From Minisyncoccota bacterium (GTDB lineage: Bacteria; Patescibacteriota; Minisyncoccia; 2-02-FULL-40-12; GWA2-44-9), in the NCBI GenBank assembly GCA_018062285.1, contig JAGOSO010000001.1, positions 100,137-164,136 on the forward strand: DNA of 64,000 nt. Direction: 5' to 3'. Below the pieces are notes generated by a model. The model was not told where the DNA came from. It made no database searches and saw only the letters and a program-made list of their open reading frames with translations. Within the stretch, counting starts at the first letter, position 1, and the number at the start of each line of letters is the position of its first letter. Of the stretch, positions 1 through 64,000 are shown piece after piece. Made by a program: the position numbers and the translations under genes.

Positions 1-1009
1 CTGGAAGATGTGCTCCGCCACCCGAAACCACAATCCCCGCTGGCAACATTCCCACTCGTGATGCTTTCTTCAATTCAGCTGTTACGAGATCTAAAAATTC
101 ACCAACACGAGCATCGACTACTCTAATCAATTGCTTCTTTGGTAAAATAAAACTTTCTTCTCCCATCAGTTTGGAAAGATCTAGGTTTTCTTTTTTGCGA
201 AGATCTTCCGCCATGCCTGTTGTTGCATGCTCCAGTTTAATTCTCTCAGCGACATCCATGGAAGTCCTTAGTGCCATGGCTAAATCATTGGTTATATGAC
301 GAGAACCAATTGGCAAAACCGCGCTGTGAATCAAATCGGCTTCTTCAAAAACAGTTAGCGTAGAAGTCCCTCCTCCAAAATCCAAATGGGCCACACCATA
401 TTCACGTTGATTCTTATCAAGAACAGAAAGAGAAGCAGCCAAAGGAGCAAAGACTAAACCAGCAACCTCAAGGCCATTTTCATTAACGCATTTAACTAAA
501 TTACGAAGATAAGGAGAAAGGCCATCAATTATTAAAACTTCGGCTTCTAGTCGAACCCCTTTCATACCAAGTGGGTTTTTCACATTTTCAGTACCATCAA
601 TAATAAAATTTCGAGGAACAACGTGAACGATTTCGCGATTAGCAGGAAGGCTCACGACTGAAGCTGCCTGAAGAACACGGTCAATATCATTTTGAGAAAT
701 TTCGTTATCCGCTCGAGAAACAGCAATCACCCCTCGGGACAACTGGCTCTTTATGTGCAAACCATTTACAGCAACATAGGCGCGTTTGAGTTTTGTACCA
801 GCCATGGCTTCGGCTCTTTGGACGGCAGTAGCAACATCGTTGATCGTTTCTTCCATATCTACAACCATCCCTCGACGAAGGCCATGTGAAGAAGCAGCAC
901 CTACTCCTAATATCTCGGGGCGAAGACCATCTCGCTCAACTTTGGCGATGACAACCTTAACTTCTGAGTTGCCTATATCGATTCCGGATATTAGATAGGG
1001 TTTGGACAT
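1..1009 (-). CDS. ftsA: Cell division protein FtsA (partial; C-terminus runs off the window start)
   Basis: Translation from ATG (revcomp at 1007-1009) reads MSKPYLISGIDIGNSEVKVVIAKV...ILGVGAASSHGLRRGMVVDMEET... and later DFGGGTST; this is the actin-like ATPase pattern of FtsA; no stop before position 1. Confidence 0.8.
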   Translation of the reverse strand, partial: MSKPYLISGIDIGNSEVKVVIAKVERDGLRPEILGVGAASSHGLRRGMVVDMEETINDVATAVQRAEAMAGTKLKRAYVAVNGLHIKSQLSRGVIAVSRADNEISQNDIDRVLQAASVVSLPANREIVHVVPRNFIIDGTENVKNPLGMKGVRLEAEVLIIDGLSPYLRNLVKCVNENGLEVAGLVFAPLAASLSVLDKNQREYGVAHLDFGGGTSTLTVFEEADLIHSAVLPIGSRHITNDLAMALRTSMDVAERIKLEHATTGMAEDLRKKENLDLSKLMGEESFILPKKQLIRVVDARVGEFLDLVTAELKKASRVGMLPAGIVVSGGGAHLP

Positions 1010-1026
1010 ACAGTAGAGTGTAAGAG

Positions 1027-1476
1027 TTAGGACTTGGGCAGTGTAGCAATAATATCTTCCTGGAGGTCAATCATCTTTTTTTCATCCTCCGAAGAAGTCT
1101 CGTGATCATAACCAAGCAAGTGCAAGAGTCCATGCACAGCCAATCGGGCCATTTCTTGGTCGATTGGAATATTAATTTCCTCAGCTTGCCGTTCTGCAAC
1201 TTCGAGACAAATAAAAATATCTCCTATTGGAAGTATACCATATTTCTCAAGGCTATGTTCATCCAACGGAAAGGATAAAACGTCAGTCGGCCTGTCTTTG
1301 TGGCGATGCTCTCGGTTAAGCCCCTGACTGCGATCCGGAAGTATTAAATGAAGACCAAGTTCAATCTGCTTGTCCCCCAACCCGAGGTGCTTAAAAGAGT
1401 GTTCAAAAATATTAACAAAAAATTGTTCTGACCATTTCTGATCAGTTGTTTGATTTTCATATACGAAATCGAGCAT
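1027..1476 (-). CDS. ybeY: rRNA maturation endoribonuclease YbeY
   Basis: 149 aa; DVLSFP...GDIFICLEVAERQA...LAVHGLLHLLGYDHE zinc-binding H3xH5xH motif typical of YbeY. Confidence 0.9.
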   Translation of the reverse strand: MLDFVYENQTTDQKWSEQFFVNIFEHSFKHLGLGDKQIELGLHLILPDRSQGLNREHRHKDRPTDVLSFPLDEHSLEKYGILPIGDIFICLEVAERQAEEINIPIDQEMARLAVHGLLHLLGYDHETSSEDEKKMIDLQEDIIATLPKS

Positions 1477-1552
1477 TTAAAAATGATAAGCTAAAACGCC
1501 AAAAAAAGAAATGGCCGCCAGCGCACAAGGCACTGACGGCACAAACAAGCAA

Positions 1553-2116
1553 CTAGTTCTTTGCCCAGCTGGAGCTATCAACCCGGAAGAGCCACTGACG
1601 CTCTTCGCGGAATACGATCTCAGGGCGACCCGAATCAAGAGACATCGTGTTGCCACCACGAATCTCGAAAAGAAGAGTGTGCGAGTGGGGTTTGGCCACA
1701 CCATCATCACCAATCTCTTCGATCGGCTCACTGGCAATGAGAACATCGGTGAATGGCGACCGATTGTAGCCACCATCGGGAATGAGGAGCTCCCAACCTG
1801 CTTGGGGGTGACACTCTTGCAGTCCGACTTCACGGGCCCGGCGGTAAATGGCCGAACGGCGATTGGAACCACGCAAGCCGATGTCTCGGGCCGAAACAAT
1901 CACGTACTTGTCCATCGATTTTTCTGTGACAAGCCCAACACCGCTTCTGGCCAAAAGCTCAGTGGCCCGATCTTCAATAATCGCCCCAAACTTCTTACAC
2001 TCAGCGACAAACACCGCTTTGCTAACCCAGGGGTAAAGCGTGATCGGGAATCCACCCGAAACAATCCTCGCGTGAATAACTCTTCTTTCTTCCAGCATTT
2101 CCTCTAGCGGCGTCAT
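1553..2116 (-). CDS. Hypothetical protein in a GC-rich island (about 55% GC versus about 43% flanks)
   Basis: 187-aa ORF; the opposite strand also has a 198-aa ORF (1511-2107), as often seen in GC-rich DNA; the minus frame sits co-directionally between yqeY and ybeY and reads more protein-like; no family recognised. Confidence 0.45.
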   Translation of the reverse strand: MTPLEEMLEERRVIHARIVSGGFPITLYPWVSKAVFVAECKKFGAIIEDRATELLARSGVGLVTEKSMDKYVIVSARDIGLRGSNRRSAIYRRAREVGLQECHPQAGWELLIPDGGYNRSPFTDVLIASEPIEEIGDDGVAKPHSHTLLFEIRGGNTMSLDSGRPEIVFREERQWLFRVDSSSWAKN

Positions 2117-2192
2117 CCTGACCCCTCTCTAACTGGTTAAAGTGCTAATAAATCAGCCTAAAGATTATAACACAAAATAAAAAAATATCAAC

Positions 2193-2228
2193 AAAACAAA
2201 ACGGACCCAATTGGGTCCGTTTTGTTTT
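2193..2228. terminator. Bidirectional intrinsic terminator
   Basis: ACGGACCCAATTGGGTCCGT perfect hairpin (2201-2220) flanked by AAAACAAA and TTTGTTTT. Confidence 0.7.
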
Positions 2229-2235
2229 GAATAGT

Positions 2236-2724
2236 TTACTTTAGAATTTCTTTGACCATCGTGCTAACACGCTGACCATCAGCTGCACCTTTAGTTTCTT
2301 CTTTAACAGCACTCATGACCTTGCCCATATCTTTGGCAGTCATTGCACCGGTAGAGGCAATCGCCTTTTGGATTATGGCCATCAATGCTTCGTCGGACAA
2401 CTGTTCTGGTAAGTAGGTCATTAAGACTTCGGCTTCGGCTTTCTCGGATTCAGCTAATTCCGGGCGTCCACCTTTTTCAAACTCAGTGATTGAGTCACGG
2501 CGACGCTTCACTTCTGAAGCAACAACGTCTATGGTTTCTTGTTCGGTCAACTGGCAAGCAACTTCGAGCTCGGCGGCATTAGTAATCGTTTTGATTAGCT
2601 TGCCACGCTTCTCAAGTTCCTTGTTTTTGATCGAAGCGATAACCATACCCAACAAAGAGCGTCGGGCTGAATCACCGCTCTTAAGTGCACCTATCATGTC
2701 TGCTTTTAGTTTTTCTTTTAACAT
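2236..2724 (-). CDS. GatB/YqeY domain protein
   Basis: 162 aa; typical YqeY architecture (MLKEKLKADMIGALKSGD...KDMGKVMSAVKEETKGAADGQ...); conserved small helical protein. Confidence 0.85.
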   Translation of the reverse strand: MLKEKLKADMIGALKSGDSARRSLLGMVIASIKNKELEKRGKLIKTITNAAELEVACQLTEQETIDVVASEVKRRRDSITEFEKGGRPELAESEKAEAEVLMTYLPEQLSDEALMAIIQKAIASTGAMTAKDMGKVMSAVKEETKGAADGQRVSTMVKEILK

Positions 2725-2754
2725 ATGTTTTTTATTATACCCAACTAAAATAAA

Positions 2755-2798
2755 ATATCAAATCAAAACGCCCCATAAGGGGCGTTTTGATTTGATAT
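2755..2798. terminator. Intrinsic terminator downstream of rpsU
   Basis: Extended palindrome ATCAAATCAAAACGCCCC-ATAA-GGGGCGTTTTGATTTGAT. Confidence 0.6.
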
Positions 2799-2799
2799 T

Positions 2800-3066
2800 T
2801 TAGAGGTCGATTTCTTGTTTCAACTTTCTCTTTGCTTCGTCAAAAACATCTTTGTCGTAGGTGCCGAGCTTTTCTAATTTGCGTCGGAGACCAGCGAGAT
2901 GGATGCCCATGATTGCAGCATTCTTTTCACGACGTTCAGTTTGTTTTTTGACTCGGAATCTAGTCTTCTTTGCTTTCAACAAAACACCGCTCTGCTGAAC
3001 AAAGCGATTGAATCGGCGCATCATACTGCCGATGGATTCATTTGGTTTTCGTTTTACTTCTACCAT
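2800..3066 (-). CDS. rpsU: 30S ribosomal protein bS21
   Basis: 88 aa, very basic; MVEVKRKPNESIGSMMRRFNRFVQQSGVLLKAKKTRF...KPTTERR-like S21 pattern. Confidence 0.85.
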   Translation of the reverse strand: MVEVKRKPNESIGSMMRRFNRFVQQSGVLLKAKKTRFRVKKQTERREKNAAIMGIHLAGLRRKLEKLGTYDKDVFDEAKRKLKQEIDL

Positions 3067-3142
3067 AAATATACCTCCTTCTATTTATACAGGATACCAC
3101 TAAATGGGCTTGGTATCAAGTTTTATTACTTTTAATTAAAAT

Positions 3143-3166
3143 GAGGTCCGCAACGGCGCGGACCTC
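3143..3166 (-). terminator. GC hairpin downstream of the DUF218 gene
   Basis: GAGGTCCGC-aacggc-GCGGACCTC, 9-bp stem, immediately after the stop at 3165. Confidence 0.5.
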
Positions 3167-3752
3167 AGGCGAATCCCCTGATCTTGGAATAGGTGTACGC
3201 TGCCCATTCATACACCAAGAAAAAGATGGGGAGAATGTAACGATGCTGGGCCGCGTCGAACCCGTAGGCCCCAGGATCATTCACACTTACCCAGTACAGC
3301 TTAGTCTCGGGAGGGGCCAATCTGCGATACGCCGCTAGGGCGCGTCTCATGTGTATGTGGTTAGCCACAATCAGGACACTCTTCTCACCTTCTGCCCCTG
3401 AAAACCGGAGCAGCCTGATGGCAAAATGAACTTCTTCGAATGTATTACGGATGCGAGGATTCCAAGGATTCTTGGAAATTGTAATCGCGTCTGATGGGAC
3501 CCCGTGGTAGACCAGCTGACTCTTCGCCACCTCGGCCAAGTTCTTACCTTTGACCACGAAGCGATTCGTGAACACGACCCGACTAGCCACACCCTTAAAA
3601 TACCAGAGCTTACAACAAAGCAAGATGCTATCCAGAATTTTGCTACAAGCCCCGTTTTTGGCTTGTGGCAACATCATGCCAGCGATGATTGTTGTTTTGC
3701 CCGTAGGCAGGTTGTCGGGAATCTCCCAACATCCAATAAGCCATTGGAACAT
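3165..3752 (-). CDS. DUF218 (YdcF/ElyC/SanA family) protein
   Basis: 195 aa; LIVANHIHMRRALAAYRR matches the DUF218 signature (V/I-T-S-x-x-H-M-x-R-A). Confidence 0.7.
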   Translation of the reverse strand: MFQWLIGCWEIPDNLPTGKTTIIAGMMLPQAKNGACSKILDSILLCCKLWYFKGVASRVVFTNRFVVKGKNLAEVAKSQLVYHGVPSDAITISKNPWNPRIRNTFEEVHFAIRLLRFSGAEGEKSVLIVANHIHMRRALAAYRRLAPPETKLYWVSVNDPGAYGFDAAQHRYILPIFFLVYEWAAYTYSKIRGFA

Positions 3753-3861
3753 TCCAGTCCTCCTTATTTTAATTATACCACAATATTAAATAAAAATCAA
3801 TAGCCTCAAAAAAATTAAGCACTAGGCCTGCCAAGGAGGGGTAACAACCCAAAAAGTGTTA

Positions 3862-3987
3862 CTAATTAAGCGCTTTACCCCCCAAAAGATGCATGTGAAG
3901 ATGTGTGACAATAAAATCATCGTCTTCAAAGATCTTAGCAGATTGAATCTCCTCGCTAATTATTTTGCAGAAAATGTCTTTGTCCAT
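3862..3987 (-). pseudogene. HIT-family (histidine triad) gene remnant, 41 codons, in-frame internal deletion
   Basis: MDKDIFCKIISEEIQSAKIFEDDDFIVT|HLHMHLLGGKALN: the N-terminal HinT-like motif is fused directly to the C-terminal HxHxHxx triad; about 70 central residues are missing; ATG is 1 nt after the stop of the upstream gene. Confidence 0.5.
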
Positions 3988-3988
3988 T

Positions 3989-4684
3989 TTAACTATTTTT
4001 ATTTCCGTATAACTCAATCAGCTTTTCTCTTGTTATTTCTGCACCACCAGTTTTCTTTTTTTCATCAATGAAAGTAATATCGAACCCAAAACTTTTAGTG
4101 GCTCTTTCTGCCTCAAAGATCACTGGCGATATGCCGGTAATTTTAGTTACTCTATTAAGTTTAGGGTCAGTCTGAAGCATTATGGCCAACTTCCCCATGG
4201 CATCTTTAAAAAGATTCAAAATTTCTTTCCGCCCCTTAATAAAAGTAATCGGGATGTGGAGAGCAACAGTATCACCAACAACCTCATACGTAACCAGTCT
4301 ATTCAGCTCAGTGTTTCGGTGGAGGCCATATCTTCTGGCAAGACCCTCGATCTGATCAGGGGTATAATTGGAGATCAAAAAATCACTAACCCTACTCGCG
4401 ATAAGTTTGGTCAGGGAATCCTTTTCCACAACACCAGAATCTTCAATTGTTTTTCTAATCTCTCTAATTTCGCCGACTCTATCTGGAACAACCTGTTCAA
4501 GATGATAAAAAAACTTTTCTACACCATGCCCAAGCACAATAGACTTATCTTCGTCTGGGTACTCTTCTCGGGCCCGCTTTAACATATTGAGGAACCTGCC
4601 AGCCACAGAATCCAAAACATCCTCTTTTTGTGCTGCAGAAAGAGTCTCATTTTTTGGAGCTACAAGTTTTCCTTCAAAATCCAT
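3989..4684 (-). CDS. Hypothetical protein (231 aa from internal Met MDFEGKL...)
   Basis: The tracked ORF 3989-4834 overlaps the hisS C-terminus; a start at the Met just after the hisS stop is more plausible; no recognised domain. Confidence 0.5.
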   Translation of the reverse strand: MDFEGKLVAPKNETLSAAQKEDVLDSVAGRFLNMLKRAREEYPDEDKSIVLGHGVEKFFYHLEQVVPDRVGEIREIRKTIEDSGVVEKDSLTKLIASRVSDFLISNYTPDQIEGLARRYGLHRNTELNRLVTYEVVGDTVALHIPITFIKGRKEILNLFKDAMGKLAIMLQTDPKLNRVTKITGISPVIFEAERATKSFGFDITFIDEKKKTGGAEITREKLIELYGNKNS

Positions 4685-4700
4685 TATCTTTTTGAGGTGA

Positions 4701-6044
4701 CTATTTAACTGGATCTTCTTCGTATTCTTTGCCGGAGGATGGAACACCGAGTGGTTTTTCCTTGAGACGCTTCTTAACTTCTTCGACGATCTTTTCAAGC
4801 AAGATTGTTTCTTGAACACCAGTATCCATTTCACGAAGAATGATTGTACCTTCGAGAGCCTCCTTTTGACCGAAGATTAAAGCAAAGCGAACACCCAAGC
4901 GATGAGCGATGCGGAGCTGGGATTTAATACTGTCACGACCAAGTGACGAACGAGCATCAATGCCGGCTTTACGGAAGCTTTCAAACAAAGGAAGGGCTTT
5001 GCGTTTTGGAGCTTCACCTAATTGAACTAAGAATATTTTTGGTTTAGGACCCAAATCAGGAACATGGACGTTCTTTTCTTTCATGGCCATAATGATTCTT
5101 TCAATACCCATTGCCCAACCAGCGGCTGGAGTCTTAACCCCACCGAGCTGTTCAATTAATCTGTCGTAGCGTCCGCCAGCGACTAAAGTCGATTGCTGAG
5201 AAGCACTATCGTTTGGAATTAATTCGAAAACAGTACGAGTGTAGTAATCCAAGCCACGAACCAAATATGGGTTAAGGATATATGGAACTTTGGCTTCATC
5301 TAAGAATTCCAGAACATGCTTGAAGTGCAATCGACAAGCATCGTCCAAGAAGTCCATCATCTGAGGGGCTTCCTTGGAAGCTTCTTTGCAGCCTTCTTCT
5401 TTACAATCGAGAATACGCAAAACGTTTTCCTTCAATCTGTTCTGACAGTTCTTGCAGAGTTTCTTTGAGCGACTGCGATAAAAATCCTTGAGAGCTTTAA
5501 TGTAAGCTGGGCGGCAGTTCTGATCACCAATGCTATTAATGTGGACGTCATAGTTATCCAAACCTAAAGAATCCAAAAGCTTGTAGGCGATGAAAATCAT
5601 TTCGGCATCAACGGCCTCAGAAGCATCACCAATAGTTTCTAGACCCAATTGATAGAACTGGCGGTAGCGTCCGGCTTGAGGTTCATCATGACGAAACATC
5701 GGATCTACATAGTAGAGCTTCACTGGGTGAGGGCGGACATTCATTCCGTTTTCCAAATAAGCACGGACAGCTGGGGCAGTCCCCTCTGGTCGCAAAGCCA
5801 AGACATCACCACCTTTAGTTTTAAGAGTGTAAATTTCTTTTGAGATAATATCGGATGTCTCACCAACAGAACGATTGAACAAATCAGCCGATTCCAAAAC
5901 CGGAGTGCTGATACGTTCAAAACTGTAATACTCCAAGAGTTGCTCAATCTTCTTTTGAACATAGCGCCAGTACTTTTGATCTTCTGGAAGAATGTCATGC
6001 ATTCCTCGGACGGACTGGATTTGTTTTGCTTTTAGTTTAGACAT
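4701..6044 (-). CDS. hisS: Histidyl-tRNA synthetase
   Basis: 447 aa; class II aaRS motifs, HisRS-specific regions (MHDILPED..., RPEGTAPAVRAY, GGRYD). Confidence 0.95.
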   Translation of the reverse strand: MSKLKAKQIQSVRGMHDILPEDQKYWRYVQKKIEQLLEYYSFERISTPVLESADLFNRSVGETSDIISKEIYTLKTKGGDVLALRPEGTAPAVRAYLENGMNVRPHPVKLYYVDPMFRHDEPQAGRYRQFYQLGLETIGDASEAVDAEMIFIAYKLLDSLGLDNYDVHINSIGDQNCRPAYIKALKDFYRSRSKKLCKNCQNRLKENVLRILDCKEEGCKEASKEAPQMMDFLDDACRLHFKHVLEFLDEAKVPYILNPYLVRGLDYYTRTVFELIPNDSASQQSTLVAGGRYDRLIEQLGGVKTPAAGWAMGIERIIMAMKEKNVHVPDLGPKPKIFLVQLGEAPKRKALPLFESFRKAGIDARSSLGRDSIKSQLRIAHRLGVRFALIFGQKEALEGTIILREMDTGVQETILLEKIVEEVKKRLKEKPLGVPSSGKEYEEDPVK

Positions 6045-6108
6045 AATTTTCTGACCACTTATTAGTTTAAATTAGATTAGTTTATATTTGCTTGCTACGC
6101 AATAGCTG

Positions 6109-6711
6109 CTAAATCGGATAAGTAAACCCTGGAATTTTTGAAAACTTAGAAAATGGCCAAAGACGGATATAGGCCCTACCAGTAATCAATGACTTATTCA
6201 GCGCGCCCCAAACTCTTGAATCAGAACTTTTCATACGGTTATCTCCCATCACAAAGTAATCATTGTCATCCATCTCAACACGCATGTTACCAAGAGTTTC
6301 CTGGCCAGGATCTAGATACGTTTCATTAAGGGTTACACCCTCAGGGTGCTTGTCATTATAGATGGTGACCCTATTGTCTTTTATCTCAACAGTATCGTTA
6401 GGCATACCGATAATTCTTTTTATAAAAAACTGAGACTGATCCAAAGGATAACGAAAAATGATAACGTCGCCACGGCGCGGACTACCCAATTCATATGATA
6501 ATTCATCAACGAAAATATAATCCCCATCCTTGAAATTTGATTCCATTGAGGCACCTTTAACAAAAAACGGCTGAACAACATAATACCGGATCGGTAAAAT
6601 AATAATCAGCGAGATGGCAACAATCTTAATTGTCTCCCAGAAAAAAGCAGCGATTTCGCTCTTTAGGCTAGGCTCATTTTCTATCATGTCTGTCCTGTTT
6701 TCTTGTTCCAT
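6109..6711 (-). CDS. lepB: Signal peptidase I
   Basis: N-terminal TM; GASMESNFKDGD (catalytic Ser region), FIKRIIGMPNDTVEI, GDNRMKSSDSRVWG boxes. Confidence 0.9.
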   Translation of the reverse strand: MEQENRTDMIENEPSLKSEIAAFFWETIKIVAISLIIILPIRYYVVQPFFVKGASMESNFKDGDYIFVDELSYELGSPRRGDVIIFRYPLDQSQFFIKRIIGMPNDTVEIKDNRVTIYNDKHPEGVTLNETYLDPGQETLGNMRVEMDDNDYFVMGDNRMKSSDSRVWGALNKSLITGRAYIRLWPFSKFSKIPGFTYPI

Positions 6712-6822
6712 TTGCTTATTTTACTCCATTTTTTTGCTTTGTTCAATGGGGCATTTTTATAAAAATAAAACGAGCCCCACCATGTTTGTTGATACATGTG
6801 GGGCTCCATCACCAAAGAACCA

Positions 6823-7236
6823 TCACACCAAGGGATCGAGAAGCCATCGAACATGCTCCGCTTTTGAGGCAAGCTCTCCGGCATGGTCAGTGGCGGCCTC
6901 TCTAACCTGAGCAACGAACTTCTCGGCAAGTCTCGACTCTGTCAGCTCGCGATTTCTGGTCTTTTGCAAGATGGCCATAGGCACAAAAAAAATGGCGCTT
7001 AAATCATCTGACCCACAATTCAGCACAGCGGCCAAATGAACGGCGTAGTCCCCTGCGGGAGCATCGACATATCTTGGGGGAAACGAGACTTTGATCACCT
7101 TAACCACCCCGCTCAAACGCTCCAAAGAAGACCAAGCTTTGTGGGCAACACTGAAAGCAGACAAAAGAACAACAGAAGGGACAGGGCGACCGTCCTCCCA
7201 ATTTATTGAAATGCTGACCTTAGTTACCATGACCAT
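6823..7236 (-). CDS. Hypothetical protein in a GC-rich island (about 50% GC)
   Basis: 137-aa ORF with elevated GC relative to flanks; no family recognised. Confidence 0.4.
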   Translation of the reverse strand: MVMVTKVSISINWEDGRPVPSVVLLSAFSVAHKAWSSLERLSGVVKVIKVSFPPRYVDAPAGDYAVHLAAVLNCGSDDLSAIFFVPMAILQKTRNRELTESRLAEKFVAQVREAATDHAGELASKAEHVRWLLDPLV

Positions 7237-7352
7237 CTCCTTGGCCCCGCAGGGCCTCTTGTTTCTGCGCTTTATTGGACGCAGATCATGTTATTTAAAT
7301 AAATAAGCCACAAAAGGTCAATAGTGCAAAAATAAATCATTTTTGGTACAGT

Positions 7353-7934
7353 TTGGTTATGGCAACAACAAAACTAATTGTAGGAATCGGCAATCCAGAT
7401 GCAGAATACCAAGGAACCAGACACAACATCGGGTTTATGTTTTTGGATTACTTGGCTAAAAAGATAGACGCTAATGACTTTGCAGAAGATAAAAAACTAA
7501 ACGCATTGGTCTCTAAATCAAAGATCGAGAAGACTCCAGTCGTTTTGGCTAAGCCCTTATCATATGTAAATAAGTCCGGAGATGTTGTGGGCAAGATGGC
7601 CAGATTCTACAAAGTAAAAGCTAAGGATGTCATTGTTGTTCAAGACGACTTAGATATTGAATTTGGTTCATTCAAGAACTCTTTTGAAAAGAATTCTGGT
7701 GGCCACAAGGGTGTTGAATCTATAATTAAGGCCCTAAAGACAAACAAATTCTTCCGTTTACGAATCGGCACTTCTGTCAGAGCCCTAGAAAAAGCCCGCG
7801 AACAATCAGACAAAAAGAGAGATGCTTTTGTTATGGATTTCGTTCTGGCCAAATTCACACCCAAGGAACAAGAAACGATTAAGAAAATGTTCCCTGAAGT
7901 CTACGCTCGCCTACTAGAACTCCTCAAGCAATAA
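7353..7934 (+). CDS. pth: Peptidyl-tRNA hydrolase
   Basis: LIVGIGNPDAEYQGTRHNIGFMFLDYLA N-terminus is diagnostic. Confidence 0.95.
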   Translation: MVMATTKLIVGIGNPDAEYQGTRHNIGFMFLDYLAKKIDANDFAEDKKLNALVSKSKIEKTPVVLAKPLSYVNKSGDVVGKMARFYKVKAKDVIVVQDDLDIEFGSFKNSFEKNSGGHKGVESIIKALKTNKFFRLRIGTSVRALEKAREQSDKKRDAFVMDFVLAKFTPKEQETIKKMFPEVYARLLELLKQ

Positions 7935-7942
7935 TTTAACCA

Positions 7943-7976
7943 AACTAAAACCCGCCACATCGGCGGGTTTTAGTTT
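7943..7976. terminator. Bidirectional intrinsic terminator between convergent genes
   Basis: AAACTAAAACCCGCC-acat-GGCGGGTTTTAGTTT. Confidence 0.7.
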
Positions 7977-7991
7977 GGTTACCAAAGAAGA

Positions 7992-8678
7992 CTAATTGTC
8001 GCCAATTCTCTTCTTTAATTGACCAATGGCTTCTTCAGCATGACGAGCGCCACCAAGACCAAAGGAAAGACCAATGGCCAAGGAGATAGCAGCAATCAAA
8101 CCAAGAATGACATATTTGATAACATCATCAGCAACTTTAAGCTGAACCAATGCGATCAATAAACCAAAGACAAATACAGCCCACTTGGTTAAGGCGCCAA
8201 GGAAGTTAGCAGAAGCCAACCCGGCTGCCCTAACAGAACCCTGAACGATGCCTTCCAAGAACTTAGCAACCAAGATACTGACCAACAAAATGATTGCTGA
8301 AATTACCACATTCGGAATGTAGTAAACAACACTTTGAAGGAAATTGGTAACTTCAGTTAAACCTAAGATGTTGGTGGCGGCCATCAAGAACACGATAACA
8401 AAGAACCATTTTACTAATTCGCAAAATAGTTTTGGAGTGTCCAAGCGGAATCCACTTTTTTCCCAAGCTCTACGGAAACCAACTTTCGTTAATGCGTTAT
8501 CAATGTGTAAGACTCGGACAATATGATAGACAAGCTTACCGAGCAATACAGCTACTAACCAACCAATCAAAAATACTACTAAGGCAGCAACGAGGCGCGG
8601 AATAAAGCCGGCCACGCTAGACCAAAGAGTAAGCAAAGAACCCTGAACGATATCTGATGCTTGTAATACTTCTAACAT
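7992..8678 (-). CDS. Multi-pass membrane protein (TM-helix repeat / MscS-N-terminal-like)
   Basis: 228 aa, five or more hydrophobic helices, repeated GLxxVxNFLxxL-like segments. Confidence 0.55.
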   Translation of the reverse strand: MLEVLQASDIVQGSLLTLWSSVAGFIPRLVAALVVFLIGWLVAVLLGKLVYHIVRVLHIDNALTKVGFRRAWEKSGFRLDTPKLFCELVKWFFVIVFLMAATNILGLTEVTNFLQSVVYYIPNVVISAIILLVSILVAKFLEGIVQGSVRAAGLASANFLGALTKWAVFVFGLLIALVQLKVADDVIKYVILGLIAAISLAIGLSFGLGGARHAEEAIGQLKKRIGDN

Positions 8679-8773
8679 ACAACACCTCCATTCATATAAA
8701 TAAAACTAAATAACTACACTTATGATAGAAGTATAGCATTTCCAACAAAACCAAGATGCGTTTATGTTGATAT

Positions 8774-9289
8774 CTATTTGTTTTTGTAAGCGAGACTACC
8801 CTTCTCAAAAGCTTCCTCGGCTTCTTTGCGCCCCTTCCAGCCAGGAATAACAACAACTTTATCTTGAAGTTGTTTATAGGTTTCGTAAAAGTGAGCAATT
8901 TCTTTGAGGGTGTGCTTGTTGATGTCTTCGAGGTCTTTGACATGCTCCCAGCGTGGATCGCCAACAGGAACAGCAATAACCTTATCATCTGACTCCCCTG
9001 AATCATTCATGTGCATTAAGGCCACTGGACGAGCTTTAACTAATAAGCCCGGGAATAATGGGTGTGTAGTTAACAGGACCACATCTAAAGCGTCGCCATC
9101 TTCCCAAAGAGTCTGAGGAACAAAGCCATAATCATATGGATAGTGCTGAGTTGTATGCAAAACACGATCCAGAGCAATTAGACCGGTCTTTTTATCAATT
9201 TCGTATTTATTGTGTGAGCCCTTTTGCACTTCAATGATCACATTGATTTCTTCTTTTGTGCCCGGGGCTAAATCTGTTAAGACATTCAT
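8774..9289 (-). CDS. ppa: Inorganic pyrophosphatase (family I)
   Basis: HYPYDYGFVPQTLWEDGDALDVVLL canonical PPase motif. Confidence 0.95.
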   Translation of the reverse strand: MNVLTDLAPGTKEEINVIIEVQKGSHNKYEIDKKTGLIALDRVLHTTQHYPYDYGFVPQTLWEDGDALDVVLLTTHPLFPGLLVKARPVALMHMNDSGESDDKVIAVPVGDPRWEHVKDLEDINKHTLKEIAHFYETYKQLQDKVVVIPGWKGRKEAEEAFEKGSLAYKNK

Positions 9290-9400
9290 TTCGACAAAAA
9301 TATTCTCGCAAAAATCTTGACGAACCCGTCCACCAATAAGGTGGACGGTGAGACTTCTGAGAGAATTTATTACTATTAAATTATACTACAAAAATTCATT

Positions 9401-10507
9401 CTAAGCAACTGGAGGTGTATCAATCTTCTTGATGGCTGAATCCTCTTCTTCGCCTATCTCCATAACGGTTTTGACTCGATCAACCATTAAATTAAGGCGT
9501 TTCTCTGAAGAATCGTAAGCGGATTTAGTGTTTTCAATATGCTTGCCTAGTCTCTGGAAATCTTCTGCTAATTTACCTCCATCGGTTGAGATTCTCTCTA
9601 GTCTCTTCATTATGTCCTTAGTTTGCTTGTTAAACTCGAAGTCTTTAAACCAATGCCGAATAGCCGACACAGAGAGAGCGAAGGTGTTTGGTGAAACTAG
9701 GAACACCTTCTTGCTTCTAGCGTAGTTAGGGATATCGACGTCTTTTATATTGTTAATTATCTCGTAATAGACTGTCTCGGCGGGAATATACATTAGTGCC
9801 AAATCGGTTGTACCCTCTGAGGGCAACAGATACTTGGATGCAATTTCGTCTATTTTCTTTTTGACATCCGAGTAGAATGTCTTTCTAAACACTTCCTTTT
9901 CCATATCGTTTGGGGCATTAACCATCTTCTGGAAATTGTCCCAATTAAACTTGGAATCTATCGGCAATAATAGATTGTTTGGCAATTTAAGTACTGCGTC
10001 GACAGCTTCTCCTGATTTAAAATAATGCTGGACTTCATAATTATCTTTAGAAAAATACTGATTTAAAGAGGCTTCTAGGGATTGCTCGCCCCAAGTCCCG
10101 CGAAGTTTGGGCGAACGAAGCATGTCCTGGAAAGAGGCCACGTCTTTAACGGAATCGTGCATCTGTTTCATGCCCTCCTGAATCTGGGTCATGTTTTGAG
10201 TAAAGCTCTGGACCTGTTGGCTAACGGTCAAAGTGGCGCGCTCTGAAGCCTGACGAGAACGTTCAAGTTGCTCATTAATTAATTGGGTAACGGTGGTACT
10301 GGCTCGATCAGAAGCTTCCCTGTTTTGGGTTAGTTGAGTACTGACTATTTGAGACAAAGCGTCAAAGCGCTGATGTAAAACTAAATACTTTTCATCTGGT
10401 TCATCAATCTTTTTCTTGCCCTGCACCATCATATACAAATTAATACCAAGCATGGCCATCGTGGCCAGAGAGACTATCACCGCCAAAACAACAAGGGAAT
10501 TATTCAT
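9401..10507 (-). CDS. rmuC: DNA recombination protein RmuC
   Basis: N-terminal TM, long coiled coil, LRSPKLRGTWGEQSLE (RmuC RGxWGE motif). Confidence 0.8.
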   Translation of the reverse strand: MNNSLVVLAVIVSLATMAMLGINLYMMVQGKKKIDEPDEKYLVLHQRFDALSQIVSTQLTQNREASDRASTTVTQLINEQLERSRQASERATLTVSQQVQSFTQNMTQIQEGMKQMHDSVKDVASFQDMLRSPKLRGTWGEQSLEASLNQYFSKDNYEVQHYFKSGEAVDAVLKLPNNLLLPIDSKFNWDNFQKMVNAPNDMEKEVFRKTFYSDVKKKIDEIASKYLLPSEGTTDLALMYIPAETVYYEIINNIKDVDIPNYARSKKVFLVSPNTFALSVSAIRHWFKDFEFNKQTKDIMKRLERISTDGGKLAEDFQRLGKHIENTKSAYDSSEKRLNLMVDRVKTVMEIGEEEDSAIKKIDTPPVA

Positions 10508-10550
10508 ATATAAAATATTATTTACTGGGGAAAATTGTGCCTAAAATCCC

Positions 10551-11396
10551 TCACGAAACAAGGGTTATTTCCCTTTTAAATACACCAGCAGAAACCTCGT
10601 CCATCTTTCCAACGCGATATGGCTTAATTGGATTTTTAACAAATCCGTTTTCTAATGCATAGGAAGGATAATATCGAGGACGATTAAGCCCCTTAAAAAC
10701 CTGCTGAGCATTTTTGAAACCTAGTTTCTTCGCGAAAAACAAGTTGCTGTCTAAATCATGAATCAAAGAAAGGATTTGAAATATCGCATAAGAAAGCATT
10801 GCGATTAAACTTGATATAAATAAATCACCTGGAACCCTTAATTCCAACAGCATAAATATCGTCATCCCCGATAAAGCAATCAATATAGTCCAATGATGGG
10901 GACCTGTAATAGTTTGAGTTGTTAAATACATTTCTTGATGAATGGCAAACATGTCAGATTTTATCTCATGAAGAATCCCTATCAATTCAAACCCAGTTTC
11001 ATCATGAGCCTCCACTTTGTCTATCTCTTCAAGTATCCCTTTAAGCTCTTCTTCTGTGTAAGCAGCATAGTCAACGAGTTCATGATCTAAGGCTTTCATT
11101 GTATAAAGCTCGACTGCATCTGCCATACGTTCTCCAGCTATTGGGTCTATTTTACGAGCGAGGTGATAAAGAGATACAACTTTTGCATCTTCCTGAGATA
11201 CAAGCTCCTGCAGTCGCAAATAATTTGATGTCGCACCAGCAATAAAAAATCCAGCGAGAATAGCAAATAATAATGAAACGACCGTTAGAAAGGAGGAGAG
11301 ATCAATCTGGACTTTAAAATACGGTAGAACAAACGGCAAAACAATGAGAACCAGTGGGGTAACTCTTCTGATGAGGAAATTGCCAAGAAAATTCAT
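10551..11396 (-). CDS. Hypothetical membrane protein
   Basis: 281 aa; N-terminal and C-terminal TM helices around a soluble acidic domain. Confidence 0.55.
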   Translation of the reverse strand: MNFLGNFLIRRVTPLVLIVLPFVLPYFKVQIDLSSFLTVVSLLFAILAGFFIAGATSNYLRLQELVSQEDAKVVSLYHLARKIDPIAGERMADAVELYTMKALDHELVDYAAYTEEELKGILEEIDKVEAHDETGFELIGILHEIKSDMFAIHQEMYLTTQTITGPHHWTILIALSGMTIFMLLELRVPGDLFISSLIAMLSYAIFQILSLIHDLDSNLFFAKKLGFKNAQQVFKGLNRPRYYPSYALENGFVKNPIKPYRVGKMDEVSAGVFKREITLVS

Positions 11397-11442
11397 GATG
11401 CTTAATTATGGCATTAAACCTGCTTCTTCGACAAATAAGCTT

Positions 11443-11518
11443 TGGTGGACCCTGCCGGGTTCGAACCGGCGACCTCCTCATTGCAAATGAGGCGCTCTAC
11501 CAACTGAGCTAAGGGCCC
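11443..11518 (-). tRNA. tRNA-Ala(UGC)
   Basis: GGGCCCTTAGCTCAGTTGGTAGAGCGCCTCATTTGCAATGAGG...CCA; G3:U70 Ala identity pair; anticodon loop TTTGCAA; CCA encoded. Confidence 0.9.
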
Positions 11519-11531
11519 TAACTTCCTTCTG

Positions 11532-11603
11532 TGGGTGCGGAAGGAATCGAACCTTCGACCTCGTTCTTATCAGGAACGCGTTCTACCACTGAACTACGCA
11601 CCC
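11532..11603 (-). tRNA. tRNA-Ile(GAU)
   Basis: GGGTGCGTAGTTCAGTGGTAGAACGCGTTCCTGATAAGAACG...; anticodon GAT; cloverleaf closes; no encoded CCA. Confidence 0.9.
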
Positions 11604-11617
11604 AGTGTAGCTTTGAA

Positions 11618-11646
11618 ATAATACCAAAAAGTTCCACATTCTTCAA
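11618..11646 (-). promoter_or_regulatory. Sigma70-like promoter for the tRNA-Ile/tRNA-Ala operon
   Basis: Minus-strand TTGAAG-17nt-TATTAT ending about 10 nt before tRNA-Ile. Confidence 0.45.
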
Positions 11647-11697
11647 GGTAAAGACCAAATAACAGATATCCACTTGACTTTAGGTGCCAAAAAGCTC

Positions 11698-11726
11698 TTG
11701 CAAAAATACCCCGGACATGCTAGGAT
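11698..11726 (+). promoter_or_regulatory. Candidate promoter for the UDG gene
   Basis: TTGCAA-17nt-TAGGAT about 35 nt upstream of the ATG at 11762. Confidence 0.4.
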
Positions 11727-11761
11727 GGTTTAATCCCTGGTGGATTGGTTAACAAGCTTCT

Positions 11762-12328
11762 ATGAAGACGACCGCCACTACAACCCCGCAGGAATTAGAC
11801 AGGGTCAACAAGGCCCTGAAAAAGAAATTCCTAAACAAGAAACTGATACTCGGTAGTGGTTCCGTCCCTGCAAAACTGGTTTTTGTGACCGAAATACCTG
11901 GTGCAGACGAAGTTAGGGAATCACGCCCTCTCACCGGACTCTCTGAAAAAATGCTTCATCAGGTCCTAAAAACCGTGGGCATTGATAAGAAAAAGATATA
12001 TATAACAAGCGTTGTTAAGTATTCAGCTACCCCAGGAAAGGCCATCTCTCCTAAGGAAATAAAGTCTCATATCCCCTTCTTAAAGGAAGAGATCAAGGCC
12101 ATAAATCCTTCTGTCGTCGTCACTCTTGGCATGACCGCCTTAAACGGAATCGGCTTACGCCAGCCATTAGACAACGTACACGGACGAACCTTTAATTTCG
12201 GCAGTTACGAGCTAATTCCAACCTTCCACCCAAGTCATGCCGTTAATGACCCGCAGATCAAGGCCCACCTCACTAACGACTTGTCTAAACTCAAAGAACT
12301 CCTCAAAAAACCAGCAGAAAATCAATAA
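11762..12328 (+). CDS. Uracil-DNA glycosylase, family 4 (UDG superfamily)
   Basis: TEIPGADEVRESRPLTG (GExPGxxEDxxGxPFxG-like) and C-terminal TFHPS motif. Confidence 0.8.
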   Translation: MKTTATTTPQELDRVNKALKKKFLNKKLILGSGSVPAKLVFVTEIPGADEVRESRPLTGLSEKMLHQVLKTVGIDKKKIYITSVVKYSATPGKAISPKEIKSHIPFLKEEIKAINPSVVVTLGMTALNGIGLRQPLDNVHGRTFNFGSYELIPTFHPSHAVNDPQIKAHLTNDLSKLKELLKKPAENQ

Positions 12329-12361
12329 ATAAAACAGGCTCATCTATCGAGCCTGTTTTAT

Positions 12362-13342
12362 TTATTTCTTACGAGCAATTACTTTCTTAACCGCAACCTG
12401 GATGTGACTTATCCCTAAGCCACAGGCTTCAACTAATTCTTCTGCCGTGCCGGATTCGCCAAATCTATCTTGTAAACCAATGAATTCTTGAGGTGTTGGG
12501 TGTTCTTTGGCCAATGTTTCAGCGACAACTGATCCCAGACCACCGGCAATTTGATGTTCTTCAATACTTACCACTGCTCCAGTTATTTTAACTGAATCAA
12601 CAAGAGTTTTATTATCAAATGGCTTAATTGTGTGTGAATTTATAACCGCGCACTCAATTCCCTCTTTGGATAATTCTTCAGCAGCCAATAATGCATTGTG
12701 TAACAAAATCCCACAGCCAATAATGGTGCAGTCTTTACCTTCTCGCATCACAATTGCCTGCCCGATTTCAAATGGAGTGGCCGATGTTGTAATCACCGGA
12801 GACTTTTCGCGCCCTAAACGCACGTAGGAGGGCTGTTGGTTAAAAGCAATGGCAATAGTGGCTTTGTGGGCTTCCACCGCGTCACAGGGCACCACAACAA
12901 CCATACGGGGCAACACACGCATGAGGGCTACGTCCTCCAGAGCCTGATGAGTTGCGCCATCGGGGCCGACGGAAACACCGGCATGGGCGCCAATTATTTT
13001 AACTGGAACATTATTAATCGCGATATTGGTGCGAATTTGCTCGTTATTTCTTCCAGGATTAAAAGCCGCATATGAAGCAATAAACGGGATCTTTCCATAA
13101 TTCGCCATACCTGATGCAACTAAAGCTAGATTTTGTTCTGCCACGCCAACCTGAATAAATCTATCTGGAAACTTATTTTTAAATCCATCCGAACGAGTTG
13201 ATTCAGTTAAATCAGCACAAAGAACAACAACTCTTGTATCATTCCCCACCACTTCCGCCATGGCTTTCCCATATCCATCCCGAGTCGGCACCATTTCCGG
13301 CTTAGACAAATCGTTGATTAATTTTGCTTCAGGATTAAGCAT
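12362..13342 (-). CDS. Transketolase, C-terminal (pyrimidine-binding) subunit
   Basis: 326 aa; GYGKAMAEV...FIQVGVAEQNLALVASGMA...HAGVSVGPDGATHQALED. Confidence 0.9.
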   Translation of the reverse strand: MLNPEAKLINDLSKPEMVPTRDGYGKAMAEVVGNDTRVVVLCADLTESTRSDGFKNKFPDRFIQVGVAEQNLALVASGMANYGKIPFIASYAAFNPGRNNEQIRTNIAINNVPVKIIGAHAGVSVGPDGATHQALEDVALMRVLPRMVVVVPCDAVEAHKATIAIAFNQQPSYVRLGREKSPVITTSATPFEIGQAIVMREGKDCTIIGCGILLHNALLAAEELSKEGIECAVINSHTIKPFDNKTLVDSVKITGAVVSIEEHQIAGGLGSVVAETLAKEHPTPQEFIGLQDRFGESGTAEELVEACGLGISHIQVAVKKVIARKK

Positions 13343-13388
13343 TATATTTTCTTATGACTCTGCCCGAAAAATCAGGCAGAGAGAAAGA

Positions 13389-13637
13389 CTACATAGTCTT
13401 CTGGACCGGACAGGTTCCGCAGTGTTTTTCACCACAGCAACATTTACACCACTTTGAATTCTTAGATAACAAAATCAAAATTACAGTTGACCAAGCCCAA
13501 TAACCAGCATCAAAGCCAAAAAATACCTTACTCCCCAAACTGGACCAAAAGAACAATATACCAGAAACCCAAGCCAACAATGACAAAACTATCATCACTG
13601 TATGATGTGGGCACTTACATCTTTCATTACTCATCAT
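13389..13637 (-). CDS. Small Cys-rich membrane protein (82 aa)
   Basis: Two TM helices flanked by CKCPHH (N-terminal) and CKCCCGEKHCGTC (C-terminal) cysteine clusters; sits between the two transketolase subunit genes. Confidence 0.4.
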   Translation of the reverse strand: MMSNERCKCPHHTVMIVLSLLAWVSGILFFWSSLGSKVFFGFDAGYWAWSTVILILLSKNSKWCKCCCGEKHCGTCPVQKTM

Positions 13638-13667
13638 ATTACAACACCTCCATTCAAATTCATCATG

Positions 13668-14531
13668 CTATTGATGTTCAGATTTAATTTTACCACCTAA
13701 CGTTCGTAATTCATTTAAAAATTGTTTGGCTTCTTCGGGTTTTGGCGGTTTACCATGCCATGCAGGGTCAAATTCCATTTCCCTAATCCCCTTGCCGGGA
13801 ATGGTGTGTGCAATAATAACGGTTGGTTTTTCGTGGATTGCCTTGGCTTCCTGCACCGCATCAACAAAAGCCTCAATATTGTGCCCATCAATTTCCAAAA
13901 CATGCCAATTAAAGGCTTCATATTTAGCTTTTAAGTTTTCCAATGGCATCACATCTTCAGTGAAACCATCAATCTGGATATTGTTTCGATCAATTACAGC
14001 AATCAGATTTGATAATTTATATTTGCCAGCAAACATTACAGATTCCCAGGTAGAACCTTCTTCTTGTTCACCATCGGACATAAAGCAATATGTTTGGAAC
14101 TTTTTACCATCCATGCGAGAAGCATAAGCAATGCCACAGGCTTGGCCCAAGCCAGAGCCCAGTGGCCCTGATGTTGTTTCAACCCCTGGAAGTCTTTCTC
14201 TTTCAGGGTGACCCTGCAAACGTGTTCCAAATTTACGCAAAGTCTTTAATTCTTCAATTGGAAAATAGCCCGACATCGCCATAAGAACATAGCGAATAGG
14301 CACAATGTGGCCATTAGAAAGTATCAGCCGATCACGATCATCCATCTCTGGATTCTTGGGGTCATGATTCAAAATATGAAAATACATCGCCGTAAAAATA
14401 TCGGCCATCCCCAATGGTCCAGCTGTATGCCCACTCCCAGCCTCAGTCAATGACTCAATCAAAAGTTCCCTGGCTTCGTTAGCCTTTGTTTCTAGTTCCT
14501 CAATTTTTCCTTCAGGAATATATTGAGACAT
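13668..14531 (-). CDS. Transketolase, N-terminal (TPP-binding) subunit
   Basis: 287 aa; GHTAGPLGMADIF...SNGH...GSGLGQACGIAYA. Confidence 0.9.
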   Translation of the reverse strand: MSQYIPEGKIEELETKANEARELLIESLTEAGSGHTAGPLGMADIFTAMYFHILNHDPKNPEMDDRDRLILSNGHIVPIRYVLMAMSGYFPIEELKTLRKFGTRLQGHPERERLPGVETTSGPLGSGLGQACGIAYASRMDGKKFQTYCFMSDGEQEEGSTWESVMFAGKYKLSNLIAVIDRNNIQIDGFTEDVMPLENLKAKYEAFNWHVLEIDGHNIEAFVDAVQEAKAIHEKPTVIIAHTIPGKGIREMEFDPAWHGKPPKPEEAKQFLNELRTLGGKIKSEHQ

Positions 14532-14533
14532 AT

Positions 14534-14917
14534 CTATGGGTTAGTAAAAAATTTAAAAATACTAAAGTGTGAGTCAGGGTACATAGAATTCATCATATTC
14601 ATATAGTTTGTCCAGCTAAACAAAACCCAAACAAGGACCATTAACCCTGTGTAAAAAAGAATTTCTAGTGAATAACTTCTTTTTTTAAACAACTTAGATG
14701 TAATATACCCCAAAAACAGAATGATTAATGTGTTTCCTAGAATCACTGCATCCCCAACCACTTCAACTATGCCCCCGAAGCCCTTTTCTCCGGGTAACAC
14801 CCAACGACTCAAAAGCCACCCAAGTATTAAGACCCACTCTACCAAAGCAAACCACCTTAGCTTACTGTGATGAGGGGCTAATTGTTGTTCAGAAATATAC
14901 TGGGGCATTCTAAGCAA
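14534..14917 (-). CDS. Hypothetical membrane protein
   Basis: 127 aa, three or four TM helices. Confidence 0.5.
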   Translation of the reverse strand: MLRMPQYISEQQLAPHHSKLRWFALVEWVLILGWLLSRWVLPGEKGFGGIVEVVGDAVILGNTLIILFLGYITSKLFKKRSYSLEILFYTGLMVLVWVLFSWTNYMNMMNSMYPDSHFSIFKFFTNP

Positions 14918-14919
14918 TT

Positions 14920-15717
14920 TTAGAGGTTACCATCGATCTCCCTGGCAACAGCTTCCACCATGTCGTGGGTAGTTAAAATATTTCCATCCTCATCCCTCTC
15001 CACGCCTAAGGTTATCGAGTACTTTTTGTCAGTCGATAGCACCGTAAGGCGATCGTCGTACCACGCAGCGGTAGCGCCCAGACCAGAAACTATTGTGGGA
15101 GCTGGTGGATATGTGGTGTTAATACCCCCTCCACCAACTTTCTCGCCGGCATATTCTGTTTGCCATTTTATTTCGGAATTAAAGGCCTCTTCTGCACTGT
15201 AATTACTCCAAGTTATAATATAGAGAAGTTGCCCAACCATTGCTCCGACAGACGATCTTTTATTTTTTGGATCCACATAAGAACAGATGACTTGTTTAAC
15301 TCCCGCCTCGACCACTTGATCACCCGCACCTTCATGACCAGGCAAAGCATTTAAACCAGCCACGGCCAAACCTTCTCCTTGCTGAATGAGCTCATAGTCA
15401 GCAGGATTCTTACCGGTAATTTGCTGGAATTTATTGTCAGGTAAAAGGTCTCTGCACTTTAATGAACCAGTGCTTTTTGAGGTTGGCAAACCCAAACTAC
15501 TCAGGCCAGAAGAAGGCTTATCAAAAAACATAAAATAAGCACCTACCCCAAGAACCATAACGATAACCCCACCAATAATCATACCAAGAGGTTTAATGCC
15601 CATCCCCCTGTCGCCTTGTAGCGGGTTAATTTGTGGCATGGCAGGCTCCGGCATTAATGGTTGCACTGGTGCTTGCTCCTGAGGCATTATTGGCTGGTTT
15701 TGTATTGGTTCGTCCAT
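14920..15717 (-). CDS. Membrane-anchored protein with Pro-rich N-terminus (paralog 1)
   Basis: MDEPIQNQPIMPQEQAPVQPLMPEPAMP then one TM and a roughly 200-aa C-terminal domain; N-terminus and 5' flank duplicated at 15759-16253. Confidence 0.7.
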   Translation of the reverse strand: MDEPIQNQPIMPQEQAPVQPLMPEPAMPQINPLQGDRGMGIKPLGMIIGGVIVMVLGVGAYFMFFDKPSSGLSSLGLPTSKSTGSLKCRDLLPDNKFQQITGKNPADYELIQQGEGLAVAGLNALPGHEGAGDQVVEAGVKQVICSYVDPKNKRSSVGAMVGQLLYIITWSNYSAEEAFNSEIKWQTEYAGEKVGGGGINTTYPPAPTIVSGLGATAAWYDDRLTVLSTDKKYSITLGVERDEDGNILTTHDMVEAVAREIDGNL

Positions 15718-15752
15718 GGTTATTGGGTTATTTTTTAAAAATATATTGGGAT
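15635..15752. repeat. Direct repeat copy 1 (promoter plus 5' coding cassette)
   Basis: About 120 bp near-identical to 16168-16291, including the shared AATATATTGGGA upstream motif and the first roughly 28 codons. Confidence 0.8.
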
Positions 15753-15758
15753 ATAAAA

Positions 15759-16253
15759 TTAAAGAAAAATAAAAATAACTAAAATTGGATTTAAATCTTC
15801 AAGGGTAAACCTGGGTAATCCTGTCCCTGAAACACCAAAAACACCATATGTATACGAGCAAACACCAATCCACATTAAAATCTCAAAAAATACCCTCGTG
15901 AATAAAAGGCTCTGGTTACTCATATTTCTCGCTTTCATAATCACCCGTATAAGAATTAAGATAACCGCTGACCAAAAGAAAAAGGCTACTCCGGTAGCGA
16001 CTATTGCTCTATTTGTAATTTGTAATGCCAAACAACCAAACCCCTCACTAAGGGCACAGGGCTCTGGCAAAGTAATACTCATTCTGTAAATTAAAAATCC
16101 AGCCGCACTAATAAATCCTATTACCCGTAAGTACAGAAATAAATGCTTACTCATTCCCCCGCTTGCAGGCATAGCAGGTTCAGGCATTACTGGTTGTTGC
16201 ACTGGTGCTGGCTCCTGAGGCATTATTGGCTGGTTTTGTATTGGTTCGTCCAT
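15759..16253 (-). CDS. Polytopic membrane protein with the same Pro-rich N-terminus (paralog 2)
   Basis: MDEPIQNQPIMPQEPAPVQQPVMPEPAMP then four TM helices; unrelated C-terminus. Confidence 0.65.
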   Translation of the reverse strand: MDEPIQNQPIMPQEPAPVQQPVMPEPAMPASGGMSKHLFLYLRVIGFISAAGFLIYRMSITLPEPCALSEGFGCLALQITNRAIVATGVAFFFWSAVILILIRVIMKARNMSNQSLLFTRVFFEILMWIGVCSYTYGVFGVSGTGLPRFTLEDLNPILVIFIFL

Positions 16254-16291
16254 AATTATTGGGTTATTTTTCCTTCAGAAATATATTGGGA
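16168..16291. repeat. Direct repeat copy 2 (promoter plus 5' coding cassette)
   Basis: See copy 1. Confidence 0.8.
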
Positions 16292-16297
16292 GGGGCA

Positions 16298-16486
16298 TTA
16301 GTAAAGGATGCCATTCAAAACCCATTGCACCAAAGCAAAAGCAATCAAAGTATAAACAAACTTTTCTAACGTAAATTGCTTCCAATATGATTTCTTATAG
16401 AAATTCCATATATCTCTACCAACGTAAACATAAAGTATCGGGGAAAGTATCAGCAGGGCGTACACAAACAATAAGATATAGTCCAT
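16298..16486 (-). CDS. Small membrane protein (62 aa)
   Basis: Two hydrophobic helices; compact spacing; weak support. Confidence 0.3.
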   Translation of the reverse strand: MDYILLFVYALLILSPILYVYVGRDIWNFYKKSYWKQFTLEKFVYTLIAFALVQWVLNGILY

Positions 16487-16494
16487 TGCGGTTT

Positions 16495-17511
16495 TTAAAT
16501 AATGCTGGCTACTTTTAATACATGGGCAACCAAACTATTGGTATACCCAAATTCATTGTCGTACCAGGAATAAACACAGCATAAATCGCCATCAACAACT
16601 TTGGTTAAAGTTAAATCGGCTACGGCTGCGTGAGATTCGCCAATAATATCAGTGGAAACCAACTGGTCAGTTGTCGTTTTAAAGATCCCCTGCCAACGTG
16701 GATCAGATTCAGCTTCTTTGAGAGTGGAGTTAATTTCTTCGACTGTGGTTGGCCGAGAAGAAACAAAAGTAATTGCCGAGATTGAGCCATCTTGAACTGG
16801 AACACGCATGGCCAAGCCATCAAACTTGTCTTTTAATTCTGGGATAGCACGAGCCACAGCGATAGCCGAACCTGTCGTTGATGGCGAAATATTCATAGCT
16901 GCAGAACGACCACGACGATAGTCAGTGCCTTTAGCCGGCCCATCGATCAATGACTGAGTGGCTGTGTAAGCGTGAACAGTATTCAAAAAAGCTTTCTTGA
17001 TTCCAATTTTTTCAATCAGAATTTGCATCAATGGCGAAGCGGAGTTAGTGGTACAAGAACCATTAGACGACACGGAACAGGTTTTTAAATCTTCTTCATT
17101 GATTCCCATTAAGACTGTTTTGCCGTCTGCGTTGTCTTCGTCTTTGGCAGGTGCGGTTAAAACAACATGCTTAGCACCAGCAGCTTTGTGGGCTTCCGCT
17201 TTCTCAAAACTCTCAAAAGCGCCAGATGATTCAACAACAATATCAATACCCATGGTTCCCCAAGGTAGTTTCGTTGGATCTTTTTCTTGGATAAACAGGA
17301 ATTCTTTGCCATCAATGGTTAATTTGCTATCTTTAACCTCTACCTCTTTCTCGTAATTCCCATAAACGGAATCATGCCTCAAGAGATAAGCCAAATCATT
17401 GATATCTCCCAAGTCGTTAATTGCTACAACTTCAATTTCTGGCTTAGTAATAGCCAGCTTAAAGAAGTCTCTCCCAATCCTCCCAAATCCGTTAATTGCT
17501 ACTTTTGCCAT
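16495..17511 (-). CDS. gap: Glyceraldehyde-3-phosphate dehydrogenase
   Basis: MAKVAINGFGRIGR NAD-binding N-terminus, SCTTNS active site, 338 aa. Confidence 0.95.
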   Translation of the reverse strand: MAKVAINGFGRIGRDFFKLAITKPEIEVVAINDLGDINDLAYLLRHDSVYGNYEKEVEVKDSKLTIDGKEFLFIQEKDPTKLPWGTMGIDIVVESSGAFESFEKAEAHKAAGAKHVVLTAPAKDEDNADGKTVLMGINEEDLKTCSVSSNGSCTTNSASPLMQILIEKIGIKKAFLNTVHAYTATQSLIDGPAKGTDYRRGRSAAMNISPSTTGSAIAVARAIPELKDKFDGLAMRVPVQDGSISAITFVSSRPTTVEEINSTLKEAESDPRWQGIFKTTTDQLVSTDIIGESHAAVADLTLTKVVDGDLCCVYSWYDNEFGYTNSLVAHVLKVASII

Positions 17512-17581
17512 AATGGTTATATGTTATCAAACTAGCCTTAAACGACAAACAAAGTTATCAGACTTACTTATTTAATGAATT

Positions 17582-18000
17582 TTATTTATCGTTAAACATC
17601 TTTTTTAAAGGTTCCCAATAATAATCGATCCAGCCCTTTTTAATTTCGACATACTGTTCGATGGGAACACCTTTCTGGGTAAATTTTAAAGTTGTCTTTC
17701 CGGCCTTCTCAGAGAGGCCATAAGTGACGGTTGAATAGTGCCCTTCTGGCCAGTCACTCGCCCTCCAGGATTGAACTATTTTTTATCCTCTTTTAGTTCC
17801 AAATTTTTACCATCAATATAGCCGTCGTAGGCACTAATTTTACCTCCCACTTTTTGACCCATCGAAGCTTTGGCACCCGTAAAATGGGAGTGTTTCTTTG
17901 AACTCATCAAAGCGTCATATACTTCATGGGTGCTAGTTTTTAATACTACAGATCGGGTTATGTTTTTTGTTTTCATTGTTTTGTTGTTTTGTATATACAT
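17582..18000 (-). pseudogene. AHSA1/SRPBCC-domain gene interrupted by a frameshift at an A6 tract
   Basis: The 74-aa ORF (17776-18000) ends ...LELKEDKK-TAG; one extra A in the AAAAAA run (17779-17784) gives continuous ...KEDKKIVQSWRASDWPEGHYSTVTYGLSEKAGKTTLKFTQKGVPIEQYVEIKKGWIDYYWEPLKKMFNDK*, a typical AHSA1-family C-terminus. Confidence 0.7.
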
Positions 18001-18022
18001 TAAGGCTTTTTAGCTCTACGGG

Positions 18023-18706
18023 TCAGTATTCAAGCCGGAAAGAGCGTCGATGTATGGGGCAAGGGCCCAATTGATTCAATTTTTCTTGGTGTATTTTAGT
18101 GCTATAACCCTTATGTTGTTCAAATCCATAATCAGGAAATTGCTTAGCGTACCTTTCCATGAGCTTGTCGCGATAAACTTTTGCTATGACCGAAGCGCAG
18201 GCGATCGCGAACACTTTTTGGTCCCCTTTCACGATGGCCTCTTGGTCAAAATTTAGGTCTGGAATTTTTTTGTTACCATCGACCAAAACCATGACCTGAG
18301 AATTTGTTTTTTGAGACGAACTTTTTGAAATATTTTTTAAAGAATTTTTCAGTTCAACTGTCCGCCCTATCGCCCGTCGCATTGCCACCCTAGAGGCCTG
18401 ATAAATATTTATCTCGTCGATGACTTTGGGCGAACTTACAGAGACTGAATAGCTGACCCTCTTGTCCCGAATAAGCCTTTTATAAAATTCCTCTCTTTTT
18501 TTAGAAGACATTAATTTTGAGTCAGTCACACCCACCAAACCTCCGAGACCTTCTTTGTAAAAATCCCCACTGAAGCTGACGGCACAAACAACGACCGGCC
18601 CAGCGAGACACCCCATCCCAACCTCGTCGACCCCAACCACTTGGCTAAACCCGGAATTAAACAAGCTTCTTTCGAGAGTTATCGTGGGCAATTTCATATA
18701 CCCCAA
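18023..18706 (-). CDS. rnhB: Ribonuclease HII
   Basis: VGVDEVGMGCLAGPVVVCAV catalytic N-terminus; DSKLMSSKKRE motif. Confidence 0.9.
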   Translation of the reverse strand: MGYMKLPTITLERSLFNSGFSQVVGVDEVGMGCLAGPVVVCAVSFSGDFYKEGLGGLVGVTDSKLMSSKKREEFYKRLIRDKRVSYSVSVSSPKVIDEINIYQASRVAMRRAIGRTVELKNSLKNISKSSSQKTNSQVMVLVDGNKKIPDLNFDQEAIVKGDQKVFAIACASVIAKVYRDKLMERYAKQFPDYGFEQHKGYSTKIHQEKLNQLGPCPIHRRSFRLEY

Positions 18707-18889
18707 TTATATCAACATGCACAGTCTCTAGGAAGCAAAAACAATAGAGCTTAGTCACAAATATTATTATTCAGCAATCTCAATCTCAAAAGTTAAAAAG
18801 CAACACAAAAACAAAACAAATAGTTTCAATTTCTTTTATTTAAGAACCTACATAAGCATTACTATTTATTACCCTAAATTTATTAATGT

Positions 18890-19414
18890 TTATGTATTTT
18901 TAGAGTACTTAAGAGCTATTTGATAAACGGCAATTCCAAAGGCCACAGAAACATTTAGAGACTCCTTTTTACCCATCATTGGGATCACGGCCACCACATC
19001 AGAGCGTTTGATGATTTCTGGACTGAGACCATCAACCTCATTGCCCAAGACCAGGACAATCTTATCCCCCAATAAACCAAGGTCGAAAACATCTTTAGCC
19101 GAATCACTCTTTTCAAGGGCAACTATTTTGTACCCATCTTTTCTTAAGTTGTCCAAAAGGCGCCAGGTTTGTTTGTGGTGTTCCCAGGGGATGTCGAGTT
19201 CGGCGCCCAATGCTGTCTTTGATATCTTTTCGTGAGGCGGTAAGGGCGTGATTCCGCATAAACAAAGCTTGGTTACCCCTGCAGCATCCGAGGTTCGAAA
19301 AATGGAACCCACGTTCTCTCGGCTTCGGATATTGTCTAAAACTACGACTATTTTTTTATTCATGTTGTGATAATATAGATAACGATAACGTGTATCGTAT
19401 TTAATACCTTGCAT
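18890..19414 (-). CDS. SpoU/TrmH-family RNA 2'-O-methyltransferase
   Basis: IVVVLDNIRSRENVGSIFRTSDAAGV ... VLGNEVDGLS ... NVSVAFGIAVY SPOUT motifs. Confidence 0.85.
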   Translation of the reverse strand: MQGIKYDTRYRYLYYHNMNKKIVVVLDNIRSRENVGSIFRTSDAAGVTKLCLCGITPLPPHEKISKTALGAELDIPWEHHKQTWRLLDNLRKDGYKIVALEKSDSAKDVFDLGLLGDKIVLVLGNEVDGLSPEIIKRSDVVAVIPMMGKKESLNVSVAFGIAVYQIALKYSKNT

Positions 19415-19458
19415 TAATTAGCTTAATACAAGATATCAGATACTATATACAAAACATA

Positions 19459-20190
19459 ATGAATTTAAAACCCTTAGTCTGGTCCGGCACATTGGTCCTC
19501 GTTATCTTGTCGATATTTTTGCTGACCGAAATTAACCAACTCTCCAACACGGCAGCCACAACAAACACCGTCTCCTTTAGCGGGGAAGGTAGGGTTACTG
19601 CCAAACCTGACATTGCTGTTATTTCAGCCAGTATTATCACCCAAGCTACCGATTCAAAAACGGCCCAGGACAACAACAGTACTAAATCGGCTGCTGTCTC
19701 CGCCTTCTTAAGCAAGCAAGGCATTAATGAGAAAGATATAAAAACTAGTGGCTACAACATAAGCCCCCAACAAAAGTACCCACCATATGGCGGACAACCA
19801 ACTATCACCGGCTATCAGGTGAGTCAGTCATATGAGATCAAAGTACGCGACTTAACAAAAATTAGCCCTGTTCTTTCTGGTCTTGTATCGGCTGGTGCAA
19901 ATCAAGTCAGTAATCTTGGTTTAAAGATTGATAACCCAGAAGCCCTGCAAGCTCAAGCTCGCCAGTTGGCAGTTGATGCGGCGAAGAAGAAAGCTTCTGA
20001 ACTAGAAAAACAGGTTGGTGTAAGTCTTGGTAAAATCGTAAACTTCACTGAAGGATCAAATGGTTACCCTGTTATGTATGATACTAAAATGATGAACATG
20101 GGAATTGGTGGAGGCCCATCCGAAGCAGTAATCCCCGCTGGTGAAAATGAAGTCACAAGCAACGTGACGATCACCTACCAAATTAAGTAG
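19459..20190 (+). CDS. SIMPL/DUF541 periplasmic protein
   Basis: Signal/TM N-terminus; SFSGEGRVTAKPDIAVISASI ... ITGYQVSQSYEIKVRDL ... architecture of the DUF541 family. Confidence 0.75.
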   Translation: MNLKPLVWSGTLVLVILSIFLLTEINQLSNTAATTNTVSFSGEGRVTAKPDIAVISASIITQATDSKTAQDNNSTKSAAVSAFLSKQGINEKDIKTSGYNISPQQKYPPYGGQPTITGYQVSQSYEIKVRDLTKISPVLSGLVSAGANQVSNLGLKIDNPEALQAQARQLAVDAAKKKASELEKQVGVSLGKIVNFTEGSNGYPVMYDTKMMNMGIGGGPSEAVIPAGENEVTSNVTITYQIK

Positions 20191-20202
20191 CAGATACAAA
20201 AT

Positions 20203-20230
20203 AAAATCAGCCCCATATGGGGCTGATTTT
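20203..20230. terminator. Bidirectional intrinsic terminator
   Basis: AAAATCAGCCCC-atat-GGGGCTGATTTT. Confidence 0.7.
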
Positions 20231-20588
20231 ATTTACCAAGACCATCAGCTAGAGCTAAGTATTTTATGGCACGACCATACTCGTCTAGGACCTTCTTAAA
20301 TACTCGCATATCCTTTCTGGCGTCTTCTGAATTAATTTTTATTTCTGTGAATTCATAAGGCGGAGTTTTGGCAATAAAACCCTCAACCAAGAAGCCTTTC
20401 AACGTGAAAGAGAATTTGGAAAAACGGTCCGAATCTAATCCCAAATACACCTCAAAAGATTGAGATATTTCTTTAAACACTTTCAAATCAATGCCCCTCT
20501 GAGCTTCTTTTAGAAAATGTTCCCTATTAACAACACTCCCAAAGTTCGGAGATATTCCAGTTTCAATTTTTGATCTATATTCAGACAT
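20229..20588 (-). CDS. Hypothetical protein (119 aa)
   Basis: Soluble; no recognised motif. Confidence 0.5.
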   Translation of the reverse strand: MSEYRSKIETGISPNFGSVVNREHFLKEAQRGIDLKVFKEISQSFEVYLGLDSDRFSKFSFTLKGFLVEGFIAKTPPYEFTEIKINSEDARKDMRVFKKVLDEYGRAIKYLALADGLGK

Positions 20589-20595
20589 TTAAAGA

Positions 20596-21174
20596 TTAGA
20601 GACCTTGCTCTTCGTGAATCTCTATCCCCTCTGGATGCTCGGCCACGAAATCATTATGTGCTTTCATCAACTGATCCTTGATTAAAAGCGGATTTGGTAT
20701 TTGTTTAAATAGAAACTTTTCCCTAGCACCAGCTGTCTGAATCTCCAAATTTCCAAATTTAAGCCATGTAGCAATTGGGCCATTAATTTCAGTGCTGACA
20801 TCTTGAATCTTCAAAAGACTCAGTTCGGAAACAGTCCTATCAAAAAATCCGTGCTGCTCACTATCAATGACCCGATGATTGGTGATGATCCAAGTATCTA
20901 ACAAGTACATAGTAATAGAGTAAAACAATGAATACCACCACAATAAATAGAAAGCGGACACCAATAAGAAAAAGATGCTCTGGAAATAAACAAAATCTGG
21001 CAAAGTGATAAATAATAGATAAAGAGCCAAAGGTATTAAGGCTACCAATAAGTACCCTAACATCTTGCGGAACAAGATAAACCAATGACGATGAACCAGA
21101 ACGATAGTGTGTTCATAAGGCCTCTGCCCCTCAAAGGTGTTGTCGCTCTTGGTGAAGATTTCTAATAATTTCAT
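20596..21174 (-). CDS. Membrane protein with bacterial PH domain (bPH_2 / YdbS-YdbT-like)
   Basis: Two TM helices then ITNHRVIDSEQHGFFDRTVSELSLLKIQDVSTEINGPIATWLKFGNLEIQTAG. Confidence 0.65.
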   Translation of the reverse strand: MKLLEIFTKSDNTFEGQRPYEHTIVLVHRHWFILFRKMLGYLLVALIPLALYLLFITLPDFVYFQSIFFLLVSAFYLLWWYSLFYSITMYLLDTWIITNHRVIDSEQHGFFDRTVSELSLLKIQDVSTEINGPIATWLKFGNLEIQTAGAREKFLFKQIPNPLLIKDQLMKAHNDFVAEHPEGIEIHEEQGL

Positions 21175-21437
21175 AAAGGAGATTTAATATAAGAATCTAT
21201 CTGCTGAGCAACCAAAGAAAGATCTAGCCTGTTTATTGAAATTACAAAAAGAGTAAAGAAAATAACTGAACCTCCAAAAAAGATAAGCGCAATTAATTTA
21301 GGGCGTATGCCAATACCAAAACGTGTTAAGTGATAGGTCACAAAGAACGAAGGCACCCAATAGGCAAGAGAGAACAAAATCAGAGCGATGAGACCAAAAG
21401 GGATCGAGTTTATTATGTCAGCTGGGACAATATTCAT
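21171..21437 (-). CDS. Small membrane protein (start at MNIVPADI...)
   Basis: The tracked ORF 21171-21503 runs into the upstream terminator hairpin; the internal Met after the hairpin is more plausible. Confidence 0.45.
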   Translation of the reverse strand: MNIVPADIINSIPFGLIALILFSLAYWVPSFFVTYHLTRFGIGIRPKLIALIFFGGSVIFFTLFVISINRLDLSLVAQQIDSYIKSPL

Positions 21438-21464
21438 ACATAAATGATACAACAATTCTTTTAA

Positions 21465-21499
21465 AACCCAAACCCCGCCAGATGGCGGGGTTTGGGTTT
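21465..21499 (-). terminator. Intrinsic terminator
   Basis: AAACCCAAACCCCGCC-agat-GGCGGGGTTTGGGTTT. Confidence 0.7.
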
Positions 21500-21516
21500 C
21501 CATTAATTAGTAAATA

Positions 21517-22059
21517 TTACTGACCAAAATCCTTTTTAATTAAAAAGTATTTTGTCGCATACGGAGAATCTGCTACAACCCTAATCATTGCCGATTTGAT
21601 ATCTTCAGGATAAGTATTGTCGCGACTAAATCTTTCTTTAAAATCTTCAATAGAAGAACTTTGAACCATGACCCTTTTGACAGAGGCTACTATATTGAGA
21701 GCTTCATCTTCTTCTCGTAACTCATTAAGTAAATCTGGTGCAATTTTACCAAGTAGATCACGTTCCTCTTTGGCTTCTTCGTTCATTTTAGCCCTTTTCT
21801 GCCACCAGGCCTCACCTTTTTCTTCTAGGTCAAATCTTTCTGCGGCTTTATCTTCTTCTGCATTTGCCACATTATCAAGACCCGCAATATCATTAAGCCT
21901 TTTTGCCTCCTCTTCTGGGGAAAGGATTTCTCCGCCGCTTTGTTGCTTCCTAAGATTCGCTGCTTCTGACCTAGTCTCATTTGATTCCTCAGCCATCTCG
22001 CGTGCCTTATCTACGTTATCTACTCTTTTAACTGGTGCCGACGGCATATCGTGTGACAT
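21517..22059 (-). CDS. Hypothetical acidic protein (180 aa)
   Basis: Glu/Lys-rich, coiled-coil-like; no family recognised. Confidence 0.5.
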   Translation of the reverse strand: MSHDMPSAPVKRVDNVDKAREMAEESNETRSEAANLRKQQSGGEILSPEEEAKRLNDIAGLDNVANAEEDKAAERFDLEEKGEAWWQKRAKMNEEAKEERDLLGKIAPDLLNELREEDEALNIVASVKRVMVQSSSIEDFKERFSRDNTYPEDIKSAMIRVVADSPYATKYFLIKKDFGQ

Positions 22060-22141
22060 AAATTTTGAGTTAATTTAATTGACTCAATTGTATCTCCCCC
22101 GACGGGAATTACAAGGTTTTATATCCACATTCCCAGAAACC

Positions 22142-22166
22142 AAAAGACGCCTTGAGGGCGTCTTTT
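22142..22166. terminator. Hairpin downstream of the 16S rRNA
   Basis: AAAAGACGCC-ttgag-GGCGTCTTTT. Confidence 0.55.
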
Positions 22167-22387
22167 GGAGACACGATCAATTTCATATAGTTAAGCAGCT
22201 AGGTCCGTTTTTTATTCCAGAACCATCGAATTCCCATTTAGCAGTGGGACTCCGCATATGTCCGAAGACAAATATCGACATCAATTTGTAGGTCAGAGTG
22301 GGATATGACAAATTAGAAAACTAATTTCCCTTTTCTCATCTCATACTACTAACCTTTCTAGGTTTTTTAAATAAATTTTAAAAAATA

Positions 22388-23851
<1,464 letters not shown>

Positions 23852-24160
23852 CTTAAGAAATCTGAACTACTAAAAAATAGTACAGAAAATTTGCTGCTTA
23901 ACTATATGAAATTGACAATGTTCTTTCATTAATTTCGCCTTTGCGAAAGTAGCTCTGCTGACCCTCTCTAAAGAATAGCAGAACCACGACTTTCCTCGGC
24001 AATCCAAGGCCAGTCGTGGTTTAACTATGTGTCTAATTGTGTGGTAGTAAAGATTGGGTCTCTAAGGTCCAAATCACTACTAAACTTGATGGTTCCTTTA
24101 TTATACTCGCCGATAAAAAAGAGTCAAGGCCCAGCGCGCGAACGCACTGGGCCCAAAGGC

Positions 24161-24625
24161 CTAGGCAGAGTTGAGCGACAAGAAAAGATTCCACAAATAC
24201 TCCTCTTCGCGATCGATTTCCTCACTCGCGCTTGGAGCGATAATGAGGCGGTGGGCCACGTCATGTGTGGCGCACAACCTCACATAGAGCCGGTCCAGGA
24301 TTCCCTCACCCTCAAGACAACAAGGATAGGCTTCTCCTTTTTTAACCGCAAGAGTGACCCTTGTGGTCGTCTGATTCTCGAGACAGAACCCCCACCCCGT
24401 ATTTCCGAGCAGTCCATCAAAAACAGGAGAAACTGCCCTGAGGTTAACGTCTTCAAGATTCCGCAACACCCAAGCAATCTTGCCAGAGGCGTCAGCTTGA
24501 GAAAACATGGCAAGTGTTTTATCCCGCACCGTCGCAGGACAAATAAGGACATCACCAAAAAATGGTGAGCCCACCAGTGCCGAGCCATCTCGATCCATCC
24601 TTACAAGCAAATCATCCGTCTCCAT
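24161..24625 (-). CDS. Hypothetical protein in a GC-rich island downstream of trmD (start at METDDLL...)
   Basis: 154 aa; about 50% GC; a 179-aa ORF on the opposite strand also exists; weak PRC-barrel-like GxxLVGSPFFGDVLI segment; in the slot where rplS/rimM-type genes usually neighbour trmD. Confidence 0.4.
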   Translation of the reverse strand: METDDLLVRMDRDGSALVGSPFFGDVLICPATVRDKTLAMFSQADASGKIAWVLRNLEDVNLRAVSPVFDGLLGNTGWGFCLENQTTTRVTLAVKKGEAYPCCLEGEGILDRLYVRLCATHDVAHRLIIAPSASEEIDREEEYLWNLFLSLNSA

Positions 24626-24659
24626 GCCACACCTCGCAAACAGAATAAACAACTGAAAC

Positions 24660-25319
24660 TTACTCGTCAATACGACTATTCTTCTCTCGCCACTCATTAA
24701 TCTTTTTATGGTCTCCTGACAACAAAACCTTGGGGACTTTTAACTTCTTTTTTCCAACAGTAATTATCTCGGGTCGAGTGTACTGTGGGTGCTCTAAATT
24801 AGTGCCTTCGGAGAAACTTTCGTTGCGAGTGGATTCTTCTTTGGCCACTGCTCCCGGAATTAAACGAGTGACTGCCTCCATGACCACCATGGCTGGCACT
24901 TCCCCACCAAACAAAACATAATCGCCAATGGAAATTTCTTCGTCTACCAATTCAGCCATGACGCGTTCATCGATACCTTCGTAGCGACCACAAATCATGA
25001 CCAACTGATCCAATTTGGACCACTTGCGAGCCATCTCTTGATTGAATTTTTTACCCTTGGGATTAAATACAATGACCTTAATTTTTTTCTTTTTCTTTAG
25101 CGCTTTAAGAGCTTTAAAAATAGGTTGGAACAAAAAAACCATTCCTGCCCCGCCACCATAAGGGCGACCATCGATAGTCCCCCGTTCATCATCAGCGTAT
25201 TCGCGAAGATCAATGGGATTTATAGAAATAAGTTTCTTGTCTTGTGCACGCGAAATCAAAGCCTCTTTTTTAAAGCTCTCAAAAAAAACTGGGAAAATTG
25301 TTATAATGTCGAATTTCAT
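24660..25319 (-). CDS. trmD: tRNA (guanine37-N1)-methyltransferase
   Basis: MKFDIITIFPVFFESF ... GRPYGGGAGMV ... SIGDYVLSGGE SPOUT knot motifs. Confidence 0.95.
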   Translation of the reverse strand: MKFDIITIFPVFFESFKKEALISRAQDKKLISINPIDLREYADDERGTIDGRPYGGGAGMVFLFQPIFKALKALKKKKKIKVIVFNPKGKKFNQEMARKWSKLDQLVMICGRYEGIDERVMAELVDEEISIGDYVLFGGEVPAMVVMEAVTRLIPGAVAKEESTRNESFSEGTNLEHPQYTRPEIITVGKKKLKVPKVLLSGDHKKINEWREKNSRIDE

Positions 25320-25332
25320 TTTAAAAATTGAG

Positions 25333-25352
25333 GGCGGGCCTGAGCCCGCCCA
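25333..25352 (-). terminator. Intrinsic terminator
   Basis: GGGCGGGC-ctga-GCCCGCCC, with a T-run on the minus strand. Confidence 0.6.
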
Positions 25353-25358
25353 TAAAGA

Positions 25359-25625
25359 TCAACTTCCACTCAAATACCCTTTGGCCGAGACACGATCGAG
25401 ACGAGCATGCATCATCACATAAGTGAAAACGATGGCAGCGCCCACCAGAGCCCAGCCCGCAGGGATAAACCACTGGAGATGATGATTCAAAAAATCACTA
25501 CCCCACAGGTCGTATTTGATGACCATAACCAGAATTGCCCAATAGATAATCGCTGCCGCGATTATCGCCCAGGCAAAACGAGAAGTTAAGGCATGCGACT
25601 TTTTCAGATACTCGCCATCGTTCAT
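25359..25625 (-). CDS. Small membrane protein (88 aa)
   Basis: Two TM helices. Confidence 0.5.
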   Translation of the reverse strand: MNDGEYLKKSHALTSRFAWAIIAAAIIYWAILVMVIKYDLWGSDFLNHHLQWFIPAGWALVGAAIVFTYVMMHARLDRVSAKGYLSGS

Positions 25626-25777
25626 CTATCCACCTCTACAATACTATACAACACATTAAAGAAACCCGCAACTGAGAGTTTGCTTAATCAATCACATTTG
25701 CAAATAAAAATTCCGGCACGAGGCCAGAAAAAATATTAGAGGAAATTGCGGGTGGGCCAAAGGGCGCCCATACACCG

Positions 25778-26113
25778 CTAATTCTGATGCGATCGTTGAT
25801 TTGTGGAGTAGAAAAGTACAAAACGCTTTGTTTCTGGATCCGGAACAAATTGGCACTCAATGCGGCCGAGAGACCAAAGCCTGGAACTGATCTCGGATAT
25901 TGCCTCAGGCGGCATGGACAACGGAACTTCGGTGACATCATTCACCGGACCGCCCGCAACAAAATCCTTTCTTTCTTGAACCTCTTTCACGACGCGAGAC
26001 ACAACCTCATCGTAATCGGGATGCTCCTCAGCCATACCAGCCCTCTTTGTAATACGGTACATCAAATTAGACATGTTAGCAAATAAAACATCACCAACAT
26101 TGACTGATTGCAT
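25778..26113 (-). CDS. Hypothetical protein (start at MQSVNVG...)
   Basis: About 111 aa; occupies the slot between the KH-domain gene and trmD, where rimM usually sits, but shows no RimM similarity. Confidence 0.45.
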   Translation of the reverse strand: MQSVNVGDVLFANMSNLMYRITKRAGMAEEHPDYDEVVSRVVKEVQERKDFVAGGPVNDVTEVPLSMPPEAISEISSRLWSLGRIECQFVPDPETKRFVLFYSTNQRSHQN

Positions 26114-26148
26114 ATATAGATGTATTATAATTTTAAGGAGTACTCGTA

Positions 26149-26361
26149 GTGGAAAAACCTCCCCCACATAATGCACAGACCTCGCTTACACTTTTTTTGG
26201 GTGGATTGATCCTCCTGGGCATGCTCTTGTACACCCTGATTCACCTTGAATCCATGCCACCAAAGTCTACCTATATCATACTGGCGATTTCGCTGGCACT
26301 AATAATCCTTCTAGCAAGAATCAGTAAAGACGTGGGCAAAACCAGACCGTCAAAAAAATAA
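26149..26361 (+). CDS. Small membrane protein (70 aa, GTG start)
   Basis: AAGGAG RBS 8 nt upstream of GTG; two TM helices. Confidence 0.45.
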   Translation: MEKPPPHNAQTSLTLFLGGLILLGMLLYTLIHLESMPPKSTYIILAISLALIILLARISKDVGKTRPSKK

Positions 26362-26404
26362 ATTGACCAAACCAAAAGGACCCTTACGGGTCCTTTAATA
26401 ATTT

Positions 26405-26749
26405 CTACATCCCGAGACTATCCATGGCTTCGTCGAGTGTCTTTTCTTTGCCATCACCGATGCCAGCCATTGGTTCGACTTCTTTGGTCATGCGACCACC
26501 TTCTGGTTCTTCGATCTTTAAGTTAACGCGAGCGTTGTTGCGCATACCGATGATACGAGCCAAGGTGCGAACAGCTTTGGCGGTGGTGCCACTGCGACCA
26601 ATCAAGAGACCCATATCTTCTGGGGCAACCTTAACGGTTAGCAATACGCCCAATTCATCGACGGTGCGAACGACTTCTACCTTATCTGGGTTATTAACGA
26701 TCCCTTTGATAATAAACTCTACGAAATCTCGATCTGCTTCAATATTCAT
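26405..26749 (-). CDS. KH-domain RNA-binding protein (YlqC-like)
   Basis: GLLIGRSGTTAKAVRTLARII KH GxxG loop. Confidence 0.8.
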   Translation of the reverse strand: MNIEADRDFVEFIIKGIVNNPDKVEVVRTVDELGVLLTVKVAPEDMGLLIGRSGTTAKAVRTLARIIGMRNNARVNLKIEEPEGGRMTKEVEPMAGIGDGKEKTLDEAMDSLGM

Positions 26750-26856
26750 CTTCCTGATAGCTGATATTTACTATGATGTTCAATCCCGACAGCGGTCGGG
26801 ATGAATCTACCAATCGTTTACCAGCTTATTAATCTTTCTGTTAATTCCAAACTATC

Positions 26857-29283
26857 CTAAACAACGATATTGGTCAACTTATCCTGAACATAAACAAACT
26901 TTTTAATCTCTTTCCCTTCTATTTCTTTTTTAACTTTCTCGTTAGCCAGAACCATCACTTTAACTTCTTCTTCCGATAGACCACGCTTAGCTGAAATCGT
27001 ATCTCGGAATTTACCGTTCACCTGAATAACCAAGGAGATTGATTCTTCGAGTAACAAAGCCTCATCAAACTCAGGCCATCTTTCAACATGCACCGATGAT
27101 TCATTGCCAAGGGTTTTCATCCACAGTTCTTCGGCCATGTGTGGAGCATACGGAGCAATTAATTTAACCATTGATTCATATTGCTCTTTAGATAGCTTAG
27201 CTCCCGCTCTTTCTTCATCCAAAGCATTAAGCAACTTCATTAAGTGGCTAACCCCAGTATTAAATTTATGCGACTTAATTTGATCAGCTATCTCTTTTAC
27301 GGCTCGATTCAAAACAATCTTTATTTTGGCATTTTCAGAAACTTTTAATTTCTTGTCGCTATAACTTTGAACAAAGTTCCAGAATCTATCCAAGAACCTA
27401 CGAACACCCAAGACGCCATCAAAGTTCCAGTTGTAATTCTGATCATACGGACCCATGAAAGCGAAGTAGGTTCTAATTGTGTCGGCGCCAAATTTTTCCA
27501 CCTGCTCATCTGGATCAACCACGTTGCCTTTGGACTTGGACATCTTCTGGCCGTCTGGGCCAAATATGAAACCATGGTTACGTCGCCCCAAGAATGGTTC
27601 AGAAAAATCAACCAAGTTCTGACTGCGCAAAGCCTTGGTGATAAAACGAGAATACAGCAAGTGCATGGTGTTATGCTCTGAGCCACCAAAATACAACGGC
27701 AATGGCAACCACTTGGCCATGTTGGCCTGAGAGGCAAAGACTTCTTCGTTCTTAGGATCCGTGTAGCGCATGTAGTACCAAGAGGAATCGACAAATGTGT
27801 CCATGGTGTCTGTTTCACGTTCGGCATCCTTGCCACACTTTGGGCATTTAACTTTCAGCCACTTCCCTGCTTTGGCCAATGGTGAGCGACCATCATCAGC
27901 AGGCATAAAATCTTTCAATGGAGGCAATTCAACCGGCAATTCAGTTTCTGGAACTGGATTGTAACCACAATCAGCACACTTAATCATTGGGATTGGTACA
28001 CCCCAATAGCGCTGGCGGGAAAGAACCCAATCGTGCAAGCGATAATTCTTATGCAACTCGCCGTGGCCTTTTTCTTTTAATGCCTGTGTGATTTTTTTCT
28101 TGGCTTCTTCCGAAGACATGCCGTCATACATACCAGAACTAATCAAAACTCCTTCTTTGGTATTAGCCTGACCTATGAACTTTTCCTCATTTAATACAAC
28201 TTCTTTAATCGGTAAGTTAAATTTCTTAGCAAAATCATAATCGCGCTCATCGTGGGCTGGGACGGCCATAATGGCACCAGTACCATAGTTCCCCAAAACA
28301 TAATCGGAAATCCAAATTGGAATTTCTTTTTCTGTCATTGGGTTAATAGCATTAAAACCAGAATAGACTCCAGTTTTATCCTTGGTTTCTTCTTGACGTT
28401 GAAGCTCAGTCTTTTTTAAACTTTGAGCAATATAATCCTTAACATCTTGCGGGGCTACCCAACCCATCCCCACCCACTTCTGGGCCAGCTCTGGGGAGAC
28501 GACTAAAAACGTAGCCCCGAAAATTGTGTCTGGCCGAGTCGTAAAGACTTCAACGGTGTGGTCGTCAGAATTTCCTGGAACTTTAAATTTAATCTTGGCG
28601 CCTTCTGAGCGGCCAATCCAATTTATTTGAGCGAGCTTGGTTGATTCAGGCCAATCCAAATCTTGAAGGTCATCGATCAAACGATCAGCGAAAGAAGTGG
28701 TCTTAAACATCCACTGAGAAAGATTCCGTTGTTCCACATCACTACTGCAACGGTCGCACTTACCATCAATCACCTGTTCGTTGGCCAAGACTGTTTTGTC
28801 TTTAGGGCACCAGTTAACCAAAGTCTCGGCACGATAAGCTAAACCAGCTTTGTATAATTGAATAAAAATCCATTGGGTCCACTTATAATATTCTGGGTCG
28901 ATTGTCTGGACTTCGCGTGACCAGTCAAAACCGGCACCCATCGAGCGTAATTGCTTGGACATGCGAACAATATTTTTCTTAGTCCAATCTCGAGGATGAA
29001 TATTGTTCTTGATGGCAGCGTTCTCAGCTGGCAAACCAAAAGCATCAAACCCAATCGGATACATCACGTTAAAACCACTCATTCTTAGATAACGTCCGTA
29101 AATATCAGGCACAGCGAAAGCGTACCAATGACCGGTATGTAAATCCCCTGATGGGTATGGGAACTCTACCAACAACATGAAATTCTTTTTGCCACCAGAA
29201 AAATCCCCGGCTTCGTAAAGCTTCTCCTTGTCCCAATATTTCTGCCACTTCTTTTCTATCTTTGCTGGGTTGTATTTAGCCAT
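26857..29283 (-). CDS. leuS: Leucyl-tRNA synthetase
   Basis: 808 aa; HTGHWYAF (HIGH-class), KMSKS, CP1 editing domain. Confidence 0.95.
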   Translation of the reverse strand: MAKYNPAKIEKKWQKYWDKEKLYEAGDFSGGKKNFMLLVEFPYPSGDLHTGHWYAFAVPDIYGRYLRMSGFNVMYPIGFDAFGLPAENAAIKNNIHPRDWTKKNIVRMSKQLRSMGAGFDWSREVQTIDPEYYKWTQWIFIQLYKAGLAYRAETLVNWCPKDKTVLANEQVIDGKCDRCSSDVEQRNLSQWMFKTTSFADRLIDDLQDLDWPESTKLAQINWIGRSEGAKIKFKVPGNSDDHTVEVFTTRPDTIFGATFLVVSPELAQKWVGMGWVAPQDVKDYIAQSLKKTELQRQEETKDKTGVYSGFNAINPMTEKEIPIWISDYVLGNYGTGAIMAVPAHDERDYDFAKKFNLPIKEVVLNEEKFIGQANTKEGVLISSGMYDGMSSEEAKKKITQALKEKGHGELHKNYRLHDWVLSRQRYWGVPIPMIKCADCGYNPVPETELPVELPPLKDFMPADDGRSPLAKAGKWLKVKCPKCGKDAERETDTMDTFVDSSWYYMRYTDPKNEEVFASQANMAKWLPLPLYFGGSEHNTMHLLYSRFITKALRSQNLVDFSEPFLGRRNHGFIFGPDGQKMSKSKGNVVDPDEQVEKFGADTIRTYFAFMGPYDQNYNWNFDGVLGVRRFLDRFWNFVQSYSDKKLKVSENAKIKIVLNRAVKEIADQIKSHKFNTGVSHLMKLLNALDEERAGAKLSKEQYESMVKLIAPYAPHMAEELWMKTLGNESSVHVERWPEFDEALLLEESISLVIQVNGKFRDTISAKRGLSEEEVKVMVLANEKVKKEIEGKEIKKFVYVQDKLTNIVV

Positions 29284-29352
29284 ATAATTAGTTCAATGAT
29301 AGCCGAAATCGGGTTTTTTATCAAAAAGAAAACCGCCCCATAATCTGAGCGG

Positions 29353-29619
29353 CTATTTCACAAGAGCAAATGCTTTGGCTTTCTTTGCCACGGGGGCAAA
29401 TGCCTCTTCGTGAGAATGAGATCGAACGATTGAATCCCCGTACTCGAACACTGGTATCCATGAATCCCAATCAACGGATCCAATCTCTCTTGTTAACTCT
29501 ACATACTTATCGAAAAGGTCATTGTGGAGTTGGAGGGCATAAAGATATCGACGATTCTTCCTCTCCTCAAGACGCAGGTATAGAGCCAGGCAAGCGACAA
29601 CAATACCAACAATAAGCAT
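29353..29619 (-). CDS. Hypothetical small membrane-anchored protein
   Basis: 88 aa, N-terminal TM. Confidence 0.4.
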   Translation of the reverse strand: MLIVGIVVACLALYLRLEERKNRRYLYALQLHNDLFDKYVELTREIGSVDWDSWIPVFEYGDSIVRSHSHEEAFAPVAKKAKAFALVK

Positions 29620-29663
29620 GGACCAAATTCTACAGCAAACCCATGCTTTGTAAATAGTAGAAA

Positions 29664-30446
29664 TTAAAGATTAAAGAGTTTTTGGCAGTTTTCTGTTGTC
29701 TGAGAGATAACCTTATCCAAGGTTTCGTTTTTTAGTAAGGCCAGTTTCTTGGCCACCTCGAGAACATGGGCTGGCTCGTTCCTTTTACCCCTATGTGGCT
29801 CAGGGGTTAAGTATGGTGCATCTGTTTCAAGAAGAATTCTTTCTAAGAGCGCAAACTTAACAACCTCGTCGTACTGGCGAGCAAAAGTAATTATTCCATT
29901 AAATCCAAGATAGAAACCCAGATCCAAAAATTGCTTGGCCTCATCTAGCGATGCAGTGCATGAATGAACCACACCTTTTATTGTTGGATATTTTTTTAAG
30001 ATCTCGATCATGTCAGGATAAGCCCGGCCAGTACTCCCTGTTTTACCATCGCGACAATGCAAAACTACTGGCAGATTAAATTCTACGGCCAAGTCCAATT
30101 GTTGAATAAATCTTTGTTTCTGAATTTTCTGATCGGATTCTTTGTCGGTTCTAAAATAATCTAAACCAATCTCCCCCACTGCCACAACCTTAGGTTTGGC
30201 CAGAAGCTCGCGATACAAATTTAAATCTAAAACCTCATCAAGATTATCATTAGGATGCAAGCCAACCGTGGCCCACATTTTTTCATTTTTCTGAACTAAA
30301 TCGATACCAGACGCTGAACTTTTAAAATCGGTGCCAATACAAATCATCCCAACACCAGCTTCTTTGCATTTGGAAATTAAAGCTTCTCGATCTTCGTCAT
30401 ATTGAGGGAACTGAACGTGGCAATGTGAGTCAATTATTTCTTGCAT
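29664..30446 (-). CDS. tatD: TatD-family metal-dependent hydrolase
   Basis: IDSHCHVQF ... VGLHPND ... AVGEIGLDYF ... LHCRD motifs. Confidence 0.9.
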   Translation of the reverse strand: MQEIIDSHCHVQFPQYDEDREALISKCKEAGVGMICIGTDFKSSASGIDLVQKNEKMWATVGLHPNDNLDEVLDLNLYRELLAKPKVVAVGEIGLDYFRTDKESDQKIQKQRFIQQLDLAVEFNLPVVLHCRDGKTGSTGRAYPDMIEILKKYPTIKGVVHSCTASLDEAKQFLDLGFYLGFNGIITFARQYDEVVKFALLERILLETDAPYLTPEPHRGKRNEPAHVLEVAKKLALLKNETLDKVISQTTENCQKLFNL

Positions 30447-30598
30447 AAAGTCAAAATTGATGTTATTATAAATAAACAGATTGGAGTTGCAATGAAGGTT
30501 TTGTTAGCTATTCCTAGATTCTTTAAGGCATTAGGCGCAACTGTTGTCATAATCATTCTTACCGTCCTGAGCGACCCGATCGAATGGGGCGAATAAAA

Positions 30599-32098
30599 CT
30601 ATCCGAGCCGCGGGAACAACCCCGCGCTCTTTTTTACCAATAATTTTGAGCCAACCTTAGGTTCTTCTGTCGTACCAAAAACAGTGAAAATCTTTTCGGC
30701 TGTCTCCGGCAAAAATGGTTGGATACCATGAGCAACGTGCCAAATAGCCAAAACGATTGTAGCCATAATCTTTTTAAACTCTTCTGGGTTTTCTTTAACC
30801 ACAGACCATGGCTTCGTGTCATTCATATATCTATCGGCGTGAGTAATCAGCTTCCAAATAGAACCAAGAGCTTCATGCAATCTAAACTGCTCCATGAATT
30901 CAATCTTCTCTTTAGTGATGCTGGCGATAGCCTCTTTGGTTTCTGGGTTTACCGAATCCTCATTAAAGACAAGTTCCCCGCCAAGATTGTTTTCAATTAA
31001 AGTCGCGACGCGTTGAACCAAATTGCCTAAACCATTAGCCAAATCGCCATTGTATCTATCAATGAGTTTCTTTTCAGAGAAATCTCCATCTCCATCAGAA
31101 GCAATCTCGCGCAAGAGATAATAGCGCACCACTTCAACCCCAAACTTTTCAATAACGCCAAAAGGGTCGACAGTATTACCCAATGACTTAGAGATCTTTT
31201 CTCCATCGAGAGTCACGTAACCATGCACGTAAATTGTTGAGGGTGGCTTGAGGCCTGCTGAGATAAGCATCGCTGGCCAGTAAATGGCATGGAAGCGAGT
31301 AATACCCTTTCCTATCAAATGACATCGGACATCATTGTTGGTCCAATATTTTTCAAATAATGATTCGTCATCACTCCCATAACCAAGGGCAGTAATATAG
31401 TTCACAAGAGCATCAAACCAAACATACATCACCTGTGAGTCGTCGCCTGGGACGGAGATACCCCAGTTCTTGGCACGAGCACGGCTACGAGAGATACTAA
31501 AATCTTCAAGGCCACCTTTTATAAATTCGCGCATTTCATTGCCTCGAGAGTCGGGCACAATCCTCATATCTCCATCAAAAAGACCGGCAAGCTGTTTTTC
31601 GTATTTTGAAAGACGGAAGAAATAGTTTTCTTCATCTACCTCTTCAGGAGCAACTCTATGCTCTGGGCAAAGCCCATCTACTAATTCTTTCTTTGTTTTA
31701 AACTCTTCACAACCAACGCAATATAATCCTTTGTATGACTTCTTATAAATATCGCCAGCATCAAAACAGGCCTGCCAGATTTTCTGGGCAGCTTTCACGT
31801 GACGCTCCTCGGTAGTACGTACAAAATCATCACCAGAATAATTCACAGCCTTACCGAGTTCAATAAACTTCTGGGTGCACTGCTCCACGAAGTCAGCCAC
31901 AGGCATGCCAGCCTTTTCAGCAGCCTGAACATTTTTGAGGGAGTTTTCATCGGCACCGGCAATGAGCATGGTGTCGTCCCCTTTTTGACGATGATAGCGA
32001 GCCAAGACATCGGCCTGAATTAATTCCATCGTAAAACCAATATGCGGATCGGCATTTACGTATGGGATGGCAGTTGTTATGTAAAATTTATTCTTCAT
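30599..32098 (-). CDS. metG: Methionyl-tRNA synthetase
   Basis: AIPYVNADPHIGF (HIGH), Zn knuckle CPEHRV, KISKSLGN (KMSKS). Confidence 0.95.
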   Translation of the reverse strand: MKNKFYITTAIPYVNADPHIGFTMELIQADVLARYHRQKGDDTMLIAGADENSLKNVQAAEKAGMPVADFVEQCTQKFIELGKAVNYSGDDFVRTTEERHVKAAQKIWQACFDAGDIYKKSYKGLYCVGCEEFKTKKELVDGLCPEHRVAPEEVDEENYFFRLSKYEKQLAGLFDGDMRIVPDSRGNEMREFIKGGLEDFSISRSRARAKNWGISVPGDDSQVMYVWFDALVNYITALGYGSDDESLFEKYWTNNDVRCHLIGKGITRFHAIYWPAMLISAGLKPPSTIYVHGYVTLDGEKISKSLGNTVDPFGVIEKFGVEVVRYYLLREIASDGDGDFSEKKLIDRYNGDLANGLGNLVQRVATLIENNLGGELVFNEDSVNPETKEAIASITKEKIEFMEQFRLHEALGSIWKLITHADRYMNDTKPWSVVKENPEEFKKIMATIVLAIWHVAHGIQPFLPETAEKIFTVFGTTEEPKVGSKLLVKKSAGLFPRLG

Positions 32099-32807
32099 CT
32101 TCGTTTTCTTCTATTTCTTCTGCGTCTATATTTTTATGTTTTTGTTTGGGGCCAATCACCACCACGAATTCTCCCAGAAGATTGTTGCCAGTCATCTTCA
32201 TTAATATCTCTTCTGGCATACCTCGGTAGGTCGATTCGAACTGCTTGGTTAATTCTCGACAAACGACTAGCGAACGTCCAATTGGGGCCAATTGCTCTAG
32301 AGCCTTAACGATTCGATGCTTAGACTCATACATTACCACGGTATGTGTAATAGCTTCAATGTTCCGGAAAAATGTTTGCCTCCCCTTCTTGTGAGGTGGG
32401 AACCCAAGAAAAGTAAACTTATCTGTTGGGAAACCACTAATTGATAGTGCCGACACGGCTGCGTTTGCTCCTGGAATCGCGGCGATTTTTATTTCCGGCA
32501 ACTCTTTTAATATTTCTTGAATCAAAAAATTTCCCGGATCATTAATGCCTGGCGTACCAGCGTCTGAGACCAAGGCTATATTTTGTCCTTCTTTCAAGCG
32601 ATCAATTACCTTTTCGATAATCCCCCGACCTGAATGTTGATGGTAACTTAGTAATTCTTTTCTAATATTGTAGTGTTCCAGAAGTGTGCGCGTAACTCGA
32701 GTATCTTCAGCCAAAATTAAATCGGCATTACTCAAAACAGTAACGGCCCGCATTGTTATATCGGAAAGATTCCCTATTGGAGTAGCGACTATATATAAAT
32801 TAGCCAT
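32088..32807 (-). CDS. rsmI: 16S rRNA (cytidine1402-2'-O)-methyltransferase
   Basis: LYIVATPIGNLSDITMRAV...LAEDTR...ALVSDAGTPGI. Confidence 0.9.
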   Translation of the reverse strand: MANLYIVATPIGNLSDITMRAVTVLSNADLILAEDTRVTRTLLEHYNIRKELLSYHQHSGRGIIEKVIDRLKEGQNIALVSDAGTPGINDPGNFLIQEILKELPEIKIAAIPGANAAVSALSISGFPTDKFTFLGFPPHKKGRQTFFRNIEAITHTVVMYESKHRIVKALEQLAPIGRSLVVCRELTKQFESTYRGMPEEILMKMTGNNLLGEFVVVIGPKQKHKNIDAEEIEENEDEE

Positions 32808-32869
32808 TAGTAATTAGGACCTAGGATCTAGACTGCAGAAATTAAAAACTAAGTTCTAATCGCTAAGTT

Positions 32870-33916
32870 CTAGTTACTAGTTCTGCGAGATTCTTTCTGC
32901 TTGGCCACATCATCGAGCATTTCAACGATAATGGTTGAGATTGGAACAGCAAGAATCATGCCGGGGATACCAGCGAGCTTGTCCCCAACCAACAAGGCGA
33001 TCAATATAACAACGGGATTCAAGTTGAGAGTTCGACCAAGAATAATTGGGACAAGAACGTGATTTTCCAATTGTTGAACCACTATATATAGAACGAGGAC
33101 CCAAAGACCCAAGGCCGGAGATTGCAAGAAGGCCAAGATAACAGCAGGGATAGCGGCCACTACGGGGCCGACCATAGGAACAAGTTCCAAAACCATAATC
33201 AATAAACTTAAGATGAGAGCAAACTTAACTTGCATCAAAGAAAGTCCCACATAGCACATCAAACCAACAATTAACCCCAAGAGCATCTGCCCTTGAAGCC
33301 ATTTGCCAACCTTTATTTCGGTCCTCTTCCAAAGACTAGTGACATAGCCTTCATATTTTTCTGGGACAACAGACCCAAGAAATGTCTCGATGCCTTTTCT
33401 GGTAACTGATAGGTAGAAAGAAATAATCAAAATTGCCACGAAGGAAAAGACACCACCGAAAATGTTGACCACCAGCCCAACGACTGACTGCGAAGCTTGC
33501 TGAAGGTAAGAAGACAAAGTTGACAGAATATTCTGAACTTCAGCAAGGAAATCAAGGTACTGGGGCGAAGATTGCTGAGCCGTTTCAAGCGAGGATGAGA
33601 CCCTTTCAACCACTTTAGGCAAGACACTAGTCAAACGATTAATATCGTCTGAAACATAAGGGACAACCAAGGAAAGAATAAATACAGTCAAACCTAGAAT
33701 AACCATATATAAAGCCAGAACACCGACGACTCTTGGGAAACCATGATCGTCTAACCAATTAGCAAACGGAGAAATACCAGAAGCGATTACGATTGCAAAC
33801 AAGAATATAATGACGACGTCTTTCAATATATAAAGAAAGACAAACATTAAAATTAAAAGAATTACTTTTATAATTGTGCCAGCTCCTATATCCAGTTGGA
33901 CTCTTTCGGCGGCCAT
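32870..33916 (-). CDS. AI-2E family transporter (PerM/UPF0118)
   Basis: 348 aa, 8 TM; ...VPMVGPVVAAIPAVILAFLQS...VVQQLENHVLVPIILG. Confidence 0.85.
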   Translation of the reverse strand: MAAERVQLDIGAGTIIKVILLILMFVFLYILKDVVIIFLFAIVIASGISPFANWLDDHGFPRVVGVLALYMVILGLTVFILSLVVPYVSDDINRLTSVLPKVVERVSSSLETAQQSSPQYLDFLAEVQNILSTLSSYLQQASQSVVGLVVNIFGGVFSFVAILIISFYLSVTRKGIETFLGSVVPEKYEGYVTSLWKRTEIKVGKWLQGQMLLGLIVGLMCYVGLSLMQVKFALILSLLIMVLELVPMVGPVVAAIPAVILAFLQSPALGLWVLVLYIVVQQLENHVLVPIILGRTLNLNPVVILIALLVGDKLAGIPGMILAVPISTIIVEMLDDVAKQKESRRTSN

Positions 33917-33917
33917 A

Positions 33918-35198
33918 TTAGATAGTTAGTAATTTTTTGAATGGCTCCACATCTTTAAATGGACCGACTATTGCAAAGTTGAGCCTATCGTTCTTGAAAA
34001 CTTCATCAACAACAGCCTTAATGTCTTCAAGTGTAACTGCTTTAATTTTAGCCAATTCATCCTCTGGGGTCAAAACTTTGTTTTCAAACAAAACACTTCC
34101 GCCTAAATTTTGAGCCAAGAAATTAGATTGTTCTAGGGCCAAAGCTGTTCCACCAACAGTCCGGTCTATGGCTCGTTTTAATTCAGCTTCGGTGACGCCT
34201 TCGTTTTTAATCTTTCTTAATTCTTCCATGATAACCGTCACGGCTTCGAGAGCTCGATCATTATTTACGCCAGTATCAACTTCAAAAAAGCCAGTATCAG
34301 TTCTTTCCTCATGCGAGGCTGAGATGTAGTAGCACAAACCCCTCTTCTCACGAACCTCACTAAACAAACGTGAACTCATTCCCCCACCAAGAATACTGGC
34401 CAAGACACCTAAAGGATATCTTCGAGGGTCATGCATATTAAAAGCTCGGAAGCCAAGAATAAAATGAGTTTGATCGGTTTGCTTAAAATAAACATCGGCC
34501 TGAGGTTCAGACTGTTTTTCAATTACTGACAATTTCTCAACCTTGTTGCTCTGGCGAATATTTTCAAAATATTTTTCAACTTTAGCTTTGATTGCAACAG
34601 GATCGATATCTCCAGCGATACTAATCACAGTGTTAGAAGCAACGTAATGGGAATTGAAGTAATCAACGAACTGCTGACTCTTTAAGCCAAGGATAGTTTC
34701 TTTTTCTCCGGCAATAGACCAGCCAGCAGGTTGATCACCATACAAAAGCTTCTCCATATTATCAGCCACGATCCAACGAGGTTCATCGTGATACATATTG
34801 ATCTCTTCAACTACCACGTGTCTCTCGGTCTGAATAGCAGATTCCTCGAGTTTAGAATTTAAATAAATATCAAAAATAACATCCATTACGATGTCTAGCT
34901 TTTCTGAACTAGCCTTAGCGTAATAGGCAGTCATCTCCTTATCGGTGAAAGCATTGTACTGAGCACCGATACCATCAAGCTCACGAGAAATATCTAAAGC
35001 ACCAGGACGCTTGGTAGTACCCTTAAACATCATGTGCTCAAGAAAATGCGAGATACCATTGATGTCTTTAGTCTCATATTTTGAACCTGTCCCAACCATA
35101 ACCATGACAGTAACGGTCTTAGTCCCCTGCATAGGCACTGTCACTAATCGCAACCCTGACGGAAGAGTATCAAATTGAAAATTATATGTTCGTTCCAT
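33918..35198 (-). CDS. M16-family zinc peptidase (insulinase-like)
   Basis: HFLEHMMFKGT inverted zinc motif HxxEH, 426 aa. Confidence 0.85.
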   Translation of the reverse strand: MERTYNFQFDTLPSGLRLVTVPMQGTKTVTVMVMVGTGSKYETKDINGISHFLEHMMFKGTTKRPGALDISRELDGIGAQYNAFTDKEMTAYYAKASSEKLDIVMDVIFDIYLNSKLEESAIQTERHVVVEEINMYHDEPRWIVADNMEKLLYGDQPAGWSIAGEKETILGLKSQQFVDYFNSHYVASNTVISIAGDIDPVAIKAKVEKYFENIRQSNKVEKLSVIEKQSEPQADVYFKQTDQTHFILGFRAFNMHDPRRYPLGVLASILGGGMSSRLFSEVREKRGLCYYISASHEERTDTGFFEVDTGVNNDRALEAVTVIMEELRKIKNEGVTEAELKRAIDRTVGGTALALEQSNFLAQNLGGSVLFENKVLTPEDELAKIKAVTLEDIKAVVDEVFKNDRLNFAIVGPFKDVEPFKKLLTI

Positions 35199-35243
35199 GT
35201 CTATAATATTACATTAATACTCAAGAAAGACCAACAAAAAATG

Positions 35244-35316
35244 TGTCGGCGGCAGGAATTGAACCTGCGACCTGAGCGTTATGAATGCTCCGCTCTAACC
35301 CCTGAGCTACGCCGAC
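35244..35316 (-). tRNA. tRNA-Met(CAU), elongator type (tRNA-Ile2 lysidine alternative not excluded)
   Basis: GTCGGCGTAGCTCAGGGGTTAGAGCGGAGCATTCATAACGCTC...; anticodon CAT; G1-C72; no initiator features; A31-C39 mismatch in the anticodon stem. Confidence 0.8.
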
Positions 35317-35348
35317 ATTTTGTAACGATAAAATTCTAACGCATTTTC

Positions 35349-35376
35349 TTGATTATTTCAATGGTAGTGGTATAAT
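35349..35376 (+). promoter_or_regulatory. Sigma70-like promoter for tRNA-fMet
   Basis: TTGATT-16nt-TATAAT ending 15 nt before the tRNA 5' end. Confidence 0.55.
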
Positions 35377-35391
35377 GATTAGAGTAATTAT

Positions 35392-35463
35392 CGCGGGGTA
35401 GCGCAGCGGTAGCGTGCTGGGCTCATAACCCAGAGGTCGTGGGTTCGAATCCCACCCCCGCAA
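35392..35463 (+). tRNA. Initiator tRNA-fMet(CAU)
   Basis: CGCGGGGTAGCGCAGCGGTAGCGTGCTGGGCTCATAACCCAGAGG...CCCCGCAA; C1-A72 mismatch and three G-C pairs (GGG/CCC) in the anticodon stem; close to E. coli fMet. Confidence 0.9.
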
Positions 35464-35472
35464 CAACACTTT

Positions 35473-35505
35473 GACAATACCACCTTTTGGTGGTATTGTC
35501 TTTTT
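35473..35505 (+). terminator. Intrinsic terminator after tRNA-fMet
   Basis: GACAATACCACC-tttt-GGTGGTATTGTC followed by TTTTT. Confidence 0.75.
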
Positions 35506-35522
35506 ACAAGGAGGAGTTCCGA

Positions 35523-35963
35523 GTGGCACTATCAAGAAGGGCCCAAGTAAGAATCCGGAGGGAGCACAACATCCCAACAGACAGTCTTTCACCGAAGATT
35601 TATTGGTTGGCCAGCCTTTATGCGTGGTCAGAAATCCCGAACAGTAAGGAGCTTCGCCAAATCAAGAGCTATGTCGAATTTTTGGCCAGCCAGTATGGGC
35701 CCGAAGTTGAAGCTGAAATATTGAGCAAGCCACTGCCGGCTCGATTGGGCCACGATACAACAATCCTTAAAAAGGGTGGTTGGAAACGTGGATGGTCTTA
35801 CAGAAAAATGTCATGGGGTGAGAAACCCTTTTCCCCTCAAAAAGAAGAGGTCCTTGCTGGACCCCTTTCCCTGATCGATATCCTTGACCGATGCCAAGCC
35901 GTGAATGGTGCCGAGCCAAACACTTGGTCAAACTGGAAAGAATCGCATCGGGACACATTTTAA
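35523..35963 (+). CDS. Hypothetical protein (GTG start with AAGGAGG RBS)
   Basis: 146 aa; RBS AAGGAGG 7 nt upstream of GTG; basic N-terminus. Confidence 0.5.
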   Translation: MALSRRAQVRIRREHNIPTDSLSPKIYWLASLYAWSEIPNSKELRQIKSYVEFLASQYGPEVEAEILSKPLPARLGHDTTILKKGGWKRGWSYRKMSWGEKPFSPQKEEVLAGPLSLIDILDRCQAVNGAEPNTWSNWKESHRDTF

Positions 35964-35987
35964 AAAAGAAGGGTTGATCGTGAGACA

Positions 35988-36209
35988 ATGGTAAAAACAC
36001 TCAGAAGTCTCGTTTCGTTAATACTCCTGTTTTATACCAAGGGAACAAAGGAGATCTGGACCGGGAAGTCATACTGGTACGGACTAGTGGTCGCAATAAT
36101 TGTTCCGTCATATTTCACAGAACACACGATCGCAGGACTGATGGTTATCTTCTTGATTCTGCCGATCATCGCCTTCTTTAGTAGTCACAGAATTTCCATA
36201 AATTCCTAA
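35988..36209 (+). CDS. Small membrane protein (73 aa)
   Basis: Two TM helices; followed by the terminator at 36232-36258. Confidence 0.4.
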   Translation: MVKTLRSLVSLILLFYTKGTKEIWTGKSYWYGLVVAIIVPSYFTEHTIAGLMVIFLILPIIAFFSSHRISINS

Positions 36210-36231
36210 AAGGAATCCCGCAGAAACTGCC

Positions 36232-36258
36232 GCCCGCCTAACCGCGGGCCTTATTTTT
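36232..36258 (+). terminator. Intrinsic terminator
   Basis: GCCCGC-ctaacc-GCGGGC then TTATTTTT. Confidence 0.55.
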
Positions 36259-36269
36259 AGTTAAATATA

Positions 36270-36294
36270 AAAGACGCCCAATCGGGCGTCTTTT
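36270..36294. terminator. Bidirectional intrinsic terminator
   Basis: AAAGACGCCC-aat-CGGGCGTCTTTT. Confidence 0.65.
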
Positions 36295-36309
36295 ATATTT
36301 AACTAAATC

Positions 36310-36795
36310 TTACTCGCCAGAAATATTGGCTTGAAGATTGATTGAGCTTGCATTGACGCGAGCATCACAAGCGACGTTAACAATCTTTGGAGCTGAAGGA
36401 CTTGAAACGGTAACAACTTTGTAACCGTAAGCACCGAGAGGATAAGCCATACCACTGATAGTAACGGTAATCGCTTTGTTCATACGGTTGTCCAACAAAA
36501 GACTTCCACCACTCTTAAAGACCATTGAAGCAGGAATAGCCTGACAGTCGTTAGTAAACTGGATTCGGTTTGCACCGTATTGAGCAACGAGCTGACTATA
36601 GGAAGGCATGACCGTTGCAACGGGAGTCGTAGTGGCTCTAGGATTTACTGAGGTGGCTGGTGTCTTTGTGGCCATCATGGTTGGAGAGGTGGTGGTACCT
36701 GGATTCAAAGAAACACCAGATTTATCACCCTCAACAAACCATACAGCGATAGCAACAACAACGATAGCTAAAATAATTGTCCAGGTTTTGTTCAT
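36310..36795 (-). CDS. Secreted/membrane-anchored Thr-rich hypothetical protein
   Basis: N-terminal TM, Thr/Pro linker, 161 aa. Confidence 0.55.
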   Translation of the reverse strand: MNKTWTIILAIVVVAIAVWFVEGDKSGVSLNPGTTTSPTMMATKTPATSVNPRATTTPVATVMPSYSQLVAQYGANRIQFTNDCQAIPASMVFKSGGSLLLDNRMNKAITVTISGMAYPLGAYGYKVVTVSSPSAPKIVNVACDARVNASSINLQANISGE

Positions 36796-36909
36796 CGAGA
36801 TAAATTAATAATAAATTTTAAATTAAAACCAAGTTCGACCTTTTAAATATTATAACAGATTCCACCACAAACATCGCAAACATTTATCCACTATTTAACT
36901 ATTAAAAAT

Positions 36910-36936
36910 GGGCGCCTCCTCTTTCGAGTGGCGCCC
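36910..36936 (-). terminator. Terminator of the OMP-like gene
   Basis: GGGCGCC-13nt-GGCGCCC hairpin with a T-run on the minus strand. Confidence 0.6.
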
Positions 36937-36965
36937 TGTAACCATGCAAGCATGGCTACAATGCC

Positions 36966-38093
36966 TTAGAACCAGATGCCAACAGACAACATCGGTGACC
37001 ACACCGACATGTTGGTCGTCCGAGGCTTAAACACTCCGCGACCGACGGCGTACGGATCCGAGATCACGTAGCCCGGCGCGGTCGGCGCATTGCTCAGCGA
37101 TGACCTCGCCACGCTCAGTCCAATATTCAGGACGGAATTCGAAACGCGAACCCGCAACTTGAGACCGACCTTCATATCGATGGCGGTAGTAGTCTTCTTG
37201 ACCGTCTCCGCGTACGGCATGGCTGTCGGTGCCCAGTTCAGATGCGCGAGTGTCTGTGTCGGCGTACCATTGACACCACCGGACGACGCCGTCAGGTAGA
37301 TGTCCTTGGTCGCTTTAAACAACCCATCGGCCTTGGTTCCGCTCCCCCATGGGAATGTCGCCACGGCCAACCGACCGTCAATCGACAACCGGCTGAAGAG
37401 GCAGTACTCCCCTTCGATTCCACCGGTCAGTCCGAAATGAGTCGACTTCGCGGTGGCCATCGAGGAATAGTTGTAGTCCTCACGGATTGCCTGAGCACTG
37501 ATCGAGCGATCGCTGTTCAGCGTATAGAGCAGGAAGTTCTGCGACCGGGCCAGGTCTTCCGAGCTTTCGACTCGCAGAACCGGAACGCCGGCGAAGAACG
37601 AGAACGTTCCTTCCGACAACCCGACCGTGTAGTTCAGCAGTGCATCGAAGCGTGTAACTTTCGCGCTCGACTTCTGACTGTACCCCACGGGACCATAGAG
37701 CACCGGCGCCGAAGAAACGATCTTCGGCGTAGCGTCGGGCCCCCAGGTCTTGATCTGTCCGTCGGTCTGTGCGACCGAACTGTTCAGATCGTTGCTCGAC
37801 CCGAAGCGGTAGAATCGCACTTCCCCGCCAAAACCATTCACCGGTTTACGACCAATGAACGCCTGGACGAAGGAATTGGCCTTCGCGTCGTCCCCGACAA
37901 TCTTGTCGCCGGACGACGAATGGATGGAACCGATCGGCTGAATCAACCCATCGGTCTTCACCAAGCCAGCCGGGGCAAAATCGCCTCCGATGACCCAGTT
38001 GTTCACCTTCACCGGCGCCTGCTGCGCCTTCGCCACACCCGCCGTGAGGACCATCACGAGAACCGCCGAAACTACGAGGACCATCTTGTTCAT
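36966..38093 (-). CDS. Outer-membrane beta-barrel (porin/OMP-like) protein in a strongly GC-rich island (about 60% GC)
   Basis: Signal peptide MNKMVLVVSAVLVMVLTAGVAKA-QQAP; 375 aa rich in G/S/T/N with alternating amphipathic segments; C-terminus ...MLSVGIWF, a terminal-Phe beta-signal typical of Gram-negative OMPs; the antisense Arg-rich 318-aa ORF is rejected. Confidence 0.6.
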   Translation of the reverse strand: MNKMVLVVSAVLVMVLTAGVAKAQQAPVKVNNWVIGGDFAPAGLVKTDGLIQPIGSIHSSSGDKIVGDDAKANSFVQAFIGRKPVNGFGGEVRFYRFGSSNDLNSSVAQTDGQIKTWGPDATPKIVSSAPVLYGPVGYSQKSSAKVTRFDALLNYTVGLSEGTFSFFAGVPVLRVESSEDLARSQNFLLYTLNSDRSISAQAIREDYNYSSMATAKSTHFGLTGGIEGEYCLFSRLSIDGRLAVATFPWGSGTKADGLFKATKDIYLTASSGGVNGTPTQTLAHLNWAPTAMPYAETVKKTTTAIDMKVGLKLRVRVSNSVLNIGLSVARSSLSNAPTAPGYVISDPYAVGRGVFKPRTTNMSVWSPMLSVGIWF

Positions 38094-38180
38094 AACGTCT
38101 CCTTGGCCATCATGGCCACAAAACCTTCAAAAAATGCCCTGTTTGTTATAGAACTACCAGATATTAAATATATCACTTTT

Positions 38181-38217
38181 TTTATAAAAAGTCAATAGCG
38201 GGTTGACTTTTTATAAA
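38181..38217. promoter_or_regulatory. Perfect 15-bp inverted repeat (candidate operator) in the divergent promoter region
   Basis: TTTATAAAAAGTCAA-tagcggg-TTGACTTTTTATAAA between the OMP-like gene (minus) and the DksA/TraR gene (plus); TTGACT doubles as a -35-like hexamer. Confidence 0.5.
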
Positions 38218-38269
38218 TTATGGTATACCATAGACAAGCACCTTAACACAGACGATAGGGAAGGAATAT

Positions 38270-38704
38270 ATGACAATCGACAGGAAAGAAAGAATAGCCA
38301 TCCTCATCCAAATGGAACACAACTTGGGCCCTGTAACAAAGAAGCCCACCAGTCTGTTCCACTCGAAAGACACGGCCGGTATCGGAAAGGATATTTGTGA
38401 TACCGCCAACAACTACATCGAGGAAGAAGAAAGGCTCAGGTCTGCCGGAGAGAACACAAGGAAACTCAATCTCGTCCGTGCCGCACTTCGACTTTTCGAT
38501 ACTGGCTGGGACGGCACATGCCGTGAGTCGGATGACAGGGGTACCCCCTGTGGAAACGAAATCTCGGATGCTCGCTTCCAAGCTCTCCCCTATGCCACGA
38601 TTTGTCGGTATTGCCAGGAGGAGAAAGAAAAGAAAGAGAAGGAGCATGGCACCCGCAAGCCTGAAAACAGGCACGGAGGCAAACCCAAGCACTCCTTCAC
38701 GTAG
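38270..38704 (+). CDS. DksA/TraR-family zinc-finger protein (Cys-poor variant)
   Basis: ...TPCGNEISDARFQALPYATICRYCQ matches CxxC-x17-CxxC of DksA with the first Cys replaced; GGAAGGAA RBS. Confidence 0.8.
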   Translation: MTIDRKERIAILIQMEHNLGPVTKKPTSLFHSKDTAGIGKDICDTANNYIEEEERLRSAGENTRKLNLVRAALRLFDTGWDGTCRESDDRGTPCGNEISDARFQALPYATICRYCQEEKEKKEKEHGTRKPENRHGGKPKHSFT

Positions 38705-38890
38705 GGCACCAGAAAGTTCCTGCCAAAGTAGGCAGAAGACTCTTCGTGGATGGCGTTCCAATGGAACACCAAACACGAAGAGTTTTTAAATTAAAATCTT
38801 TGTAAAAGGTCATCCCACATGATAACCTTTGTAGCATAGGGGCCAATAGTAGAGGTCTTAATTTCTTAAACAAGGCTCTGCTGAAATTTT

Positions 38891-38977
38891 GGAAGCGTGG
38901 CTGAGTGGTTGAAAGCACCTGATTCGAAATCAGGCATAGGGGCAACCTTATCGGAGGTTCGAATCCTCCCGCTTCCG
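38891..38977 (+). tRNA. tRNA-Ser(CGA)
   Basis: Type II tRNA with long variable arm; anticodon loop TTCGAAA; discriminator G. Confidence 0.9.
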
Positions 38978-39021
38978 CAGCGTCTTGGAAAAAGCCAAGA
39001 CTTATGGCAAAATAGTGTCTT

Positions 39022-39109
39022 GGAGAGGTGGCCGAGTGGTTTAAGGCAACGGTCTTGAAAACCGTCGTACAGCAATGTACCGTGAGTTCGAATCTCACCC
39101 TCTCCGCCA
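39022..39109 (+). tRNA. tRNA-Ser(UGA)
   Basis: Type II tRNA; anticodon loop CTTGAAA; CCA encoded. Confidence 0.9.
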
Positions 39110-39115
39110 ATAAAA

Positions 39116-39697
39116 ATGTCCCAAACTATAGATCTGAGGAACAAGGACAAAGCTCAAGTGGAACCGGCCGTAAGACCGCCCGCGGTTGATTTGGCACCTG
39201 AAACAGTTAAGGAGATAGATATCTTAGCAGAACAAGCGCCCACGACTGATGGTATTGCTTGGACAACCCACCTCTCCCCCCAGCCACAGAAGGGAGTGGT
39301 TTTGGTTATCACCTTCTCTCTACTTATCCTTGCGGGATTGGTCACCTATTTTTCTCATGATATTATCTTTGCAATAGTTCTTGTTTTATCTACCGTTGTC
39401 ATCAACCTAGTAGCAAGGAAACCTTCTAAGCCAAGCGAAATAAATGTGCATGCGACTGGTATTTCCATAGACAATGATCGGCACCATTTTGCCGACATGA
39501 GATCATTCTGGGTGGATTACGAACCAAACCTAAAAGAAGTCCGCATTGAAATGAAAAAGGGCTATGCCCAAAGACTAAAAATCCCACTCGAAGATACTGA
39601 CCCTTTGCAAATCAGACGCGCCTTATTAACCTATATGCCGGAAAGAGAACACGAACTGTCTCTCCTTGATCAGATTATTCGATTAATTGGATTCTAA
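39116..39697 (+). CDS. Hypothetical membrane protein
   Basis: 193 aa; two central TM helices. Confidence 0.55.
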   Translation: MSQTIDLRNKDKAQVEPAVRPPAVDLAPETVKEIDILAEQAPTTDGIAWTTHLSPQPQKGVVLVITFSLLILAGLVTYFSHDIIFAIVLVLSTVVINLVARKPSKPSEINVHATGISIDNDRHHFADMRSFWVDYEPNLKEVRIEMKKGYAQRLKIPLEDTDPLQIRRALLTYMPEREHELSLLDQIIRLIGF

Positions 39698-39701
39698 AAA
39701 A

Positions 39702-40106
39702 CTAGGCCAGAGCAACCATCAAGATGATGGCCAATCCTGATATCACGTGCCATACGGAATGAGAATAACTAAACATTCCGTAGTGTTTTGTTTTGAAAAA
39801 AATATGGTCAATTATCCTAAAAGAAACCAGCAACGAAAGAAAGACTATGATATTCAAGTCGTACTGGATTTTAAGGATATAAAAAACGTAAAAAAGAAGA
39901 ATCGCGCCAAAGGTCCAATCTAGAGCCTTAAAGTTAAAGTTCTTAAAGTTGTTATGGTAAGCAACTGAAAAAACAGTTACAGCGAAAAGGAGAATAGCGA
40001 GATAAACGTTTTTATTAAAAACAGCTAGACCAGCCAACAAATACACCAAAGAAGAAGCACAGAGAAGATGAGTATTGTACTTCCTGGATTTAAGAAGTTT
40101 ATTCAT
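39702..40106 (-). CDS. Hypothetical membrane protein (start at MNKLLKSRKY...)
   Basis: Four TM helices; the longer tracked ORF overlaps the upstream gene. Confidence 0.5.
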   Translation of the reverse strand: MNKLLKSRKYNTHLLCASSLVYLLAGLAVFNKNVYLAILLFAVTVFSVAYHNNFKNFNFKALDWTFGAILLFYVFYILKIQYDLNIIVFLSLLVSFRIIDHIFFKTKHYGMFSYSHSVWHVISGLAIILMVALA

Positions 40107-40120
40107 AATATGGACTAATT

Positions 40121-40354
40121 TTATCTTCTTTTTATCAAGGTAAAAATAGCAATAACCCCCCATGTGACCTGTAGGGCCAGAGCTGGCCATGCCTGCTGAT
40201 GAAAGACATTAACGCCAACACATATGGCGCCGATCAAATTTACAGCTTGGTATACATTACTATCACCACTGACCTTTTTATAAGAGACAAGAAAATAAGC
40301 AGCAACAATAAGGAGTGTCCCTGCCCACCCAACGGTTTGTATTAGTATCTCCAT
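40121..40354 (-). CDS. Small membrane protein (77 aa)
   Basis: Two TM helices. Confidence 0.4.
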   Translation of the reverse strand: MEILIQTVGWAGTLLIVAAYFLVSYKKVSGDSNVYQAVNLIGAICVGVNVFHQQAWPALALQVTWGVIAIFTLIKRR

Positions 40355-40356
40355 TC

Positions 40357-40431
40357 TGGTGCACTCGAGAGGAATCGAACCTCTATCAGTAGCTCCGCAA
40401 GCTACCGTCCTATCCGTTGAACGACGAGTGC
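40357..40431 (-). tRNA. tRNA-Arg(GCG), an unusual anticodon
   Basis: GCACTCGTCGTTCAACGGATAGGACGGTAGCTTGCGGAGCTACTGATAGAGGTTCGATTCCTCTCGAGTGCACCA; anticodon loop TTGCGGA; 4-nt variable loop; CCA encoded. Confidence 0.75.
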
Positions 40432-40564
40432 ATATGACTAAAGCTTAACTACTTTAACATATTTTTATGGCTTTGCCCAGACTAGGACGAATTTTTACCT
40501 TTCATCAAAACAAGACAATTACTCTTGTCACATAATCGGACCGCCCGGCTGAATCTTTGACAAG

Positions 40565-40593
40565 TTTACATCGGTCCCACTACCAGTTATAAT
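40565..40593 (+). promoter_or_regulatory. Promoter for recG, probably giving a leaderless mRNA
   Basis: TTTACA-17nt-TATAAT with the -10 ending 1 nt before the annotated ATG (40595) and 10 nt before the next in-frame ATG (40604). Confidence 0.45.
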
Positions 40594-40594
40594 A

Positions 40595-42778
40595 ATGGCC
40601 ATTATGACCGACCTTCAATTACCGGTCGAAAGACTGAGAAATGTTGGTGCCCGCAACCTCCCCCGCTTACACAAGTTGGGCATTAAAACTCTCCGAGACT
40701 TACTTCTTCATATCCCTGCTCGCTACGAAGACTATAGCCAGATAATCCCTATTTCCGATTTATCTTTTGAACAAAAGGCAACCATCCAAGGGACTGTTGT
40801 TAAGATTGATAGTCGTAGAATTTTCCCCCGTCGACTCGTTATCATTGAAGCTATTATCCAAGACGACTCTGGCTCTATTAAAGCAGTATGGTTTAATCAA
40901 CCCTATATCGCCACAACCCTGACAGAAGGTACTAGAGTAAGCCTGGCAGGCACTGTGAAGTTAGACAAGCGAGGACTATACATGGCCAGCCCAAGCTATG
41001 AAAAACTGCACCATGACGACTATCTTGCATATCACCTGACCCACACACATGGACTAATCCCCGTGTACCCAGAGACCGAAGGGGTAACATCTAAATATCT
41101 TCGTTTTTTAATTAAACCTCTTCTTACTGAGTTGGAAATAGACGACTACATGTCTGAGGAATCACGAGAAAGAAATGGCCTCATAGATCTGACAACGGCT
41201 CTTCAAAAGATCCACTATCCTCTAAGTATTGCAGAAGCGGAACAAGCGAAAGAACGCTTGGCTTTTGATGATTTGCTACTATTCCAAATCAAGGCTCTTT
41301 TAGAGCGCCGAAAAATCAATCAGCTCAAATCCCAGAATATTCCTTTTGACAAAGACTTCGTAACTGACTTCGTAAAACGATTACCATTTGAATTAACTAA
41401 AGACCAAAAGGTGGCAGCCTGGGAAGTGCTAAAAGACCTTGAAAAGTCATATCCGATGAACCGTTTGATGGAGGGCGATGTGGGCTCGGGCAAGACTGTG
41501 GTGGCTCTTATTGCTGCTATCCAAACCGCTCAGTCTGGATACCAAACGGTATTCATGGCCCCGACTGAAGTTTTGGCTTTGCAGCACATGGAAACAATCC
41601 GTAAGCTTGTGGCTCATACCAATATTGAAGTTGGTTTATTAACGAGCTCTACTTTCTGGACCACATACAGTCTGGGCAATAAGGCTGAAATAAAAAGAAG
41701 GATTGCTTCTGGTCAAACAAAGATTATTATTGGTACTCATGCTCTTATACAAAAAGATGTTAGCTTCAACAATCTGGCCCTTGTGGTAGTTGATGAGCAG
41801 CATCGTTTTGGCGTAGCCCAAAGAGCTAGCCTAGTTAAGAATAAAGAGCTCGTTCCACATTTATTGTCCATGACTGCAACCCCTATCCCTCGCACTCTTG
41901 CTCTAACAATTTATGGCGACTTAGACATATCAATAATTAAGGAAAAACCTAAGAATAGACAGAAGATTATTACCAAAATAGTACCTCCTTCAGGGCGGCA
42001 AGAAGCCTATCATTTTATACGTTCTGAAGTAAAAAATGGTCGACAAGTCTTTGTTATATGCCCCAGAATTGAGGTTCAGAAACCAGAACAAACTAATGAC
42101 GCAGTAATAAAGCCAGAGCATGGTTCAGTACCAAATGCACCCGTTTCAAAAAAACCACAAAAACAATCTAAATTTGTCGGACTCGATGCTGAGATGAAAG
42201 CTGTTCAAGAAGAATACAAAAAATTGTCAGAATTTGTCTTCCCTGACCTCAAGGTTGGCATGCTCCACGGGAAAATGAAGCCCAAAGAAAAAAATGAAAT
42301 CATGAATCGATTCAAGGAAGGGTTCACGGACATCCTTGTCTCGACCTCAGTCATCGAAGTTGGTATCGATGTTTCAAATGCGACAGTAATGATGATTGAA
42401 AATTCTGACCACTTTGGTCTCGCCCAACTTCACCAGTTCAGAGGACGCATAGGACGAGGCGAACACCAGTCGACCTGCCTGCTCTTTACTTCTGGGGCGG
42501 AGAAAACTAGTAATCAAAGATTGAAGGCTTTGGTCTCTACTGACGACGGTTTCTTGTTGGCCGAAAAAGACATGGCCATTCGAGGCCCGGGTGAGTTTTT
42601 TGGCACCGGCCAGTCTGGCCTCCCCGACTTAGCCATGGCCGCCCTCGCCAATGTCGAACTTATCAAGAAATCTCGAGCCGAAGCTAGACTGATTCTGACC
42701 GAGGACCAGAACCTAACCAAACATCCCACTCTAAAACAACAGCTCCTAAGATTCCAAACTATCATTCATTTTGAATAG
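40595..42778 (+). CDS. recG: ATP-dependent DNA helicase RecG
   Basis: Wedge domain, Walker A GDVGSGKT, DEQHRFGV, HQFRGRIGRG helicase motifs; true start may be Met-4 (40604). Confidence 0.9.
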   Translation: MAIMTDLQLPVERLRNVGARNLPRLHKLGIKTLRDLLLHIPARYEDYSQIIPISDLSFEQKATIQGTVVKIDSRRIFPRRLVIIEAIIQDDSGSIKAVWFNQPYIATTLTEGTRVSLAGTVKLDKRGLYMASPSYEKLHHDDYLAYHLTHTHGLIPVYPETEGVTSKYLRFLIKPLLTELEIDDYMSEESRERNGLIDLTTALQKIHYPLSIAEAEQAKERLAFDDLLLFQIKALLERRKINQLKSQNIPFDKDFVTDFVKRLPFELTKDQKVAAWEVLKDLEKSYPMNRLMEGDVGSGKTVVALIAAIQTAQSGYQTVFMAPTEVLALQHMETIRKLVAHTNIEVGLLTSSTFWTTYSLGNKAEIKRRIASGQTKIIIGTHALIQKDVSFNNLALVVVDEQHRFGVAQRASLVKNKELVPHLLSMTATPIPRTLALTIYGDLDISIIKEKPKNRQKIITKIVPPSGRQEAYHFIRSEVKNGRQVFVICPRIEVQKPEQTNDAVIKPEHGSVPNAPVSKKPQKQSKFVGLDAEMKAVQEEYKKLSEFVFPDLKVGMLHGKMKPKEKNEIMNRFKEGFTDILVSTSVIEVGIDVSNATVMMIENSDHFGLAQLHQFRGRIGRGEHQSTCLLFTSGAEKTSNQRLKALVSTDDGFLLAEKDMAIRGPGEFFGTGQSGLPDLAMAALANVELIKKSRAEARLILTEDQNLTKHPTLKQQLLRFQTIIHFE

Positions 42779-42896
42779 TATGCTGGGCCATTCCTCGACT
42801 TAGGCAGATTTTATCTCTAGAAACAAAACCTTAATAAGCCTTATAAAAATATACCTATAAATTTATAACCCTTATTAAGGTTTGTGCAAATTAAAA

Positions 42897-42949
42897 GGCC
42901 CCGACACAGGAGGCTCCACTCCAAGTGTGAGGCCTTTCTGTTTCGGGGC
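42897..42949 (-). terminator. Large GC-rich intrinsic terminator
   Basis: Minus strand GCCCCGAAACAG...CTGTGTCGGGGC (12-bp stem, one mismatch) followed by CTTTTAA; starts 8 nt after the stop of the small basic ORF. Confidence 0.65.
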
Positions 42950-42956
42950 AAACCTT

Positions 42957-43082
42957 CTACTTCTGGTGAACCGGCCCTCTCTTGGGCGGACAACCCAACA
43001 TGTTCTGATTGTTACGGCGCCGAAGTTTCAAGAGCAGTCTCGTGAAGAGTGGTTTCTTCTTGACGGCTTTGTTCGCTGGCAT
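42957..43082 (-). CDS. Small highly basic protein (41 aa)
   Basis: MPANKAVKKKPLFTRLLLKLRRRNNQNMLGCPPKRGPVHQK; perfect SD GGAGGAG 5 nt upstream; immediately followed by a strong terminator; downstream of the GT2 gene. Confidence 0.45.
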   Translation of the reverse strand: MPANKAVKKKPLFTRLLLKLRRRNNQNMLGCPPKRGPVHQK

Positions 43083-43146
43083 CTGGTCTCCTCCATCTAA
43101 AACTTGTCTAGGGTTTATATCACGCCCTTTAGCAAAAACCAATACC

Positions 43147-44697
43147 CTATTTCCGATCCTTAGGAGTTACCCAAAAACCCATATACCAGCCGAACATTAA
43201 TCGGGTCTGGGCATCAAGAGCTGGGATGGCCCCAAAGAGAATAAAATTCACAGGGAAAAGGAGCCACTGCAAAGCCATCCAGACCCATTTAAATTTACCG
43301 TATTGGGGTGGCTTCTCTGGCAATAAAATAATACTCATCATTGCAGAAGTGACCAATCCAAGAAGGGCCAAGTTCATGATGGCGCTTGTAATGCGAGGAA
43401 GATTATAAGAAAGAATTGAGGTGGTAAAGTGTAGCCCCCCAACCCATAGAGGTAGCCAACTTAGCAAGAAAATTATTAATGCGTTAGTTGGACTAGAGTG
43501 GGTTCTCTCAATCTGGATAAAGGCCTGACCAATCTTTTGAGTCTTGGGTATATTTTTATTCTTCAAAAAACCAAACATGAAATAGGGATTGTTCTCCGCC
43601 CCGTAGTGCCAGCGCCTAATCTGCTTATATTGATTCTTAAGAGTCTGCCAAAAACTGGAGGCCACATTGGCATCCATATAAACCGGATAGTGCATAGGCA
43701 CAGTTTGCCAGTCACCATCATAGCGCAATAGGCACTGCCAATAGATGCGGGAGTCTTCACTGACAACATTCTTTTGCCAGAAGCCGACATCAACAAGGGC
43801 CTGATACCCCACCGAGTGAGAGGAAAAAGTTACCATCTGTTCCTTGCGGGCCTGCTGAATCATTTGCCAGAAAGTTGTCGAGAAAGCAAAGACACGAGCA
43901 AAGGCTGGCGCCTCCCAAATGTTATTAGTAAAAATTGGAATTGGTTGAAACGAAGAATGCAGTGGATCAACAGCGGTTAAATAGTTCCATGACAAACAAG
44001 CAAAAAAATCAGAAGGCACAACCGTATCAATATCAAAAACAGAAACAATAATTTGCTTGTATGGGATAGACAAGGGATCTATCACCTCTCTCTTTACCTG
44101 CTCCCCCGCCCAAGCCTCATTCGAACCCTTGCCCGCCAATTCGCCAGCAATATTATCTGGATGTTGGGTGGCAACAAATTTGAAGAAAGCATTACCAAAT
44201 TCAGCTTCAGCCAAACGAGCCAACTCAACACCATGCTCCCCTGCTCGCTCTTCTGTAGCTAAAACTACAATCATTTTATCTTTAGAATAGTTAGCTTCAA
44301 AAAGAGCTCTTAAGCTATCGCGAACGATTGCATATGGTTCTTTGTAGGCAGGCAAGATTACTAGATGGTACAAATCAGAAGGACCAACACCTGGAAGCTT
44401 TGGGTTCTCTGCAACAGTCGCCAAACGAATAACCCAATCTATCTTAAGATTTTCCCTCATCTTCAAAAAAGAAGAGCGTGTTAAAACAGAGAGATAGGCC
44501 GTCTTAATCAACCAATAAATATCAAACAGAATTATAAAAAAAGTGGCAAAAACTGGAGCCTCAAAAGAAACCAGGACAACAAGACCCAAAGTTAACCATG
44601 CCAAAAATCCTGGAAGAATTTCCAGGAGACGATAGATTCGGCGATCACCAGCATCTACCAAATCGAGAGCATTGCCAACGTGAAGATAGTCTTGCAT
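43147..44697 (-). CDS. Family-2 processive beta-glycosyltransferase (cellulose/chitin/hyaluronan-synthase-like)
   Basis: 516 aa, multi-TM; ILPAYKEP (D,D,D motif region), DxD, and QIRRWHYG (QxxRW processivity motif). Confidence 0.8.
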   Translation of the reverse strand: MQDYLHVGNALDLVDAGDRRIYRLLEILPGFLAWLTLGLVVLVSFEAPVFATFFIILFDIYWLIKTAYLSVLTRSSFLKMRENLKIDWVIRLATVAENPKLPGVGPSDLYHLVILPAYKEPYAIVRDSLRALFEANYSKDKMIVVLATEERAGEHGVELARLAEAEFGNAFFKFVATQHPDNIAGELAGKGSNEAWAGEQVKREVIDPLSIPYKQIIVSVFDIDTVVPSDFFACLSWNYLTAVDPLHSSFQPIPIFTNNIWEAPAFARVFAFSTTFWQMIQQARKEQMVTFSSHSVGYQALVDVGFWQKNVVSEDSRIYWQCLLRYDGDWQTVPMHYPVYMDANVASSFWQTLKNQYKQIRRWHYGAENNPYFMFGFLKNKNIPKTQKIGQAFIQIERTHSSPTNALIIFLLSWLPLWVGGLHFTTSILSYNLPRITSAIMNLALLGLVTSAMMSIILLPEKPPQYGKFKWVWMALQWLLFPVNFILFGAIPALDAQTRLMFGWYMGFWVTPKDRK

Positions 44698-44745
44698 GTT
44701 TAACGCTAATTAAACCACAATTTTAAGATTTAAGCAACCACTGGT

Positions 44746-45696
44746 TTAGCCTAGAACCAAAGAGAATAGACCATCTTCAAGATCCCTCTTGCCCTGCTTT
44801 GTCCCCTGCTCCAAATCAACCACTCGCTGATATAAATCTTTTAGCTCAGTCAAAGAAAACCGATTAATCGCCGGGGTCATTTTTTTAATCACAAAAGGGT
44901 GGATGCCAGATTTTTTAGATATCTCGGAAGGAGGAATGTTTCGATCGACAAAGTCCTTAACAATTAGCATGTTACGGAACTGGTATATAACCATTGATAG
45001 CAGGTAATAGGGATCACGACCAAAGGCTAACTCGCCACTCAAAAGCGAAAAAGCTTGGGGGCGCCTGCCCGCCCCAAGAGCCTCAATAAATTCAAAAACA
45101 TTTGGCTCGCTCTCGGTTTGAATAAGCAGATTGATATCCGAGATACTCACTACCCCTCCAGTATAGCCAGCCAGCTTGTCGAGATTGTTTATACGAGACC
45201 AACTGTCTACCCCTGCTACCGCCAAAAAACGAGAGATCGCGCCGGTGGCGAAAGTCACGCCACGAATAGAGGCTTCTTTTTTTAACCAAGTTTGCAACTG
45301 TACTCCTTCAAGAGCCACAAAATTACGGACTAGGTTTTTCGAATCAGATAAAAAAGACAAGAATTCTTTTGGTTTGGCCTGAGCAGCCGTTCCAGAATGA
45401 GTTGCCAAAACCACAACACCCTTATCGCCAACCAAATCGTACTTAACAAAAAGCTCATGCAGCTCCTCGGCCATTTTTAAATTACTAAAAATATTAGAAA
45501 CTAGAATCAATTTTACTTCACTGAACAGCGAAACGCTCTTAATCGCAGATGCCACGTCAGCACCAGCCGAAGCAGATGCGCCATCAACCCTAAAAAAATT
45601 AAAACCACTGCCATGTTTGGCTTGGTAACTTTTGATAACCGATTCTCGGTTTTCAATTAGACGATAGGTATCTTCTCCGGAAAGAAATATAATCAT
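44746..45696 (-). CDS. holA: DNA polymerase III delta subunit
   Basis: 316 aa; N-terminal clamp-loader delta fold pattern (IIFLSGEDTYRL...LILVSNIF...) and C-terminal helical domain. Confidence 0.7.
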   Translation of the reverse strand: MIIFLSGEDTYRLIENRESVIKSYQAKHGSGFNFFRVDGASASAGADVASAIKSVSLFSEVKLILVSNIFSNLKMAEELHELFVKYDLVGDKGVVVLATHSGTAAQAKPKEFLSFLSDSKNLVRNFVALEGVQLQTWLKKEASIRGVTFATGAISRFLAVAGVDSWSRINNLDKLAGYTGGVVSISDINLLIQTESEPNVFEFIEALGAGRRPQAFSLLSGELAFGRDPYYLLSMVIYQFRNMLIVKDFVDRNIPPSEISKKSGIHPFVIKKMTPAINRFSLTELKDLYQRVVDLEQGTKQGKRDLEDGLFSLVLG

Positions 45697-46703
45697 TGCC
45701 AGGTTGGGTTTATCTCAATCCAAATTTTACCAGGTTCAAACTTAATTTCTTCACCACTGGAATTATAGAAGTATAGTTTCGAATCAAGCTTGGCGGGATC
45801 CTTCTTCCAGGTGCCAGTCATTTTTACCCCATCTTGATACACCTCAGCACTTCCCTCTCCGGTTGTATTGACCACGATGTATTGGTCCCCCTTATACAAA
45901 ATATGTGAAGTAGTGTTCATCACAGCGATAACACTAGCAGAAACTTGCTTACCGGTATTTTTATCTACCTCTGGCTCACCACCGCGCTTTCGACTATAAA
46001 GATTTGAGTTTTGATCGTAGGACCAAACAACATCGTTTGGTGATGGGTAAGGCAAAGTAATAGTTGTCGCAATGTTGGAAATATTTTTAGATGGCTTTTT
46101 GTCTGCCCTAGGATATCCAGCAAAATCTTTGGTCAAATCATAACTAAAATCCTTTGCTTGTTTGGATAACAAATCTAAGGTTGTAAAACCATTATGTGGG
46201 GGCTTGATGCCGGACTTGCGATAAAAAATAGTACCGTCAAACTGAAGAGCATTAATATTGTCGGTGACATGCTGATTCAACTGATCAAGAGCGCTGTGCT
46301 CACCTCCCCAGTGGGCATATACAGTATCGAAGCCTGCTGCCAAAGGAATGAAGTCTTCTCGAGCAGAACGAATTGAGCCAATCTCTTTTGGTGTTTCGCA
46401 CTGAAACACTGCCATGAACCGAGTAATACCATTTGGTGTAACAGGCATCTCAACCACTAAGTCTGCACTACCAATACCAGAAAGTGGGCGTGCCTCAGGA
46501 TCAGAAGCCATCATCACTGCCACTGGCCGGCGTTGTGCAGTATCACAATTCAACCCAGCAATTGAACTTGGTGTCTTTGGCACATCATTCTTAACAGAGT
46601 TTCCAATTGTAAAACTATGACCCGAACTAAAAGCCCAGATCAATACGGCAACTAGCACCAAGCCAACACCTATCCAAATAAATTTTTTATGTTTTTGCGT
46701 CAT
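45693..46703 (-). CDS. DUF3048-domain lipoprotein (YerB-like)
   Basis: Start at MTQKHKKFIWIGVGL; RPVAVMMASDPEARPLSGIGSADLVVEMPVTPNGITRFMAVF matches DUF3048. Confidence 0.75.
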   Translation of the reverse strand: MTQKHKKFIWIGVGLVLVAVLIWAFSSGHSFTIGNSVKNDVPKTPSSIAGLNCDTAQRRPVAVMMASDPEARPLSGIGSADLVVEMPVTPNGITRFMAVFQCETPKEIGSIRSAREDFIPLAAGFDTVYAHWGGEHSALDQLNQHVTDNINALQFDGTIFYRKSGIKPPHNGFTTLDLLSKQAKDFSYDLTKDFAGYPRADKKPSKNISNIATTITLPYPSPNDVVWSYDQNSNLYSRKRGGEPEVDKNTGKQVSASVIAVMNTTSHILYKGDQYIVVNTTGEGSAEVYQDGVKMTGTWKKDPAKLDSKLYFYNSSGEEIKFEPGKIWIEINPTWQ

Positions 46704-46708
46704 ATATA

Positions 46709-47587
46709 CTATTTTATCACCTGGTGGACGGGGCAGAAATGCCCAGACCGACCAGCGAGCTTTAATCGCTCCATCACTCCCCCGTCTTTCTTGCGACACT
46801 TCTCACCAGTGCGATGATACGCATTATGCAAATTCTGGAAATTACCCTTCGCGCCAGAAGGCATTCGATAATCATCCATGCTCGAACCCTTGTGCTTAAT
46901 GGCCAATTCTAAAATATCCTGCATGGCCACATAAATCTTTTTTAAATCTTTATCATCTAGATGTTCCACTCGCGACATTGGGTGTAAGCCAACCTTCCAC
47001 AAAATCTCATCAGCGTAGATATTGCCGATACCAACGATAAAATGAGGGTCCATCAAAACCGGCTTCACTCTCCCCTTCTTCTTTTCGAATAACTTTTTAA
47101 AATCAACAAAAGAAACTTCCAGCGGCTCTGGACCCAATTCTCTAATTTCTTTTAAATCCATAACCTTATCATCATCAACCAAAACAATCTTCCCAAAGCG
47201 TCTTAAGTCAGACAAAGCCAATTGGTAACCATTATTTAAACCCATCACTACTCTAATATATTGATTGTTCCGATCGTCGTACATCGGCCCCTTAATCTGG
47301 CTCTGCCATTTGCCATCGATGAATTTCCATTTCCCATACAACAAATGGCCCGACATCTTCTGGTGAATAAAAAGGGTCTTCTTGCCTTCAATATCCAAAA
47401 CGATATATTTGGCTCTACGACGAACAGTTAATATCTTCTTGTTCTTAATTTGTTTATTAAAATTCTCTAATCCCCCGGCCTGTTGAATGGTCTTAGGCCA
47501 GTCTGCCCAAGCATCCTTAAAACGCAGACCAACTAAGTCTTTTCGCAACTCACGCACAATTGTTTCTACTTCTGGAAGTTCTGGCAT
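46709..47587 (-). CDS. mutM: Formamidopyrimidine-DNA glycosylase (Fpg/Nei family)
   Basis: MPELPEVETI catalytic N-terminus; H2TH; C-terminal zinc finger CRKKDGGVMERLKLAGRSGHFCPVHQ. Confidence 0.9.
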   Translation of the reverse strand: MPELPEVETIVRELRKDLVGLRFKDAWADWPKTIQQAGGLENFNKQIKNKKILTVRRRAKYIVLDIEGKKTLFIHQKMSGHLLYGKWKFIDGKWQSQIKGPMYDDRNNQYIRVVMGLNNGYQLALSDLRRFGKIVLVDDDKVMDLKEIRELGPEPLEVSFVDFKKLFEKKKGRVKPVLMDPHFIVGIGNIYADEILWKVGLHPMSRVEHLDDKDLKKIYVAMQDILELAIKHKGSSMDDYRMPSGAKGNFQNLHNAYHRTGEKCRKKDGGVMERLKLAGRSGHFCPVHQVIK

Positions 47588-47590
47588 AAA

Positions 47591-47995
47591 TTATTTTCTA
47601 ACAATTTCATGCTTGAACCACTTCTCTTGAAAATTGACAGCCTTATCAATCTCCTCATCAGTCATATCTATCCCCTCTGGTACAACTACTAATTTATCAT
47701 CATCATTTTCCAACCTATGGATAACTGCAATCACGACACCCTTTGCCCTAGATAGAGATTCCGTAGTGCCAAAATAATAAGCATCAAGATCTTCACCGTC
47801 TGGAGCTTCTACACCCTCTATATACCCGTAGTTAGCCTCATAAATAAAATCGTGTTTCGGATGCTTGCTCCCCATTGGTCTATCCATCGCAACCTCAACG
47901 AATTCACCGAGAAACTGTCGAGAAATTTCGAGAGACTTGGATTCTTTTAATTCTTGATTTTCTTTGTTCATTATATTTATTTCATCTCGCTCCAA
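47591..47995 (-). CDS. Inorganic pyrophosphatase-like short protein (divergent/truncated paralog)
   Basis: YEANYGYIEGVEAPDGEDLDAYYFG resembles the PPase NYG...DGDPLD core, but only 134 aa. Confidence 0.4.
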   Translation of the reverse strand: MERDEINIMNKENQELKESKSLEISRQFLGEFVEVAMDRPMGSKHPKHDFIYEANYGYIEGVEAPDGEDLDAYYFGTTESLSRAKGVVIAVIHRLENDDDKLVVVPEGIDMTDEEIDKAVNFQEKWFKHEIVRK

Positions 47996-50625
47996 TTGTC
48001 CCCGGCCTTAGCATCAACAATAATAGGAATATCGAACTTGTGAGCGGATTCCATTATCTCTTTTATTTCTTTCGAAACCTTAGAGACGATATCTTCCCTT
48101 ACTTCAAAGAGCAATTCGTCATGGACTTGGAGCAACATCCTTATTCCTTCTGGGTATTTATCATCTAAATGTTTCTGGACTTTGACCATGGCCAACTTAA
48201 TCAAATCAGCGGCGGTTCCCTGAACCGGCATATTAATGGCCATACGCTCAGCACCGGCGCGAAGCATTGGCATAGATGAAAGAATATCTGGGATAGCCCG
48301 ACGACGACCAAATAATGTTTCGACGTAACCATTTTTGCGAGCAAATTCTTTTAGCCCATCCATATACTTAACCATGCCCGCAAATTCTTTTTCATATTTA
48401 TAGATAAAATCTCTGGCTTCATCACGACTAACTTTTGCCGCTCTTTGGAAACCCTGCACGCCCATACCATAGAGAACACCGAAGTTTAAGGTCTTGGCCT
48501 GGTTGCGCATATTCTTAGTAACAGCCGATGGGTCGACACCAAAAACACCTGCGGCGGTTCGAGTGTGAATATCCTCTCCTCTCTTAAAGGCTTCGGACAT
48601 GGCTGGGTCACCAGAGAGATGAGCCACCAGACGAAGTTCAAGCTGGGAATAGTCTAGCGACAATAACTGAAATCCTTTTTCGGCAACAAATGCTTTTCTG
48701 AATTCCTGACCGACTTCAGTCTTGGTGGGAATGTTCTGGAGGTTTGGATCAAGACTAGCCATGCGCCCAGTAGCAGCACCGATTTGATTATAAGTTGTGT
48801 GAACTCTTCCCTCCTTATCTAATAGGGTTGGGAATGGTTCGATATAAGTACCTTTTAGTTTCTGAAGCTCTCTATACTTTAAAATTAACTCGATGATTGG
48901 ATGTTCGTGGGCCAACTTTTCTAATTCGCTGTGGGCCGTTGAAAGAGCGCCCTTCCCCGTTTTGCGTACCTTGCTCTTTAGATCCAACTTTTCAAAAAGA
49001 ACCACCGACAATTGTTTTGGTGAATTAATATTAAACTCTCCCCCAGCCATTTCGGAGATACCTTTTTCTAGTTCTTTAATTTCTTTGGATATCTTTATGC
49101 TAAGTTGTTCGAGACTCTTAGCATCCACCTTAATTCCCGCTCGTTCCATACGAGCCAAGATCGGACTTAGGGGTAATTCAATTTCGTTTTGAACTTTTTC
49201 TAATTTAAAAGATTTTATCTTGGACTGATACTGTTCTTTGAGGATGGAAATATAAGCTGGTCTCTTTAGTGGTTCGATGTCCATGTCTCGTCCAAACTCA
49301 ACAAAGTATAACCGCTCCAAAAGATAATCCTTAACCTCAAGGCCCAAAAGATATGCGGCCAGTCTAGTGTCAAAAATAAAACCAACGGGCTTAATCCCTT
49401 TTTCTAAAGCCCAACGACAAACAGCTTTTACGTCATGGCCAACCTTACCAATCTCTTCATTAATCATCAGTTCTTCAAACTTAGCCGAGAGTGTCCCCTC
49501 TTCTAATAATGTTTCTGCGAAACCATAAACCTCATCGGCCCCAAAGCCAATCATCACGACTCCCTGCTGAATATCAACCACGAACTCTTTTTCTTTAATC
49601 ACTCTTTCAAATATTTTCTCAACTTCCGAAGCAGAGCCCAGAAGCTCGGCCCTAATCCCATCATTAGAACTCTTGGGTGTTTGAACTGGCTTAGGATCAT
49701 CAAACAAACTAGCCGGCTCGAGCTGAGAGCCATCAATCTCCCCTAATCTTTTAACAATATTATAGAGGGCTAAATCTTTGAGTAGTTTTTCCAGGGCTGG
49801 TTTATCTAAATGTTTTAACCATTCGGTCTTATCTAAATCAAAATCAATTTCGACATCACGGATAATGGTCGATAGGTACTTAGAAAAAACTGCTTGGTCT
49901 TTATTGGTCAATAACTTCTCGGTCAATTTAGGTGTCATAAACTTAGGCTGCTTTTCTTTGTTCTCGATTGATTCATACATTTTTTCAATGCTTCCAAAGT
50001 GCTGAATCAAAGTCGAAGCCGTCTTGTCGCCAATACCGGGTACACCAGGGATGTTGTCTGAAGGATCCCCCTTCAAACCCTTGTAATCAATGATCTGGTT
50101 AGGCTTAAGGCCATAACGGGCAATTACTTCTTTCTCGTTATAAGTCATGGTGTCCGTCACACCCTTACGCAAAGTAAACACAACAACCTTGTCCCCTTCT
50201 ACTAATTGCAGGGTGTCCAAATCCCCCGTCATAATAATGACCTGCAAATCTTTTGTGGTCTTAGCCTGTTCCGCCAAAGCCCCAATCAAATCGTCGGCTT
50301 CAAAACCAGCCTTCTCAAAAATAGGAATCCCGAACTTAGTTAAGATCTCTTTGATGTAAGGGATCTGAAGGTACAACTCATCCGGTGCCTTAACACGATG
50401 AGCTTTGTACTCTGCAAACTCTTCATGCCTAAATGTTCCGCCCGGCAAATCGAATGTAGCAGCAATGTAGTCTGGCTTTAAATCTTTGATCATCTTGATC
50501 ATGACCGACATAAAACCAAAAATGGCGTTCGTCGGAACACCCGTAGTTGCGTTCATGGTTGGAGGCAAAGCATGGAAAGCTCTGTGGACCAACGCATTCG
50601 AATCAATTAGAACTAGTTTTTTCAT
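47977..50625 (-). CDS. polA: DNA polymerase I
   Basis: 882 aa; 5'-3' exonuclease N-terminus, polymerase motifs DYSQLELRL..., RRAAKTLNFGVLYG, QVHDELLFE. Confidence 0.95.
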   Translation of the reverse strand: MKKLVLIDSNALVHRAFHALPPTMNATTGVPTNAIFGFMSVMIKMIKDLKPDYIAATFDLPGGTFRHEEFAEYKAHRVKAPDELYLQIPYIKEILTKFGIPIFEKAGFEADDLIGALAEQAKTTKDLQVIIMTGDLDTLQLVEGDKVVVFTLRKGVTDTMTYNEKEVIARYGLKPNQIIDYKGLKGDPSDNIPGVPGIGDKTASTLIQHFGSIEKMYESIENKEKQPKFMTPKLTEKLLTNKDQAVFSKYLSTIIRDVEIDFDLDKTEWLKHLDKPALEKLLKDLALYNIVKRLGEIDGSQLEPASLFDDPKPVQTPKSSNDGIRAELLGSASEVEKIFERVIKEKEFVVDIQQGVVMIGFGADEVYGFAETLLEEGTLSAKFEELMINEEIGKVGHDVKAVCRWALEKGIKPVGFIFDTRLAAYLLGLEVKDYLLERLYFVEFGRDMDIEPLKRPAYISILKEQYQSKIKSFKLEKVQNEIELPLSPILARMERAGIKVDAKSLEQLSIKISKEIKELEKGISEMAGGEFNINSPKQLSVVLFEKLDLKSKVRKTGKGALSTAHSELEKLAHEHPIIELILKYRELQKLKGTYIEPFPTLLDKEGRVHTTYNQIGAATGRMASLDPNLQNIPTKTEVGQEFRKAFVAEKGFQLLSLDYSQLELRLVAHLSGDPAMSEAFKRGEDIHTRTAAGVFGVDPSAVTKNMRNQAKTLNFGVLYGMGVQGFQRAAKVSRDEARDFIYKYEKEFAGMVKYMDGLKEFARKNGYVETLFGRRRAIPDILSSMPMLRAGAERMAINMPVQGTAADLIKLAMVKVQKHLDDKYPEGIRMLLQVHDELLFEVREDIVSKVSKEIKEIMESAHKFDIPIIVDAKAGDNWSEMK

Positions 50626-50637
50626 ATCGTATATTCA

Positions 50638-50742
50638 TTAAGAACCAACTCTTTCGCCCCAGACCCACGAAACCAGTCCTGTCGGTTTCCCCACTGCTGT
50701 GGGACCCCTTCCGCTGCTGGGGCTTAAAGAGTTAGTTCTTAA
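50638..50742 (-). other. About 105-nt GC-rich nested-helix element (candidate structured RNA or MITE-like repeat) between tsaE and polA
   Basis: 17-bp terminal inverted repeats TTAAGAACCAACTCTTT / AAAGAGTTAGTTCTTAA enclose GCCCCAG...CTGGGGC, CCCAC...GTGGG and GAAACC...GGTTTC helices; ends 13 nt before the polA ATG. Confidence 0.4.
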
Positions 50743-50751
50743 TTCATTTTG

Positions 50752-51216
50752 TTAATCGATAACTTTAGCGACTGAAATGTTTCGCTGTTGTTCCGATACA
50801 TGTTCTATCTTAATTACCCAATGGTTTCGGGGAAGAATATCCCCCACTCTCTCGGCCCACTCCATCAAAACAATCACGCCAGGTTGGTTAATAATTTCTT
50901 TTGTTCCGAGCGGAATCAAATCAGCGGAACTATTTAAACGATAGCAATCAAAATGATAGAGCGTTTGATAATTAGGAATATCTTTTAAAGAATAGTGTTT
51001 CATCAAAACAAATGTTGGGCTCTTTAGATTTTCTTTGACACCAAGAGCTTTGGCAAAGGCTTGAGTGAAAGTTGTCTTGCCAGCACCAAGCTCACCTTCT
51101 AGGGCAATCACAAGTGGTTGACCGTTAGCTTCCTTTATAAGCAAAAGTGCCTGCTCGCGAGCAAAGCGCTGAGTATCTTCCGGGCTGTAAGAGACGTGGT
51201 TCATTGGTGTCATCAT
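50752..51216 (-). CDS. tsaE: tRNA threonylcarbamoyladenosine biosynthesis protein TsaE
   Basis: ALEGELGAGKTTFTQAFAKALGV P-loop; start taken at MMTPMNH (the tracked N-terminal extension runs into the neighbouring GC-rich DNA). Confidence 0.8.
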   Translation of the reverse strand: MMTPMNHVSYSPEDTQRFAREQALLLIKEANGQPLVIALEGELGAGKTTFTQAFAKALGVKENLKSPTFVLMKHYSLKDIPNYQTLYHFDCYRLNSSADLIPLGTKEIINQPGVIVLMEWAERVGDILPRNHWVIKIEHVSEQQRNISVAKVID

Positions 51217-51261
51217 ATCTTTTTTATCTTCATGTTTCAATCTATTTTTTGTATTTAAATA

Positions 51262-51306
51262 CCCCGCATTTCTGCGGGGCGTGGACCGTGGCCGAAGCCA
51301 CGGTCC
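51262..51306 (-). terminator. Tandem GC hairpins downstream of the Pro-rich gene
   Basis: CCCCGCA-tttc-TGCGGGG and GGACCGTGGC-cgaa-GCCACGGTCC. Confidence 0.5.
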
Positions 51307-51314
51307 CAAGGGTG

Positions 51315-51944
51315 TCAGCGACAGACCTGGGACGCTTCGTCCCAAAACTCTGCCGATGAAAACCCCTGCGCGTTGTACCACTCCTTGCATCCATCCCTCC
51401 CGAGACCATCGGGGGCCGGACGAACGTCGCGGAACTGGGGCTGGTTCGAAGTGACTCGAACCGTTTCCTCAGTCTGCGCCGCCGAGCGCTGGGCCGGAGC
51501 CGTGGTCGCCACAGGGGCGGCCAAGGTCATCGTCGGCTGGATACCTCTTCCAAAGAAGAGCCAGCCGAGCACCACCAGCGTCAGGGCCACGATGGCCACG
51601 ATGGCGGCCGCTCCAAGACCATTCCCACTAACGCTGTTGGCGTTGGCGGTATGGACATGGATCCGAGGCGACTGAAACGCCGCGGAGGCGCGGTAACCCG
51701 GGGCGGGTGGCGGGCAAACCGGAGGGGCAGGCGGTGCCGGACGAACCGGAGCAACCGCGGGACGCGGTGCCCGTGCCACGCGACGCACCGGAGGTGCGGG
51801 TGGCGGTGCGCCAGCGGGGGCCGGAGCAGCAGGCGGGGCGGGTGGACGGGGCGGCACACCACCTGCAGCAGCGGGTGCTACGACAGGCGGAGCAGGACGG
51901 GGCGGAAGTCCTCCGCCAAGAACGGGTGCGGGTCTACGGGCCAT
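51315..51944 (-). CDS. Pro/Ala-rich membrane protein in a very GC-rich island (about 65-70% GC)
   Basis: MARRPAPVLGGGLPPRPAPPVVAPAAAGG... about 90-aa PA-rich low-complexity N-terminus, one TM, C-terminal Cys-containing domain; multiple antisense ORFs rejected. Confidence 0.5.
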   Translation of the reverse strand: MARRPAPVLGGGLPPRPAPPVVAPAAAGGVPPRPPAPPAAPAPAGAPPPAPPVRRVARAPRPAVAPVRPAPPAPPVCPPPAPGYRASAAFQSPRIHVHTANANSVSGNGLGAAAIVAIVALTLVVLGWLFFGRGIQPTMTLAAPVATTAPAQRSAAQTEETVRVTSNQPQFRDVRPAPDGLGRDGCKEWYNAQGFSSAEFWDEASQVCR

Positions 51945-51958
51945 GATCTGTGTCTCCT

Positions 51959-52426
51959 CTACTTGACGCTGGCGACTTGCCAGCCATAGTTGCGGACGTA
52001 TTCGAGTCGGACAGATCGGTCATCGATCAGCCCCTCAGTCCGTGCTGCGTTGGTCGTCGGCACATAGTGCGTACCAGTGACCTTCCATTGTTCGACTAAA
52101 CTCCAGTGAGACCACGTTGCCGGCCCCAACTGCTTGCCCCCGGGTCTCACGACCCCGAAGCAGACATCAACACCGGAAATGCGATCGGTAATGATAAACA
52201 TCACCGGCACATTTGCCAAGGTGTTATCGTACCACTCCACCTCGTGGTTACCGCGCAGGCGCGGATCCCAGCAAGATGGAACGACTGGCATCGGGGCAGG
52301 CCGAAGATTCGGCGCGTCCCGATAAACCTGACGGTTCGGCGCGACTTGCGGGGAAACCTTCCCCGCACAGGCGATGACCGACATGGTCACCAGAGCTAAA
52401 ACCACGAGCCGGACGAAAAACCTCAT
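51959..52426 (-). CDS. Putative lipoprotein in a GC-rich island (about 60% GC)
   Basis: Signal peptide with lipobox-like VIAC-AG; 155 aa. Confidence 0.5.
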   Translation of the reverse strand: MRFFVRLVVLALVTMSVIACAGKVSPQVAPNRQVYRDAPNLRPAPMPVVPSCWDPRLRGNHEVEWYDNTLANVPVMFIITDRISGVDVCFGVVRPGGKQLGPATWSHWSLVEQWKVTGTHYVPTTNAARTEGLIDDRSVRLEYVRNYGWQVASVK

Positions 52427-52626
52427 GTGAACCTCCTAAATGCTCGCGCAAGCTGCGCCGAGCGAGACCGAAAATGATATTCAATTGTGAAGTTACTTAC
52501 CCTTCACTGTATACATACATTATAGCACTTTATAGGTATTTTGTAAAGGGCCAAAAAACCAACAAAAATAAGCCTTTTTAAGGCCTAAAAATAGACAAAG
52601 TTTCATTCGAAACATTCTTTGGTTCC

Positions 52627-52998
52627 CTACTCTATGTTCTTGTAGTGCCGAATCTTGGCTACTCCCCTTTCCTTAACAAAGGACACTGAGACAACATCCA
52701 TCTGCCAAGGCTGATCATCGGGATAATGCATGTCTGAAAGATAAGTTCGAGCTATGCGGATCATGCGATGCTTCTTGTAAGAATCGACTCGGAGTTCCGG
52801 CTCAAAGCCAGGGACATCTTTTTTACTAGCCTTCACTTCAACAAAAATTACTATCCCCTGCTTCTCGGCAATAACATCTATCTCGCCCCAAGGCTTACGA
52901 TAGTTATGGCCTAAAATTTTATAATTTTTAGATTTTAAATACTCAGCTGCGTAATGTTCAGCAAAGAATCCCAGCTCGCTTGTCTTGTTACCAGCCAT
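52627..52998 (-). CDS. YraN-family (UPF0102) endonuclease
   Basis: ...GEIDVIAEKQGIVIFVEVKASKK PD-(D/E)xK core. Confidence 0.75.
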   Translation of the reverse strand: MAGNKTSELGFFAEHYAAEYLKSKNYKILGHNYRKPWGEIDVIAEKQGIVIFVEVKASKKDVPGFEPELRVDSYKKHRMIRIARTYLSDMHYPDDQPWQMDVVSVSFVKERGVAKIRHYKNIE

Positions 52999-53273
52999 AC
53001 TTAAAACTTATCATTTTTTTAACCCAAGACCAATAATTTTTGCCGTCCCAAGATGTGGATGAGCGGGTTTGATATTGGCCCTGATTTATGGTATCCTCTG
53101 TATACGTTCTCGCAAGAGAATTTTTGCGTTTATAGGCCAGCAATATCCCCTAACCAATTAGGACAATCCTCCAAAACCTAACTCACCAAACCAAGTCCGC
53201 ACTCCGGTCTTTTTCTGCATACATAGACGGGCTTACTCACTCCGGTCATTATCAAATTGGGGCAACCATCGCT

Positions 53274-54326
53274 TTGGCTTTAGCTGTACTCGTATTCAAG
53301 GTTCCCGATGCTAACCAGACTGGAATCATAAACAATCTCGTCCGCCACTACACAGAAGAAACCTCGGCTTCCATAGTCACATCAACCCTCCCAGTCAAAC
53401 CAATTGATATAAATTCCTTGATGGCGGGTGTTCCTGTGGCCAGAGAAGGTCAAGGAGGGACCCTAGATGGGCCCGTGGACACAAGCATCCAAGCTTCTTA
53501 CACAATACAGGAAAGTACAATACAAGCCGTAAACTCTGTTTCAACTGACTACCTAAATGATATAAAACCCAACAAAGTTACAGATTACACGGTTCAGCCT
53601 GGGGACGCCTTATCTTTCATAGCTTCCGACTTCGGGGTCAGCACGGATTCAATTATCTGGGCCAATAAACTGTCCAACATAGACAATCTCACTCCTGGCC
53701 AAATCATTAGAATCCCTCCAGTGACTGGGGTTATCCACGTGGTCCAAAAAGGTGATACCATATCTTCCATTGCCAAGAAATACAACGGAGAAGCAGCAAA
53801 AATCATATCTTTCAATGATTTAACAGGTGAATCAACCCTCGACCTCGGAGATGAGTTAATAATACCTAATGGAACTCCAGCATTGCCCAACACTAAGGTT
53901 GTAGCCAGCGTAAACAAGAATTTCTTGTCTAGTGTGACCAGTGCAGCTAAGCGTTTTGCTTATTTAGCAGATATGAGCGACTATTTTAGGCTTCCAGCAA
54001 CTGGGTTTGATTGGGGGATTGTCCATGGTCGTAATGGCGTCGATGTTGCTAATGCCTGTGGTACACCTATCCTCGCAGCAGCTGATGGAAACATTGCAAC
54101 AGCCTTAAGCTCTGGTTACAATGGCGGTTTTGGTAAATACATTAAGATTGTCCATCCAAATGGGACGGAAACCCTATACGCCCATTTGAGCAAGTTGCTT
54201 GTTAAGGAGGGTGCCTCTGTCTCCAAGGGTCAACAAATAGCTCTAATGGGAACGACTGGCCACTCAACTGGTTGCCACCTTCACTTTGAAGTCCACGGCG
54301 CCCGCAATCCTTTAGCTAAATACTAG
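53274..54326 (+). CDS. LysM-domain M23 metallopeptidase (cell-wall hydrolase)
   Basis: Two LysM repeats (YTVQPGDALSFIASDFGV...; HVVQKGDTISSIAKKY...) and C-terminal M23 GTTGHSTGCHLHFEV; TTG start uncertain, the frame is open back to 53193. Confidence 0.8.
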   Translation: MALAVLVFKVPDANQTGIINNLVRHYTEETSASIVTSTLPVKPIDINSLMAGVPVAREGQGGTLDGPVDTSIQASYTIQESTIQAVNSVSTDYLNDIKPNKVTDYTVQPGDALSFIASDFGVSTDSIIWANKLSNIDNLTPGQIIRIPPVTGVIHVVQKGDTISSIAKKYNGEAAKIISFNDLTGESTLDLGDELIIPNGTPALPNTKVVASVNKNFLSSVTSAAKRFAYLADMSDYFRLPATGFDWGIVHGRNGVDVANACGTPILAAADGNIATALSSGYNGGFGKYIKIVHPNGTETLYAHLSKLLVKEGASVSKGQQIALMGTTGHSTGCHLHFEVHGARNPLAKY

Positions 54327-54327
54327 A

Positions 54328-54390
54328 CTTGTTCCTCCCGAAACATAAAAGTCGCCTCATCGGCGACTTTTATGTTTCGGGAGGAACAGG
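54328..54390. terminator. Very long (about 29-bp stem) bidirectional terminator hairpin
   Basis: CTTGTTCCTCCCGAAACATAAAAGTCGCC-tcatc-GGCGACTTTTATGTTTCGGGAGGAACAGG between convergent genes. Confidence 0.75.
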
Positions 54391-54402
54391 GGAACAAGCC
54401 AG

Positions 54403-55938
54403 CTATACCTCACCCGTCAATTTATCATTTATCTTCAGGCTTATTGCCTCAGCAATATGGCCAGAGTTAATCAATTCTGAAGATTCTAGGTCCGCAATAG
54501 TGCGGGCCAGCTTCTTTATTTTATGGAAAGACCTAAAGGATAGAGACTTTGCATCAACCGCATTTTGCAATAATCTTTCAGCATCAGCAGCAAGAATGCA
54601 CCATTTATCTATGTTTCGATAAGAAATCTCAGCATTAGTATATATCTTTGAGTTTTTGAATCTTTCGGACTGAATTAAACGAGCATTGGCCACCTTTTCT
54701 TTTATTTCCTTAAATTTTTTAAGCGACATCGGCTCGGTAAGTATAGAAGCTGTTTCTCTCGGAACATTAATTTGTATATCAATCCTATCAAGAAGGGGAC
54801 CAGAAATTTTGTTTCGATAACGAATAACACTGATAGGAGAACAAACACAATTAGCCTTTAATTCACCATAATTACCGCAAGGACAAGGATTCATGGCTGC
54901 AACTAAGGAAAATTTGGCGGGCAATCTAACAGACCCAGCAGCCCGTGAAACAGTGACAATACCTTCCTCTAGCGGCTCTCGTAAACTTTCTAGAACATGG
55001 CGGGGGAACTCGGGCAATTCATCGAGAAACAATATCCCTCGATGAGAAAGACTTATTTCTCCTGGTTTTGGATTAGTTCCACCACCAACCATGGCTGGAG
55101 CCGATGTTGTATGATGCGGACTACGAAATGGGCGAGCGGAAATAAGCCCAGAACCACCAGCTAAACCTAGGGAACTATAAATTCTGGTTACTTCTATGGC
55201 TTCTGGGAATGACAAATTGGGCATTAAATCAACCAAGGCTTTAGCCAATAAAGTTTTGCCAGAACCTGGGGGACCGCTCATTAAAATGTTATGCCCACCA
55301 GCGGCGGCCACCTGAAGGGCCCGTTTGGCTGATTCTTGGCCCTTAATCAAGCGAAAAGCCTCACCGTCCTCTTCTTTTTCAGCTAAATCTTCGGCCTTAT
55401 GTGCAGTGGCTTTGATTGATCTAATACCACCAAGGTGCGCCATTAAATCAGTGATCGTTGCGACCCCAATAACTTTTATGCCTTCCACCACCGAAGCTTC
55501 GGCCGCATTGGCAATTGGTACATAAATTTCATCATAACCCAACTTGTTGGCCAAAATCGAAGCGGATAAAACTCCATTTATTGGTTTCACTGCGCCATTA
55601 AGAGAAAGTTCGCCCAAGAAAAGCTTATTATCTGTCTCGAATTTAACTTGGCCGGTTTCCAACAAATAACCTACCGCAATGGGTAGGTCATAAGCTGGTC
55701 CTTCCTTGCGAATATCGGCTGGGGCCAAATTTATTATAATTTTCTTGTGTTTAGCGCTGGGTGGGATAAGGGAATTAGTCCTTATTGCAGAAGCAATTCT
55801 TTCCTTAGACTCCTGCACTGCCTTATCGGCCAGACCAACGATACTAAAAGCGTGCAGACCAGGGGTTGAATCAACCTCAACCTCTATGAGTTGAGCATCG
55901 ATTCCACTAATTGAAGCTGAGAATATGCGAACAGACAC
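54403..55938 (-). CDS. comM: YifB/ComM-family Mg-chelatase-like AAA+ ATPase
   Basis: 511 aa; N-terminal Lon-like domain, Walker A GPPGSGKT, C-terminal Mg-chelatase domain. Confidence 0.9.
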   Translation of the reverse strand: MSVRIFSASISGIDAQLIEVEVDSTPGLHAFSIVGLADKAVQESKERIASAIRTNSLIPPSAKHKKIIINLAPADIRKEGPAYDLPIAVGYLLETGQVKFETDNKLFLGELSLNGAVKPINGVLSASILANKLGYDEIYVPIANAAEASVVEGIKVIGVATITDLMAHLGGIRSIKATAHKAEDLAEKEEDGEAFRLIKGQESAKRALQVAAAGGHNILMSGPPGSGKTLLAKALVDLMPNLSFPEAIEVTRIYSSLGLAGGSGLISARPFRSPHHTTSAPAMVGGGTNPKPGEISLSHRGILFLDELPEFPRHVLESLREPLEEGIVTVSRAAGSVRLPAKFSLVAAMNPCPCGNYGELKANCVCSPISVIRYRNKISGPLLDRIDIQINVPRETASILTEPMSLKKFKEIKEKVANARLIQSERFKNSKIYTNAEISYRNIDKWCILAADAERLLQNAVDAKSLSFRSFHKIKKLARTIADLESSELINSGHIAEAISLKINDKLTGEV

Positions 55939-55959
55939 AAGTTGTATTTAGTCTACAAA

Positions 55960-56316
55960 CTATTCCGCACACTTAATGCAAAAACGGGCTGTAGGCACCT
56001 CAAGGAGTCTTTCAAGGGGGATATCTATGCCGCACTTCTCACAAACGCCATAGCGGCCATTTTGGAGCTTCTCATGGGCTTCTACAATATCTTCTAAACG
56101 ATGTTTTAGTTCCTGTTCGACGGCAGTGTTGTTTTCGGTCATGGTTGCTTCACGAACAATATCATCTTCACGAACATCTCCGTCATATTGTGCCGGCTTT
56201 GGCTGGAAGCCACCAGAAGCAGGATCAATAACAGCAACATCACTAAGCTCTTTTCGGACAAGGGCTTCTTCTTTAACCAGCAATTCTTCTAGTGTTTTTA
56301 GATTTTCTTGGTTCAT
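55960..56316 (-). CDS. DksA/TraR-family C4 zinc-finger protein
   Basis: YGVCEKCGIDIPLERLLEVPTARFCIKC = CxxC-x17-CxxC. Confidence 0.8.
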   Translation of the reverse strand: MNQENLKTLEELLVKEEALVRKELSDVAVIDPASGGFQPKPAQYDGDVREDDIVREATMTENNTAVEQELKHRLEDIVEAHEKLQNGRYGVCEKCGIDIPLERLLEVPTARFCIKCAE

Positions 56317-56546
56317 ATAAATTTATGGTATCTAAATAAGTAAATAATGTAAAATTTTTGTAAAAAAAGAAGGCGTCGATAGTCGCTTTCAAAATAGAAT
56401 TGCGAGTGTGACACGACGCCTTCGAACCGATTGGGCCAGTGGTCCCTGACGGTTAGGTGACTACCAGCTGCTGTAAAGGAACTATGCTGCGCTACCTGTT
56501 ACTGCTGTTACTACAACTGCTCTTACCTAATAAGTATATATCCGAT

Positions 56547-56688
56547 GGTGACATGCGTCAATTGTAAAAAGTTGATAACTGTCACCATGTCACCAAAGTA
56601 AACATATTGGCTTTAATCCTTATTATTTTTGGTGACATGGTGGTGACATTTACGTGTCGCTATCCACACAAAATGTCACTTAGTGACA
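56547..56688. promoter_or_regulatory. Array of seven GTGACA(T)/ATGTCAC motifs (candidate operator/iteron cluster)
   Basis: GGTGACAT at 56547, 56631, 56642; TGTCACC and ATGTCACC at 56580-56594; palindrome ATGTCAC-tta-GTGACA at 56673-56688; AT-rich spacers; upstream of the second DksA/TraR gene. Confidence 0.4.
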
Positions 56689-56698
56689 GGTTATAAAC

Positions 56699-56727
56699 AA
56701 GACCACTCGCGATAGACGAGTGGTCTT
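56699..56727 (-). terminator. Intrinsic terminator
   Basis: AAGACCACTCG-cgataga-CGAGTGGTCTT. Confidence 0.6.
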
Positions 56728-56747
56728 GTTTACTGCTTTGAGATGTT

Positions 56748-58193
56748 TTACTTACCCCTGATAGTGAAGGCATCGATGGCTGCAAACATGGCTTCACGAG
56801 AACCAGCGATTATTAAATAAGTCTTTCCGTTGTGTTGAACTAGCGAGTAATCAATAGAGCGATCTGGGTAAGGGAAGTTCTTGAAACGGATCGACGCCCC
56901 ATTATAGTTTGTTGGGGCAAAAGCACCAGTATTCTTGCCCGGCAAGACATTCATAATACTAGAAAGGTTAACACTCATCGATGGTTCCCATGTTTGCATA
57001 ATGGAGGCAGATGAGCTGGCAACTTCGCTAACAATAACGAATCTGGTGCCAGGTTTGGCATTAACAATTGGTTTCCCCTTACTATCAAAAGATTCTTTCT
57101 GACCATAGAGCAAGAACTTATAATTATTACCCAAGGATGACTGCAATGAGGCTGGGTATGCTGCCAAGAAACGATTCATTAAGCCGGAAAATGTTAGCGG
57201 TAGTGATGACGAAGATGTTCCATTGGAAATACCAACTGTAGTAAATGTTCCTGCTGAAATGCTGGTTTGAGCAGAAATAGCATTAGCGAAAGCAACGCCT
57301 GGATCGCCAGAATCAGGGAGAACGATAACCCCACCCTTATTTGGAAATACGGTTGATAACACATCGAGATTGGGAGTGATAGTTGGGCGAGGAGTGAAGG
57401 TTACAGCAGGAGAACTAGTGGCCACAGGAGTTGAATTTGTGCCCTTGATCATGAAGAACCAGTAGAGGACACCTAACAAAACCATACCTACACCGATAGC
57501 AACAAACACGAGGTTTCTGCTGCCAGAAGAAACAACGTTTTTGGTAGTGGTCGTGGCTACAGGGGGGACATAGAACTGATTCTTACTATCAATTTTTGAT
57601 GTATTGTTCTTGGTTGGTTCGGGCATTGATGGCATAACAGGACGAGGAATTGGGGTTGGTGCAGGAGAAGAAGTAGGGGGAACCACTGGCTTAGGGGCAG
57701 AAGGCAACGAGCCACTTCTGGTGGCTTCGGGCATTGTTGCTGTGGCTAGCGGCTTTGGTGCTGAAGAAGCAGGCGCAACTGGGGCAACAGGCTTAGCTGG
57801 GGCAGGGGAATTATCTATTTTCCTTGGCACATTAACACCTTGAGGCATCTGGCCCGATTTCAGCTTAGCCAAATCATCGCTCATTGTTCTAATTGAGGAT
57901 TGATACTCTTTCGGAGCTAAAGGTTGAGTCGGGGCAGGGGATGGAGTGGAAGCAGTATTTGGTTTTGGAGCAGAAGAAGCTGACACAGGGCCAGAAGATG
58001 GCATAACAGGACGAGGAATTGGGGTTGGCGCAGGAGAAGAAGTAGGGGGAACCACTGGCTGGGCCATTGGTTTAGGAGTGGGTGCTGGGTTTACTGAAGG
58101 AGTTGCTGGAGTTCCTTGTGGACGACTTAATTCTCTGACTAAATCATCGATGTTTGATTGAGATGCAGTTGAGTTTGGGCTATTATCTGCCAT
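56748..58193 (-). CDS. Pro-rich repeat membrane protein (481 aa)
   Basis: About 200-aa Pro/Ala/Ser-rich N-terminal region containing two copies of PVVPPTSSPAPTPIPRPVMPS, one TM, about 250-aa C-terminal (likely extracytoplasmic) domain. Confidence 0.65.
   Translation of the reverse strand: MADNSPNSTASQSNIDDLVRELSRPQGTPATPSVNPAPTPKPMAQPVVPPTSSPAPTPIPRPVMPSSGPVSASSAPKPNTASTPSPAPTQPLAPKEYQSSIRTMSDDLAKLKSGQMPQGVNVPRKIDNSPAPAKPVAPVAPASSAPKPLATATMPEATRSGSLPSAPKPVVPPTSSPAPTPIPRPVMPSMPEPTKNNTSKIDSKNQFYVPPVATTTTKNVVSSGSRNLVFVAIGVGMVLLGVLYWFFMIKGTNSTPVATSSPAVTFTPRPTITPNLDVLSTVFPNKGGVIVLPDSGDPGVAFANAISAQTSISAGTFTTVGISNGTSSSSLPLTFSGLMNRFLAAYPASLQSSLGNNYKFLLYGQKESFDSKGKPIVNAKPGTRFVIVSEVASSSASIMQTWEPSMSVNLSSIMNVLPGKNTGAFAPTNYNGASIRFKNFPYPDRSIDYSLVQHNGKTYLIIAGSREAMFAAIDAFTIRGK
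57628..57690. repeat. Intragenic direct repeat copy 1 (63 bp)
   Basis: Near-identical to 57997-58059 (one mismatch); encodes the PVVPPTSSPAPTPIPRPVMPS repeat. Confidence 0.8.
57997..58059. repeat. Intragenic direct repeat copy 2 (63 bp)
   Basis: See copy 1. Confidence 0.8.
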
Positions 58194-58334
58194 AGTTTTG
58201 AGAAATTATTTTGTTACCCTAAGTCTATCATAAGCAAAAAATATTTTACACACACAAAACATTAATTGGTCCAGAATTAATAAGGCGCGCTCCAATGGAG
58301 CGCGCCTTATTAATTCTTTTAGTAGAATTTGGTT

Positions 58335-60446
58335 TTATTGAGTGCCTTTCATTGTTAGGTTGAGGCGACCTTGATCGTCGACACTCTTTACCCAAACATG
58401 AACTTTCTGACCAAGCTTAACTTTATCACTTGGGTGGTTAACGCGTTCATTGGCCATTTCTGAAACATGAACGAGACCGTCTTTGCCTGACATAATTTCA
58501 ACGAAAGCTCCGAAATCCATAATCTTTACGACGGTACCATCAAATTCATCGCCAGGATTTGGTTCGTAGGTGAGCTCATTGATAAGACCCAAGGCTTTAG
58601 TCATACCATCAGCAGTAGCTGAAGTGACAAAGACTGAACCATCTTCTTCAATATCGATCTCAGCGCCGGTTTGCTCAATGATGGCGTTAATATTCTTACC
58701 GCCAGGACCAATTAAGGCACCGATCTTTGATGGATTAATCTTTACGGTCTGAATACGTGGGGCGTGAGGGGATAGATCGGAACGGTGAGTACTGATAGCC
58801 TTGTTTAGCACTTCAAGAATTTCTAAACGAGCTTTCTTGGCTTGAGCTAATGTTTCTTCGACGATCTTTGGAGTAATACCGTCAATCTTAACATCCATCT
58901 GCATACCAGTAACGCCGGTGGCAGTACCAGCAACTTTCAAGTCCATATCACCGTGATGATCTTCTGGACCCTGGATATCGGTTAAGATCTTGTACTTCTC
59001 GCCAGTTGAATCAGACATCAAACCCATAGCGATACCGGCGGCTGGGGCTTTGATTGGAACACCGCCATCCATCAACGCAAGAGTAGAACCGCAAACAGAA
59101 GCCATTGAAGATGAGCCGTTAGATGACAAAATTTCTGACACAACGCGAATAGTGTAAGGGAAATCAGCCTTGTCTGGGATAATCGCTTCCAAAGAACGTT
59201 CAGCTAAGTAGCCATGACCGATTTCACGTCGGCCAACTCTACCAATACGGCCTGTTTCACCAACACTGTATGGAGGGAAGCTGTAGTGGTGGAAGAATCT
59301 CTTCTTGGTTAAATCAATTTCCATTGATTCAAACCATTGTTCCATACCCGGAGCACCAAGAGTCAAAATAGACAAAGCTTGGGTAGTGCCGCGGTTAAAT
59401 AAACCGGTTCCATGGGTGCGAGGCAAGATAGAAGTATCGGCCGATAGGGGACGAAGCTGGTCCATTTTGCGACCGTCAGGGCGCTTATCTTCTTCAAGGA
59501 TATTCTTGTGAACGGCGTGATCGATTTCTTCTTCGAATATAATACTGGCCTCAAGAAGTTTCTTTTCCAAATCAGAATCATCCTTAAATTGCTCTTTAAG
59601 GTAGGCCATTAATTCTTCTTTGACTTGGCCTAGACCTTCATAAAAAGCGCTTTTTTCTTTACCTGGAGCATACAAAGCCAACATTAACTTTGGGCCAGAA
59701 AAATTCTTAACCATGGCAGACAAAGCGTCATCGTGAACAAAAATTTGAACTTCTTGTTTCTTCTTGCCAACTTCTCCAGCAATCTTGACCTGGAAATCAG
59801 TTAAACCCTTGAGGGCTTCAAAGCCAGTCTTGATGGCATTAGCCATGTCAGCTTCTGTAACAATCTTAGCGCCGGCCTCAATCATGTTGATCTTGCTTTC
59901 GGTACCGGCCACAACGATATCAAAATCACTTGTAGCTCTTTCTTGATAGGTTGGATTGAGAACTAGTTTACCATCAACACGACCAATACGAACACCAGCA
60001 ACTGGGCCACCCCATGGAATGTCCGAGATCATCAAAGCCAAAGAAGCCGCAAAAAGAGCAGGCATATCTGGGTCATTGATACCATCAAAAGACAAAACGG
60101 TTGCAACGATCTGCATTTCATTGCGGATCTTGTTGTTGAAACGAGGGCGAATAGAGCGATCAATCAAGCGACCAGTCAAAATGGCATCTTCGGTTGGCTG
60201 ACCTTCGCGCTTGATCCACTTAGAACCTTTAATTTTACCGGCAGCGTAGTACTTTTCTTCGTACTCAACCTGGAGAGGCATATAGTCTACGTCTTTAGTC
60301 TTGGAAGACATGGTGGCGTTAACCATAACGGTTGTTTCACCGTACTGAACACTGACTGTGCCGTTTGCCTGACCACCCAAACGACCAATCTCTACCGATA
60401 GCGGTTTGCCCGCGAACTCGGTAGTATATTTTTTTACTTCTACCAT
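58335..60446 (-). CDS. pnp: Polyribonucleotide nucleotidyltransferase (PNPase)
   Basis: 703 aa; two RNase PH domains, KH (GPGGKNINAIIEQTGAEID) and S1 domains. Confidence 0.95.
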   Translation of the reverse strand: MVEVKKYTTEFAGKPLSVEIGRLGGQANGTVSVQYGETTVMVNATMSSKTKDVDYMPLQVEYEEKYYAAGKIKGSKWIKREGQPTEDAILTGRLIDRSIRPRFNNKIRNEMQIVATVLSFDGINDPDMPALFAASLALMISDIPWGGPVAGVRIGRVDGKLVLNPTYQERATSDFDIVVAGTESKINMIEAGAKIVTEADMANAIKTGFEALKGLTDFQVKIAGEVGKKKQEVQIFVHDDALSAMVKNFSGPKLMLALYAPGKEKSAFYEGLGQVKEELMAYLKEQFKDDSDLEKKLLEASIIFEEEIDHAVHKNILEEDKRPDGRKMDQLRPLSADTSILPRTHGTGLFNRGTTQALSILTLGAPGMEQWFESMEIDLTKKRFFHHYSFPPYSVGETGRIGRVGRREIGHGYLAERSLEAIIPDKADFPYTIRVVSEILSSNGSSSMASVCGSTLALMDGGVPIKAPAAGIAMGLMSDSTGEKYKILTDIQGPEDHHGDMDLKVAGTATGVTGMQMDVKIDGITPKIVEETLAQAKKARLEILEVLNKAISTHRSDLSPHAPRIQTVKINPSKIGALIGPGGKNINAIIEQTGAEIDIEEDGSVFVTSATADGMTKALGLINELTYEPNPGDEFDGTVVKIMDFGAFVEIMSGKDGLVHVSEMANERVNHPSDKVKLGQKVHVWVKSVDDQGRLNLTMKGTQ

Positions 60447-60692
60447 ATGAAAACGAACAAAAGGGGAGAGGACGGTCGCCTGTGGCGACCATGAGCAATG
60501 CTAGCCAATTGGTTCGTATCATTACGAGCAAATTGGCTAATGTAGCCCTTGTGCCTTGCCACTTCTTTTTCCCTTTGTTGTTAATTAGTTACTGGTGTGA
60601 CTATACCACAACAAACCCATAAAACAAAGTGCCCGTTGGGGCACGATGCTTAGTGCGCCGAACGGGCGAGAGTAGAAAAAATTTTGTAATGA

Positions 60693-60959
60693 CTAGTGCA
60701 AATTAATGGCCGTCATCACATCGAGGCCGAACTTGGCCTTGTCGCACGGAAGACCCCGAACAATCTTGGCCTTGTTTTCTTCAGTCAGCTCAATGACTTC
60801 CCAAACATCATGGCCCACCTTCTGTACAGCGATACAGAAGTGCACAGTAACAACAAGGCCGGAGACTATCGAAAAAGAAAACAGCAAGGAAGGGACAATG
60901 GCCATGAATCGGTCTATGTCCTTAGCGCGTGCCTCTTGAACCGAAAGTACACGAATCAT
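60693..60959 (-). CDS. Small protein B (88 aa) with central TM and WEVI motif
   Basis: ...VGHDVWEVIELTEENKAKIVRG...; start ATG overlaps the stop of protein A (ATGA); about 50% GC. Confidence 0.4.
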   Translation of the reverse strand: MIRVLSVQEARAKDIDRFMAIVPSLLFSFSIVSGLVVTVHFCIAVQKVGHDVWEVIELTEENKAKIVRGLPCDKAKFGLDVMTAINLH

Positions 60960-61192
60960 GCAATACTCCTTGGAAGGAACTGGATCTGAGCGACAAGCGT
61001 GTCAGACAAATCCAACATCTCTCTGCGAAGAGGGGAACCGGCCACCATGGCCTCGGCGTTGGCCTCATCGATCGGAATGACTTCCCACTTACGATCGCCA
61101 AAGCCGGCGACCGCGACATAGAGCTTGGTTGTGAATCCTCCTTGCCCCCAACTCTTGATACTGAAAATAGTTTTCGAACGAATGTCGTCCAT
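60956..61192 (-). CDS. Small protein A (78 aa from MDDIRSK...) with WEVI motif
   Basis: ...GDRKWEVIPIDEANAEAMVAG...; GGAGG RBS 8 nt upstream; paralogous motif shared with protein B. Confidence 0.45.
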   Translation of the reverse strand: MDDIRSKTIFSIKSWGQGGFTTKLYVAVAGFGDRKWEVIPIDEANAEAMVAGSPLRREMLDLSDTLVAQIQFLPRSIA

Positions 61193-61221
61193 GGCTTGCC
61201 TCCAATAAAAGAACAATACCG

Positions 61222-61246
61222 CTTTTTAGCGGTATTGTCAAACAAA
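61222..61246 (-). terminator. Intrinsic terminator after the NYN gene
   Basis: CAATACCGC-tttttta-GCGGTATTG with a T-run on the minus strand. Confidence 0.6.
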
Positions 61247-61257
61247 CAATTTATATT

Positions 61258-61770
61258 TTACTTCAATAAAACACGGTCCTTCAGCTCATCTAAATCAGTG
61301 AAGTTGTTAGTGGCTTCAATCAAGCGACCGGAGGTAGAGCGTTCAAAGCCAGCGACCTCAACGATGGTGCCGTTAAACTTCAGGTAATCGACTAATGGTT
61401 CGTAATCACCATCACCAGAAACAATGACGATAACGTCTACGAGCTCAGAGATAGTGATGGCGTCGATAGCAATAGCCACGTCCCAGTCTCCCTTTTTCAT
61501 GCCACCTGGGAAAACCTGAAGATCTTTAGATTTTAATTCAAAACCAGCCTTTTCAAGGGCGCTAAAGAAAGCCTTTTCTTCTTCAGTGTCAGACTTAACG
61601 ACATAAGCGATGGCACGGACCAATTCGCGGTTAGCAGTAGTGAGTTTTAAAAGCTCGGCGAAATTAACTCTAGATTTATATAAATTCTTAGCAGAGTGGT
61701 ACATGTTGGAAACATCTACCAAAATACCAACACGGTGATTTTTTCTTTGGGGTACAGTTTTTTTATGCAT
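61258..61770 (-). CDS. NYN-domain (LabA/DUF88-like) putative RNase
   Basis: VGILVDVSNMYHS ... VIVSGDGDY NYN catalytic Asp motifs. Confidence 0.8.
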   Translation of the reverse strand: MHKKTVPQRKNHRVGILVDVSNMYHSAKNLYKSRVNFAELLKLTTANRELVRAIAYVVKSDTEEEKAFFSALEKAGFELKSKDLQVFPGGMKKGDWDVAIAIDAITISELVDVIVIVSGDGDYEPLVDYLKFNGTIVEVAGFERSTSGRLIEATNNFTDLDELKDRVLLK

Positions 61771-61782
61771 AGGTGGAAAGCA

Positions 61783-61800
61783 CCCGCCGGAGCGGGTACT
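61783..61800 (-). terminator. Short hairpin after rpsO
   Basis: ACCCGC-cgga-GCGGGT. Confidence 0.4.
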
Positions 61801-61803
61801 TGG

Positions 61804-62073
61804 TTATTTATCGAGACCTAACTTTTTGGAGAGGGAAGCGTGGCGCTTTGGATTATCGCGCTTTAAGAAGTCCATCAAGCGTTTGCGCTTGGCAACCATT
61901 TTCAGAAGACCAAGACGGGAACTGTTGTCCTTGCCATGCTTCTTTAAATGCTTAGCGAGGGATTCGATTTCTTTGGTAAATAAAGCAATCTGAGCTTCGG
62001 ATGACCCAGTATCTTTGTCGTGAATACGAACCTGTTCGATGACTTTTGTTTTTTGCTGAGTAGTTAATGCCAT
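61804..62073 (-). CDS. rpsO: 30S ribosomal protein uS15
   Basis: 89 aa; ...GSSEAQIALFTKEIESLAKHLKKHGKDNSSRLGLLKMVAKRKRL... Confidence 0.9.
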   Translation of the reverse strand: MALTTQQKTKVIEQVRIHDKDTGSSEAQIALFTKEIESLAKHLKKHGKDNSSRLGLLKMVAKRKRLMDFLKRDNPKRHASLSKKLGLDK

Positions 62074-62220
62074 GAAAGTAGTGATTAAAACTTAGTTATT
62101 TGTTGTTAGTATTAAAACGAAACTGAATAGATTGTATCACATATTTTGAAGGCTTGCAATGGGTCTTTAAGAAGCTCCGTGGCTTATATTTTGCGACACA
62201 AAGATGTACAATATCTATGT

Positions 62221-63138
62221 ATGGCTGACTTAAAGACCCTCAAACAACAATACCTAGAGTATCTAGAGATTGAAAAGAATCGTTCTCCCAAGACCCTAGA
62301 AAACTATAGTCGCTATTTGGACCGCTTTTTAACCTTTGCTAAAACAACTAAAGCCGAAGATTTAGACGACGAACGAGTCCGCATGTACCGCCTCCATTTG
62401 AACCGCCTGACCGACAAAGATGGCCAACAGTTAATGAAGGTGACTCAAAACTACCATGTTATTGCCTTACGCAACTTTCTTAAATATCTTGCCAAGCGCG
62501 GAGTCCAAAGCGTTTCCGCTGAAAAAATAGAGTTGGGAAAATCAGAGGACCACCAAGTCACTTTTTTGGAACATGGCGAATTGAAGAGATTATTAGAAGC
62601 CCCAGAAGGTTCTGGATTAAACTCTTTGCGGGACCGCGCCATGTTGCGAATGTTATTTTCAACCGGCATGCGCGTTTCGGAACTTTGCTCAATGGACCGC
62701 AATCGTATTGACGTTAAAAGAGGGGAGATATCTGTCTTGGGTAAGGGGCGGAAAATCAGATTAGTCTTTCTCTCGGAAGACGCAAAAGAGAACATCTCTC
62801 AATATCTGGCCAAACGCACTGATGTAGATGAGGCCTTATTCATAAGAATCCCCAAGTCAGGCAAGTTTGGCAAAGATTCTGATTTACGCTTAACCCCACG
62901 CTCTGTTCAACGCATTGTTCAAAAATATGCCATCAAGGCCGGCATTATGGGCAAACATGTTTCACCCCACACCTTGCGCCACAGTTATGCTACAGATTTG
63001 TTGCGCAATGGCGCTGACATTCGCTCGGTTCAAGCCATGCTTGGCCATTCTTCTGTTACTACCACCCAGATCTATACCCATGTTACAGATAGCCAATTGC
63101 GGGACGTCCACAAAAAATTTCACGGCAAAAAAGAATAA
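62221..63138 (+). CDS. xerC: Tyrosine site-specific recombinase XerC/XerD
   Basis: Start at MADLKTLKQQYLEYLEIEKNRSPKTLENY; catalytic R...HxxR...Y (HTLRHSYATDLL...TQIYTHV). Confidence 0.85.
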   Translation: MADLKTLKQQYLEYLEIEKNRSPKTLENYSRYLDRFLTFAKTTKAEDLDDERVRMYRLHLNRLTDKDGQQLMKVTQNYHVIALRNFLKYLAKRGVQSVSAEKIELGKSEDHQVTFLEHGELKRLLEAPEGSGLNSLRDRAMLRMLFSTGMRVSELCSMDRNRIDVKRGEISVLGKGRKIRLVFLSEDAKENISQYLAKRTDVDEALFIRIPKSGKFGKDSDLRLTPRSVQRIVQKYAIKAGIMGKHVSPHTLRHSYATDLLRNGADIRSVQAMLGHSSVTTTQIYTHVTDSQLRDVHKKFHGKKE

Positions 63139-63178
63139 TATGCTTGCTGACAATTATATTGTTAGCTACAATCAATAA

Positions 63179-64000
63179 ATGATTAATCACCAACTCATGG
63201 ACTGGGCCAAGGAACAGCTACAGAAGGGGACAAGCAAAGACGATGTTCGCCAGATGCTAAAAAACACTGGCTGGCAGGACCACGACATCGATCAGATGTT
63301 TTTAGAAATAAACACACCTTCAAATTCTAGTGTTCCAATTCCTCCCGGAAACGATCTTAGATTTAAGGGTCCTTGGGAATTATTAAAAAAGTCACTAGCC
63401 ATATACAAAGAGAGGTTTTGGCCATTGCTTGGAATTTATTTGATTCCGGCCGCAATTTTTGGAGCCTTAATACTAATTTCTTTTGTCGGGGTTCGCGGTA
63501 TTGTCGCTACCGAAATAATAAAAGTTACTGGCACTGTGGCCACAGTCGGTACTTTTGTGGTTATCCTAATTTGGATTTTGGCTTTACTTGTTTTGGGTGG
63601 ATGGTCAATGGGAGCTTCTCTGTATGCGATCAAAGACCGTTCTGAAAAGATTGGTATCAAGGAATCATACAAAAGGAGCCGCCATCTAATCTTACCCATG
63701 CTTTGGCTTGGGTTCATAACCGGCTTAGCCATTGCGTGTGGAGTAGCCCTTTTGTTAATACCGGGTATCATTTTTATGATATGGTTTTTGTTTGCGTCGC
63801 AAATACTTGTATCAGAAAACAAAAGGGGTCTTGAAGCACTAATCAAAAGCAAGGAATACGTCCGAGGTATGTGGTGGAGCGTCTTTGGGAGATTTTTATT
63901 CCTTCAAGTTTTTGTCCTACTTATCCCCGCGATACTAAGGGCTCCCAACATTTATGCTCTAGCTTTAATAGCCAACTTAATCACGGCCCTACTTGTTCCT
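63179..64000 (+). CDS. Hypothetical polytopic membrane protein (partial, runs off the window end)
   Basis: ATG at 63179; open frame to the window end (absent from the ORF track for that reason); MINHQLMDWAKEQLQKG... then five or more TM helices. Confidence 0.55.
   Translation, partial: MINHQLMDWAKEQLQKGTSKDDVRQMLKNTGWQDHDIDQMFLEINTPSNSSVPIPPGNDLRFKGPWELLKKSLAIYKERFWPLLGIYLIPAAIFGALILISFVGVRGIVATEIIKVTGTVATVGTFVVILIWILALLVLGGWSMGASLYAIKDRSEKIGIKESYKRSRHLILPMLWLGFITGLAIACGVALLLIPGIIFMIWFLFASQILVSENKRGLEALIKSKEYVRGMWWSVFGRFLFLQVFVLLIPAILRAPNIYALALIANLITALLVP

Follow-up and report, generated by a model that had tools for sequence, protein, structure and literature searches.

Among the systems closest to the locus described here, insertion with long target duplication was reportedly described by Nobusato et al. 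2000. In the minimal mobile elements of Neisseria the interval between conserved genes varies by strain, presumably exchanged through transformation with homologous recombination acting on the flanks, and to our knowledge the ends of the flanking genes are not duplicated. The Mycoplasma vsp/vlp/vsa loci consist of many paralogs with repetitive bodies, together with a site-specific recombinase or a phase-variable promoter. Restriction-modification systems offer documented cases, most of them from naturally competent bacteria, of gene modules that lack a mobility gene and are surrounded by target duplications of considerable and varying length (Furuta, Abe and Kobayashi 2010, NAR, PMC2853133), and homology-facilitated illegitimate recombination (HFIR) has been outlined as the joining of foreign DNA by homology at one end and illegitimately at the other, during uptake (PMC3240628).

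In the 64,000-nt stretch of DNA analysed here (the window), which belongs to a Candidatus Paceibacterota (CPR) MAG, two adjacent minus-strand genes coding for 164 and 265 amino acids share a direct repeat. The genes lie between two core genes of sugar metabolism, and the repeat is most plausibly a scar, left when a small piece of DNA inserted there and duplicated its target (Table 1). Blastn within the window gave a repeat core of 76 nt at 96% identity (15660-15735 vs 16196-16271, E 3.5e-32), and gapped extension to the copies listed in Table 1 gave 109 identical bases among 117 aligned plus 7 gap columns (8 substitutions and 3 indels), bearing out the near-identical opening of about 120 bp from which the initial annotation had started. 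The repeat contains TCCCAATATATT, the leader AAATAACCCAATAAyy and then 28 codons (MDEPIQNQPIMPQE[Q/P]APVQ..PVMPEPAMP), and beyond it the identity of the 164-aa and 265-aa ORFs falls sharply, from 93% to nothing. A genome-wide search for further copies of this cassette had been suggested, and only two are present in public data, both in the window: phmmer against 1.84 billion representative proteins found the N-terminus in nothing besides the 164-aa ORF and true members of the 265-aa family, and JGI metagenomes contained no match to a degenerate DNA pattern describing the N-terminal cassette.

Table 1. Features of the GAPDH-tkt stretch, by descending window position.
Feature	Position	Strand	Basis or remark
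Sigma-70-like promoter matches upstream of GAPDH, presumed operon promoter	17579..17712	(-)	Consensus match only
Type I GAPDH, upstream conserved flank of the variable interval	16495..17511	(-)	Pfam Gp_dh_N + Gp_dh_C
62-aa two-TM orphan ORF	16298..16486	(-)	Stop codon overlaps the ATG of J4 (TAATG)
J4, stub of the tktN 5' end (ATGCCCC[TC]CCAATATATTTCTGAAGGAAAAATAA)	16263..16296	(-)	23 nt at 96% identity to the tktN start, E 2.6e-5
Left repeat copy	16168..16291	(-)	Most of J4 + leader + 28 codons of the Pro-rich N-terminus
164-aa ORF KBC81_00680, apparent chimera of duplicated N-terminus and orphan multi-TM body	15759..16253	(-)	Sequence comparison
416-bp segment separating the repeat copies, proposed insert	15752..16167	(-)	Codes for the 164-aa ORF from residue 29
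Right repeat copy	15635..15751	(-)	Decayed J3 + leader + true 5' end of the 265-aa gene
265-aa protein KBC81_00675	14920..15717	(-)	Small Patescibacteria family; phmmer and alignments
J2, tkt 5' stub (ATGCCCCAGTATATTTCTGAACAA = MPQYISEQ)	14885..14908	(-)	First in-frame ATG of the 124-aa ORF
124-aa three-TM orphan ORF KBC81_00670	14534..14908	(-)	In-frame fusion to stub J2
J1, opening 29 nt of tktN, source sequence of the stubs	14503-14531	(-)	tktN N-terminus conserved
tktN, split transketolase N-terminal subunit	13668..14531	(-)	Pfam Transketolase_N, E 1.6e-64
82-aa Cys-rich small membrane protein, conserved, between tktN and tktC	13389..13637	(-)	tblastn matches, ~30 loci
tktC, transketolase C-terminal subunit	12362..13342	(-)	Pfam
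Terminator hairpin, 19-bp stem, closing the presumed operon after tktC	12324..12366	(-)	Strong terminator

Contigs from two other samples agree with the window at 100% and 99.3% over the stretches covered, and the arrangement in these samples is consistent with that of the window as far as the contigs extend, both terminating inside the repeat. An independent contig (L083) continues from GAPDH past the 164-aa ORF into a J3-type repeat copy, which is distinguished from the J4 copy by indels, and the 164-aa body therefore precedes the second repeat copy. The Logan contig that carries tktN (L170) begins 73 nt upstream of tkt and is silent on strain variation, and exact-protein look-ups of the 164-aa and 265-aa ORFs returned no contig. 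Consensus promoter-like sites were found upstream of GAPDH only, from where the genes of the interval would be co-transcribed; Rfam recognised the terminator hairpin as the only element in the locus, and Pfam had no match for the four interval ORFs, the 265-aa family or a 481-aa protein elsewhere in the window. The neighbours at 3.1 to 32.8 kb are housekeeping genes, and a Pfam scan of the ORFs flanking the locus in part of the window, together with a repeat analysis of the locus, revealed neither a recombinase nor inverted repeats nor silent cassettes nearby. The 3' end of the 62-aa ORF has a weak similarity, over 23 nt, to the 5' region of the 124-aa ORF, which was set aside as uninformative.

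The upstream part of the repeat, AATATATTGGGA, had been taken for a promoter element, and is instead a copy of codons 1-10 of the downstream tktN (MSQYIPEGKI), where the fetched loci show a transketolase N-terminus, MSQYI[SH][ED].K, that is conserved across the clade. The short element is present four times rather than twice (14517-14527, 14894-14904, 15740-15750 and 16280-16290), each time on the minus strand at a gene boundary between GAPDH and tktN and inside 1.8 kb, with 1.9 matches expected over the whole window (clustering P about 3e-6). Since the element belongs to the coding sequence of tkt and is no widespread motif in the window, we rejected the promoter reading. The copies upstream of tktN itself differ in their state and affinity: J4 has the GAAGGAAAAAT codons (EGKI) of its own lineage, J3 is decayed, with its ATG absent and 4 nt deleted, and J2 is nearer to the tkt of the relative L001 (22/24) than to the resident tkt (17/21).

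The two proteins that share the N-terminus have little else in common. The 265-aa protein has a single hydrophobic helix (residues 47-65) followed by a 200-aa C-terminal domain, predicted by AlphaFold2 with a pLDDT above 85 for residues 85-265, in agreement with the single-TM protein with a domain of roughly 200 aa of the initial annotation. Word-index searches of 5.8 billion proteins gave self or strain matches only, and its family, with 20 matches in the 1.84 billion representative proteins and neither Pfam nor PDB match, surfaced only by exhaustive phmmer. Members have a variable cytoplasmic N-terminus that is either Pro-rich or helical, one TM helix and an ectodomain of ~190 aa with two conserved Cys; C88 and G214 are invariant and C145 nearly so. 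Full-length alignments link the 265-aa protein to P0013-P0030 (E down to 5e-32), and it has the family motifs F.C.DLLPD.DF..ITG, the second Cys, L.VLSSNKKY and the C-terminal A..ID.NL. The Pro-rich N-terminus and leader are, judging from P0023, P0024, P0026 and L085, native to this family, L085 having two family paralogs with similar leaders and N-termini in its GAPDH-tkt interval. The 481-aa protein, which had been pointed out as similar, does have the same layout (a 227-aa Pro-rich N-terminus, one TM helix and a 235-aa C-terminus), but its similarity to the cassette is of low complexity only (E 0.006) and does not amount to homology.

The match of the 164-aa ORF to this family is confined to residues 1-28. 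Past residue 28 the family HMM scored -3.5 bits, a value reached or exceeded by 123 of 500 shuffles, and tblastn detected no resemblance to the 265-aa ectodomain in any frame, and on these grounds homology of the body to the family was rejected; the 'PASGGMSK' directly after the repeat resembles the family motif 'PATGGISGK', not significantly. No homolog of the body was present in 5.8 billion proteins, apart from a 99% strain variant. It is a multi-TM protein as had been proposed, but with two strong hydrophobic segments and one or two less pronounced ones the figure of four helices is only approximate. In the simplest reading the 164-aa ORF is a chimera, in which the upstream copy of a target duplication of ~120 bp runs into the 416-bp orphan insert, and its 'N-terminal tag' may be no more than what a duplication happened to leave in frame. 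Within the insert M34 is a possible start of its own, and the GC content of 36%, against 43-45% in the flanks, could simply be an effect of TM-rich coding.

We expanded the comparison to 170 related loci, 107 of which have the conserved order of GAPDH followed by tktN. In about 20 of the 170 the GAPDH-tkt interval contains additional stubs, which match either the 5' end of tkt or the 3' end of GAPDH; a systematic search counted at least 16 loci with the former and at least five with the latter. All extra stubs are co-oriented, and only that of L008 falls outside the interval. Four control segments (tkt middle, tkt 3', GAPDH middle and GAPDH 5') had no genuine extra copy in the same 170 loci, the stubs being restricted to the gene ends which face the island. 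Stop codons and frameshifts are present in the stubs, as expected for pseudogene fragments. The duplicated length is 21-86 nt for tkt, without a common right boundary, and 63-87 nt for GAPDH, and the repeats track each lineage's own gene sequence. The pattern recurs at two further targets, namely the 5' end of the 265-aa gene in the window (117-124 nt) and an element of ~300 nt in L008, for whose repeats Rfam gave nothing convincing.

The relatives also indicate how such intervals are filled. In L001, a close relative with GAPDH and tktN about 92% identical to those of the window, the interval genes are wholly different and the insert is flanked by a perfect 32-nt repeat of the tkt start. The filled locus L143 has, compared with the empty loci L103, L096 and L097, a 166-bp junction segment doubled around a 650-nt MNT-HepT insert, and its 160-nt repeats (173-332 and 988-1147) both map to a single L103 segment (835-1000) which spans the GAPDH|tkt junction. 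L085 has the same toxin-antitoxin pair and stub types as L143, and L100 a different MNT/HEPN pair, also with stubs. The inserts of L143, L100, L104 and L125 contain toxin-antitoxin or DUF5674 pairs only, and those of the window are single small ORFs without Pfam match, with no mobile-element gene in or beside them.

From these comparisons the GAPDH|tkt junction appears to be a spot where ultra-small (CPR) bacteria repeatedly acquire small genes, and we consider it reasonably probable that the whole arrangement arose by nested insertions with long target duplication at this hot spot. In the ancestral state GAPDH would adjoin tktN with overlapping stop and start codons (TAATG), and in Paceibacteria/Parcubacteria small segments would enter this junction with a target duplication of 20-166 bp, each insertion restoring an intact 5' end of the downstream gene and leaving the upstream copy as a stub, which would decay or read into the insert. 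The window would record three such events, in the order that we infer: the 265-aa-family gene and the 124-aa TM ORF would each have entered the tkt start, giving stubs J4/J3 and J2, and later the 416-bp orphan segment would have entered the 265-aa gene ~28 codons in, doubling ~120 bp that comprise the leader, 28 codons and the greater part of the earlier stub. The 265-aa gene would stay intact with the right copy, and the left copy would provide the insert with an ATG and a Pro-rich N-terminus in frame, yielding the 164-aa chimera. A relative with the empty site of this last event (62-aa ORF, repeat and 265-aa gene, without the 164-aa body) was not found, and the target duplication behind the window's 120-bp repeat is thus drawn by analogy. 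The most likely route would be uptake of relatives' DNA and RecA-type recombination on short homology, with either a circular intermediate and a single crossover or one illegitimate end. Patescibacteria do encode homologous-recombination and comEC/pilus competence genes (PMC12455944). A bolder version, which we hold to be distinctly unlikely, would make the Paceibacteria junction a cassette-capture platform that works without a recombinase or with an unknown one: circles carrying a copy of the junction would move between CPR cells, with 'inside-out' arms consisting of the tkt 5' end, the cargo and the GAPDH 3' end, and would integrate by single crossover behind the promoter of the glycolytic operon, the kept stubs maintaining TAATG translational coupling and giving the cargo start codons. 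If true, such a platform would be a functional analogue of the integron.

The two genes could also be old tandem paralogs of the 265-aa family, of which the upstream one lost or replaced its ectodomain while gene conversion kept the 5' ~120 bp alike, as the paired paralogs in the same interval of L085 might suggest. In line with this, the repeat of the 164-aa ORF is followed by 'ASGGMSK' and a TM helix, an order also seen in family members, and the substitutions and indels between the copies leave room for gene conversion between older paralogs, but the absence of HMM signal past residue 28 and of ectodomain resemblance in any frame, the sharp edge of the repeat, and the inclusion in it of a non-coding stub and leader make this history unlikely. 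The initial annotation had gone further and proposed a polymorphic or variable surface-protein system, in which promoter and N-terminal cassette are swapped onto alternative bodies to vary the envelope. The duplication and recombination which this implied, with one N-terminus on two unrelated membrane-protein bodies, are supported, and Pro-rich or helical N-terminal modules do occur among 265-aa family members, but the programmed variation and the promoter have fallen away: only two copies exist in public data, the other samples' contigs match the window where they cover it, the genes all point the same way, neither an invertase nor inverted repeats nor silent cassettes were found nearby, and the upstream element is a tkt fragment, which leaves a programmed system very improbable and close to refuted. 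Two copies only, together with invariance across strains and reads, had been named in advance as the mark of a simple local duplication, and by that measure the repeat is one, yet it lies inside a real recombination hot spot.

Co-oriented single-ORF cassettes separated by copies of one sequence, toxin-antitoxin cassettes like those of chromosomal integrons, and the use of the same site by many genomes are also what an integron-like platform would produce, with an unidentified site-specific recombinase that acts on a fixed core within the start of tkt and inserts circular cassettes there, behind the GAPDH operon promoter. We find this quite improbable, as the stubs range from 21 to 86 nt without a shared right boundary, the repeats mirror each lineage's own gene, two other targets show the same pattern, and neither an integrase beside the locus nor an attC-like inverted repeat was found; an integrase with a fixed att site was rejected on account of the variable ends of the stubs and the additional duplication of GAPDH 3' ends. 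Finally, an assembly that joined two strain alleles with a common 5' end into a false tandem is scarcely credible: two Logan contigs do terminate inside the repeat, but the independent L083 passes from GAPDH through the 164-aa ORF into the indel-distinct J3-type copy, and the longest exact match between the copies is shorter than a typical read.

Read as nested insertions with long target duplication, the locus loses the initial claim, there being no evidence for a programmed variable envelope system, and the GAPDH|tkt hot spot itself is moderately noteworthy. It would illustrate a way for streamlined CPR genomes to acquire and reshuffle accessory genes in which classical mobile elements play no part, the cargo ranging from toxin-antitoxin pairs to small membrane proteins and orphan ORFs. 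Insertions recurring at one tightly coupled junction would leave datable scars and chimeric ORFs with borrowed start codons and N-termini, and the junction is a concrete place to seek circular intermediates, and the proposed transformation-driven gene flow of CPR bacteria, in metagenomic reads.

Compared with the described systems, the locus resembles the Mycoplasma vsp/vlp/vsa loci in having neighbouring surface-protein genes with a conserved 5' region (upstream sequence and N-terminal codons) and divergent bodies, but it has two genes, no recombinase was found, and what the two genes have in common upstream is a piece of the transketolase gene; loci of the vsp/vlp/pilS type would call for three or more cassette copies, and the window has two. 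With integron arrays it shares co-oriented, mostly promoterless single-gene cassettes behind one promoter, a recurring separator and toxin-antitoxin cargo, whereas IntI, attI and structured attC are lacking (no recombinase domain among the Pfam-scanned flanking ORFs, and no inverted repeats at the cassette boundaries) and the repeats derive from the adjoining genes, as fragments whose ends vary. The minimal mobile elements likewise place different genes between two conserved flanks without mobility genes, but the window and its relatives have stubs of both flanking genes between the cassettes. HFIR, as outlined, could explain the stubs closer to other lineages' tkt than to the resident gene; we know of no duplication of the anchor in HFIR as described, and alone it fails to account for the two-sided 166-bp junction duplication of L143. 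The closest likeness is to insertion with long target duplication: small modules without transposase or integrase, direct repeats of variable length from tens to hundreds of bp (more than 30 bp in L143), a single target copy at the empty site (L143 vs L103), and addictive modules as cargo. The cargo differs, consisting here of toxin-antitoxin pairs and small membrane or ectodomain proteins and there of restriction-modification genes, and here insertion recurs in nested arrays at one core-metabolic junction in many CPR lineages, with the upstream target copy giving insert ORFs their start codons and N-termini. This would extend a little-studied mode of insertion, known for restriction-modification systems, to the Patescibacteria and to toxin-antitoxin cargo.

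The two ORFs that open with near-identical DNA lie in a gap of 1,964 nt between GAPDH and tktN, one of two subunit genes of a split transketolase, in a contig of 169,720 bp from a Candidatus Paceibacterota (CPR) MAG (locus tags of the ORFs KBC81_00670 to 00685). Since a consensus scan of the locus placed promoter-like sites upstream of GAPDH only and a terminator with a 19-bp stem after tktC, all eight genes from GAPDH to tktC probably form a single operon. The palindromic hairpin (19-bp stem) that separates the convergent tktC and UDG genes has a terminator score on the minus strand, gave only weak, sub-threshold miRNA-family matches in Rfam on both strands, and is probably a bidirectional terminator. 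A tRNA-Ile(GAT) and a tRNA-Ala(TGC), a pair usually found in rRNA spacers, are neighbours, with a bestrophin-like gene on one side and the UDG gene on the other.

Features of the GAPDH-tktC locus and other features of the window
Feature	Position	Strand	Remark
GAPDH	17511-16495	minus	
62-aa ORF	16486-16298	minus	
J4 (tktN stub)	16296-16263	minus	96% over 23 nt to tktN start, E 2.6e-5
Left repeat	16291-16168		
164-aa ORF	16253-15759	minus	
Unique segment	16167-15752		416 bp
Right repeat	15751-15635		
265-aa ORF	15717-14920	minus	
J2 (tkt 5' stub)	14908-14885	minus	encodes MPQYISEQ; gives 124-aa ORF its first in-frame ATG
124/127-aa ORF	14908/14917-14534	minus	
tktN	14531-13668	minus	
82-aa ORF	13637-13389	minus	
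tktC	13342-12362	minus	
Hairpin	12324-12366		
tRNA-Ile(GAT), tRNA-Ala(TGC)	11443-11603		
481-aa ORF	56748-58193		Pro-rich

The repeat copies align with three small indels and 109 of 117 aligned bases identical (76-nt core 96% identical; blastn within the window, E 3.5e-32). The initial annotation was correct in its positions, in the 28 codons shared and in the difference between the two bodies. The left copy is followed by the unique segment, the right copy by the remaining 265-aa gene. This segment, the proposed insert, has a GC content of 36% versus 43-45% in the flanks, with a plausible start of its own at M34, 15 nt beyond the repeat. The 164-aa ORF matches the 265-aa family over residues 1-28 only: its remainder scored -3.5 bits against a family HMM from which the window sequence had been left out (at least that score in 123 of 500 shuffles), no likeness to the ectodomain was found in any reading frame of its body, and its only database match is a 99% strain variant. 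While the 265-aa protein indeed has a single hydrophobic helix (residues 47-65), followed by a 200-aa C-terminal domain, the four transmembrane (TM) segments ascribed to the 164-aa ORF are an approximation: two of its hydrophobic segments are strong and a further one or two weaker.

Similarity searches place the 265-aa protein in a family: although a word-based search returned only the protein itself, an exhaustive phmmer scan gave 20 relatives. These have a variable, cytoplasmic tail (Pro/Gln-rich 'MDEPQNNQPVVPQEP...' or helical 'MNQDLENYIKQ...'), a single TM helix and an ectodomain of ~190 aa with two conserved Cys, F.C.DLLPD.DF..ITG, L.VLSSNKKY and a C-terminal A..ID.NL. The ectodomain of the 265-aa protein is confidently modelled by AlphaFold2 (pLDDT above 85, residues 85-265) and matched nothing in Pfam or PDB. 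The Pro-rich N-terminus and upstream leader are native to the family, because they are conserved in its members in other genomes (L008, L084 and both L085 paralogs). The 481-aa protein, for which the same layout had been noted, opens with a 227-aa region in which a stretch of ~21 residues (PVVPPTSSPAPTPIPRPVMPS) occurs twice without change, near residues 46 and 173; one TM helix and a C-terminal domain of 235 aa come next. The protein has no Pfam match and no homology to the 5' segment shared by the two genes.

With regard to the upstream part of the repeat, TCCCAATATATT occurs four times in a 1.8-kb interval, versus 1.9 matches expected in the whole window (clustering P ~3e-6), always on the minus strand and at a gene boundary. 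One copy is the tktN start itself (ATG TCT CAA TAT ATT CCT GAA GGA AAA ATT, encoding MSQYIPEGKI), and the tktN products of the fetched Parcubacteria loci share MSQYI[SH][ED].K as their conserved N-terminus; this makes the motif coding sequence, and what had been read as the promoter of a promoter cassette is a transketolase fragment. J4 has window-specific GAAGGAAAAAT codons, and in a third stub, J3, the ATG and 4 nt are missing.

We compared 170 sequences (169 fetched loci and the window), of which 107 have kept GAPDH followed by tktN; in several genomes these abut with overlapping stop and start (GTAATG), and elsewhere the gap reaches 4.5 kb. In the closest relative found, L001 (GCA_034680565.1; GAPDH and tktN ~92% identical to the window), the gap holds unrelated genes, and the insert of L001 is flanked by a 32-nt repeat that copies the tkt start of that genome without a mismatch. 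A search with 32-residue peptides from the ends of tkt and GAPDH, run on all 170 loci, identified extra tkt 5' stubs in L001, L008, L035, L051, L075, L085, L100, L104/L105, L125, L143, L157, L166 and L168, to which DNA or ORF inspection added the window, L009 and L084, and extra GAPDH 3' stubs in L056, L067, L085, L100 and L143. Every stub is co-oriented and, except in L008 (3.9 kb upstream of tkt, beyond GAPDH), confined to the GAPDH-tkt interval, where several Pro-rich homologs of the 265-aa protein also adjoin tkt stubs; four control segments (tkt middle and 3' end, GAPDH middle and 5' end) gave no genuine extra copy in the 170 loci. The stubs measure 21-86 nt, and several have stop codons or deletions, as expected of pseudogene fragments; those of L001 (32/32) and L125 (35/35) are identical to the resident gene, and those of L104, L051, L075 and the window (J2) are nearer the tkt of other lineages. 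By these comparisons, the GAPDH-tkt interval is a recurrent recombination hot spot in CPR, of which we know of no prior description. Transketolase is not mentioned in a paper on Patescibacteria gene transfer (PMC12455944).

In L143, GAPDH is followed by an 86-nt tkt stub, MNT-HepT toxin-antitoxin genes (~650 nt), an 80-nt GAPDH stub and the real tkt; its two flanks, 160 nt each, share 84% identity, and both align to one GAPDH|tkt junction segment in L103, L096 and L097, where the genes abut. L085 has the same toxin-antitoxin pair and stub kinds, and L100 a different MNT/HEPN pair, also with stubs. These MNT/HepT-type (nucleotidyltransferase/HEPN) pairs (L143:253-1068, L085:1461-2250, L100:53-930), from three different metagenomic genomes, are each flanked by a tkt 5' and a GAPDH 3' stub, which suggests that pair and stubs move as a unit. 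Another cargo that recurs in the GAPDH-tkt interval of several genomes pairs a DUF5674 protein with a ~110-aa protein downstream of it (L104:2029-2729, L125:4299-5004, L084:266-942, L010:5267-5910); with a tkt stub in some loci and none in others, it may be another two-gene selfish module. In L008, a ~300-nt element with an internal palindrome and a GC-rich stem-loop at its end, without a match in Rfam, is directly repeated (~800-1110 and ~2320-2640, 82-97% identity) around a cassette in which a 62-nt tkt stub accompanies a gene of the 265-aa family, 3.9 kb from the real tkt. Between tktN and tktC, the small, Cys-rich membrane protein of 82 aa, with KWCKCCCGEKHCGTC at its C-terminus, is kept in ~30 Parcubacteria loci, perhaps as a fixed partner of the operon for the split transketolase. 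It is alone there in the window, whereas L001 has three large paralogous proteins (L001:6552-12630; 612, 856 and 551 aa) with Pro/Thr-rich linkers and a shared ~300-nt C-terminal domain (74-78% DNA identity), making this a second variable interval of the same operon.

Duplication and recombination, as initially proposed, are supported as the origin of the shared 5' segment. The polymorphic system built on them, in which a recombined cassette would yield variable envelope proteins, fails the refutation test proposed along with it: the phmmer scan and blastn within the window gave just two copies, a DNA-pattern search of JGI metagenomes matched nothing, and two other samples are 100% and 99.3% identical to the window along the parts that their contigs span. 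The tandem is unlikely to be an artefact of assembly, since an independent contig (L083) continues from the 164-aa body into the J3-type copy. Two old paralogs kept alike by gene conversion are possible, as two paralogs share one GAPDH-tkt interval in L085, but fit poorly with how abruptly the similarity ends. The variable stub ends count against a site-specific, integron-like system, as do the duplication of GAPDH ends as well, the same pattern at other targets (the repeats around the L008 cassette) and the lack of a nearby recombinase or attC-like structure.

The repeat and the 164-aa ORF are best explained as a local insertion scar of a known, little-studied kind in this hot spot. The order of repeat, 416-bp segment and repeat has the same anatomy as L143, the target here being the start of the 265-aa gene. 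The right copy leaves that gene intact; the left copy, with its ATG and 28 Pro-rich codons, reads in frame into the insert, creating the 164-aa ORF, the 'tagged' form of which is a predicted product. This parallels the tkt-derived N-termini fused to insert-encoded ORFs in L001, L051, L075, L084 and the 124-aa ORF of the window. How the events were ordered and by which molecular route they took place is inferred; the candidate routes are a circle that integrates by a single crossover at a short stretch of homology, and an integration in which one of the ends is joined illegitimately. The filled and empty sites of the L143 comparison show the pattern of insertion with long target duplication reported for restriction-modification systems, where target repeats are long and variable, mobility genes are absent and the hosts are mostly naturally competent bacteria (PMC2853133). 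For Patescibacteria, genes for homologous recombination and for DNA uptake by comEC/pilus systems are reported (PMC12455944).

Follow-up and report, generated by a model that had tools for sequence, protein, structure and literature searches.

How a beta-barrel outer membrane protein of the Gram-negative type, encoded by a GC-rich gene, comes to stand in an AT-rich patescibacterial genome is the question raised by this locus. Members of the phylum Patescibacteria (CPR) are described as monoderm, without PilQ, TonB-ExbBD, or OmpM-type porins, and their monoderm status is assumed in current reviews and in models of outer-membrane loss (PMC6744442, PMC11665869, bioRxiv 10.1101/2021.05.31.446380). 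No report of outer-membrane-type barrels in CPR, nor of a composition anomaly of this kind, was found in the literature. The analysis described here concerns a 64-kb stretch of DNA (hereafter the window) and the corresponding loci of related genomes, and it leads to the view, held with slightly better than even confidence, that the product of the open reading frame is the major outer-envelope beta-barrel protein of the lineage itself. The features referred to below are collected in Table 1.

The ends of the 375-aa open reading frame are as they had been given in an earlier note on this DNA, with MNKMVLVV...AKAQQ at the N-terminus and ...SVGIWF at the C-terminus. The Sec signal peptide proposed there for the AKA-QQ region is borne out by a heuristic reading of sequence features: a basic n-region is followed by a 12-residue hydrophobic core (mean Kyte-Doolittle 3.3) and by A-K-A/Q at residues 21-24, with A23 and Q24 invariant among nine close homologues and a cleavage site of the A-x-A/Q (or V/F-x-A/Q) type in nearly all family members. 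The same window contains a signal peptidase S26 gene. The proposed C-terminal aromatic beta-signal was likewise found, with the alternating hydrophobic residues of L-S-V-G-I-W-F and with Phe as the last residue in 21 of the 22 family members, the exception ending in RF plus a 5-residue tail.

The AlphaFold model of the protein (pLDDT 79.6, pTM 0.76), which was built on only nine sequences, predicts a closed beta-barrel of roughly 10-12 long strands—that is, a fold of the Legionella major outer membrane protein/OpcA/omptin class—with lipid-facing hydrophobic residues alternating with polar ones in the predicted strands. Foldseek comparison of the model gave chains A, B, and C of PDB 9nh1 as the best matches (E 5e-9 to 3e-8), followed by omptins and OpcA, so that the beta-barrel topology anticipated in the earlier note is predicted, and the modeled fold is the same as that of the solved Legionella major outer membrane protein. 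At the level of sequence, the Pfam model PF05150 (Legionella_OMP) matches residues 95-325 with 20.9 bits (E 1.9e-4), under its gathering threshold of 25.4 bits, and 11 of the 22 family members match it at E <= 0.01, the best at 1.6e-8. The protein is therefore regarded as a divergent relative of PF05150 rather than a curated member. No meaningful match to solved structures was obtained when phmmer and a 22-sequence family profile were run against PDB sequences, and no NCBIfam family was found for the barrel or its neighbors apart from the DksA/TraR matches described below. Conservation is fairly even along the chain (0.55-0.81 per 15-residue block among close orthologues), and no discrete variable loops can be named.

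Table 1. Features of the barrel locus and of other parts of the window, with positions counted from the first letter of the window.
Feature	Position	Strand	Remarks
Signal peptidase S26 gene	6109-6711		In the same window
16S rRNA gene	22389-23858		In the same 64-kb window
161-aa downstream protein	36310..36795	-	N-terminal membrane anchor, Thr/Pro-rich linker, beta-rich C-terminal domain
Two tandem 3' hairpins	36904..36960	-	Inverted repeats; the second is a predicted intrinsic terminator
Barrel CDS, 375 aa	36966..38093	-	ATG start; GC 0.585, GC3 0.74
C-terminal strand SPMLSVGIWF	36969..36998	-	Alternating hydrophobics, terminal Phe; beta-signal-like
Signal peptide, residues 1-23	38025..38093	-	Predicted signal peptidase I cleavage AKA/QQ; hydrophobic core and AxA motif
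5' leader, ~67 nt	38094..38160	-	ACAAACAGGG box; hairpin; Shine-Dalgarno
Barrel promoter (predicted)	38167..38195	-	TTGACT, 17 nt, TG-n-TATATT (extended -10); 10/12 matches plus TG
Perfect inverted repeat	38181..38217	none	15-nt arms, 7-nt spacer; holds two divergent -35 boxes
Candidate promoter of divergent DksA/TraR-like gene	38203..38231	+	TTGACT, 17 nt, TACCAT; 9/12 matches
DksA/TraR-type zinc-finger gene, divergent	38270..38704	+	Pfam PF01258; GC3 0.61
tRNA-Ser(CGA) and tRNA-Ser(UGA)	38891..39109	+	ARAGORN and Rfam; the first decodes UCG
209-aa Pro/Ala-rich protein, second operon gene 2	51315..51944	-	One membrane helix; GC 0.69
155-aa protein, second GC-rich envelope operon gene 1	51959..52426	-	Lipoprotein-type signal (…SVIAC); GC 0.58, GC3 0.69

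With respect to distribution, the family is small: a search of 5.8 billion proteins gave only nine homologues of the barrel, and one of 1.84 billion cluster representatives gave 20, and a single GTDB representative genome, titled 'Patescibacteria group bacterium', carries the gene. Outside the clade, no homologue was found at E 1e-3 among the 1.84 billion representatives, except for a repetitive 899-aa protein in which only a stretch of ~45 residues matches the barrel (E 4.5e-7). The affiliation with CPR/Patescibacteria that had been suggested from the gene content of the window is confirmed by its 155-aa protein, which is identical to an NCBI entry titled 'MAG ... [Candidatus Pacebacteria bacterium]'; the NCBI species record for Candidatus Pacebacteria (taxid 1618469) is placed in the phylum Minisyncoccota. 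The 11 family loci that were fetched are from 'Candidatus Pacebacteria'/Patescibacteria assemblies, and their neighborhoods were compared as far as the contigs reach. In all 11, the barrel occupies the same slot, preceded by RecG and a divergent DksA-like gene and followed by a gene of ~160 aa and, further on, by an M16 peptidase gene; the longest loci (L001, L003, L011, and L012) match the window gene for gene across 13-21 kb. These comparisons show the barrel to be a single-copy gene that keeps one syntenic position throughout a narrow clade of Patescibacteria ('Ca. Pacebacteria').

The genes on either side of the barrel are less uniform. The upstream DksA/TraR-like gene is moderately GC-rich and fast-evolving, with 35% identity to its L001 orthologue, and all NCBIfam matches of its product are far under the cut-offs. 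Where this side of the locus was fetched, the upstream neighbor is a Pfam zf-dskA_traR gene in L001, L002, L006, and L011, and a small divergent open reading frame without a Pfam match in L012 and L015. The downstream 161-aa gene is of normal composition (GC3 0.38), and its product has no Pfam or NCBIfam match. Orthologues of it were found by tblastn in nine of nine other loci searched, directly 3' of the barrel with three exceptions: in L001 and L011 one small open reading frame separates the two genes, and in L006 the match is weak and lies on the opposite strand. In L015, the barrel is followed by a 158-aa gene whose product resembles the 161-aa protein at its N- and C-termini. A 318-aa open reading frame on the opposite strand (37242-38198) was considered as an antisense gene and rejected, the corresponding frame containing 2-10 stops in every copy. 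This antisense frame is much shorter in the orthologues, and open runs of at least 300 codons antisense to the barrel arise in 12% of synonymous-codon shuffles.

More detailed comparison of the loci concerns their divergence. The products of the neighboring RecG, LeuRS, M16, and Fpg genes are 63-91% identical between the window and its relatives (73-88% for RecG), whereas the barrel is 26-60% identical to the window copy and at most 68% identical among other pairs. Judged by these identities, the barrel diverges several times faster than its housekeeping neighbors. Furthermore, L004 groups with L011 by its M16 gene (83%), while its barrel is 68% identical to that of L003 and 27% identical to that of L011. 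The barrel alleles are thus incongruent with the housekeeping tree and, by this measure, have evidently been exchanged between lineages.

As read from the DNA, the barrel is transcribed alone from a near-consensus, extended -10 promoter. The full promoter pattern has its only zero-mismatch occurrence in the window at this position, with one 1-mismatch occurrence elsewhere, and the -35 box TTGACT (TTGACG in L003) and the TG-containing extended -10 are kept in 11 of 11 loci. The palindrome that the earlier note had called operator-like is indeed perfect, with the arms TTTATAAAAAGTCAA and TTGACTTTTTATAAA at 38181-38195 and 38203-38217, but its reading as an operator did not hold. A GTCAA...TTGAC pair is conserved in most relatives at a spacing that varies from ~2 to ~40 nt, which rules out a fixed dimeric operator, and the palindrome is therefore better read as two back-to-back TTGACT -35 boxes of divergent promoters.

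The leader of the barrel mRNA, which would be 60-80 nt long across the loci, contains in the window a hairpin (GGCCATGATGGCC at 38105-38117) followed by the strong Shine-Dalgarno sequence AAGGAG at 38099-38104. A G+C hairpin immediately 5' of the ribosome-binding site is seen, by eye from folds and sequences, in 10 of the 11 loci, with differing stem sequences. The ACAAYCAGRG box does not recur elsewhere in the window, and no Rfam match was obtained in the leader or trailer at E <= 1. At the 3' end, the terminator that had been proposed for the gene is present, although it is not AT-rich as had been stated: its stem, GGGCGCC...GGCGCCC at 36910-36936, is G+C-rich and is followed by a T-run, and its 13-nt loop explains why it was overlooked by a simple terminator scan. 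Another hairpin precedes it at 36937-36960, and the 88-nt trailer as a whole folds with -34.3 kcal/mol. Among the trailers folded from 10 loci, two hairpins are predicted in eight, the second stem varying in sequence; both leader and trailer hairpins were judged from individual folds, the MAFFT alignments being too poor for covariation counts. Overall, the strong and conserved promoter, the leader hairpin, and the two 3' hairpins suggest an abundant and stable mRNA, and the barrel would accordingly be a highly expressed and very abundant protein.

The GC-rich island of the earlier note, put there at 60%, was also recovered, the gene having a GC content of 0.585 as compared with 0.431 (GC3 ~0.40) in the remainder of the window. 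By codon position, the barrel CDS has GC1 0.53, GC2 0.48, and GC3 0.74. In 200-nt windows, the GC content steps from 0.31-0.37 outside the open reading frame to 0.57-0.61 inside it, with GC3 even along the whole CDS and with the start and stop codons as the edges; only one more island of comparable size, at 51.1-52.5 kb, is present in the window. The gene uses the rarest codons of the genome in all copies, as exemplified by shares, relative to the background, of 0.51 vs 0.08 for GCG, 0.78 vs 0.12 for CCG, 0.49 vs 0.13 for TCG (of Ser codons), and 0.45 vs 0.07 for CTG, and its observed/expected CpG ratio is 1.34 vs 0.82. Other presumably well-expressed genes (rpsU, GAPDH, PNPase, and pyrophosphatase) are ordinary, with GC3 of 0.36-0.44, so that ordinary translational selection does not explain the barrel codons. 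UCG, the main Ser codon of the barrel, is read by tRNA-Ser(CGA), and the tRNA-Ser pair that contains it adjoins the locus also in L001, L002, L003, L011, and L012.

This composition persists throughout the family. All 11 copies have a GC content of 0.57-0.62 and GC3 of 0.72-0.81, with backgrounds of 0.41-0.49, and no decay toward the host composition is seen, GC3 staying within this range whatever the divergence. Four-fold sites at conserved residues are identical in 0.39-0.43 of cases in the barrel (chance 0.30-0.32) and in 0.32-0.47 of cases in housekeeping genes (chance 0.27-0.33). With GC3 unchanged in every copy despite saturated four-fold sites, the composition of the barrel gene appears to be actively maintained.

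The codon usage of the barrel recurs in a second envelope operon (51315-52426). The gene for its 155-aa putative lipoprotein has, as visible in the sequence, the same design of promoter, leader hairpin, and double terminator as the barrel gene, and its L010 orthologue is also GC-rich (GC3 0.71); the AlphaFold model of the protein, built on three sequences, has a pLDDT of 53. The 209-aa Pro/Ala-rich protein has no Pfam match, and an orthologous open reading frame with a conserved C-terminus is found at 6924-7556 of L010.

A native barrel gene might also have become GC-rich non-adaptively, by lying in a recombination hot spot where GC is raised either by GC-biased gene conversion or by exchange with a common GC-rich allele pool. 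This explanation is considered unlikely, though it has several observations in its favor: the barrel alleles are incongruent with the adjacent M16 gene, the neighboring DksA-like gene is likewise fast-evolving and moderately GC-rich, and a lasting atypical composition is known for surface-antigen loci that undergo exchange, among them the low-GC O-antigen clusters of enterobacteria. However, the enrichment is very large (about +0.35 GC3) and ends abruptly at both ends of the CDS, whereas heteroduplex tracts would reach beyond it, into leader and trailer and into the 161-aa gene. The last of these is as variable as the barrel, and yet its GC3 is that of an ordinary gene; nor was a GC-rich reservoir seen in the databases (5.8 billion proteins; 1.84 billion representatives).

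The site of insertion of the protein is a separate matter. No Bam, Tam, Lpt, Lol, or Tol genes were found among the ~60 open reading frames of the window or in the Pfam lists of the related loci, which are mostly syntenic DNA, and no TonB, Lpx, or OmpM genes were found in the window or the mostly syntenic DNA of the relatives; the absence of Bam and Lpt genes from 64 kb and from the syntenic DNA of relatives proves nothing for the whole genome. Such an absence of assembly machinery from the available DNA would fit a barrel that is secreted and ends up in the outer membrane of another cell, a Gram-negative host or prey, with the terminal Phe serving for recognition by the host BAM and the barrel acting as a nutrient channel for an epibiont. 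Patescibacteria have been described as monoderm epibionts whose nutrients necessarily come from their hosts (PMC11665869), and rapid evolution would suit a host-interaction protein. However, the locus has no linked gene for a secretion system or chaperone, an unfolded barrel bound for the host periplasm would need to pass both the epibiont wall and the host outer membrane, and the strong, constitutive-looking promoter and the stabilized mRNA suit a bulk structural protein. A barrel destined for another cell is thus thought to be quite improbable.

The earlier note had also offered a horizontally acquired porin, and a recent foreign origin, with the GC-richness as the unameliorated signature of a donor of ~60% GC, now appears very improbable. 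The composition and codon usage of the barrel do resemble those of a 60% GC genome, these being atypical in the manner used to recognize genomic islands, and these genomes contain other GC-richer open reading frames that relatives do not share, such as that at 7780-8409 of L010. However, the gene is found in the same slot in 11 of 11 loci rather than patchily among relatives; no integrase or flanking direct repeats lie beside it; the GC step falls exactly at the CDS edges, leaving a promoter and leader that are native and AT-rich; no homologue outside the clade, bar the repetitive 899-aa protein, was found at E 1e-3; and synonymous sites are saturated while GC3 is constant (0.72-0.81) in every lineage. 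From the fixed slot, the saturated sites, and the constant GC3, we infer that the composition is a maintained property of the gene and that its codon set is no leftover of horizontal transfer. Finally, an error of binning or taxonomy, by which the contig would come from an ordinary diderm bacterium with an unremarkable outer membrane protein gene, is hardly credible even though all sources are metagenome assemblies, given the patescibacterial names on two independently deposited MAGs, the location of the barrel, 16S, and housekeeping genes on one contiguous 64-kb stretch, the recurrence of the arrangement in assemblies that come from nine or more different samples, the absence of the family from all other genomes searched, and a composition anomaly that would stay unexplained anyway.

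If the protein is the lineage's own major envelope barrel, its export would be by the Sec route, with cleavage following AKA, and its C-terminal beta-signal would direct its insertion into a lipid-containing outer layer of the cell, where it would act as a small diffusion channel and as a scaffold exposed at the surface. Its rapid change may be driven by exposure to phages, hosts, or competitors, and the odd codon set may be kept by selection on the coding mRNA of a very abundant protein, with mRNA stability, or decoding by otherwise little-used tRNAs for G/C-ending codons, as the likely targets. A broader proposal, advanced tentatively and judged more apt to fail than to stand, is that the clade has a second, outer lipid-containing layer in which a single MOMP-like barrel, hypervariable in sequence, is abundant, the layer being either an inheritance from a diderm ancestor or a reconstruction around a gene acquired long ago; that barrel assembly is cryptic or independent of BamA; and that the barrel, the lipoprotein, and the Pro-rich membrane protein have a GC-rich codon set of their own, which is kept up by selection and sets their expression apart from that of the AT-rich genome. 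An ancient transfer of the barrel into the ancestor of the clade may have taken place.

The outer-membrane-type barrel, being native and conserved, apparently expressed at a high level, and intact in its beta-signal, singles out one lineage and one protein on which the monoderm assumption can be tested. Should the cells have an outer layer, this would bear on the diderm-to-monoderm transition in Terrabacteria and on barrel assembly without the usual machinery. Furthermore, the barrel CDS is a clean natural case of a gene that lies ~35 points of GC3 off its genome after complete synonymous turnover and whose shift in composition begins at the start codon and ends at the stop codon. A persistent offset of this kind is not predicted by amelioration theory, and the gene offers a way in which bacterial selection acting on mRNA or codons can be told apart from biased gene conversion. 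For island-finding software it is a warning, its atypical composition not being equivalent to recent transfer.

Among known proteins, the closest counterpart is the major outer membrane protein of Legionella pneumophila (PF05150; PDB 9nh1), the 'porin I' seen with the Dot/Icm machine, which has the same fold as that predicted here. Sequence identity between the two is ~14%, and the window protein differs in being ~100 residues longer, in having very long strands, and in containing a conserved segment (residues 112-135) that is unplaced by the model; its gene differs in having a maintained GC-rich codon set and in belonging to a phylum regarded as monoderm. The Neisseria adhesin OpcA and the omptins (OmpT and Pla), which are barrels projecting far above the membrane, also match the window protein in predicted fold alone, there being no detectable sequence similarity. 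With respect to expression, genes for abundant envelope proteins are known to have stabilized mRNAs, as in the 5' leader hairpins of E. coli ompA and the long structured leaders of S-layer genes. Like these, the barrel gene seems, from its sequence, to be monocistronic and to combine a strong promoter and strong 3' hairpins with a long leader in which a hairpin adjoins the ribosome-binding site; none of the classic cases is known to pair such a design with a shift in base composition across the whole CDS. Persistently atypical composition is familiar from surface-antigen loci, namely the low-GC O-antigen and capsule clusters of enterobacteria, and the barrel locus is likewise hypervariable, fixed in position, exchanged between lineages, and not ameliorating. 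Unlike those loci, it is GC-rich in an AT-rich genome, and the shift affects only one structural gene, not a biosynthetic cluster, and is bounded exactly by the CDS. Finally, the toga of Thermotogae is an outer layer made largely of beta-barrel arrays in bacteria that have BamA (PMC10160955). No homology of the window protein to toga proteins was seen; as an outer envelope in Terrabacteria that is dominated by one abundant barrel, the toga nevertheless offers a possible model for a lineage without classical outer-membrane markers.

The predicted beta-barrel protein encoded in the window (hereafter, the barrel) is the product of a native, syntenic, and clade-restricted gene, the reading frame of which was recovered from the sequence with both ends as the earlier note had described them. 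Nine homologues were found among 5.8 billion clustered proteins, 20 representatives when 1.84 billion entries were searched exhaustively with a profile (E <= 1e-3), and one among the GTDB representative genomes ('Patescibacteria group bacterium'). Ten loci of the family were fetched, including members merely 24-40% identical to the window's barrel, and all ten share one neighborhood, which the window has in equal order, reversed: PolA, Fpg, DUF3048, holA, glycosyltransferase, RecG(-), a ~193-aa gene(-), two tRNA-Ser genes, a DksA/TraR-like gene(-) divergent from the barrel(+), a ~160-aa membrane-anchored gene, and, further downstream, M16 peptidase, AI-2E transporter, methylase, MetRS, TatD, and LeuRS. 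The position of the tRNA-Ser pair is kept in the relatives' loci as well. The locus L015 carries a ~7-kb lineage-specific insertion with a serine recombinase (2709-11492 of that locus) between the ~160-aa gene and M16.

Features of the window (positions in nucleotides)
Feature	Position	Strand	Description
Barrel ORF	36966-38093	-	375 aa, MNKMVLVVSAVLVMVLTAGVAKA|QQAP... to ...MLSVGIWF
Barrel promoter (scan)	38195-38167	-	TTGACT-17-TATATT, TG ahead, 10/12 matches
Candidate DksA-like gene promoter (scan)	38203-38231	+	TTGACT-17-TACCAT
Inverted repeat	38181-38217		perfect, 15-nt arms
3' hairpins of barrel	36937-36960, 36910-36936	-	T-run after second
Conserved box	~36880-36895		TAGTGGATAAAT
Conserved barrel stretch	~37689-37760	-	residues ~112-135, WGxDATPKIVSSAPVLxGPVGY
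DksA/TraR-type zinc-finger gene 1	38270-38704	+	divergent from barrel, moderately GC-rich
DksA/TraR-type zinc-finger gene 2	55960-56316	-	ordinary composition, conserved slot
Second GC island	51126-52551	-	sharp (G+C 0.60), two-gene operon
Operon gene 1	51959-52426	-	155 aa, lipoprotein-type signal (...SVIAC)
Operon gene 2	51315-51944	-	209 aa, Pro/Ala-rich, one membrane helix, Cys-containing C-terminal domain
GC-richer patch	1501-2126		smaller, G+C 0.54, ORFs overlapping on both strands
ORF in patch	1553-2116	-	187 aa, no Pfam match
tRNA-Met(CAU) pair	35243-35464		head to head, 75 nt between; kept in three relatives (L001, L011, L012)
16S rRNA gene	22389-23858	-	solitary; 23S, 5S not detected anywhere in 64 kb
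tRNA-Ile(GAU)/tRNA-Ala(UGC) pair	11443-11603	-	among protein genes, 11 kb from 16S; usual place, rRNA spacer
Adjacent ORFs of unknown function	14920-15717, 15759-16253	-	near-identical Pro/Gln-rich N-terminus MDEPIQNQPIMPQE...; probably tandem paralogues

The GC island noted earlier at this gene was confirmed, with a G+C content of 0.585 (GC1 0.53, GC2 0.48, GC3 0.74) versus 0.431 for the remaining window and a step from 0.31-0.37 to 0.57-0.61 at the ORF edges in 200-nt windows; the sole comparable island within the 64 kb lies at 51.1-52.5 kb. All 11 copies of the gene have a G+C content of 0.57-0.62 and a GC3 of 0.72-0.81, in loci of 0.41-0.49. Four-fold-site identity at conserved residues between the window and its nearest relative, L001, was 0.39-0.43 for the barrel (chance 0.30-0.32) and 0.32-0.47 for housekeeping genes (chance 0.27-0.33), showing that synonymous positions have turned over essentially completely. 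Under the genome's mutation bias, with an equilibrium GC3 of ~0.4, a foreign composition would be expected to be largely gone by now, yet GC3 has decayed in no lineage. The composition is thus not an unameliorated donor relic, and the earlier suggestion of a horizontally acquired porin has to be abandoned in the sense of a recent transfer. The preferred codons are alike in every copy and are the genome's rarest (barrel versus background: GCG, 0.51 and 0.08; CCG, 0.78 and 0.12; TCG, 0.49 and 0.13; ACG, 0.33-0.49 and 0.09; CTG, 0.45 and 0.07; CGG, 0.33 and 0.06), most pyrimidine-ending pairs favor the C-ending codon, and the CpG observed/expected ratio is 1.34 for the barrel versus 0.82. Furthermore, GC3 is flat over the coding region (0.73-0.82 from about codon 9), and G+C content, averaged over 10 loci, is 0.29-0.49 upstream, 0.58-0.67 within the coding sequence, and 0.29-0.44 past the 3' hairpins, tying the effect to the coding region. 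The presumably well-expressed rpsU, GAPDH, PNPase, and pyrophosphatase genes of the window have GC3 values of 0.36-0.44; thus, the barrel codon set differs from the usual translational bias of the genome.

The same rare-codon set is found in the second GC-rich operon, which is kept, GC-rich (GC3 0.71), in the relative L010. The 155-aa product of its first gene is identical to KBC81_00910, an NCBI protein named as from a MAG of Candidatus Pacebacteria bacterium, and a Candidatus Pacebacteria species record is filed at NCBI under Minisyncoccota, the current name for Patescibacteria according to a publication title. Together with the GTDB genome title above, this assigns the window to a patescibacterium. 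After this island, L010 has an extra, lineage-specific GC-rich ORF of 209 aa (7780-8409 of that locus).

Housekeeping neighbors are 63-91% identical to those of the window (L001: RecG 86%, LeuRS 90%, M16 89%, Fpg 91%; the most distant, L012: RecG 73%), and the barrel in nine genomes, L015 being left out, is 60, 56, 54, 49, 49, 46, 40, 31, and 27% identical, with variation spread rather evenly over its length. The remaining fast-evolving genes are its immediate neighbors, namely the ~160-aa gene (46-61% across the genomes compared for the barrel), the ~193-aa gene (35-54%), and the DksA-like gene (27-35%). The first DksA/TraR-type gene, 35% identical where its neighbors are ~88%, may encode a regulator specific to this locus. 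The barrel tree is at odds with that of M16: in L004, M16 is nearest to L011 (83%), while the barrel is 68% identical to that of L003 and 27% to that of L011. This incongruence indicates replacement of barrel alleles by recombination between lineages, as at a surface-antigen locus.

The palindrome upstream of the barrel, previously taken as operator-like, is indeed perfect, and consists of two -35 boxes plus A/T tracts. Both boxes are kept by most relatives at a distance varying from ~2 to ~40 nt, so that back-to-back promoters fit better than a dimeric operator. TTGACT occurs in all 11 loci (TTGACG in L003), as does an extended -10 box that includes TG, for example TGATATACT. Leader lengths are 60-81 nt, an ACAAYCAGRG-like box is present, and in our reading a G+C hairpin lies directly 5' of a strong Shine-Dalgarno sequence in 10 of 11 loci, the stems varying by locus (GGCCA/TGGCC, GAGGCC/GGCCTC, GGGG/CCCC, CTGCC/GGCAG). 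The two-hairpin 3' layout, also with differing stems, is present in eight of 10 folded loci, and the whole promoter, leader-hairpin, and double-terminator design recurs in the second operon. Abundant envelope proteins with long-lived mRNAs typically have genes of this layout (ompA, S-layer genes), and by analogy we infer that the barrel would be one of these. The box TAGTGGATAAAT, found at the same position in L002-L005, L013, and L015, lies 10-40 nt past the barrel terminator, ahead of the promoter of the ~160-aa gene, and is a possible regulator binding site.

The outer membrane protein-type fold proposed in the earlier note was supported on several grounds. The AlphaFold2 model (pLDDT 79.6, pTM 0.76, nine-sequence alignment) is all-beta, with hairpin strands of up to 35 residues each, and Foldseek matched it to chains A, B, and C of the Legionella major outer membrane protein (9nh1) at E 5e-9 to 3e-8, followed by omptins and OpcA. 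The sole Pfam match of the barrel is a weak one to PF05150 (Legionella_OMP; E 1.9e-4, 20.9 bits, cut-off 25.4), and 11 of the 22 family members match this entry independently of the model (best E 1.6e-8). In the sequence itself, hydrophobic residues alternate with polar or charged ones in strands such as D-M-K-V-G-L-K-L-R-V-R-V (306-317) and W-S-P-M-L-S-V-G-I-W-F (365-375), as expected of a barrel that spans a membrane and has a polar interior. A terminal Phe is present in 21 of the 22 members, and an A-x-A|Q-type signal-peptide site in nearly all. The family profile had no match among PDB sequences, making the link remote by sequence and close by fold. The one internal segment with pLDDT below 50 (residues 112-127) overlaps one of the best-conserved stretches, which may act as a plug or be where another component makes contact.

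Patescibacteria are described as monoderm, with PilQ, TonB-ExbBD, and OmpM-type porins absent (PMC11665869; PMC6744442; PMC12102498; bioRxiv 10.1101/2021.05.31.446380). A Pfam scan of the ~60 window ORFs, a fraction of the genome, detected housekeeping functions only, among them a signal peptidase and peptidases of the LysM-M23 and M16 types. Components of the Bam, Tam, Lpt, Lol, Tol, or TonB systems were found neither there nor in the Pfam annotations precomputed for the related loci that protein look-up had supplied. In the proposed mechanism, the barrel would be exported by Sec, inserted by means of its beta-signal into an outer layer of the cell that contains lipid, and surface-exposed; it would evolve under diversifying pressure with allele exchange, and selection acting on the mRNA or on how it is decoded would hold the coding sequence in the GC-rich codon set. 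That the gene encodes a native barrel, and not a recent import, is likely; the full account, of a native, abundant MOMP-like barrel in the cell's own envelope with selection on codons, is on balance probable. A non-adaptive rise in G+C content, caused by biased gene conversion at a hot spot of allele exchange, is considered unlikely; the incongruent trees point to such exchange, and the enrichment is confined to the coding sequence. Delivery of the barrel into the outer membrane of a host, which would place it outside the cell's own envelope, is more doubtful still. Recent transfer, against which the undecayed GC3 speaks, and a mis-binned diderm contig are each highly improbable.

Overall, two aspects are new: a conserved core gene for a barrel in a phylum regarded as being without outer membranes and their proteins, and a composition bounded by the coding sequence, far from that of the genome, stable through saturation, and common to a second envelope operon. 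No report of either was found in the searchable literature. As a molecule, the barrel is of no new type, being divergently related to a fold family already known.

Follow-up and report, generated by a model that had tools for sequence, protein, structure and literature searches.

Bacterial membrane lipoproteins, which mature through the Lgt/LspA pathway, are recognized by a positively charged N-terminus, a hydrophobic core, a lipobox Cys (PROSITE PS51257), and a Pro-rich tether. In E. coli, the abundant envelope proteins of lpp and ompA are made from long-lived, structured mRNAs, that of ompA carrying 5′ stem-loops; a gene-wide shift in base composition is not known for either gene. Proteins of the TonB, FtsN, ZipA, and RodZ type combine a single membrane helix with an extended disordered region rich in Pro and a small domain at one terminus, and horizontally acquired genomic islands show a sharp break in GC content and codon usage and carry surface-protein cargo. 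Features of all four are found in a GC-rich two-gene cassette of a 64-kb window (the whole stretch of DNA that was analyzed). Its lipoprotein has the N-terminal layout described above, but searches of Pfam and NCBIfam gave no family for the mature domain, and searches of PDB and BFVD gave no fold. Its partner is built from the elements of the TonB type, but its Pro-rich stretch, which lies ahead of the helix in most lineages, is there Arg-rich and probably cytoplasmic, and a conserved loop of ~23 residues lies between two Cys; in lineage L015, a Pro/Glu-rich stretch follows the helix, as in TonB. At the level of sequence, the cassette resembles lpp and ompA in its strong promoter, near-5′ hairpin, strong ribosome-binding site, structured body, and stable 3′ hairpins, whereas its candidate device is a gene-wide base-composition shift. 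It shares with genomic islands the compositional break and the type of cargo, yet it sits at the same site in all ten readable lineages without donor homologues, mobility genes, or attachment sites, and its composition persists through synonymous saturation.

The island covers ~1.2 kb of the minus strand, with yraN/UPF0102 (52627-52998; Pfam E 3e-21) on one side and tsaE (50752-51225; Pfam E 2e-34) on the other. From ~51262 to 52465, 100-nt windows reach 58 to 81% GC versus 43.3% for the window, with sharp edges that fall within ~100 nt; elsewhere in the 64 kb, comparable GC occurs only at 36950-38100. The first-pass annotation had described two co-directional GC-rich genes between tsaE and yraN, and both are indeed there on the minus strand, with GC contents of 58% and 69%. 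It had placed the Pro/Ala-rich gene first, whereas the lipoprotein gene is transcribed first, and the stacked GC hairpins that it had put after the lipoprotein gene are present but follow the Pro/Ala-rich gene, with an extra GC hairpin in the 5′ leader. The order of transcription is promoter, leader of ~90 nt, lipoprotein (155 aa), membrane protein (209 aa), and two stacked hairpins. Judged from its sequence, the island is a single transcription unit, a self-contained two-gene operon. The GC-rich DNA gives long open reading frames on both strands, and several assemblies annotate an antisense one. Since three independent assemblies have identical junctions, an assembly chimera is excluded.

The cassette promoter (52519..52547, minus strand), TTTACA-17 nt-TG-n-TATAAT, was detected in a pattern scan. 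It shows 11/12 matches and an extended −10 in AT-rich surroundings, and both hexamers and the TG are kept in all nine aligned lineages. A terminator-like hairpin closing the upstream yraN (52569..52587, minus strand) was found by the same type of scan and has an equivalent in the orthologous alignment. The 5′ leader of ~85 to 90 nt (52427..52512, minus strand), defined by scan and orthologue alignment, contains hairpin 1 close to its 5′ end (52487-52507; about seven of nine leaders) and the GC-rich hairpin 2 (52442-52463; nine of nine), at which GC goes up; covariation in these hairpins is modest. Both cassette genes have a Shine-Dalgarno sequence, that of the lipoprotein gene being AGGAGG at 52432-52437. 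At the other end of the unit, hairpin A (51283..51306, minus strand) has a perfect 10-bp stem, GGACCGUGGC / GCCACGGUCC, with a UUCG loop, and its helix as aligned across seven lineages comprises 11 pairs; compensatory double changes are seen at 8. A dispersed REP-like element was rejected for hairpin A, which is present as a single copy in the window. Directly after it comes hairpin B (51262..51279, minus strand), CCCCGCA GAAA UGCGGGG with a 7-bp stem, and then UAUUUAAAU; the arrangement is terminator-like, and a simple terminator scan did not call it. In orthologues, the stem of the hairpin B equivalent is longer and a clear U-run follows, with 4 to 6 U after the hairpin in five of six readable orthologues and UUUUGU in lineage L004. 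The 150-nt window holding hairpins A and B has a folding z-score of −6.7. At the Rfam gathering score, the leader and the 3′ hairpins gave no match, the hits in the window being only 16S rRNA and tRNAs.

The lipoprotein gene (51959..52426, minus strand; 155 aa; GC 58%, GC3 0.69) encodes a signal peptide with the lipobox ...SVIAC and Cys20, in agreement with the VIAC signal noted in the first pass. Residues 21-50 form a Pro-rich tether, and the domain beyond it is all-beta, with Cys52 and Cys89 invariant. In a regular-expression test of the PS51257 type (Lys/Arg near the N-terminus, an uncharged hydrophobic stretch, [LIVMFWSTAG](2)-[LIVMFYSTAGCQ]-[AGS]-C, and the Cys within the first ~35 residues), all 15 full-length family members matched; they have the lipobox Cys at position 18-23 and 1 to 3 K/R in the first 8 residues. 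The Cys count is even in the mature form of each of the 15. An AF2 model from 15 sequences was all-beta at pLDDT 85 (with only three sequences, pLDDT was 53, too poor for use), and a Foldseek search of PDB and BFVD with the confident model gave a best TM-score of 0.35 and no fold assignment. No lipoprotein match was obtained among PDB sequence profiles, and no significant match to Pfam, NCBIfam, PHROG, or PADLOC was found for either cassette protein or their orthologues. A place among actinobacterial families of secreted or membrane proteins, such as LpqH (19-kDa antigen) or DUF11 surface repeats, found no support in sequence or profile comparisons: Pfam matched none of the 15 lipoprotein family members, and hhalign gave the DUF11-type protein P0019 a probability of 11%. 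When candidates for Lgt and LspA were sought in the 64-kb window, the ten open reading frames of suitable size turned out to be other things. The lipoprotein represents a new all-beta family, restricted to one clade and one genomic slot.

The partner gene (51315..51944, minus strand; GC 69%) encodes a single-pass (bitopic) membrane protein of 209 aa and starts 14 nt past the lipoprotein stop with its own GAGGAG; among lineages, this spacing ranges from −1 to 58 nt, the genes overlapping in some. The Pro/Ala-rich opening, the one transmembrane segment, and the Cys-containing C-terminal domain of the first-pass annotation were all recovered. The N-terminal tail (residues 1-110; 51615..51944), delimited by composition and charge, contains 34 Pro, 26 Ala, 11 Arg, and zero acidic residues, and is predicted to be cytoplasmic. 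Its length varies from ~9 to ~110 residues among orthologues, and a strain-level 42-nt in-frame insertion/deletion site lies within it at 51823/51824; two sampled strains have zero point differences in the cassette coding sequence. The transmembrane segment (residues ~111-134; 51543..51614) was placed by hydropathy and is aligned in orthologues, residues 113-131 forming the one hydrophobic segment (Kyte-Doolittle 2.73). The C-terminal part holds a small conserved outer domain between Cys186 and Cys208, GCKEWYNxQGFSSxEFWDExSQxC (51321..51389), as defined by orthologue alignment, and the two-Cys motif is conserved among orthologues. TonB_C, SPOR, or any other known domain was not found in the window partner with Pfam, and three orthologues had no Pfam match. 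The membrane helix gave weak matches to archaeal pilin N-termini among PDB sequence profiles (E 0.05-0.12), which we took as similarity of hydrophobic segments. A word-indexed search with the C-terminal half returned only the self match, and in other assemblies it is the antisense frame that is annotated.

The lipoprotein family amounts to 14 clusters in 1.84 billion representative proteins, in which only two weak and probably spurious matches were found outside it. Every member with a readable context lies in the yraN-cassette-tsaE slot on Pacebacteria/Patescibacteria contigs, and the synteny M23 peptidase-yraN-[lipoprotein-partner]-tsaE-polA is common to all ten lineages with a readable context. 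Searches of GTDB species genomes yielded nothing with the lipoprotein query and one extra syntenic locus (L022) with the partner motif; no relative was found in other contexts in these genomes, nor in viral contigs or phage and plasmid collections. Pairwise identities of yraN and of the lipoprotein correlate (r = 0.74), and the cassette evolves much faster than its neighbors (26-62% identity for the lipoprotein versus 73-95% for yraN). The borders contain no integrase, tRNA, or direct repeats; the sole inverted repeat flanking the cassette is a weak 15-of-19 match in AT-rich spacers. A target of a diversity-generating retroelement was also considered and rejected: when the L001 locus, which matches window positions 50683-57657 exactly, was compared with the whole window by BLAST, no second copy of any cassette segment appeared, and the repeats inside the cassette region were short, low-complexity matches.

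Across lineages, cassettes have 55 to 76% GC in flanks of 33 to 52%, and GC3 is 0.48-0.85 in cassette genes of ten lineages versus 0.31-0.59 in the flanks. In the window, the observed cassette GC3 of 0.64-0.68 compares with 0.38-0.42 expected for the same amino acids at host codon usage, and synonymous sites account for about half of the GC excess. NCG codons make up 23 to 48% of their codon families in the cassette, 33 to 78% in the second island, and 8 to 12% in reference genes, and codons ending in G and in C are both enriched in the cassette. The second island (36950-38100), which encodes a 375-aa exported protein, follows the same pattern. Amino-acid composition as the sole cause of the GC content was rejected because it leaves about half of the excess unexplained and because a 481-aa Pro-rich protein encoded elsewhere in the same window uses host codons (GC3 0.37). 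Translational selection for preferred codons was rejected as well, the shift running toward G/C-ending codons in general, with NCG in the lead. In polA, comM, yraN, and tsaE, four-fold divergence is p = 0.53-0.73 for all lineage pairs but one close pair, and flanking-gene JC distances for these pairs are ~0.9-2.9; synonymous sites are saturated. Over the same set of lineages, background GC4 ranges from 0.22 to 0.69 and cassette GC4 is mostly 0.6-0.8 (range, 0.42-0.83; the lowest value is that of the L004 partner gene). These results showed that the locus has long had a high GC content, at synonymous sites as well, and that every lineage has kept it. The mean folding z-score was −1.59 for cassette windows versus −0.14 for flanks (five lineages; Mann-Whitney p = 1e-7), and in all five the cassette transcript is more structured than shuffled controls; the more negative scores may in part be a general trait of GC-rich coding sequence.

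The first-pass annotation had read the locus as a transfer from a high-GC donor. A recent import from an actinobacterium-like source, or a chimera of assembly, would fit the composition and the Pro/Ala-rich sequence style. That reading fails because the homologues are confined to relatives, where they occupy the same slot at similar local GC; orthologues stand at the same position in ten lineages with no homologues elsewhere, the junctions recur in the three assemblies, and the borders are free of integrase, tRNA, and direct repeats, so that we regard a recent origin as hardly credible. About as little probability attaches to the idea that the open reading frames are artifacts in a structured element, RNA or DNA, that codes for no protein: long frames do occur on both strands, with the antisense one chosen in several assemblies, and the region has an excess of predicted structure, but amino-acid motifs are conserved despite nucleotide saturation, and a lipobox in 15 of 15 members, a confident all-beta model, Shine-Dalgarno sites at both starts, and no Rfam match speak for genes. 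A more serious competitor, although a rather unlikely one in our judgment, is an ancient transfer into the clade ancestor from a high-GC donor, with the cassette still drifting slowly to host composition. Its codon usage is of a general high-GC type (GCG, CCG, ACG, TCG, and CTG) without a translationally preferred subset, and among polarized substitutions, GC-to-AT changes exceed AT-to-GC changes by 185 to 119 (84 to 47 at third positions), a ratio of 1.6-1.8 that lies between equilibrium and decay; the cassette may thus be undergoing a slow net loss of GC. In addition, one weak match (E 4e-4) connects the lipoprotein family, through a shared YDNSxSxxPVxF-like motif, with the repeats of a DUF11-containing surface protein (1369 aa, high-GC type). 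However, the hhalign probability for that protein is the low value given above, and no convincing donor homologue exists among the 1.84 billion representatives. With flanking synonymous sites saturated, a neutral relic should have shed most of its excess, whereas cassette GC4 stayed mostly where it was as the background moved; the third-position ratio is well below the ~3.5 calculated for neutral decay, even though parsimony inflates the observed ratio; and the promoter is of a native AT-rich type and conserved. Overall, the positive evidence for an ancient import is the composition itself, and such an import may have taken place.

GC-biased gene conversion offers another route to the same composition: a diversifying surface locus would often recombine between strains, and G/C-biased repair would raise local GC. 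The rapid evolution of the cassette relative to its neighbors and the joint enrichment of G- and C-ending codons are in line with it, as are the flank halves nearest the cassette, with GC3 of 0.49-0.50 versus 0.38-0.39 and higher values in 11 of 12 comparisons. In finer bins, however, this flank effect is within gene-internal noise, bins in the interior of polA reaching similar GC3, and the GC edges are sharp, coinciding with the leader hairpin and the terminator-like hairpin, with no decay across the flanks. No point differences separate the cassette coding sequences of the two sampled strains, and the correlated divergences of yraN and the lipoprotein give no sign of allele exchange. Moreover, the GC3 shift of +0.25 to +0.45 is far above the shifts usually ascribed to gene conversion in bacteria. 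We therefore hold this mechanism to be improbable.

The best explanation overall, which we consider probable with some reserve, is that the cassette is a vertically inherited envelope operon specific to a Pacebacteria-like (Patescibacteria/CPR) clade, with its GC content under selection at the level of the transcript. A near-consensus promoter in AT-rich DNA would drive a ~90-nt leader with two hairpins, the lipoprotein, the partner, and the 11-bp and terminator-like hairpins. The lipoprotein and its partner would be made together and may form a disulfide-stabilized pair on the outside of the cell membrane, a complex suggested by gene linkage and the cysteines. Such a pair would be a fast-evolving envelope component with candidate roles in structure, adhesion, or host contact. 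The least certain part of this explanation is that selection on the transcript holds the GC content in place: a structured mRNA with hairpins at both ends may be a long-lived message, or expression may be controlled through codons that are rare in the genome. As a tentative extension, doubtful at present but conceivable, the clade may carry GC-rich "expression islands" as a distinct class, passed on vertically and maintained by selection. Each would be an operon for exported envelope proteins with a native AT-rich promoter and conserved hairpins at the 5′ and 3′ ends, its transcript kept GC-rich and highly structured; base composition would then serve a function, through mRNA lifetime or rare-codon control of translation, and would not mark a foreign origin. 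Literature searches turned up no account of islands of this kind in Patescibacteria.

Gene transfer is most commonly inferred from atypical GC, and at the yraN-tsaE cassette this cue gives the wrong answer. As read from the genomes compared, the odd composition is an old trait of the locus with no sign of recent import; the island dates back as far as the clade itself and seems to be held off the genomic composition while the latter drifts between lineages. Were slow decay of an ancient import the true account, the case would be an ordinary one. If transcript selection is correct, the cassette would represent an unrecognized means by which bacteria with small genomes adjust how much envelope protein they make, and if the class of expression islands exists, composition-based detection of transfer would systematically mislabel such loci in these genomes. 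The cassette also adds two new clade-restricted surface proteins in organisms whose lifestyle is believed to involve attachment to other cells, which makes them candidates for the cell-contact interface.

The GC-rich unit lies between yraN (UPF0102, 52627-52998) and tsaE (50752-51225), both of which were identified by clear Pfam matches. The window has a mean GC content of 43.3%, and 100-nt windows between about 51262 and 52465 show 58-81% GC, with island edges about 100 nt wide; only one other stretch of the window is comparable (36950-38100). The pair of GC-rich ORFs reported in the first-pass annotation was confirmed, both on the minus strand, and its gene-level description was right. In the order of cassette transcription, the elements are the yraN terminator hairpin, an AT-rich spacer holding a near-consensus promoter (TTTACA-17-TGcTATAAT, 52547-52519, minus), a leader of ~90 nt, AGGAGG with the lipoprotein gene (52426-51959, minus; 155 aa), a 14-nt spacer containing GAGGAG, the Pro/Ala-rich partner gene (51944-51315, minus; 209 aa), the adjacent hairpins A and B (51306-51283 and 51279-51262, minus), and the tsaE promoter region. 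The annotated genes and stacked hairpins are all present, but the lipoprotein gene comes first in the unit, and the hairpins close it after the Pro/Ala-rich gene rather than following the lipoprotein gene.

The exact lipoprotein sequence was found on contigs of three separate sequencing runs, in which the junctions are the same, and an assembly chimera was thus excluded. Over 6975 nt, one of these contigs (L001) matches the window at 100% identity, and two others (L002 and L003) join the cassette to yraN and tsaE in the same way. Nine point changes separate L002 from the window, all of them outside the two cassette coding sequences, and both L002 and L003 carry a 42-nt in-frame insertion (14 residues) in the Pro/Ala-rich part at window site 51823/51824. 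In L002 (3039-3080), this indel adds APAAAAAPAPRPAA to the tail, with a short CGGC microhomology at its borders. A palindrome of ~59 nt (54330-54388) between the convergent M23/LysM peptidase and comM-like genes, probably a two-way terminator, holds four of the nine point changes between the two sampled strains.

The lipoprotein is annotated at its source as coming from a Candidatus Pacebacteria MAG. An indexed protein search returned two more lipoprotein clusters (50% and 59% identity), and an exhaustive HMMER search of the family profile against 1.84 billion cluster representatives gave 16 matches. Fourteen belong to one family of lipoproteins of 148-178 aa, some truncated; the remaining matches are to a repeat protein and, weakly, to a large DUF11-type surface protein. 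Including the window, ten distinct cassette lineages were recognized (loci L004, L011; L005-L010; L012, L013; L014; L015-L017; L018, L019; L022), the last locus belonging to a 'Patescibacteria group bacterium' MAG that was retrieved via the motif of the partner protein. In every family member with a readable contig, the lipoprotein gene directly follows yraN, and at every readable locus it is followed by a gene for a single-pass membrane protein whose C-terminal domain carries two Cys. Next come tsaE and polA in all lineages with a long enough contig except L004, where a third GC-rich ORF (7780-8409, plus; 209 aa, ~58% GC), without a signal peptide or family, occupies the place of tsaE. Searches of viral contigs, phage records, and plasmids gave no relative, and neither did a first scan of GTDB species genomes.

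The lipoprotein-type signal noted earlier was borne out: the signal pattern is present in each of the 15 full-length family members, with the Cys at position 18-23. Every one of them contains two or four other cysteines, and Cys52, Cys89, and a GP motif vary little or not at all. In an AlphaFold model built from 15 sequences (pLDDT 85), a disordered Pro-rich tether lies between the signal helix and an all-beta domain of seven strands; Foldseek found nothing above a TM-score of 0.35 in PDB and BFVD, and sequence profiles had no match in PDB, Pfam, and NCBIfam. The N-terminal 110 residues of the partner include 34 Pro, 26 Ala, and 11 Arg and lack acidic residues; they are followed by one hydrophobic helix and a stretch of ~75 residues with GCKEWYNxQGFSSxEFWDExSQxC at its end. 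The tail would be cytoplasmic by the positive-inside rule, and the conserved cysteine pair would place the C-terminal domain on the outer side. The tail is the least conserved region of the partner: strains differ by 14 residues in its length, L013 and L022 have a Thr/Gly/Arg-rich version, and it is only ~9 residues long in L015, in which a Pro/Glu-rich stretch follows the helix instead. The two genes are separated by 14 nt in the window and share a single base in L014 and L015, which fits cotranslation in a fixed proportion. We infer a lipid-anchored and a helix-anchored protein that would form a pair at the outer face of the membrane.

To locate the source of the GC excess, the same amino acids were recoded following codon usage in 21 long window genes. 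Expected versus observed GC was 0.49 versus 0.59 for the lipoprotein gene and 0.60 versus 0.70 for the partner gene, and GC3 was 0.42 versus 0.68 and 0.38 versus 0.64, respectively, indicating that about half of the excess stems from amino-acid content and about half is synonymous. The pattern is not one of selection favouring a handful of translationally optimal codons, as the shift is a general one towards G- and C-ending codons: GCG, CCG, ACG, and TCG rise most strongly, from 8-12% to 23-48% of their families, and CTG, ATC, AAG, and CAG are likewise up. Proline richness alone is insufficient for the effect, since a 481-aa Pro-rich membrane protein of the window (56748-58193, minus) has a GC3 of 0.37. 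This single-pass protein, with host-like codon usage and an internal repeat of ~21 residues, has no Pfam match; its C-terminal domain is kept in relatives, and the Pro-rich N-terminal part varies (total length, 307-481 aa).

The noncoding parts of the unit are conserved as well. In an alignment of the yraN-lipoprotein spacer from nine lineages, the leader is conserved and both promoter hexamers and the TG motif are kept in all nine. Folding placed a strong GC hairpin 10-45 nt before the ribosome-binding site in every leader and a 6-8-bp hairpin near the 5' end in about seven, with modest covariation (double changes at two of nine consensus pairs). All seven orthologues with a readable 3' end have hairpin A and then a longer terminator-like hairpin, which is followed by a run of 4-6 U in five of the six besides the window (UUUUGU in L004). 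The 11 consensus pairs of hairpin A hold, and eight of them show compensatory double changes in one or more lineages. Its stem sequence was not found elsewhere in the window, and neither the leader nor the 3' hairpins matched an Rfam family. When 150-nt pieces were compared with dinucleotide shuffles, the cassette unit of the window gave folding z-scores of -1.3, -3.5, -4.0, -0.9, -0.6, -0.7, -4.1, -0.5, and -6.7, against +1.2 to -2.1 for yraN, tsaE, and polA pieces. Across five lineages, the mean was -1.59 for 39 cassette pieces versus -0.14 for 58 flank pieces (Mann-Whitney p = 1e-7), with pieces not fully independent across lineages. GC-rich coding sequence may in addition have a certain bias of its own, and we take the excess structure as supportive rather than conclusive.

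The second GC-rich island behaves in the same way, and the phenomenon is thus not confined to the yraN-tsaE slot. The product of its gene (36966-38093, minus; 59% GC, GC3 0.74-0.75) is 375 aa long, carries a signal peptide, ends in Phe, and matches the Legionella major outer-membrane protein family below threshold (E 2e-4); a barrel of the outer-membrane type would be a surprise in a candidate-phyla bacterium. Relatives are few (46-60% identity), and the orthologues read on contigs L020 (6001-7134) and L021 (5858-6973) occupy the same syntenic position in related genomes, with ~58-63% GC in surroundings of ~42-49%. The island is built like the cassette: the promoter-like site is AT-rich, a hairpin precedes the ribosome-binding site, and two hairpins are stacked at the 3' end. 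The coding sequence has a mean z of -1.2 versus -0.36 for its flanks (p = 0.008), and the same NCG codons make up 33-78% of their families. TCG accounts for 49% of its Ser codons versus 12% in reference genes, and tandem tRNA-Ser(CGA) and tRNA-Ser(TGA) genes lie ~0.8 kb away (38891-39109, plus). Among other RNA genes, the window holds a full 16S rRNA gene (22389-23858, minus) and no 23S or 5S rRNA; the tRNA-Ile/tRNA-Ala pair, which usually follows 16S, is ~10.8 kb from it, behind protein-coding ORFs (11443-11603, minus).

How the cassette came to be GC-rich was then weighed. The first-pass annotation had proposed transfer from a high-GC, Actinobacteria-like donor and had named, as an outcome against it, homologues restricted to relatives whose local GC is similar. 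Such homologues are what we found: cassette genes have 55-76% GC in each lineage versus 33-52% for yraN and tsaE, and GC3 values are 0.64-0.85 (lipoprotein gene), 0.48-0.69 (partner gene), and 0.31-0.59 (the two flanking genes). The proposal is thus unsupported, and recent transfer is excluded by the shared junctions, the common slot, and the GC richness of all relatives. An ancient transfer with slowly decaying GC is possible; its sole support is the composition, the moderate GC-to-AT excess given below, and a weak motif likeness to a DUF11-type protein (hhalign probability 11%), and it is hard to reconcile with the saturation of the flanking genes. Among six lineages with complete genes, pairwise amino-acid identity was 73-95% for yraN, 26-62% for the lipoprotein, and 25-62% for the partner, and the yraN and lipoprotein values correlate (r = 0.74), as codivergence predicts. 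At four-fold degenerate sites of polA, comM, yraN, and tsaE, compared only under identical amino acids, p was 0.53-0.73 in all lineage pairs except the closely related L006/L012 (0.21), corresponding to Jukes-Cantor distances of ~0.9 to 2.9, saturated or nearly so. Under a simple two-state decay model, turnover this large should erase most of an inherited GC excess. Housekeeping GC4 ranged from ~0.22 to 0.69 across lineages (L015 and L013 versus the window and L014), indicating that genome composition in the clade is itself mobile, and cassette GC4 is mostly 0.6-0.8 (full range, 0.42-0.83, with the minimum in the L004 partner gene). Substitutions polarized by outgroup in the closest trios (L006/L022 with L012; L012/L013 with L006) gave 185 GC-to-AT versus 119 AT-to-GC changes (84 versus 47 at third positions), a moderate excess. 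The ratio of ~1.8 lies between 1 (equilibrium) and the ~3.5 that we expect for a sequence of GC3 = 0.7 decaying under host bias; parsimony with distant outgroups inflates changes away from the common state. These counts argue against free neutral decay, without proving equilibrium.

Biased gene conversion would suit a fast-evolving surface locus, and likewise the slightly higher GC3 in the cassette-adjacent halves of the flanks (0.49-0.50 versus 0.38-0.39, in 11 of 12 comparisons). Yet finer bins gave similar GC3 deep within polA, the sharp island edges coincide with RNA elements, and there was no sign of allele exchange. We tentatively propose that selection on the transcript may keep the cassette GC-rich. 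This reading, of limited likelihood in itself, is the best fit to four observations: the GC domain coincides with the leader hairpin and the putative terminator, hairpins are conserved at both ends, excess structure is present in five lineages, and the same build recurs at a second locus.

Taken together, we consider it rather likely that the cassette is a vertically inherited envelope operon whose GC content is maintained, and no relic. It would represent a clade-restricted pair of new envelope proteins, encoded in a compositional island unlike the usual imported one.
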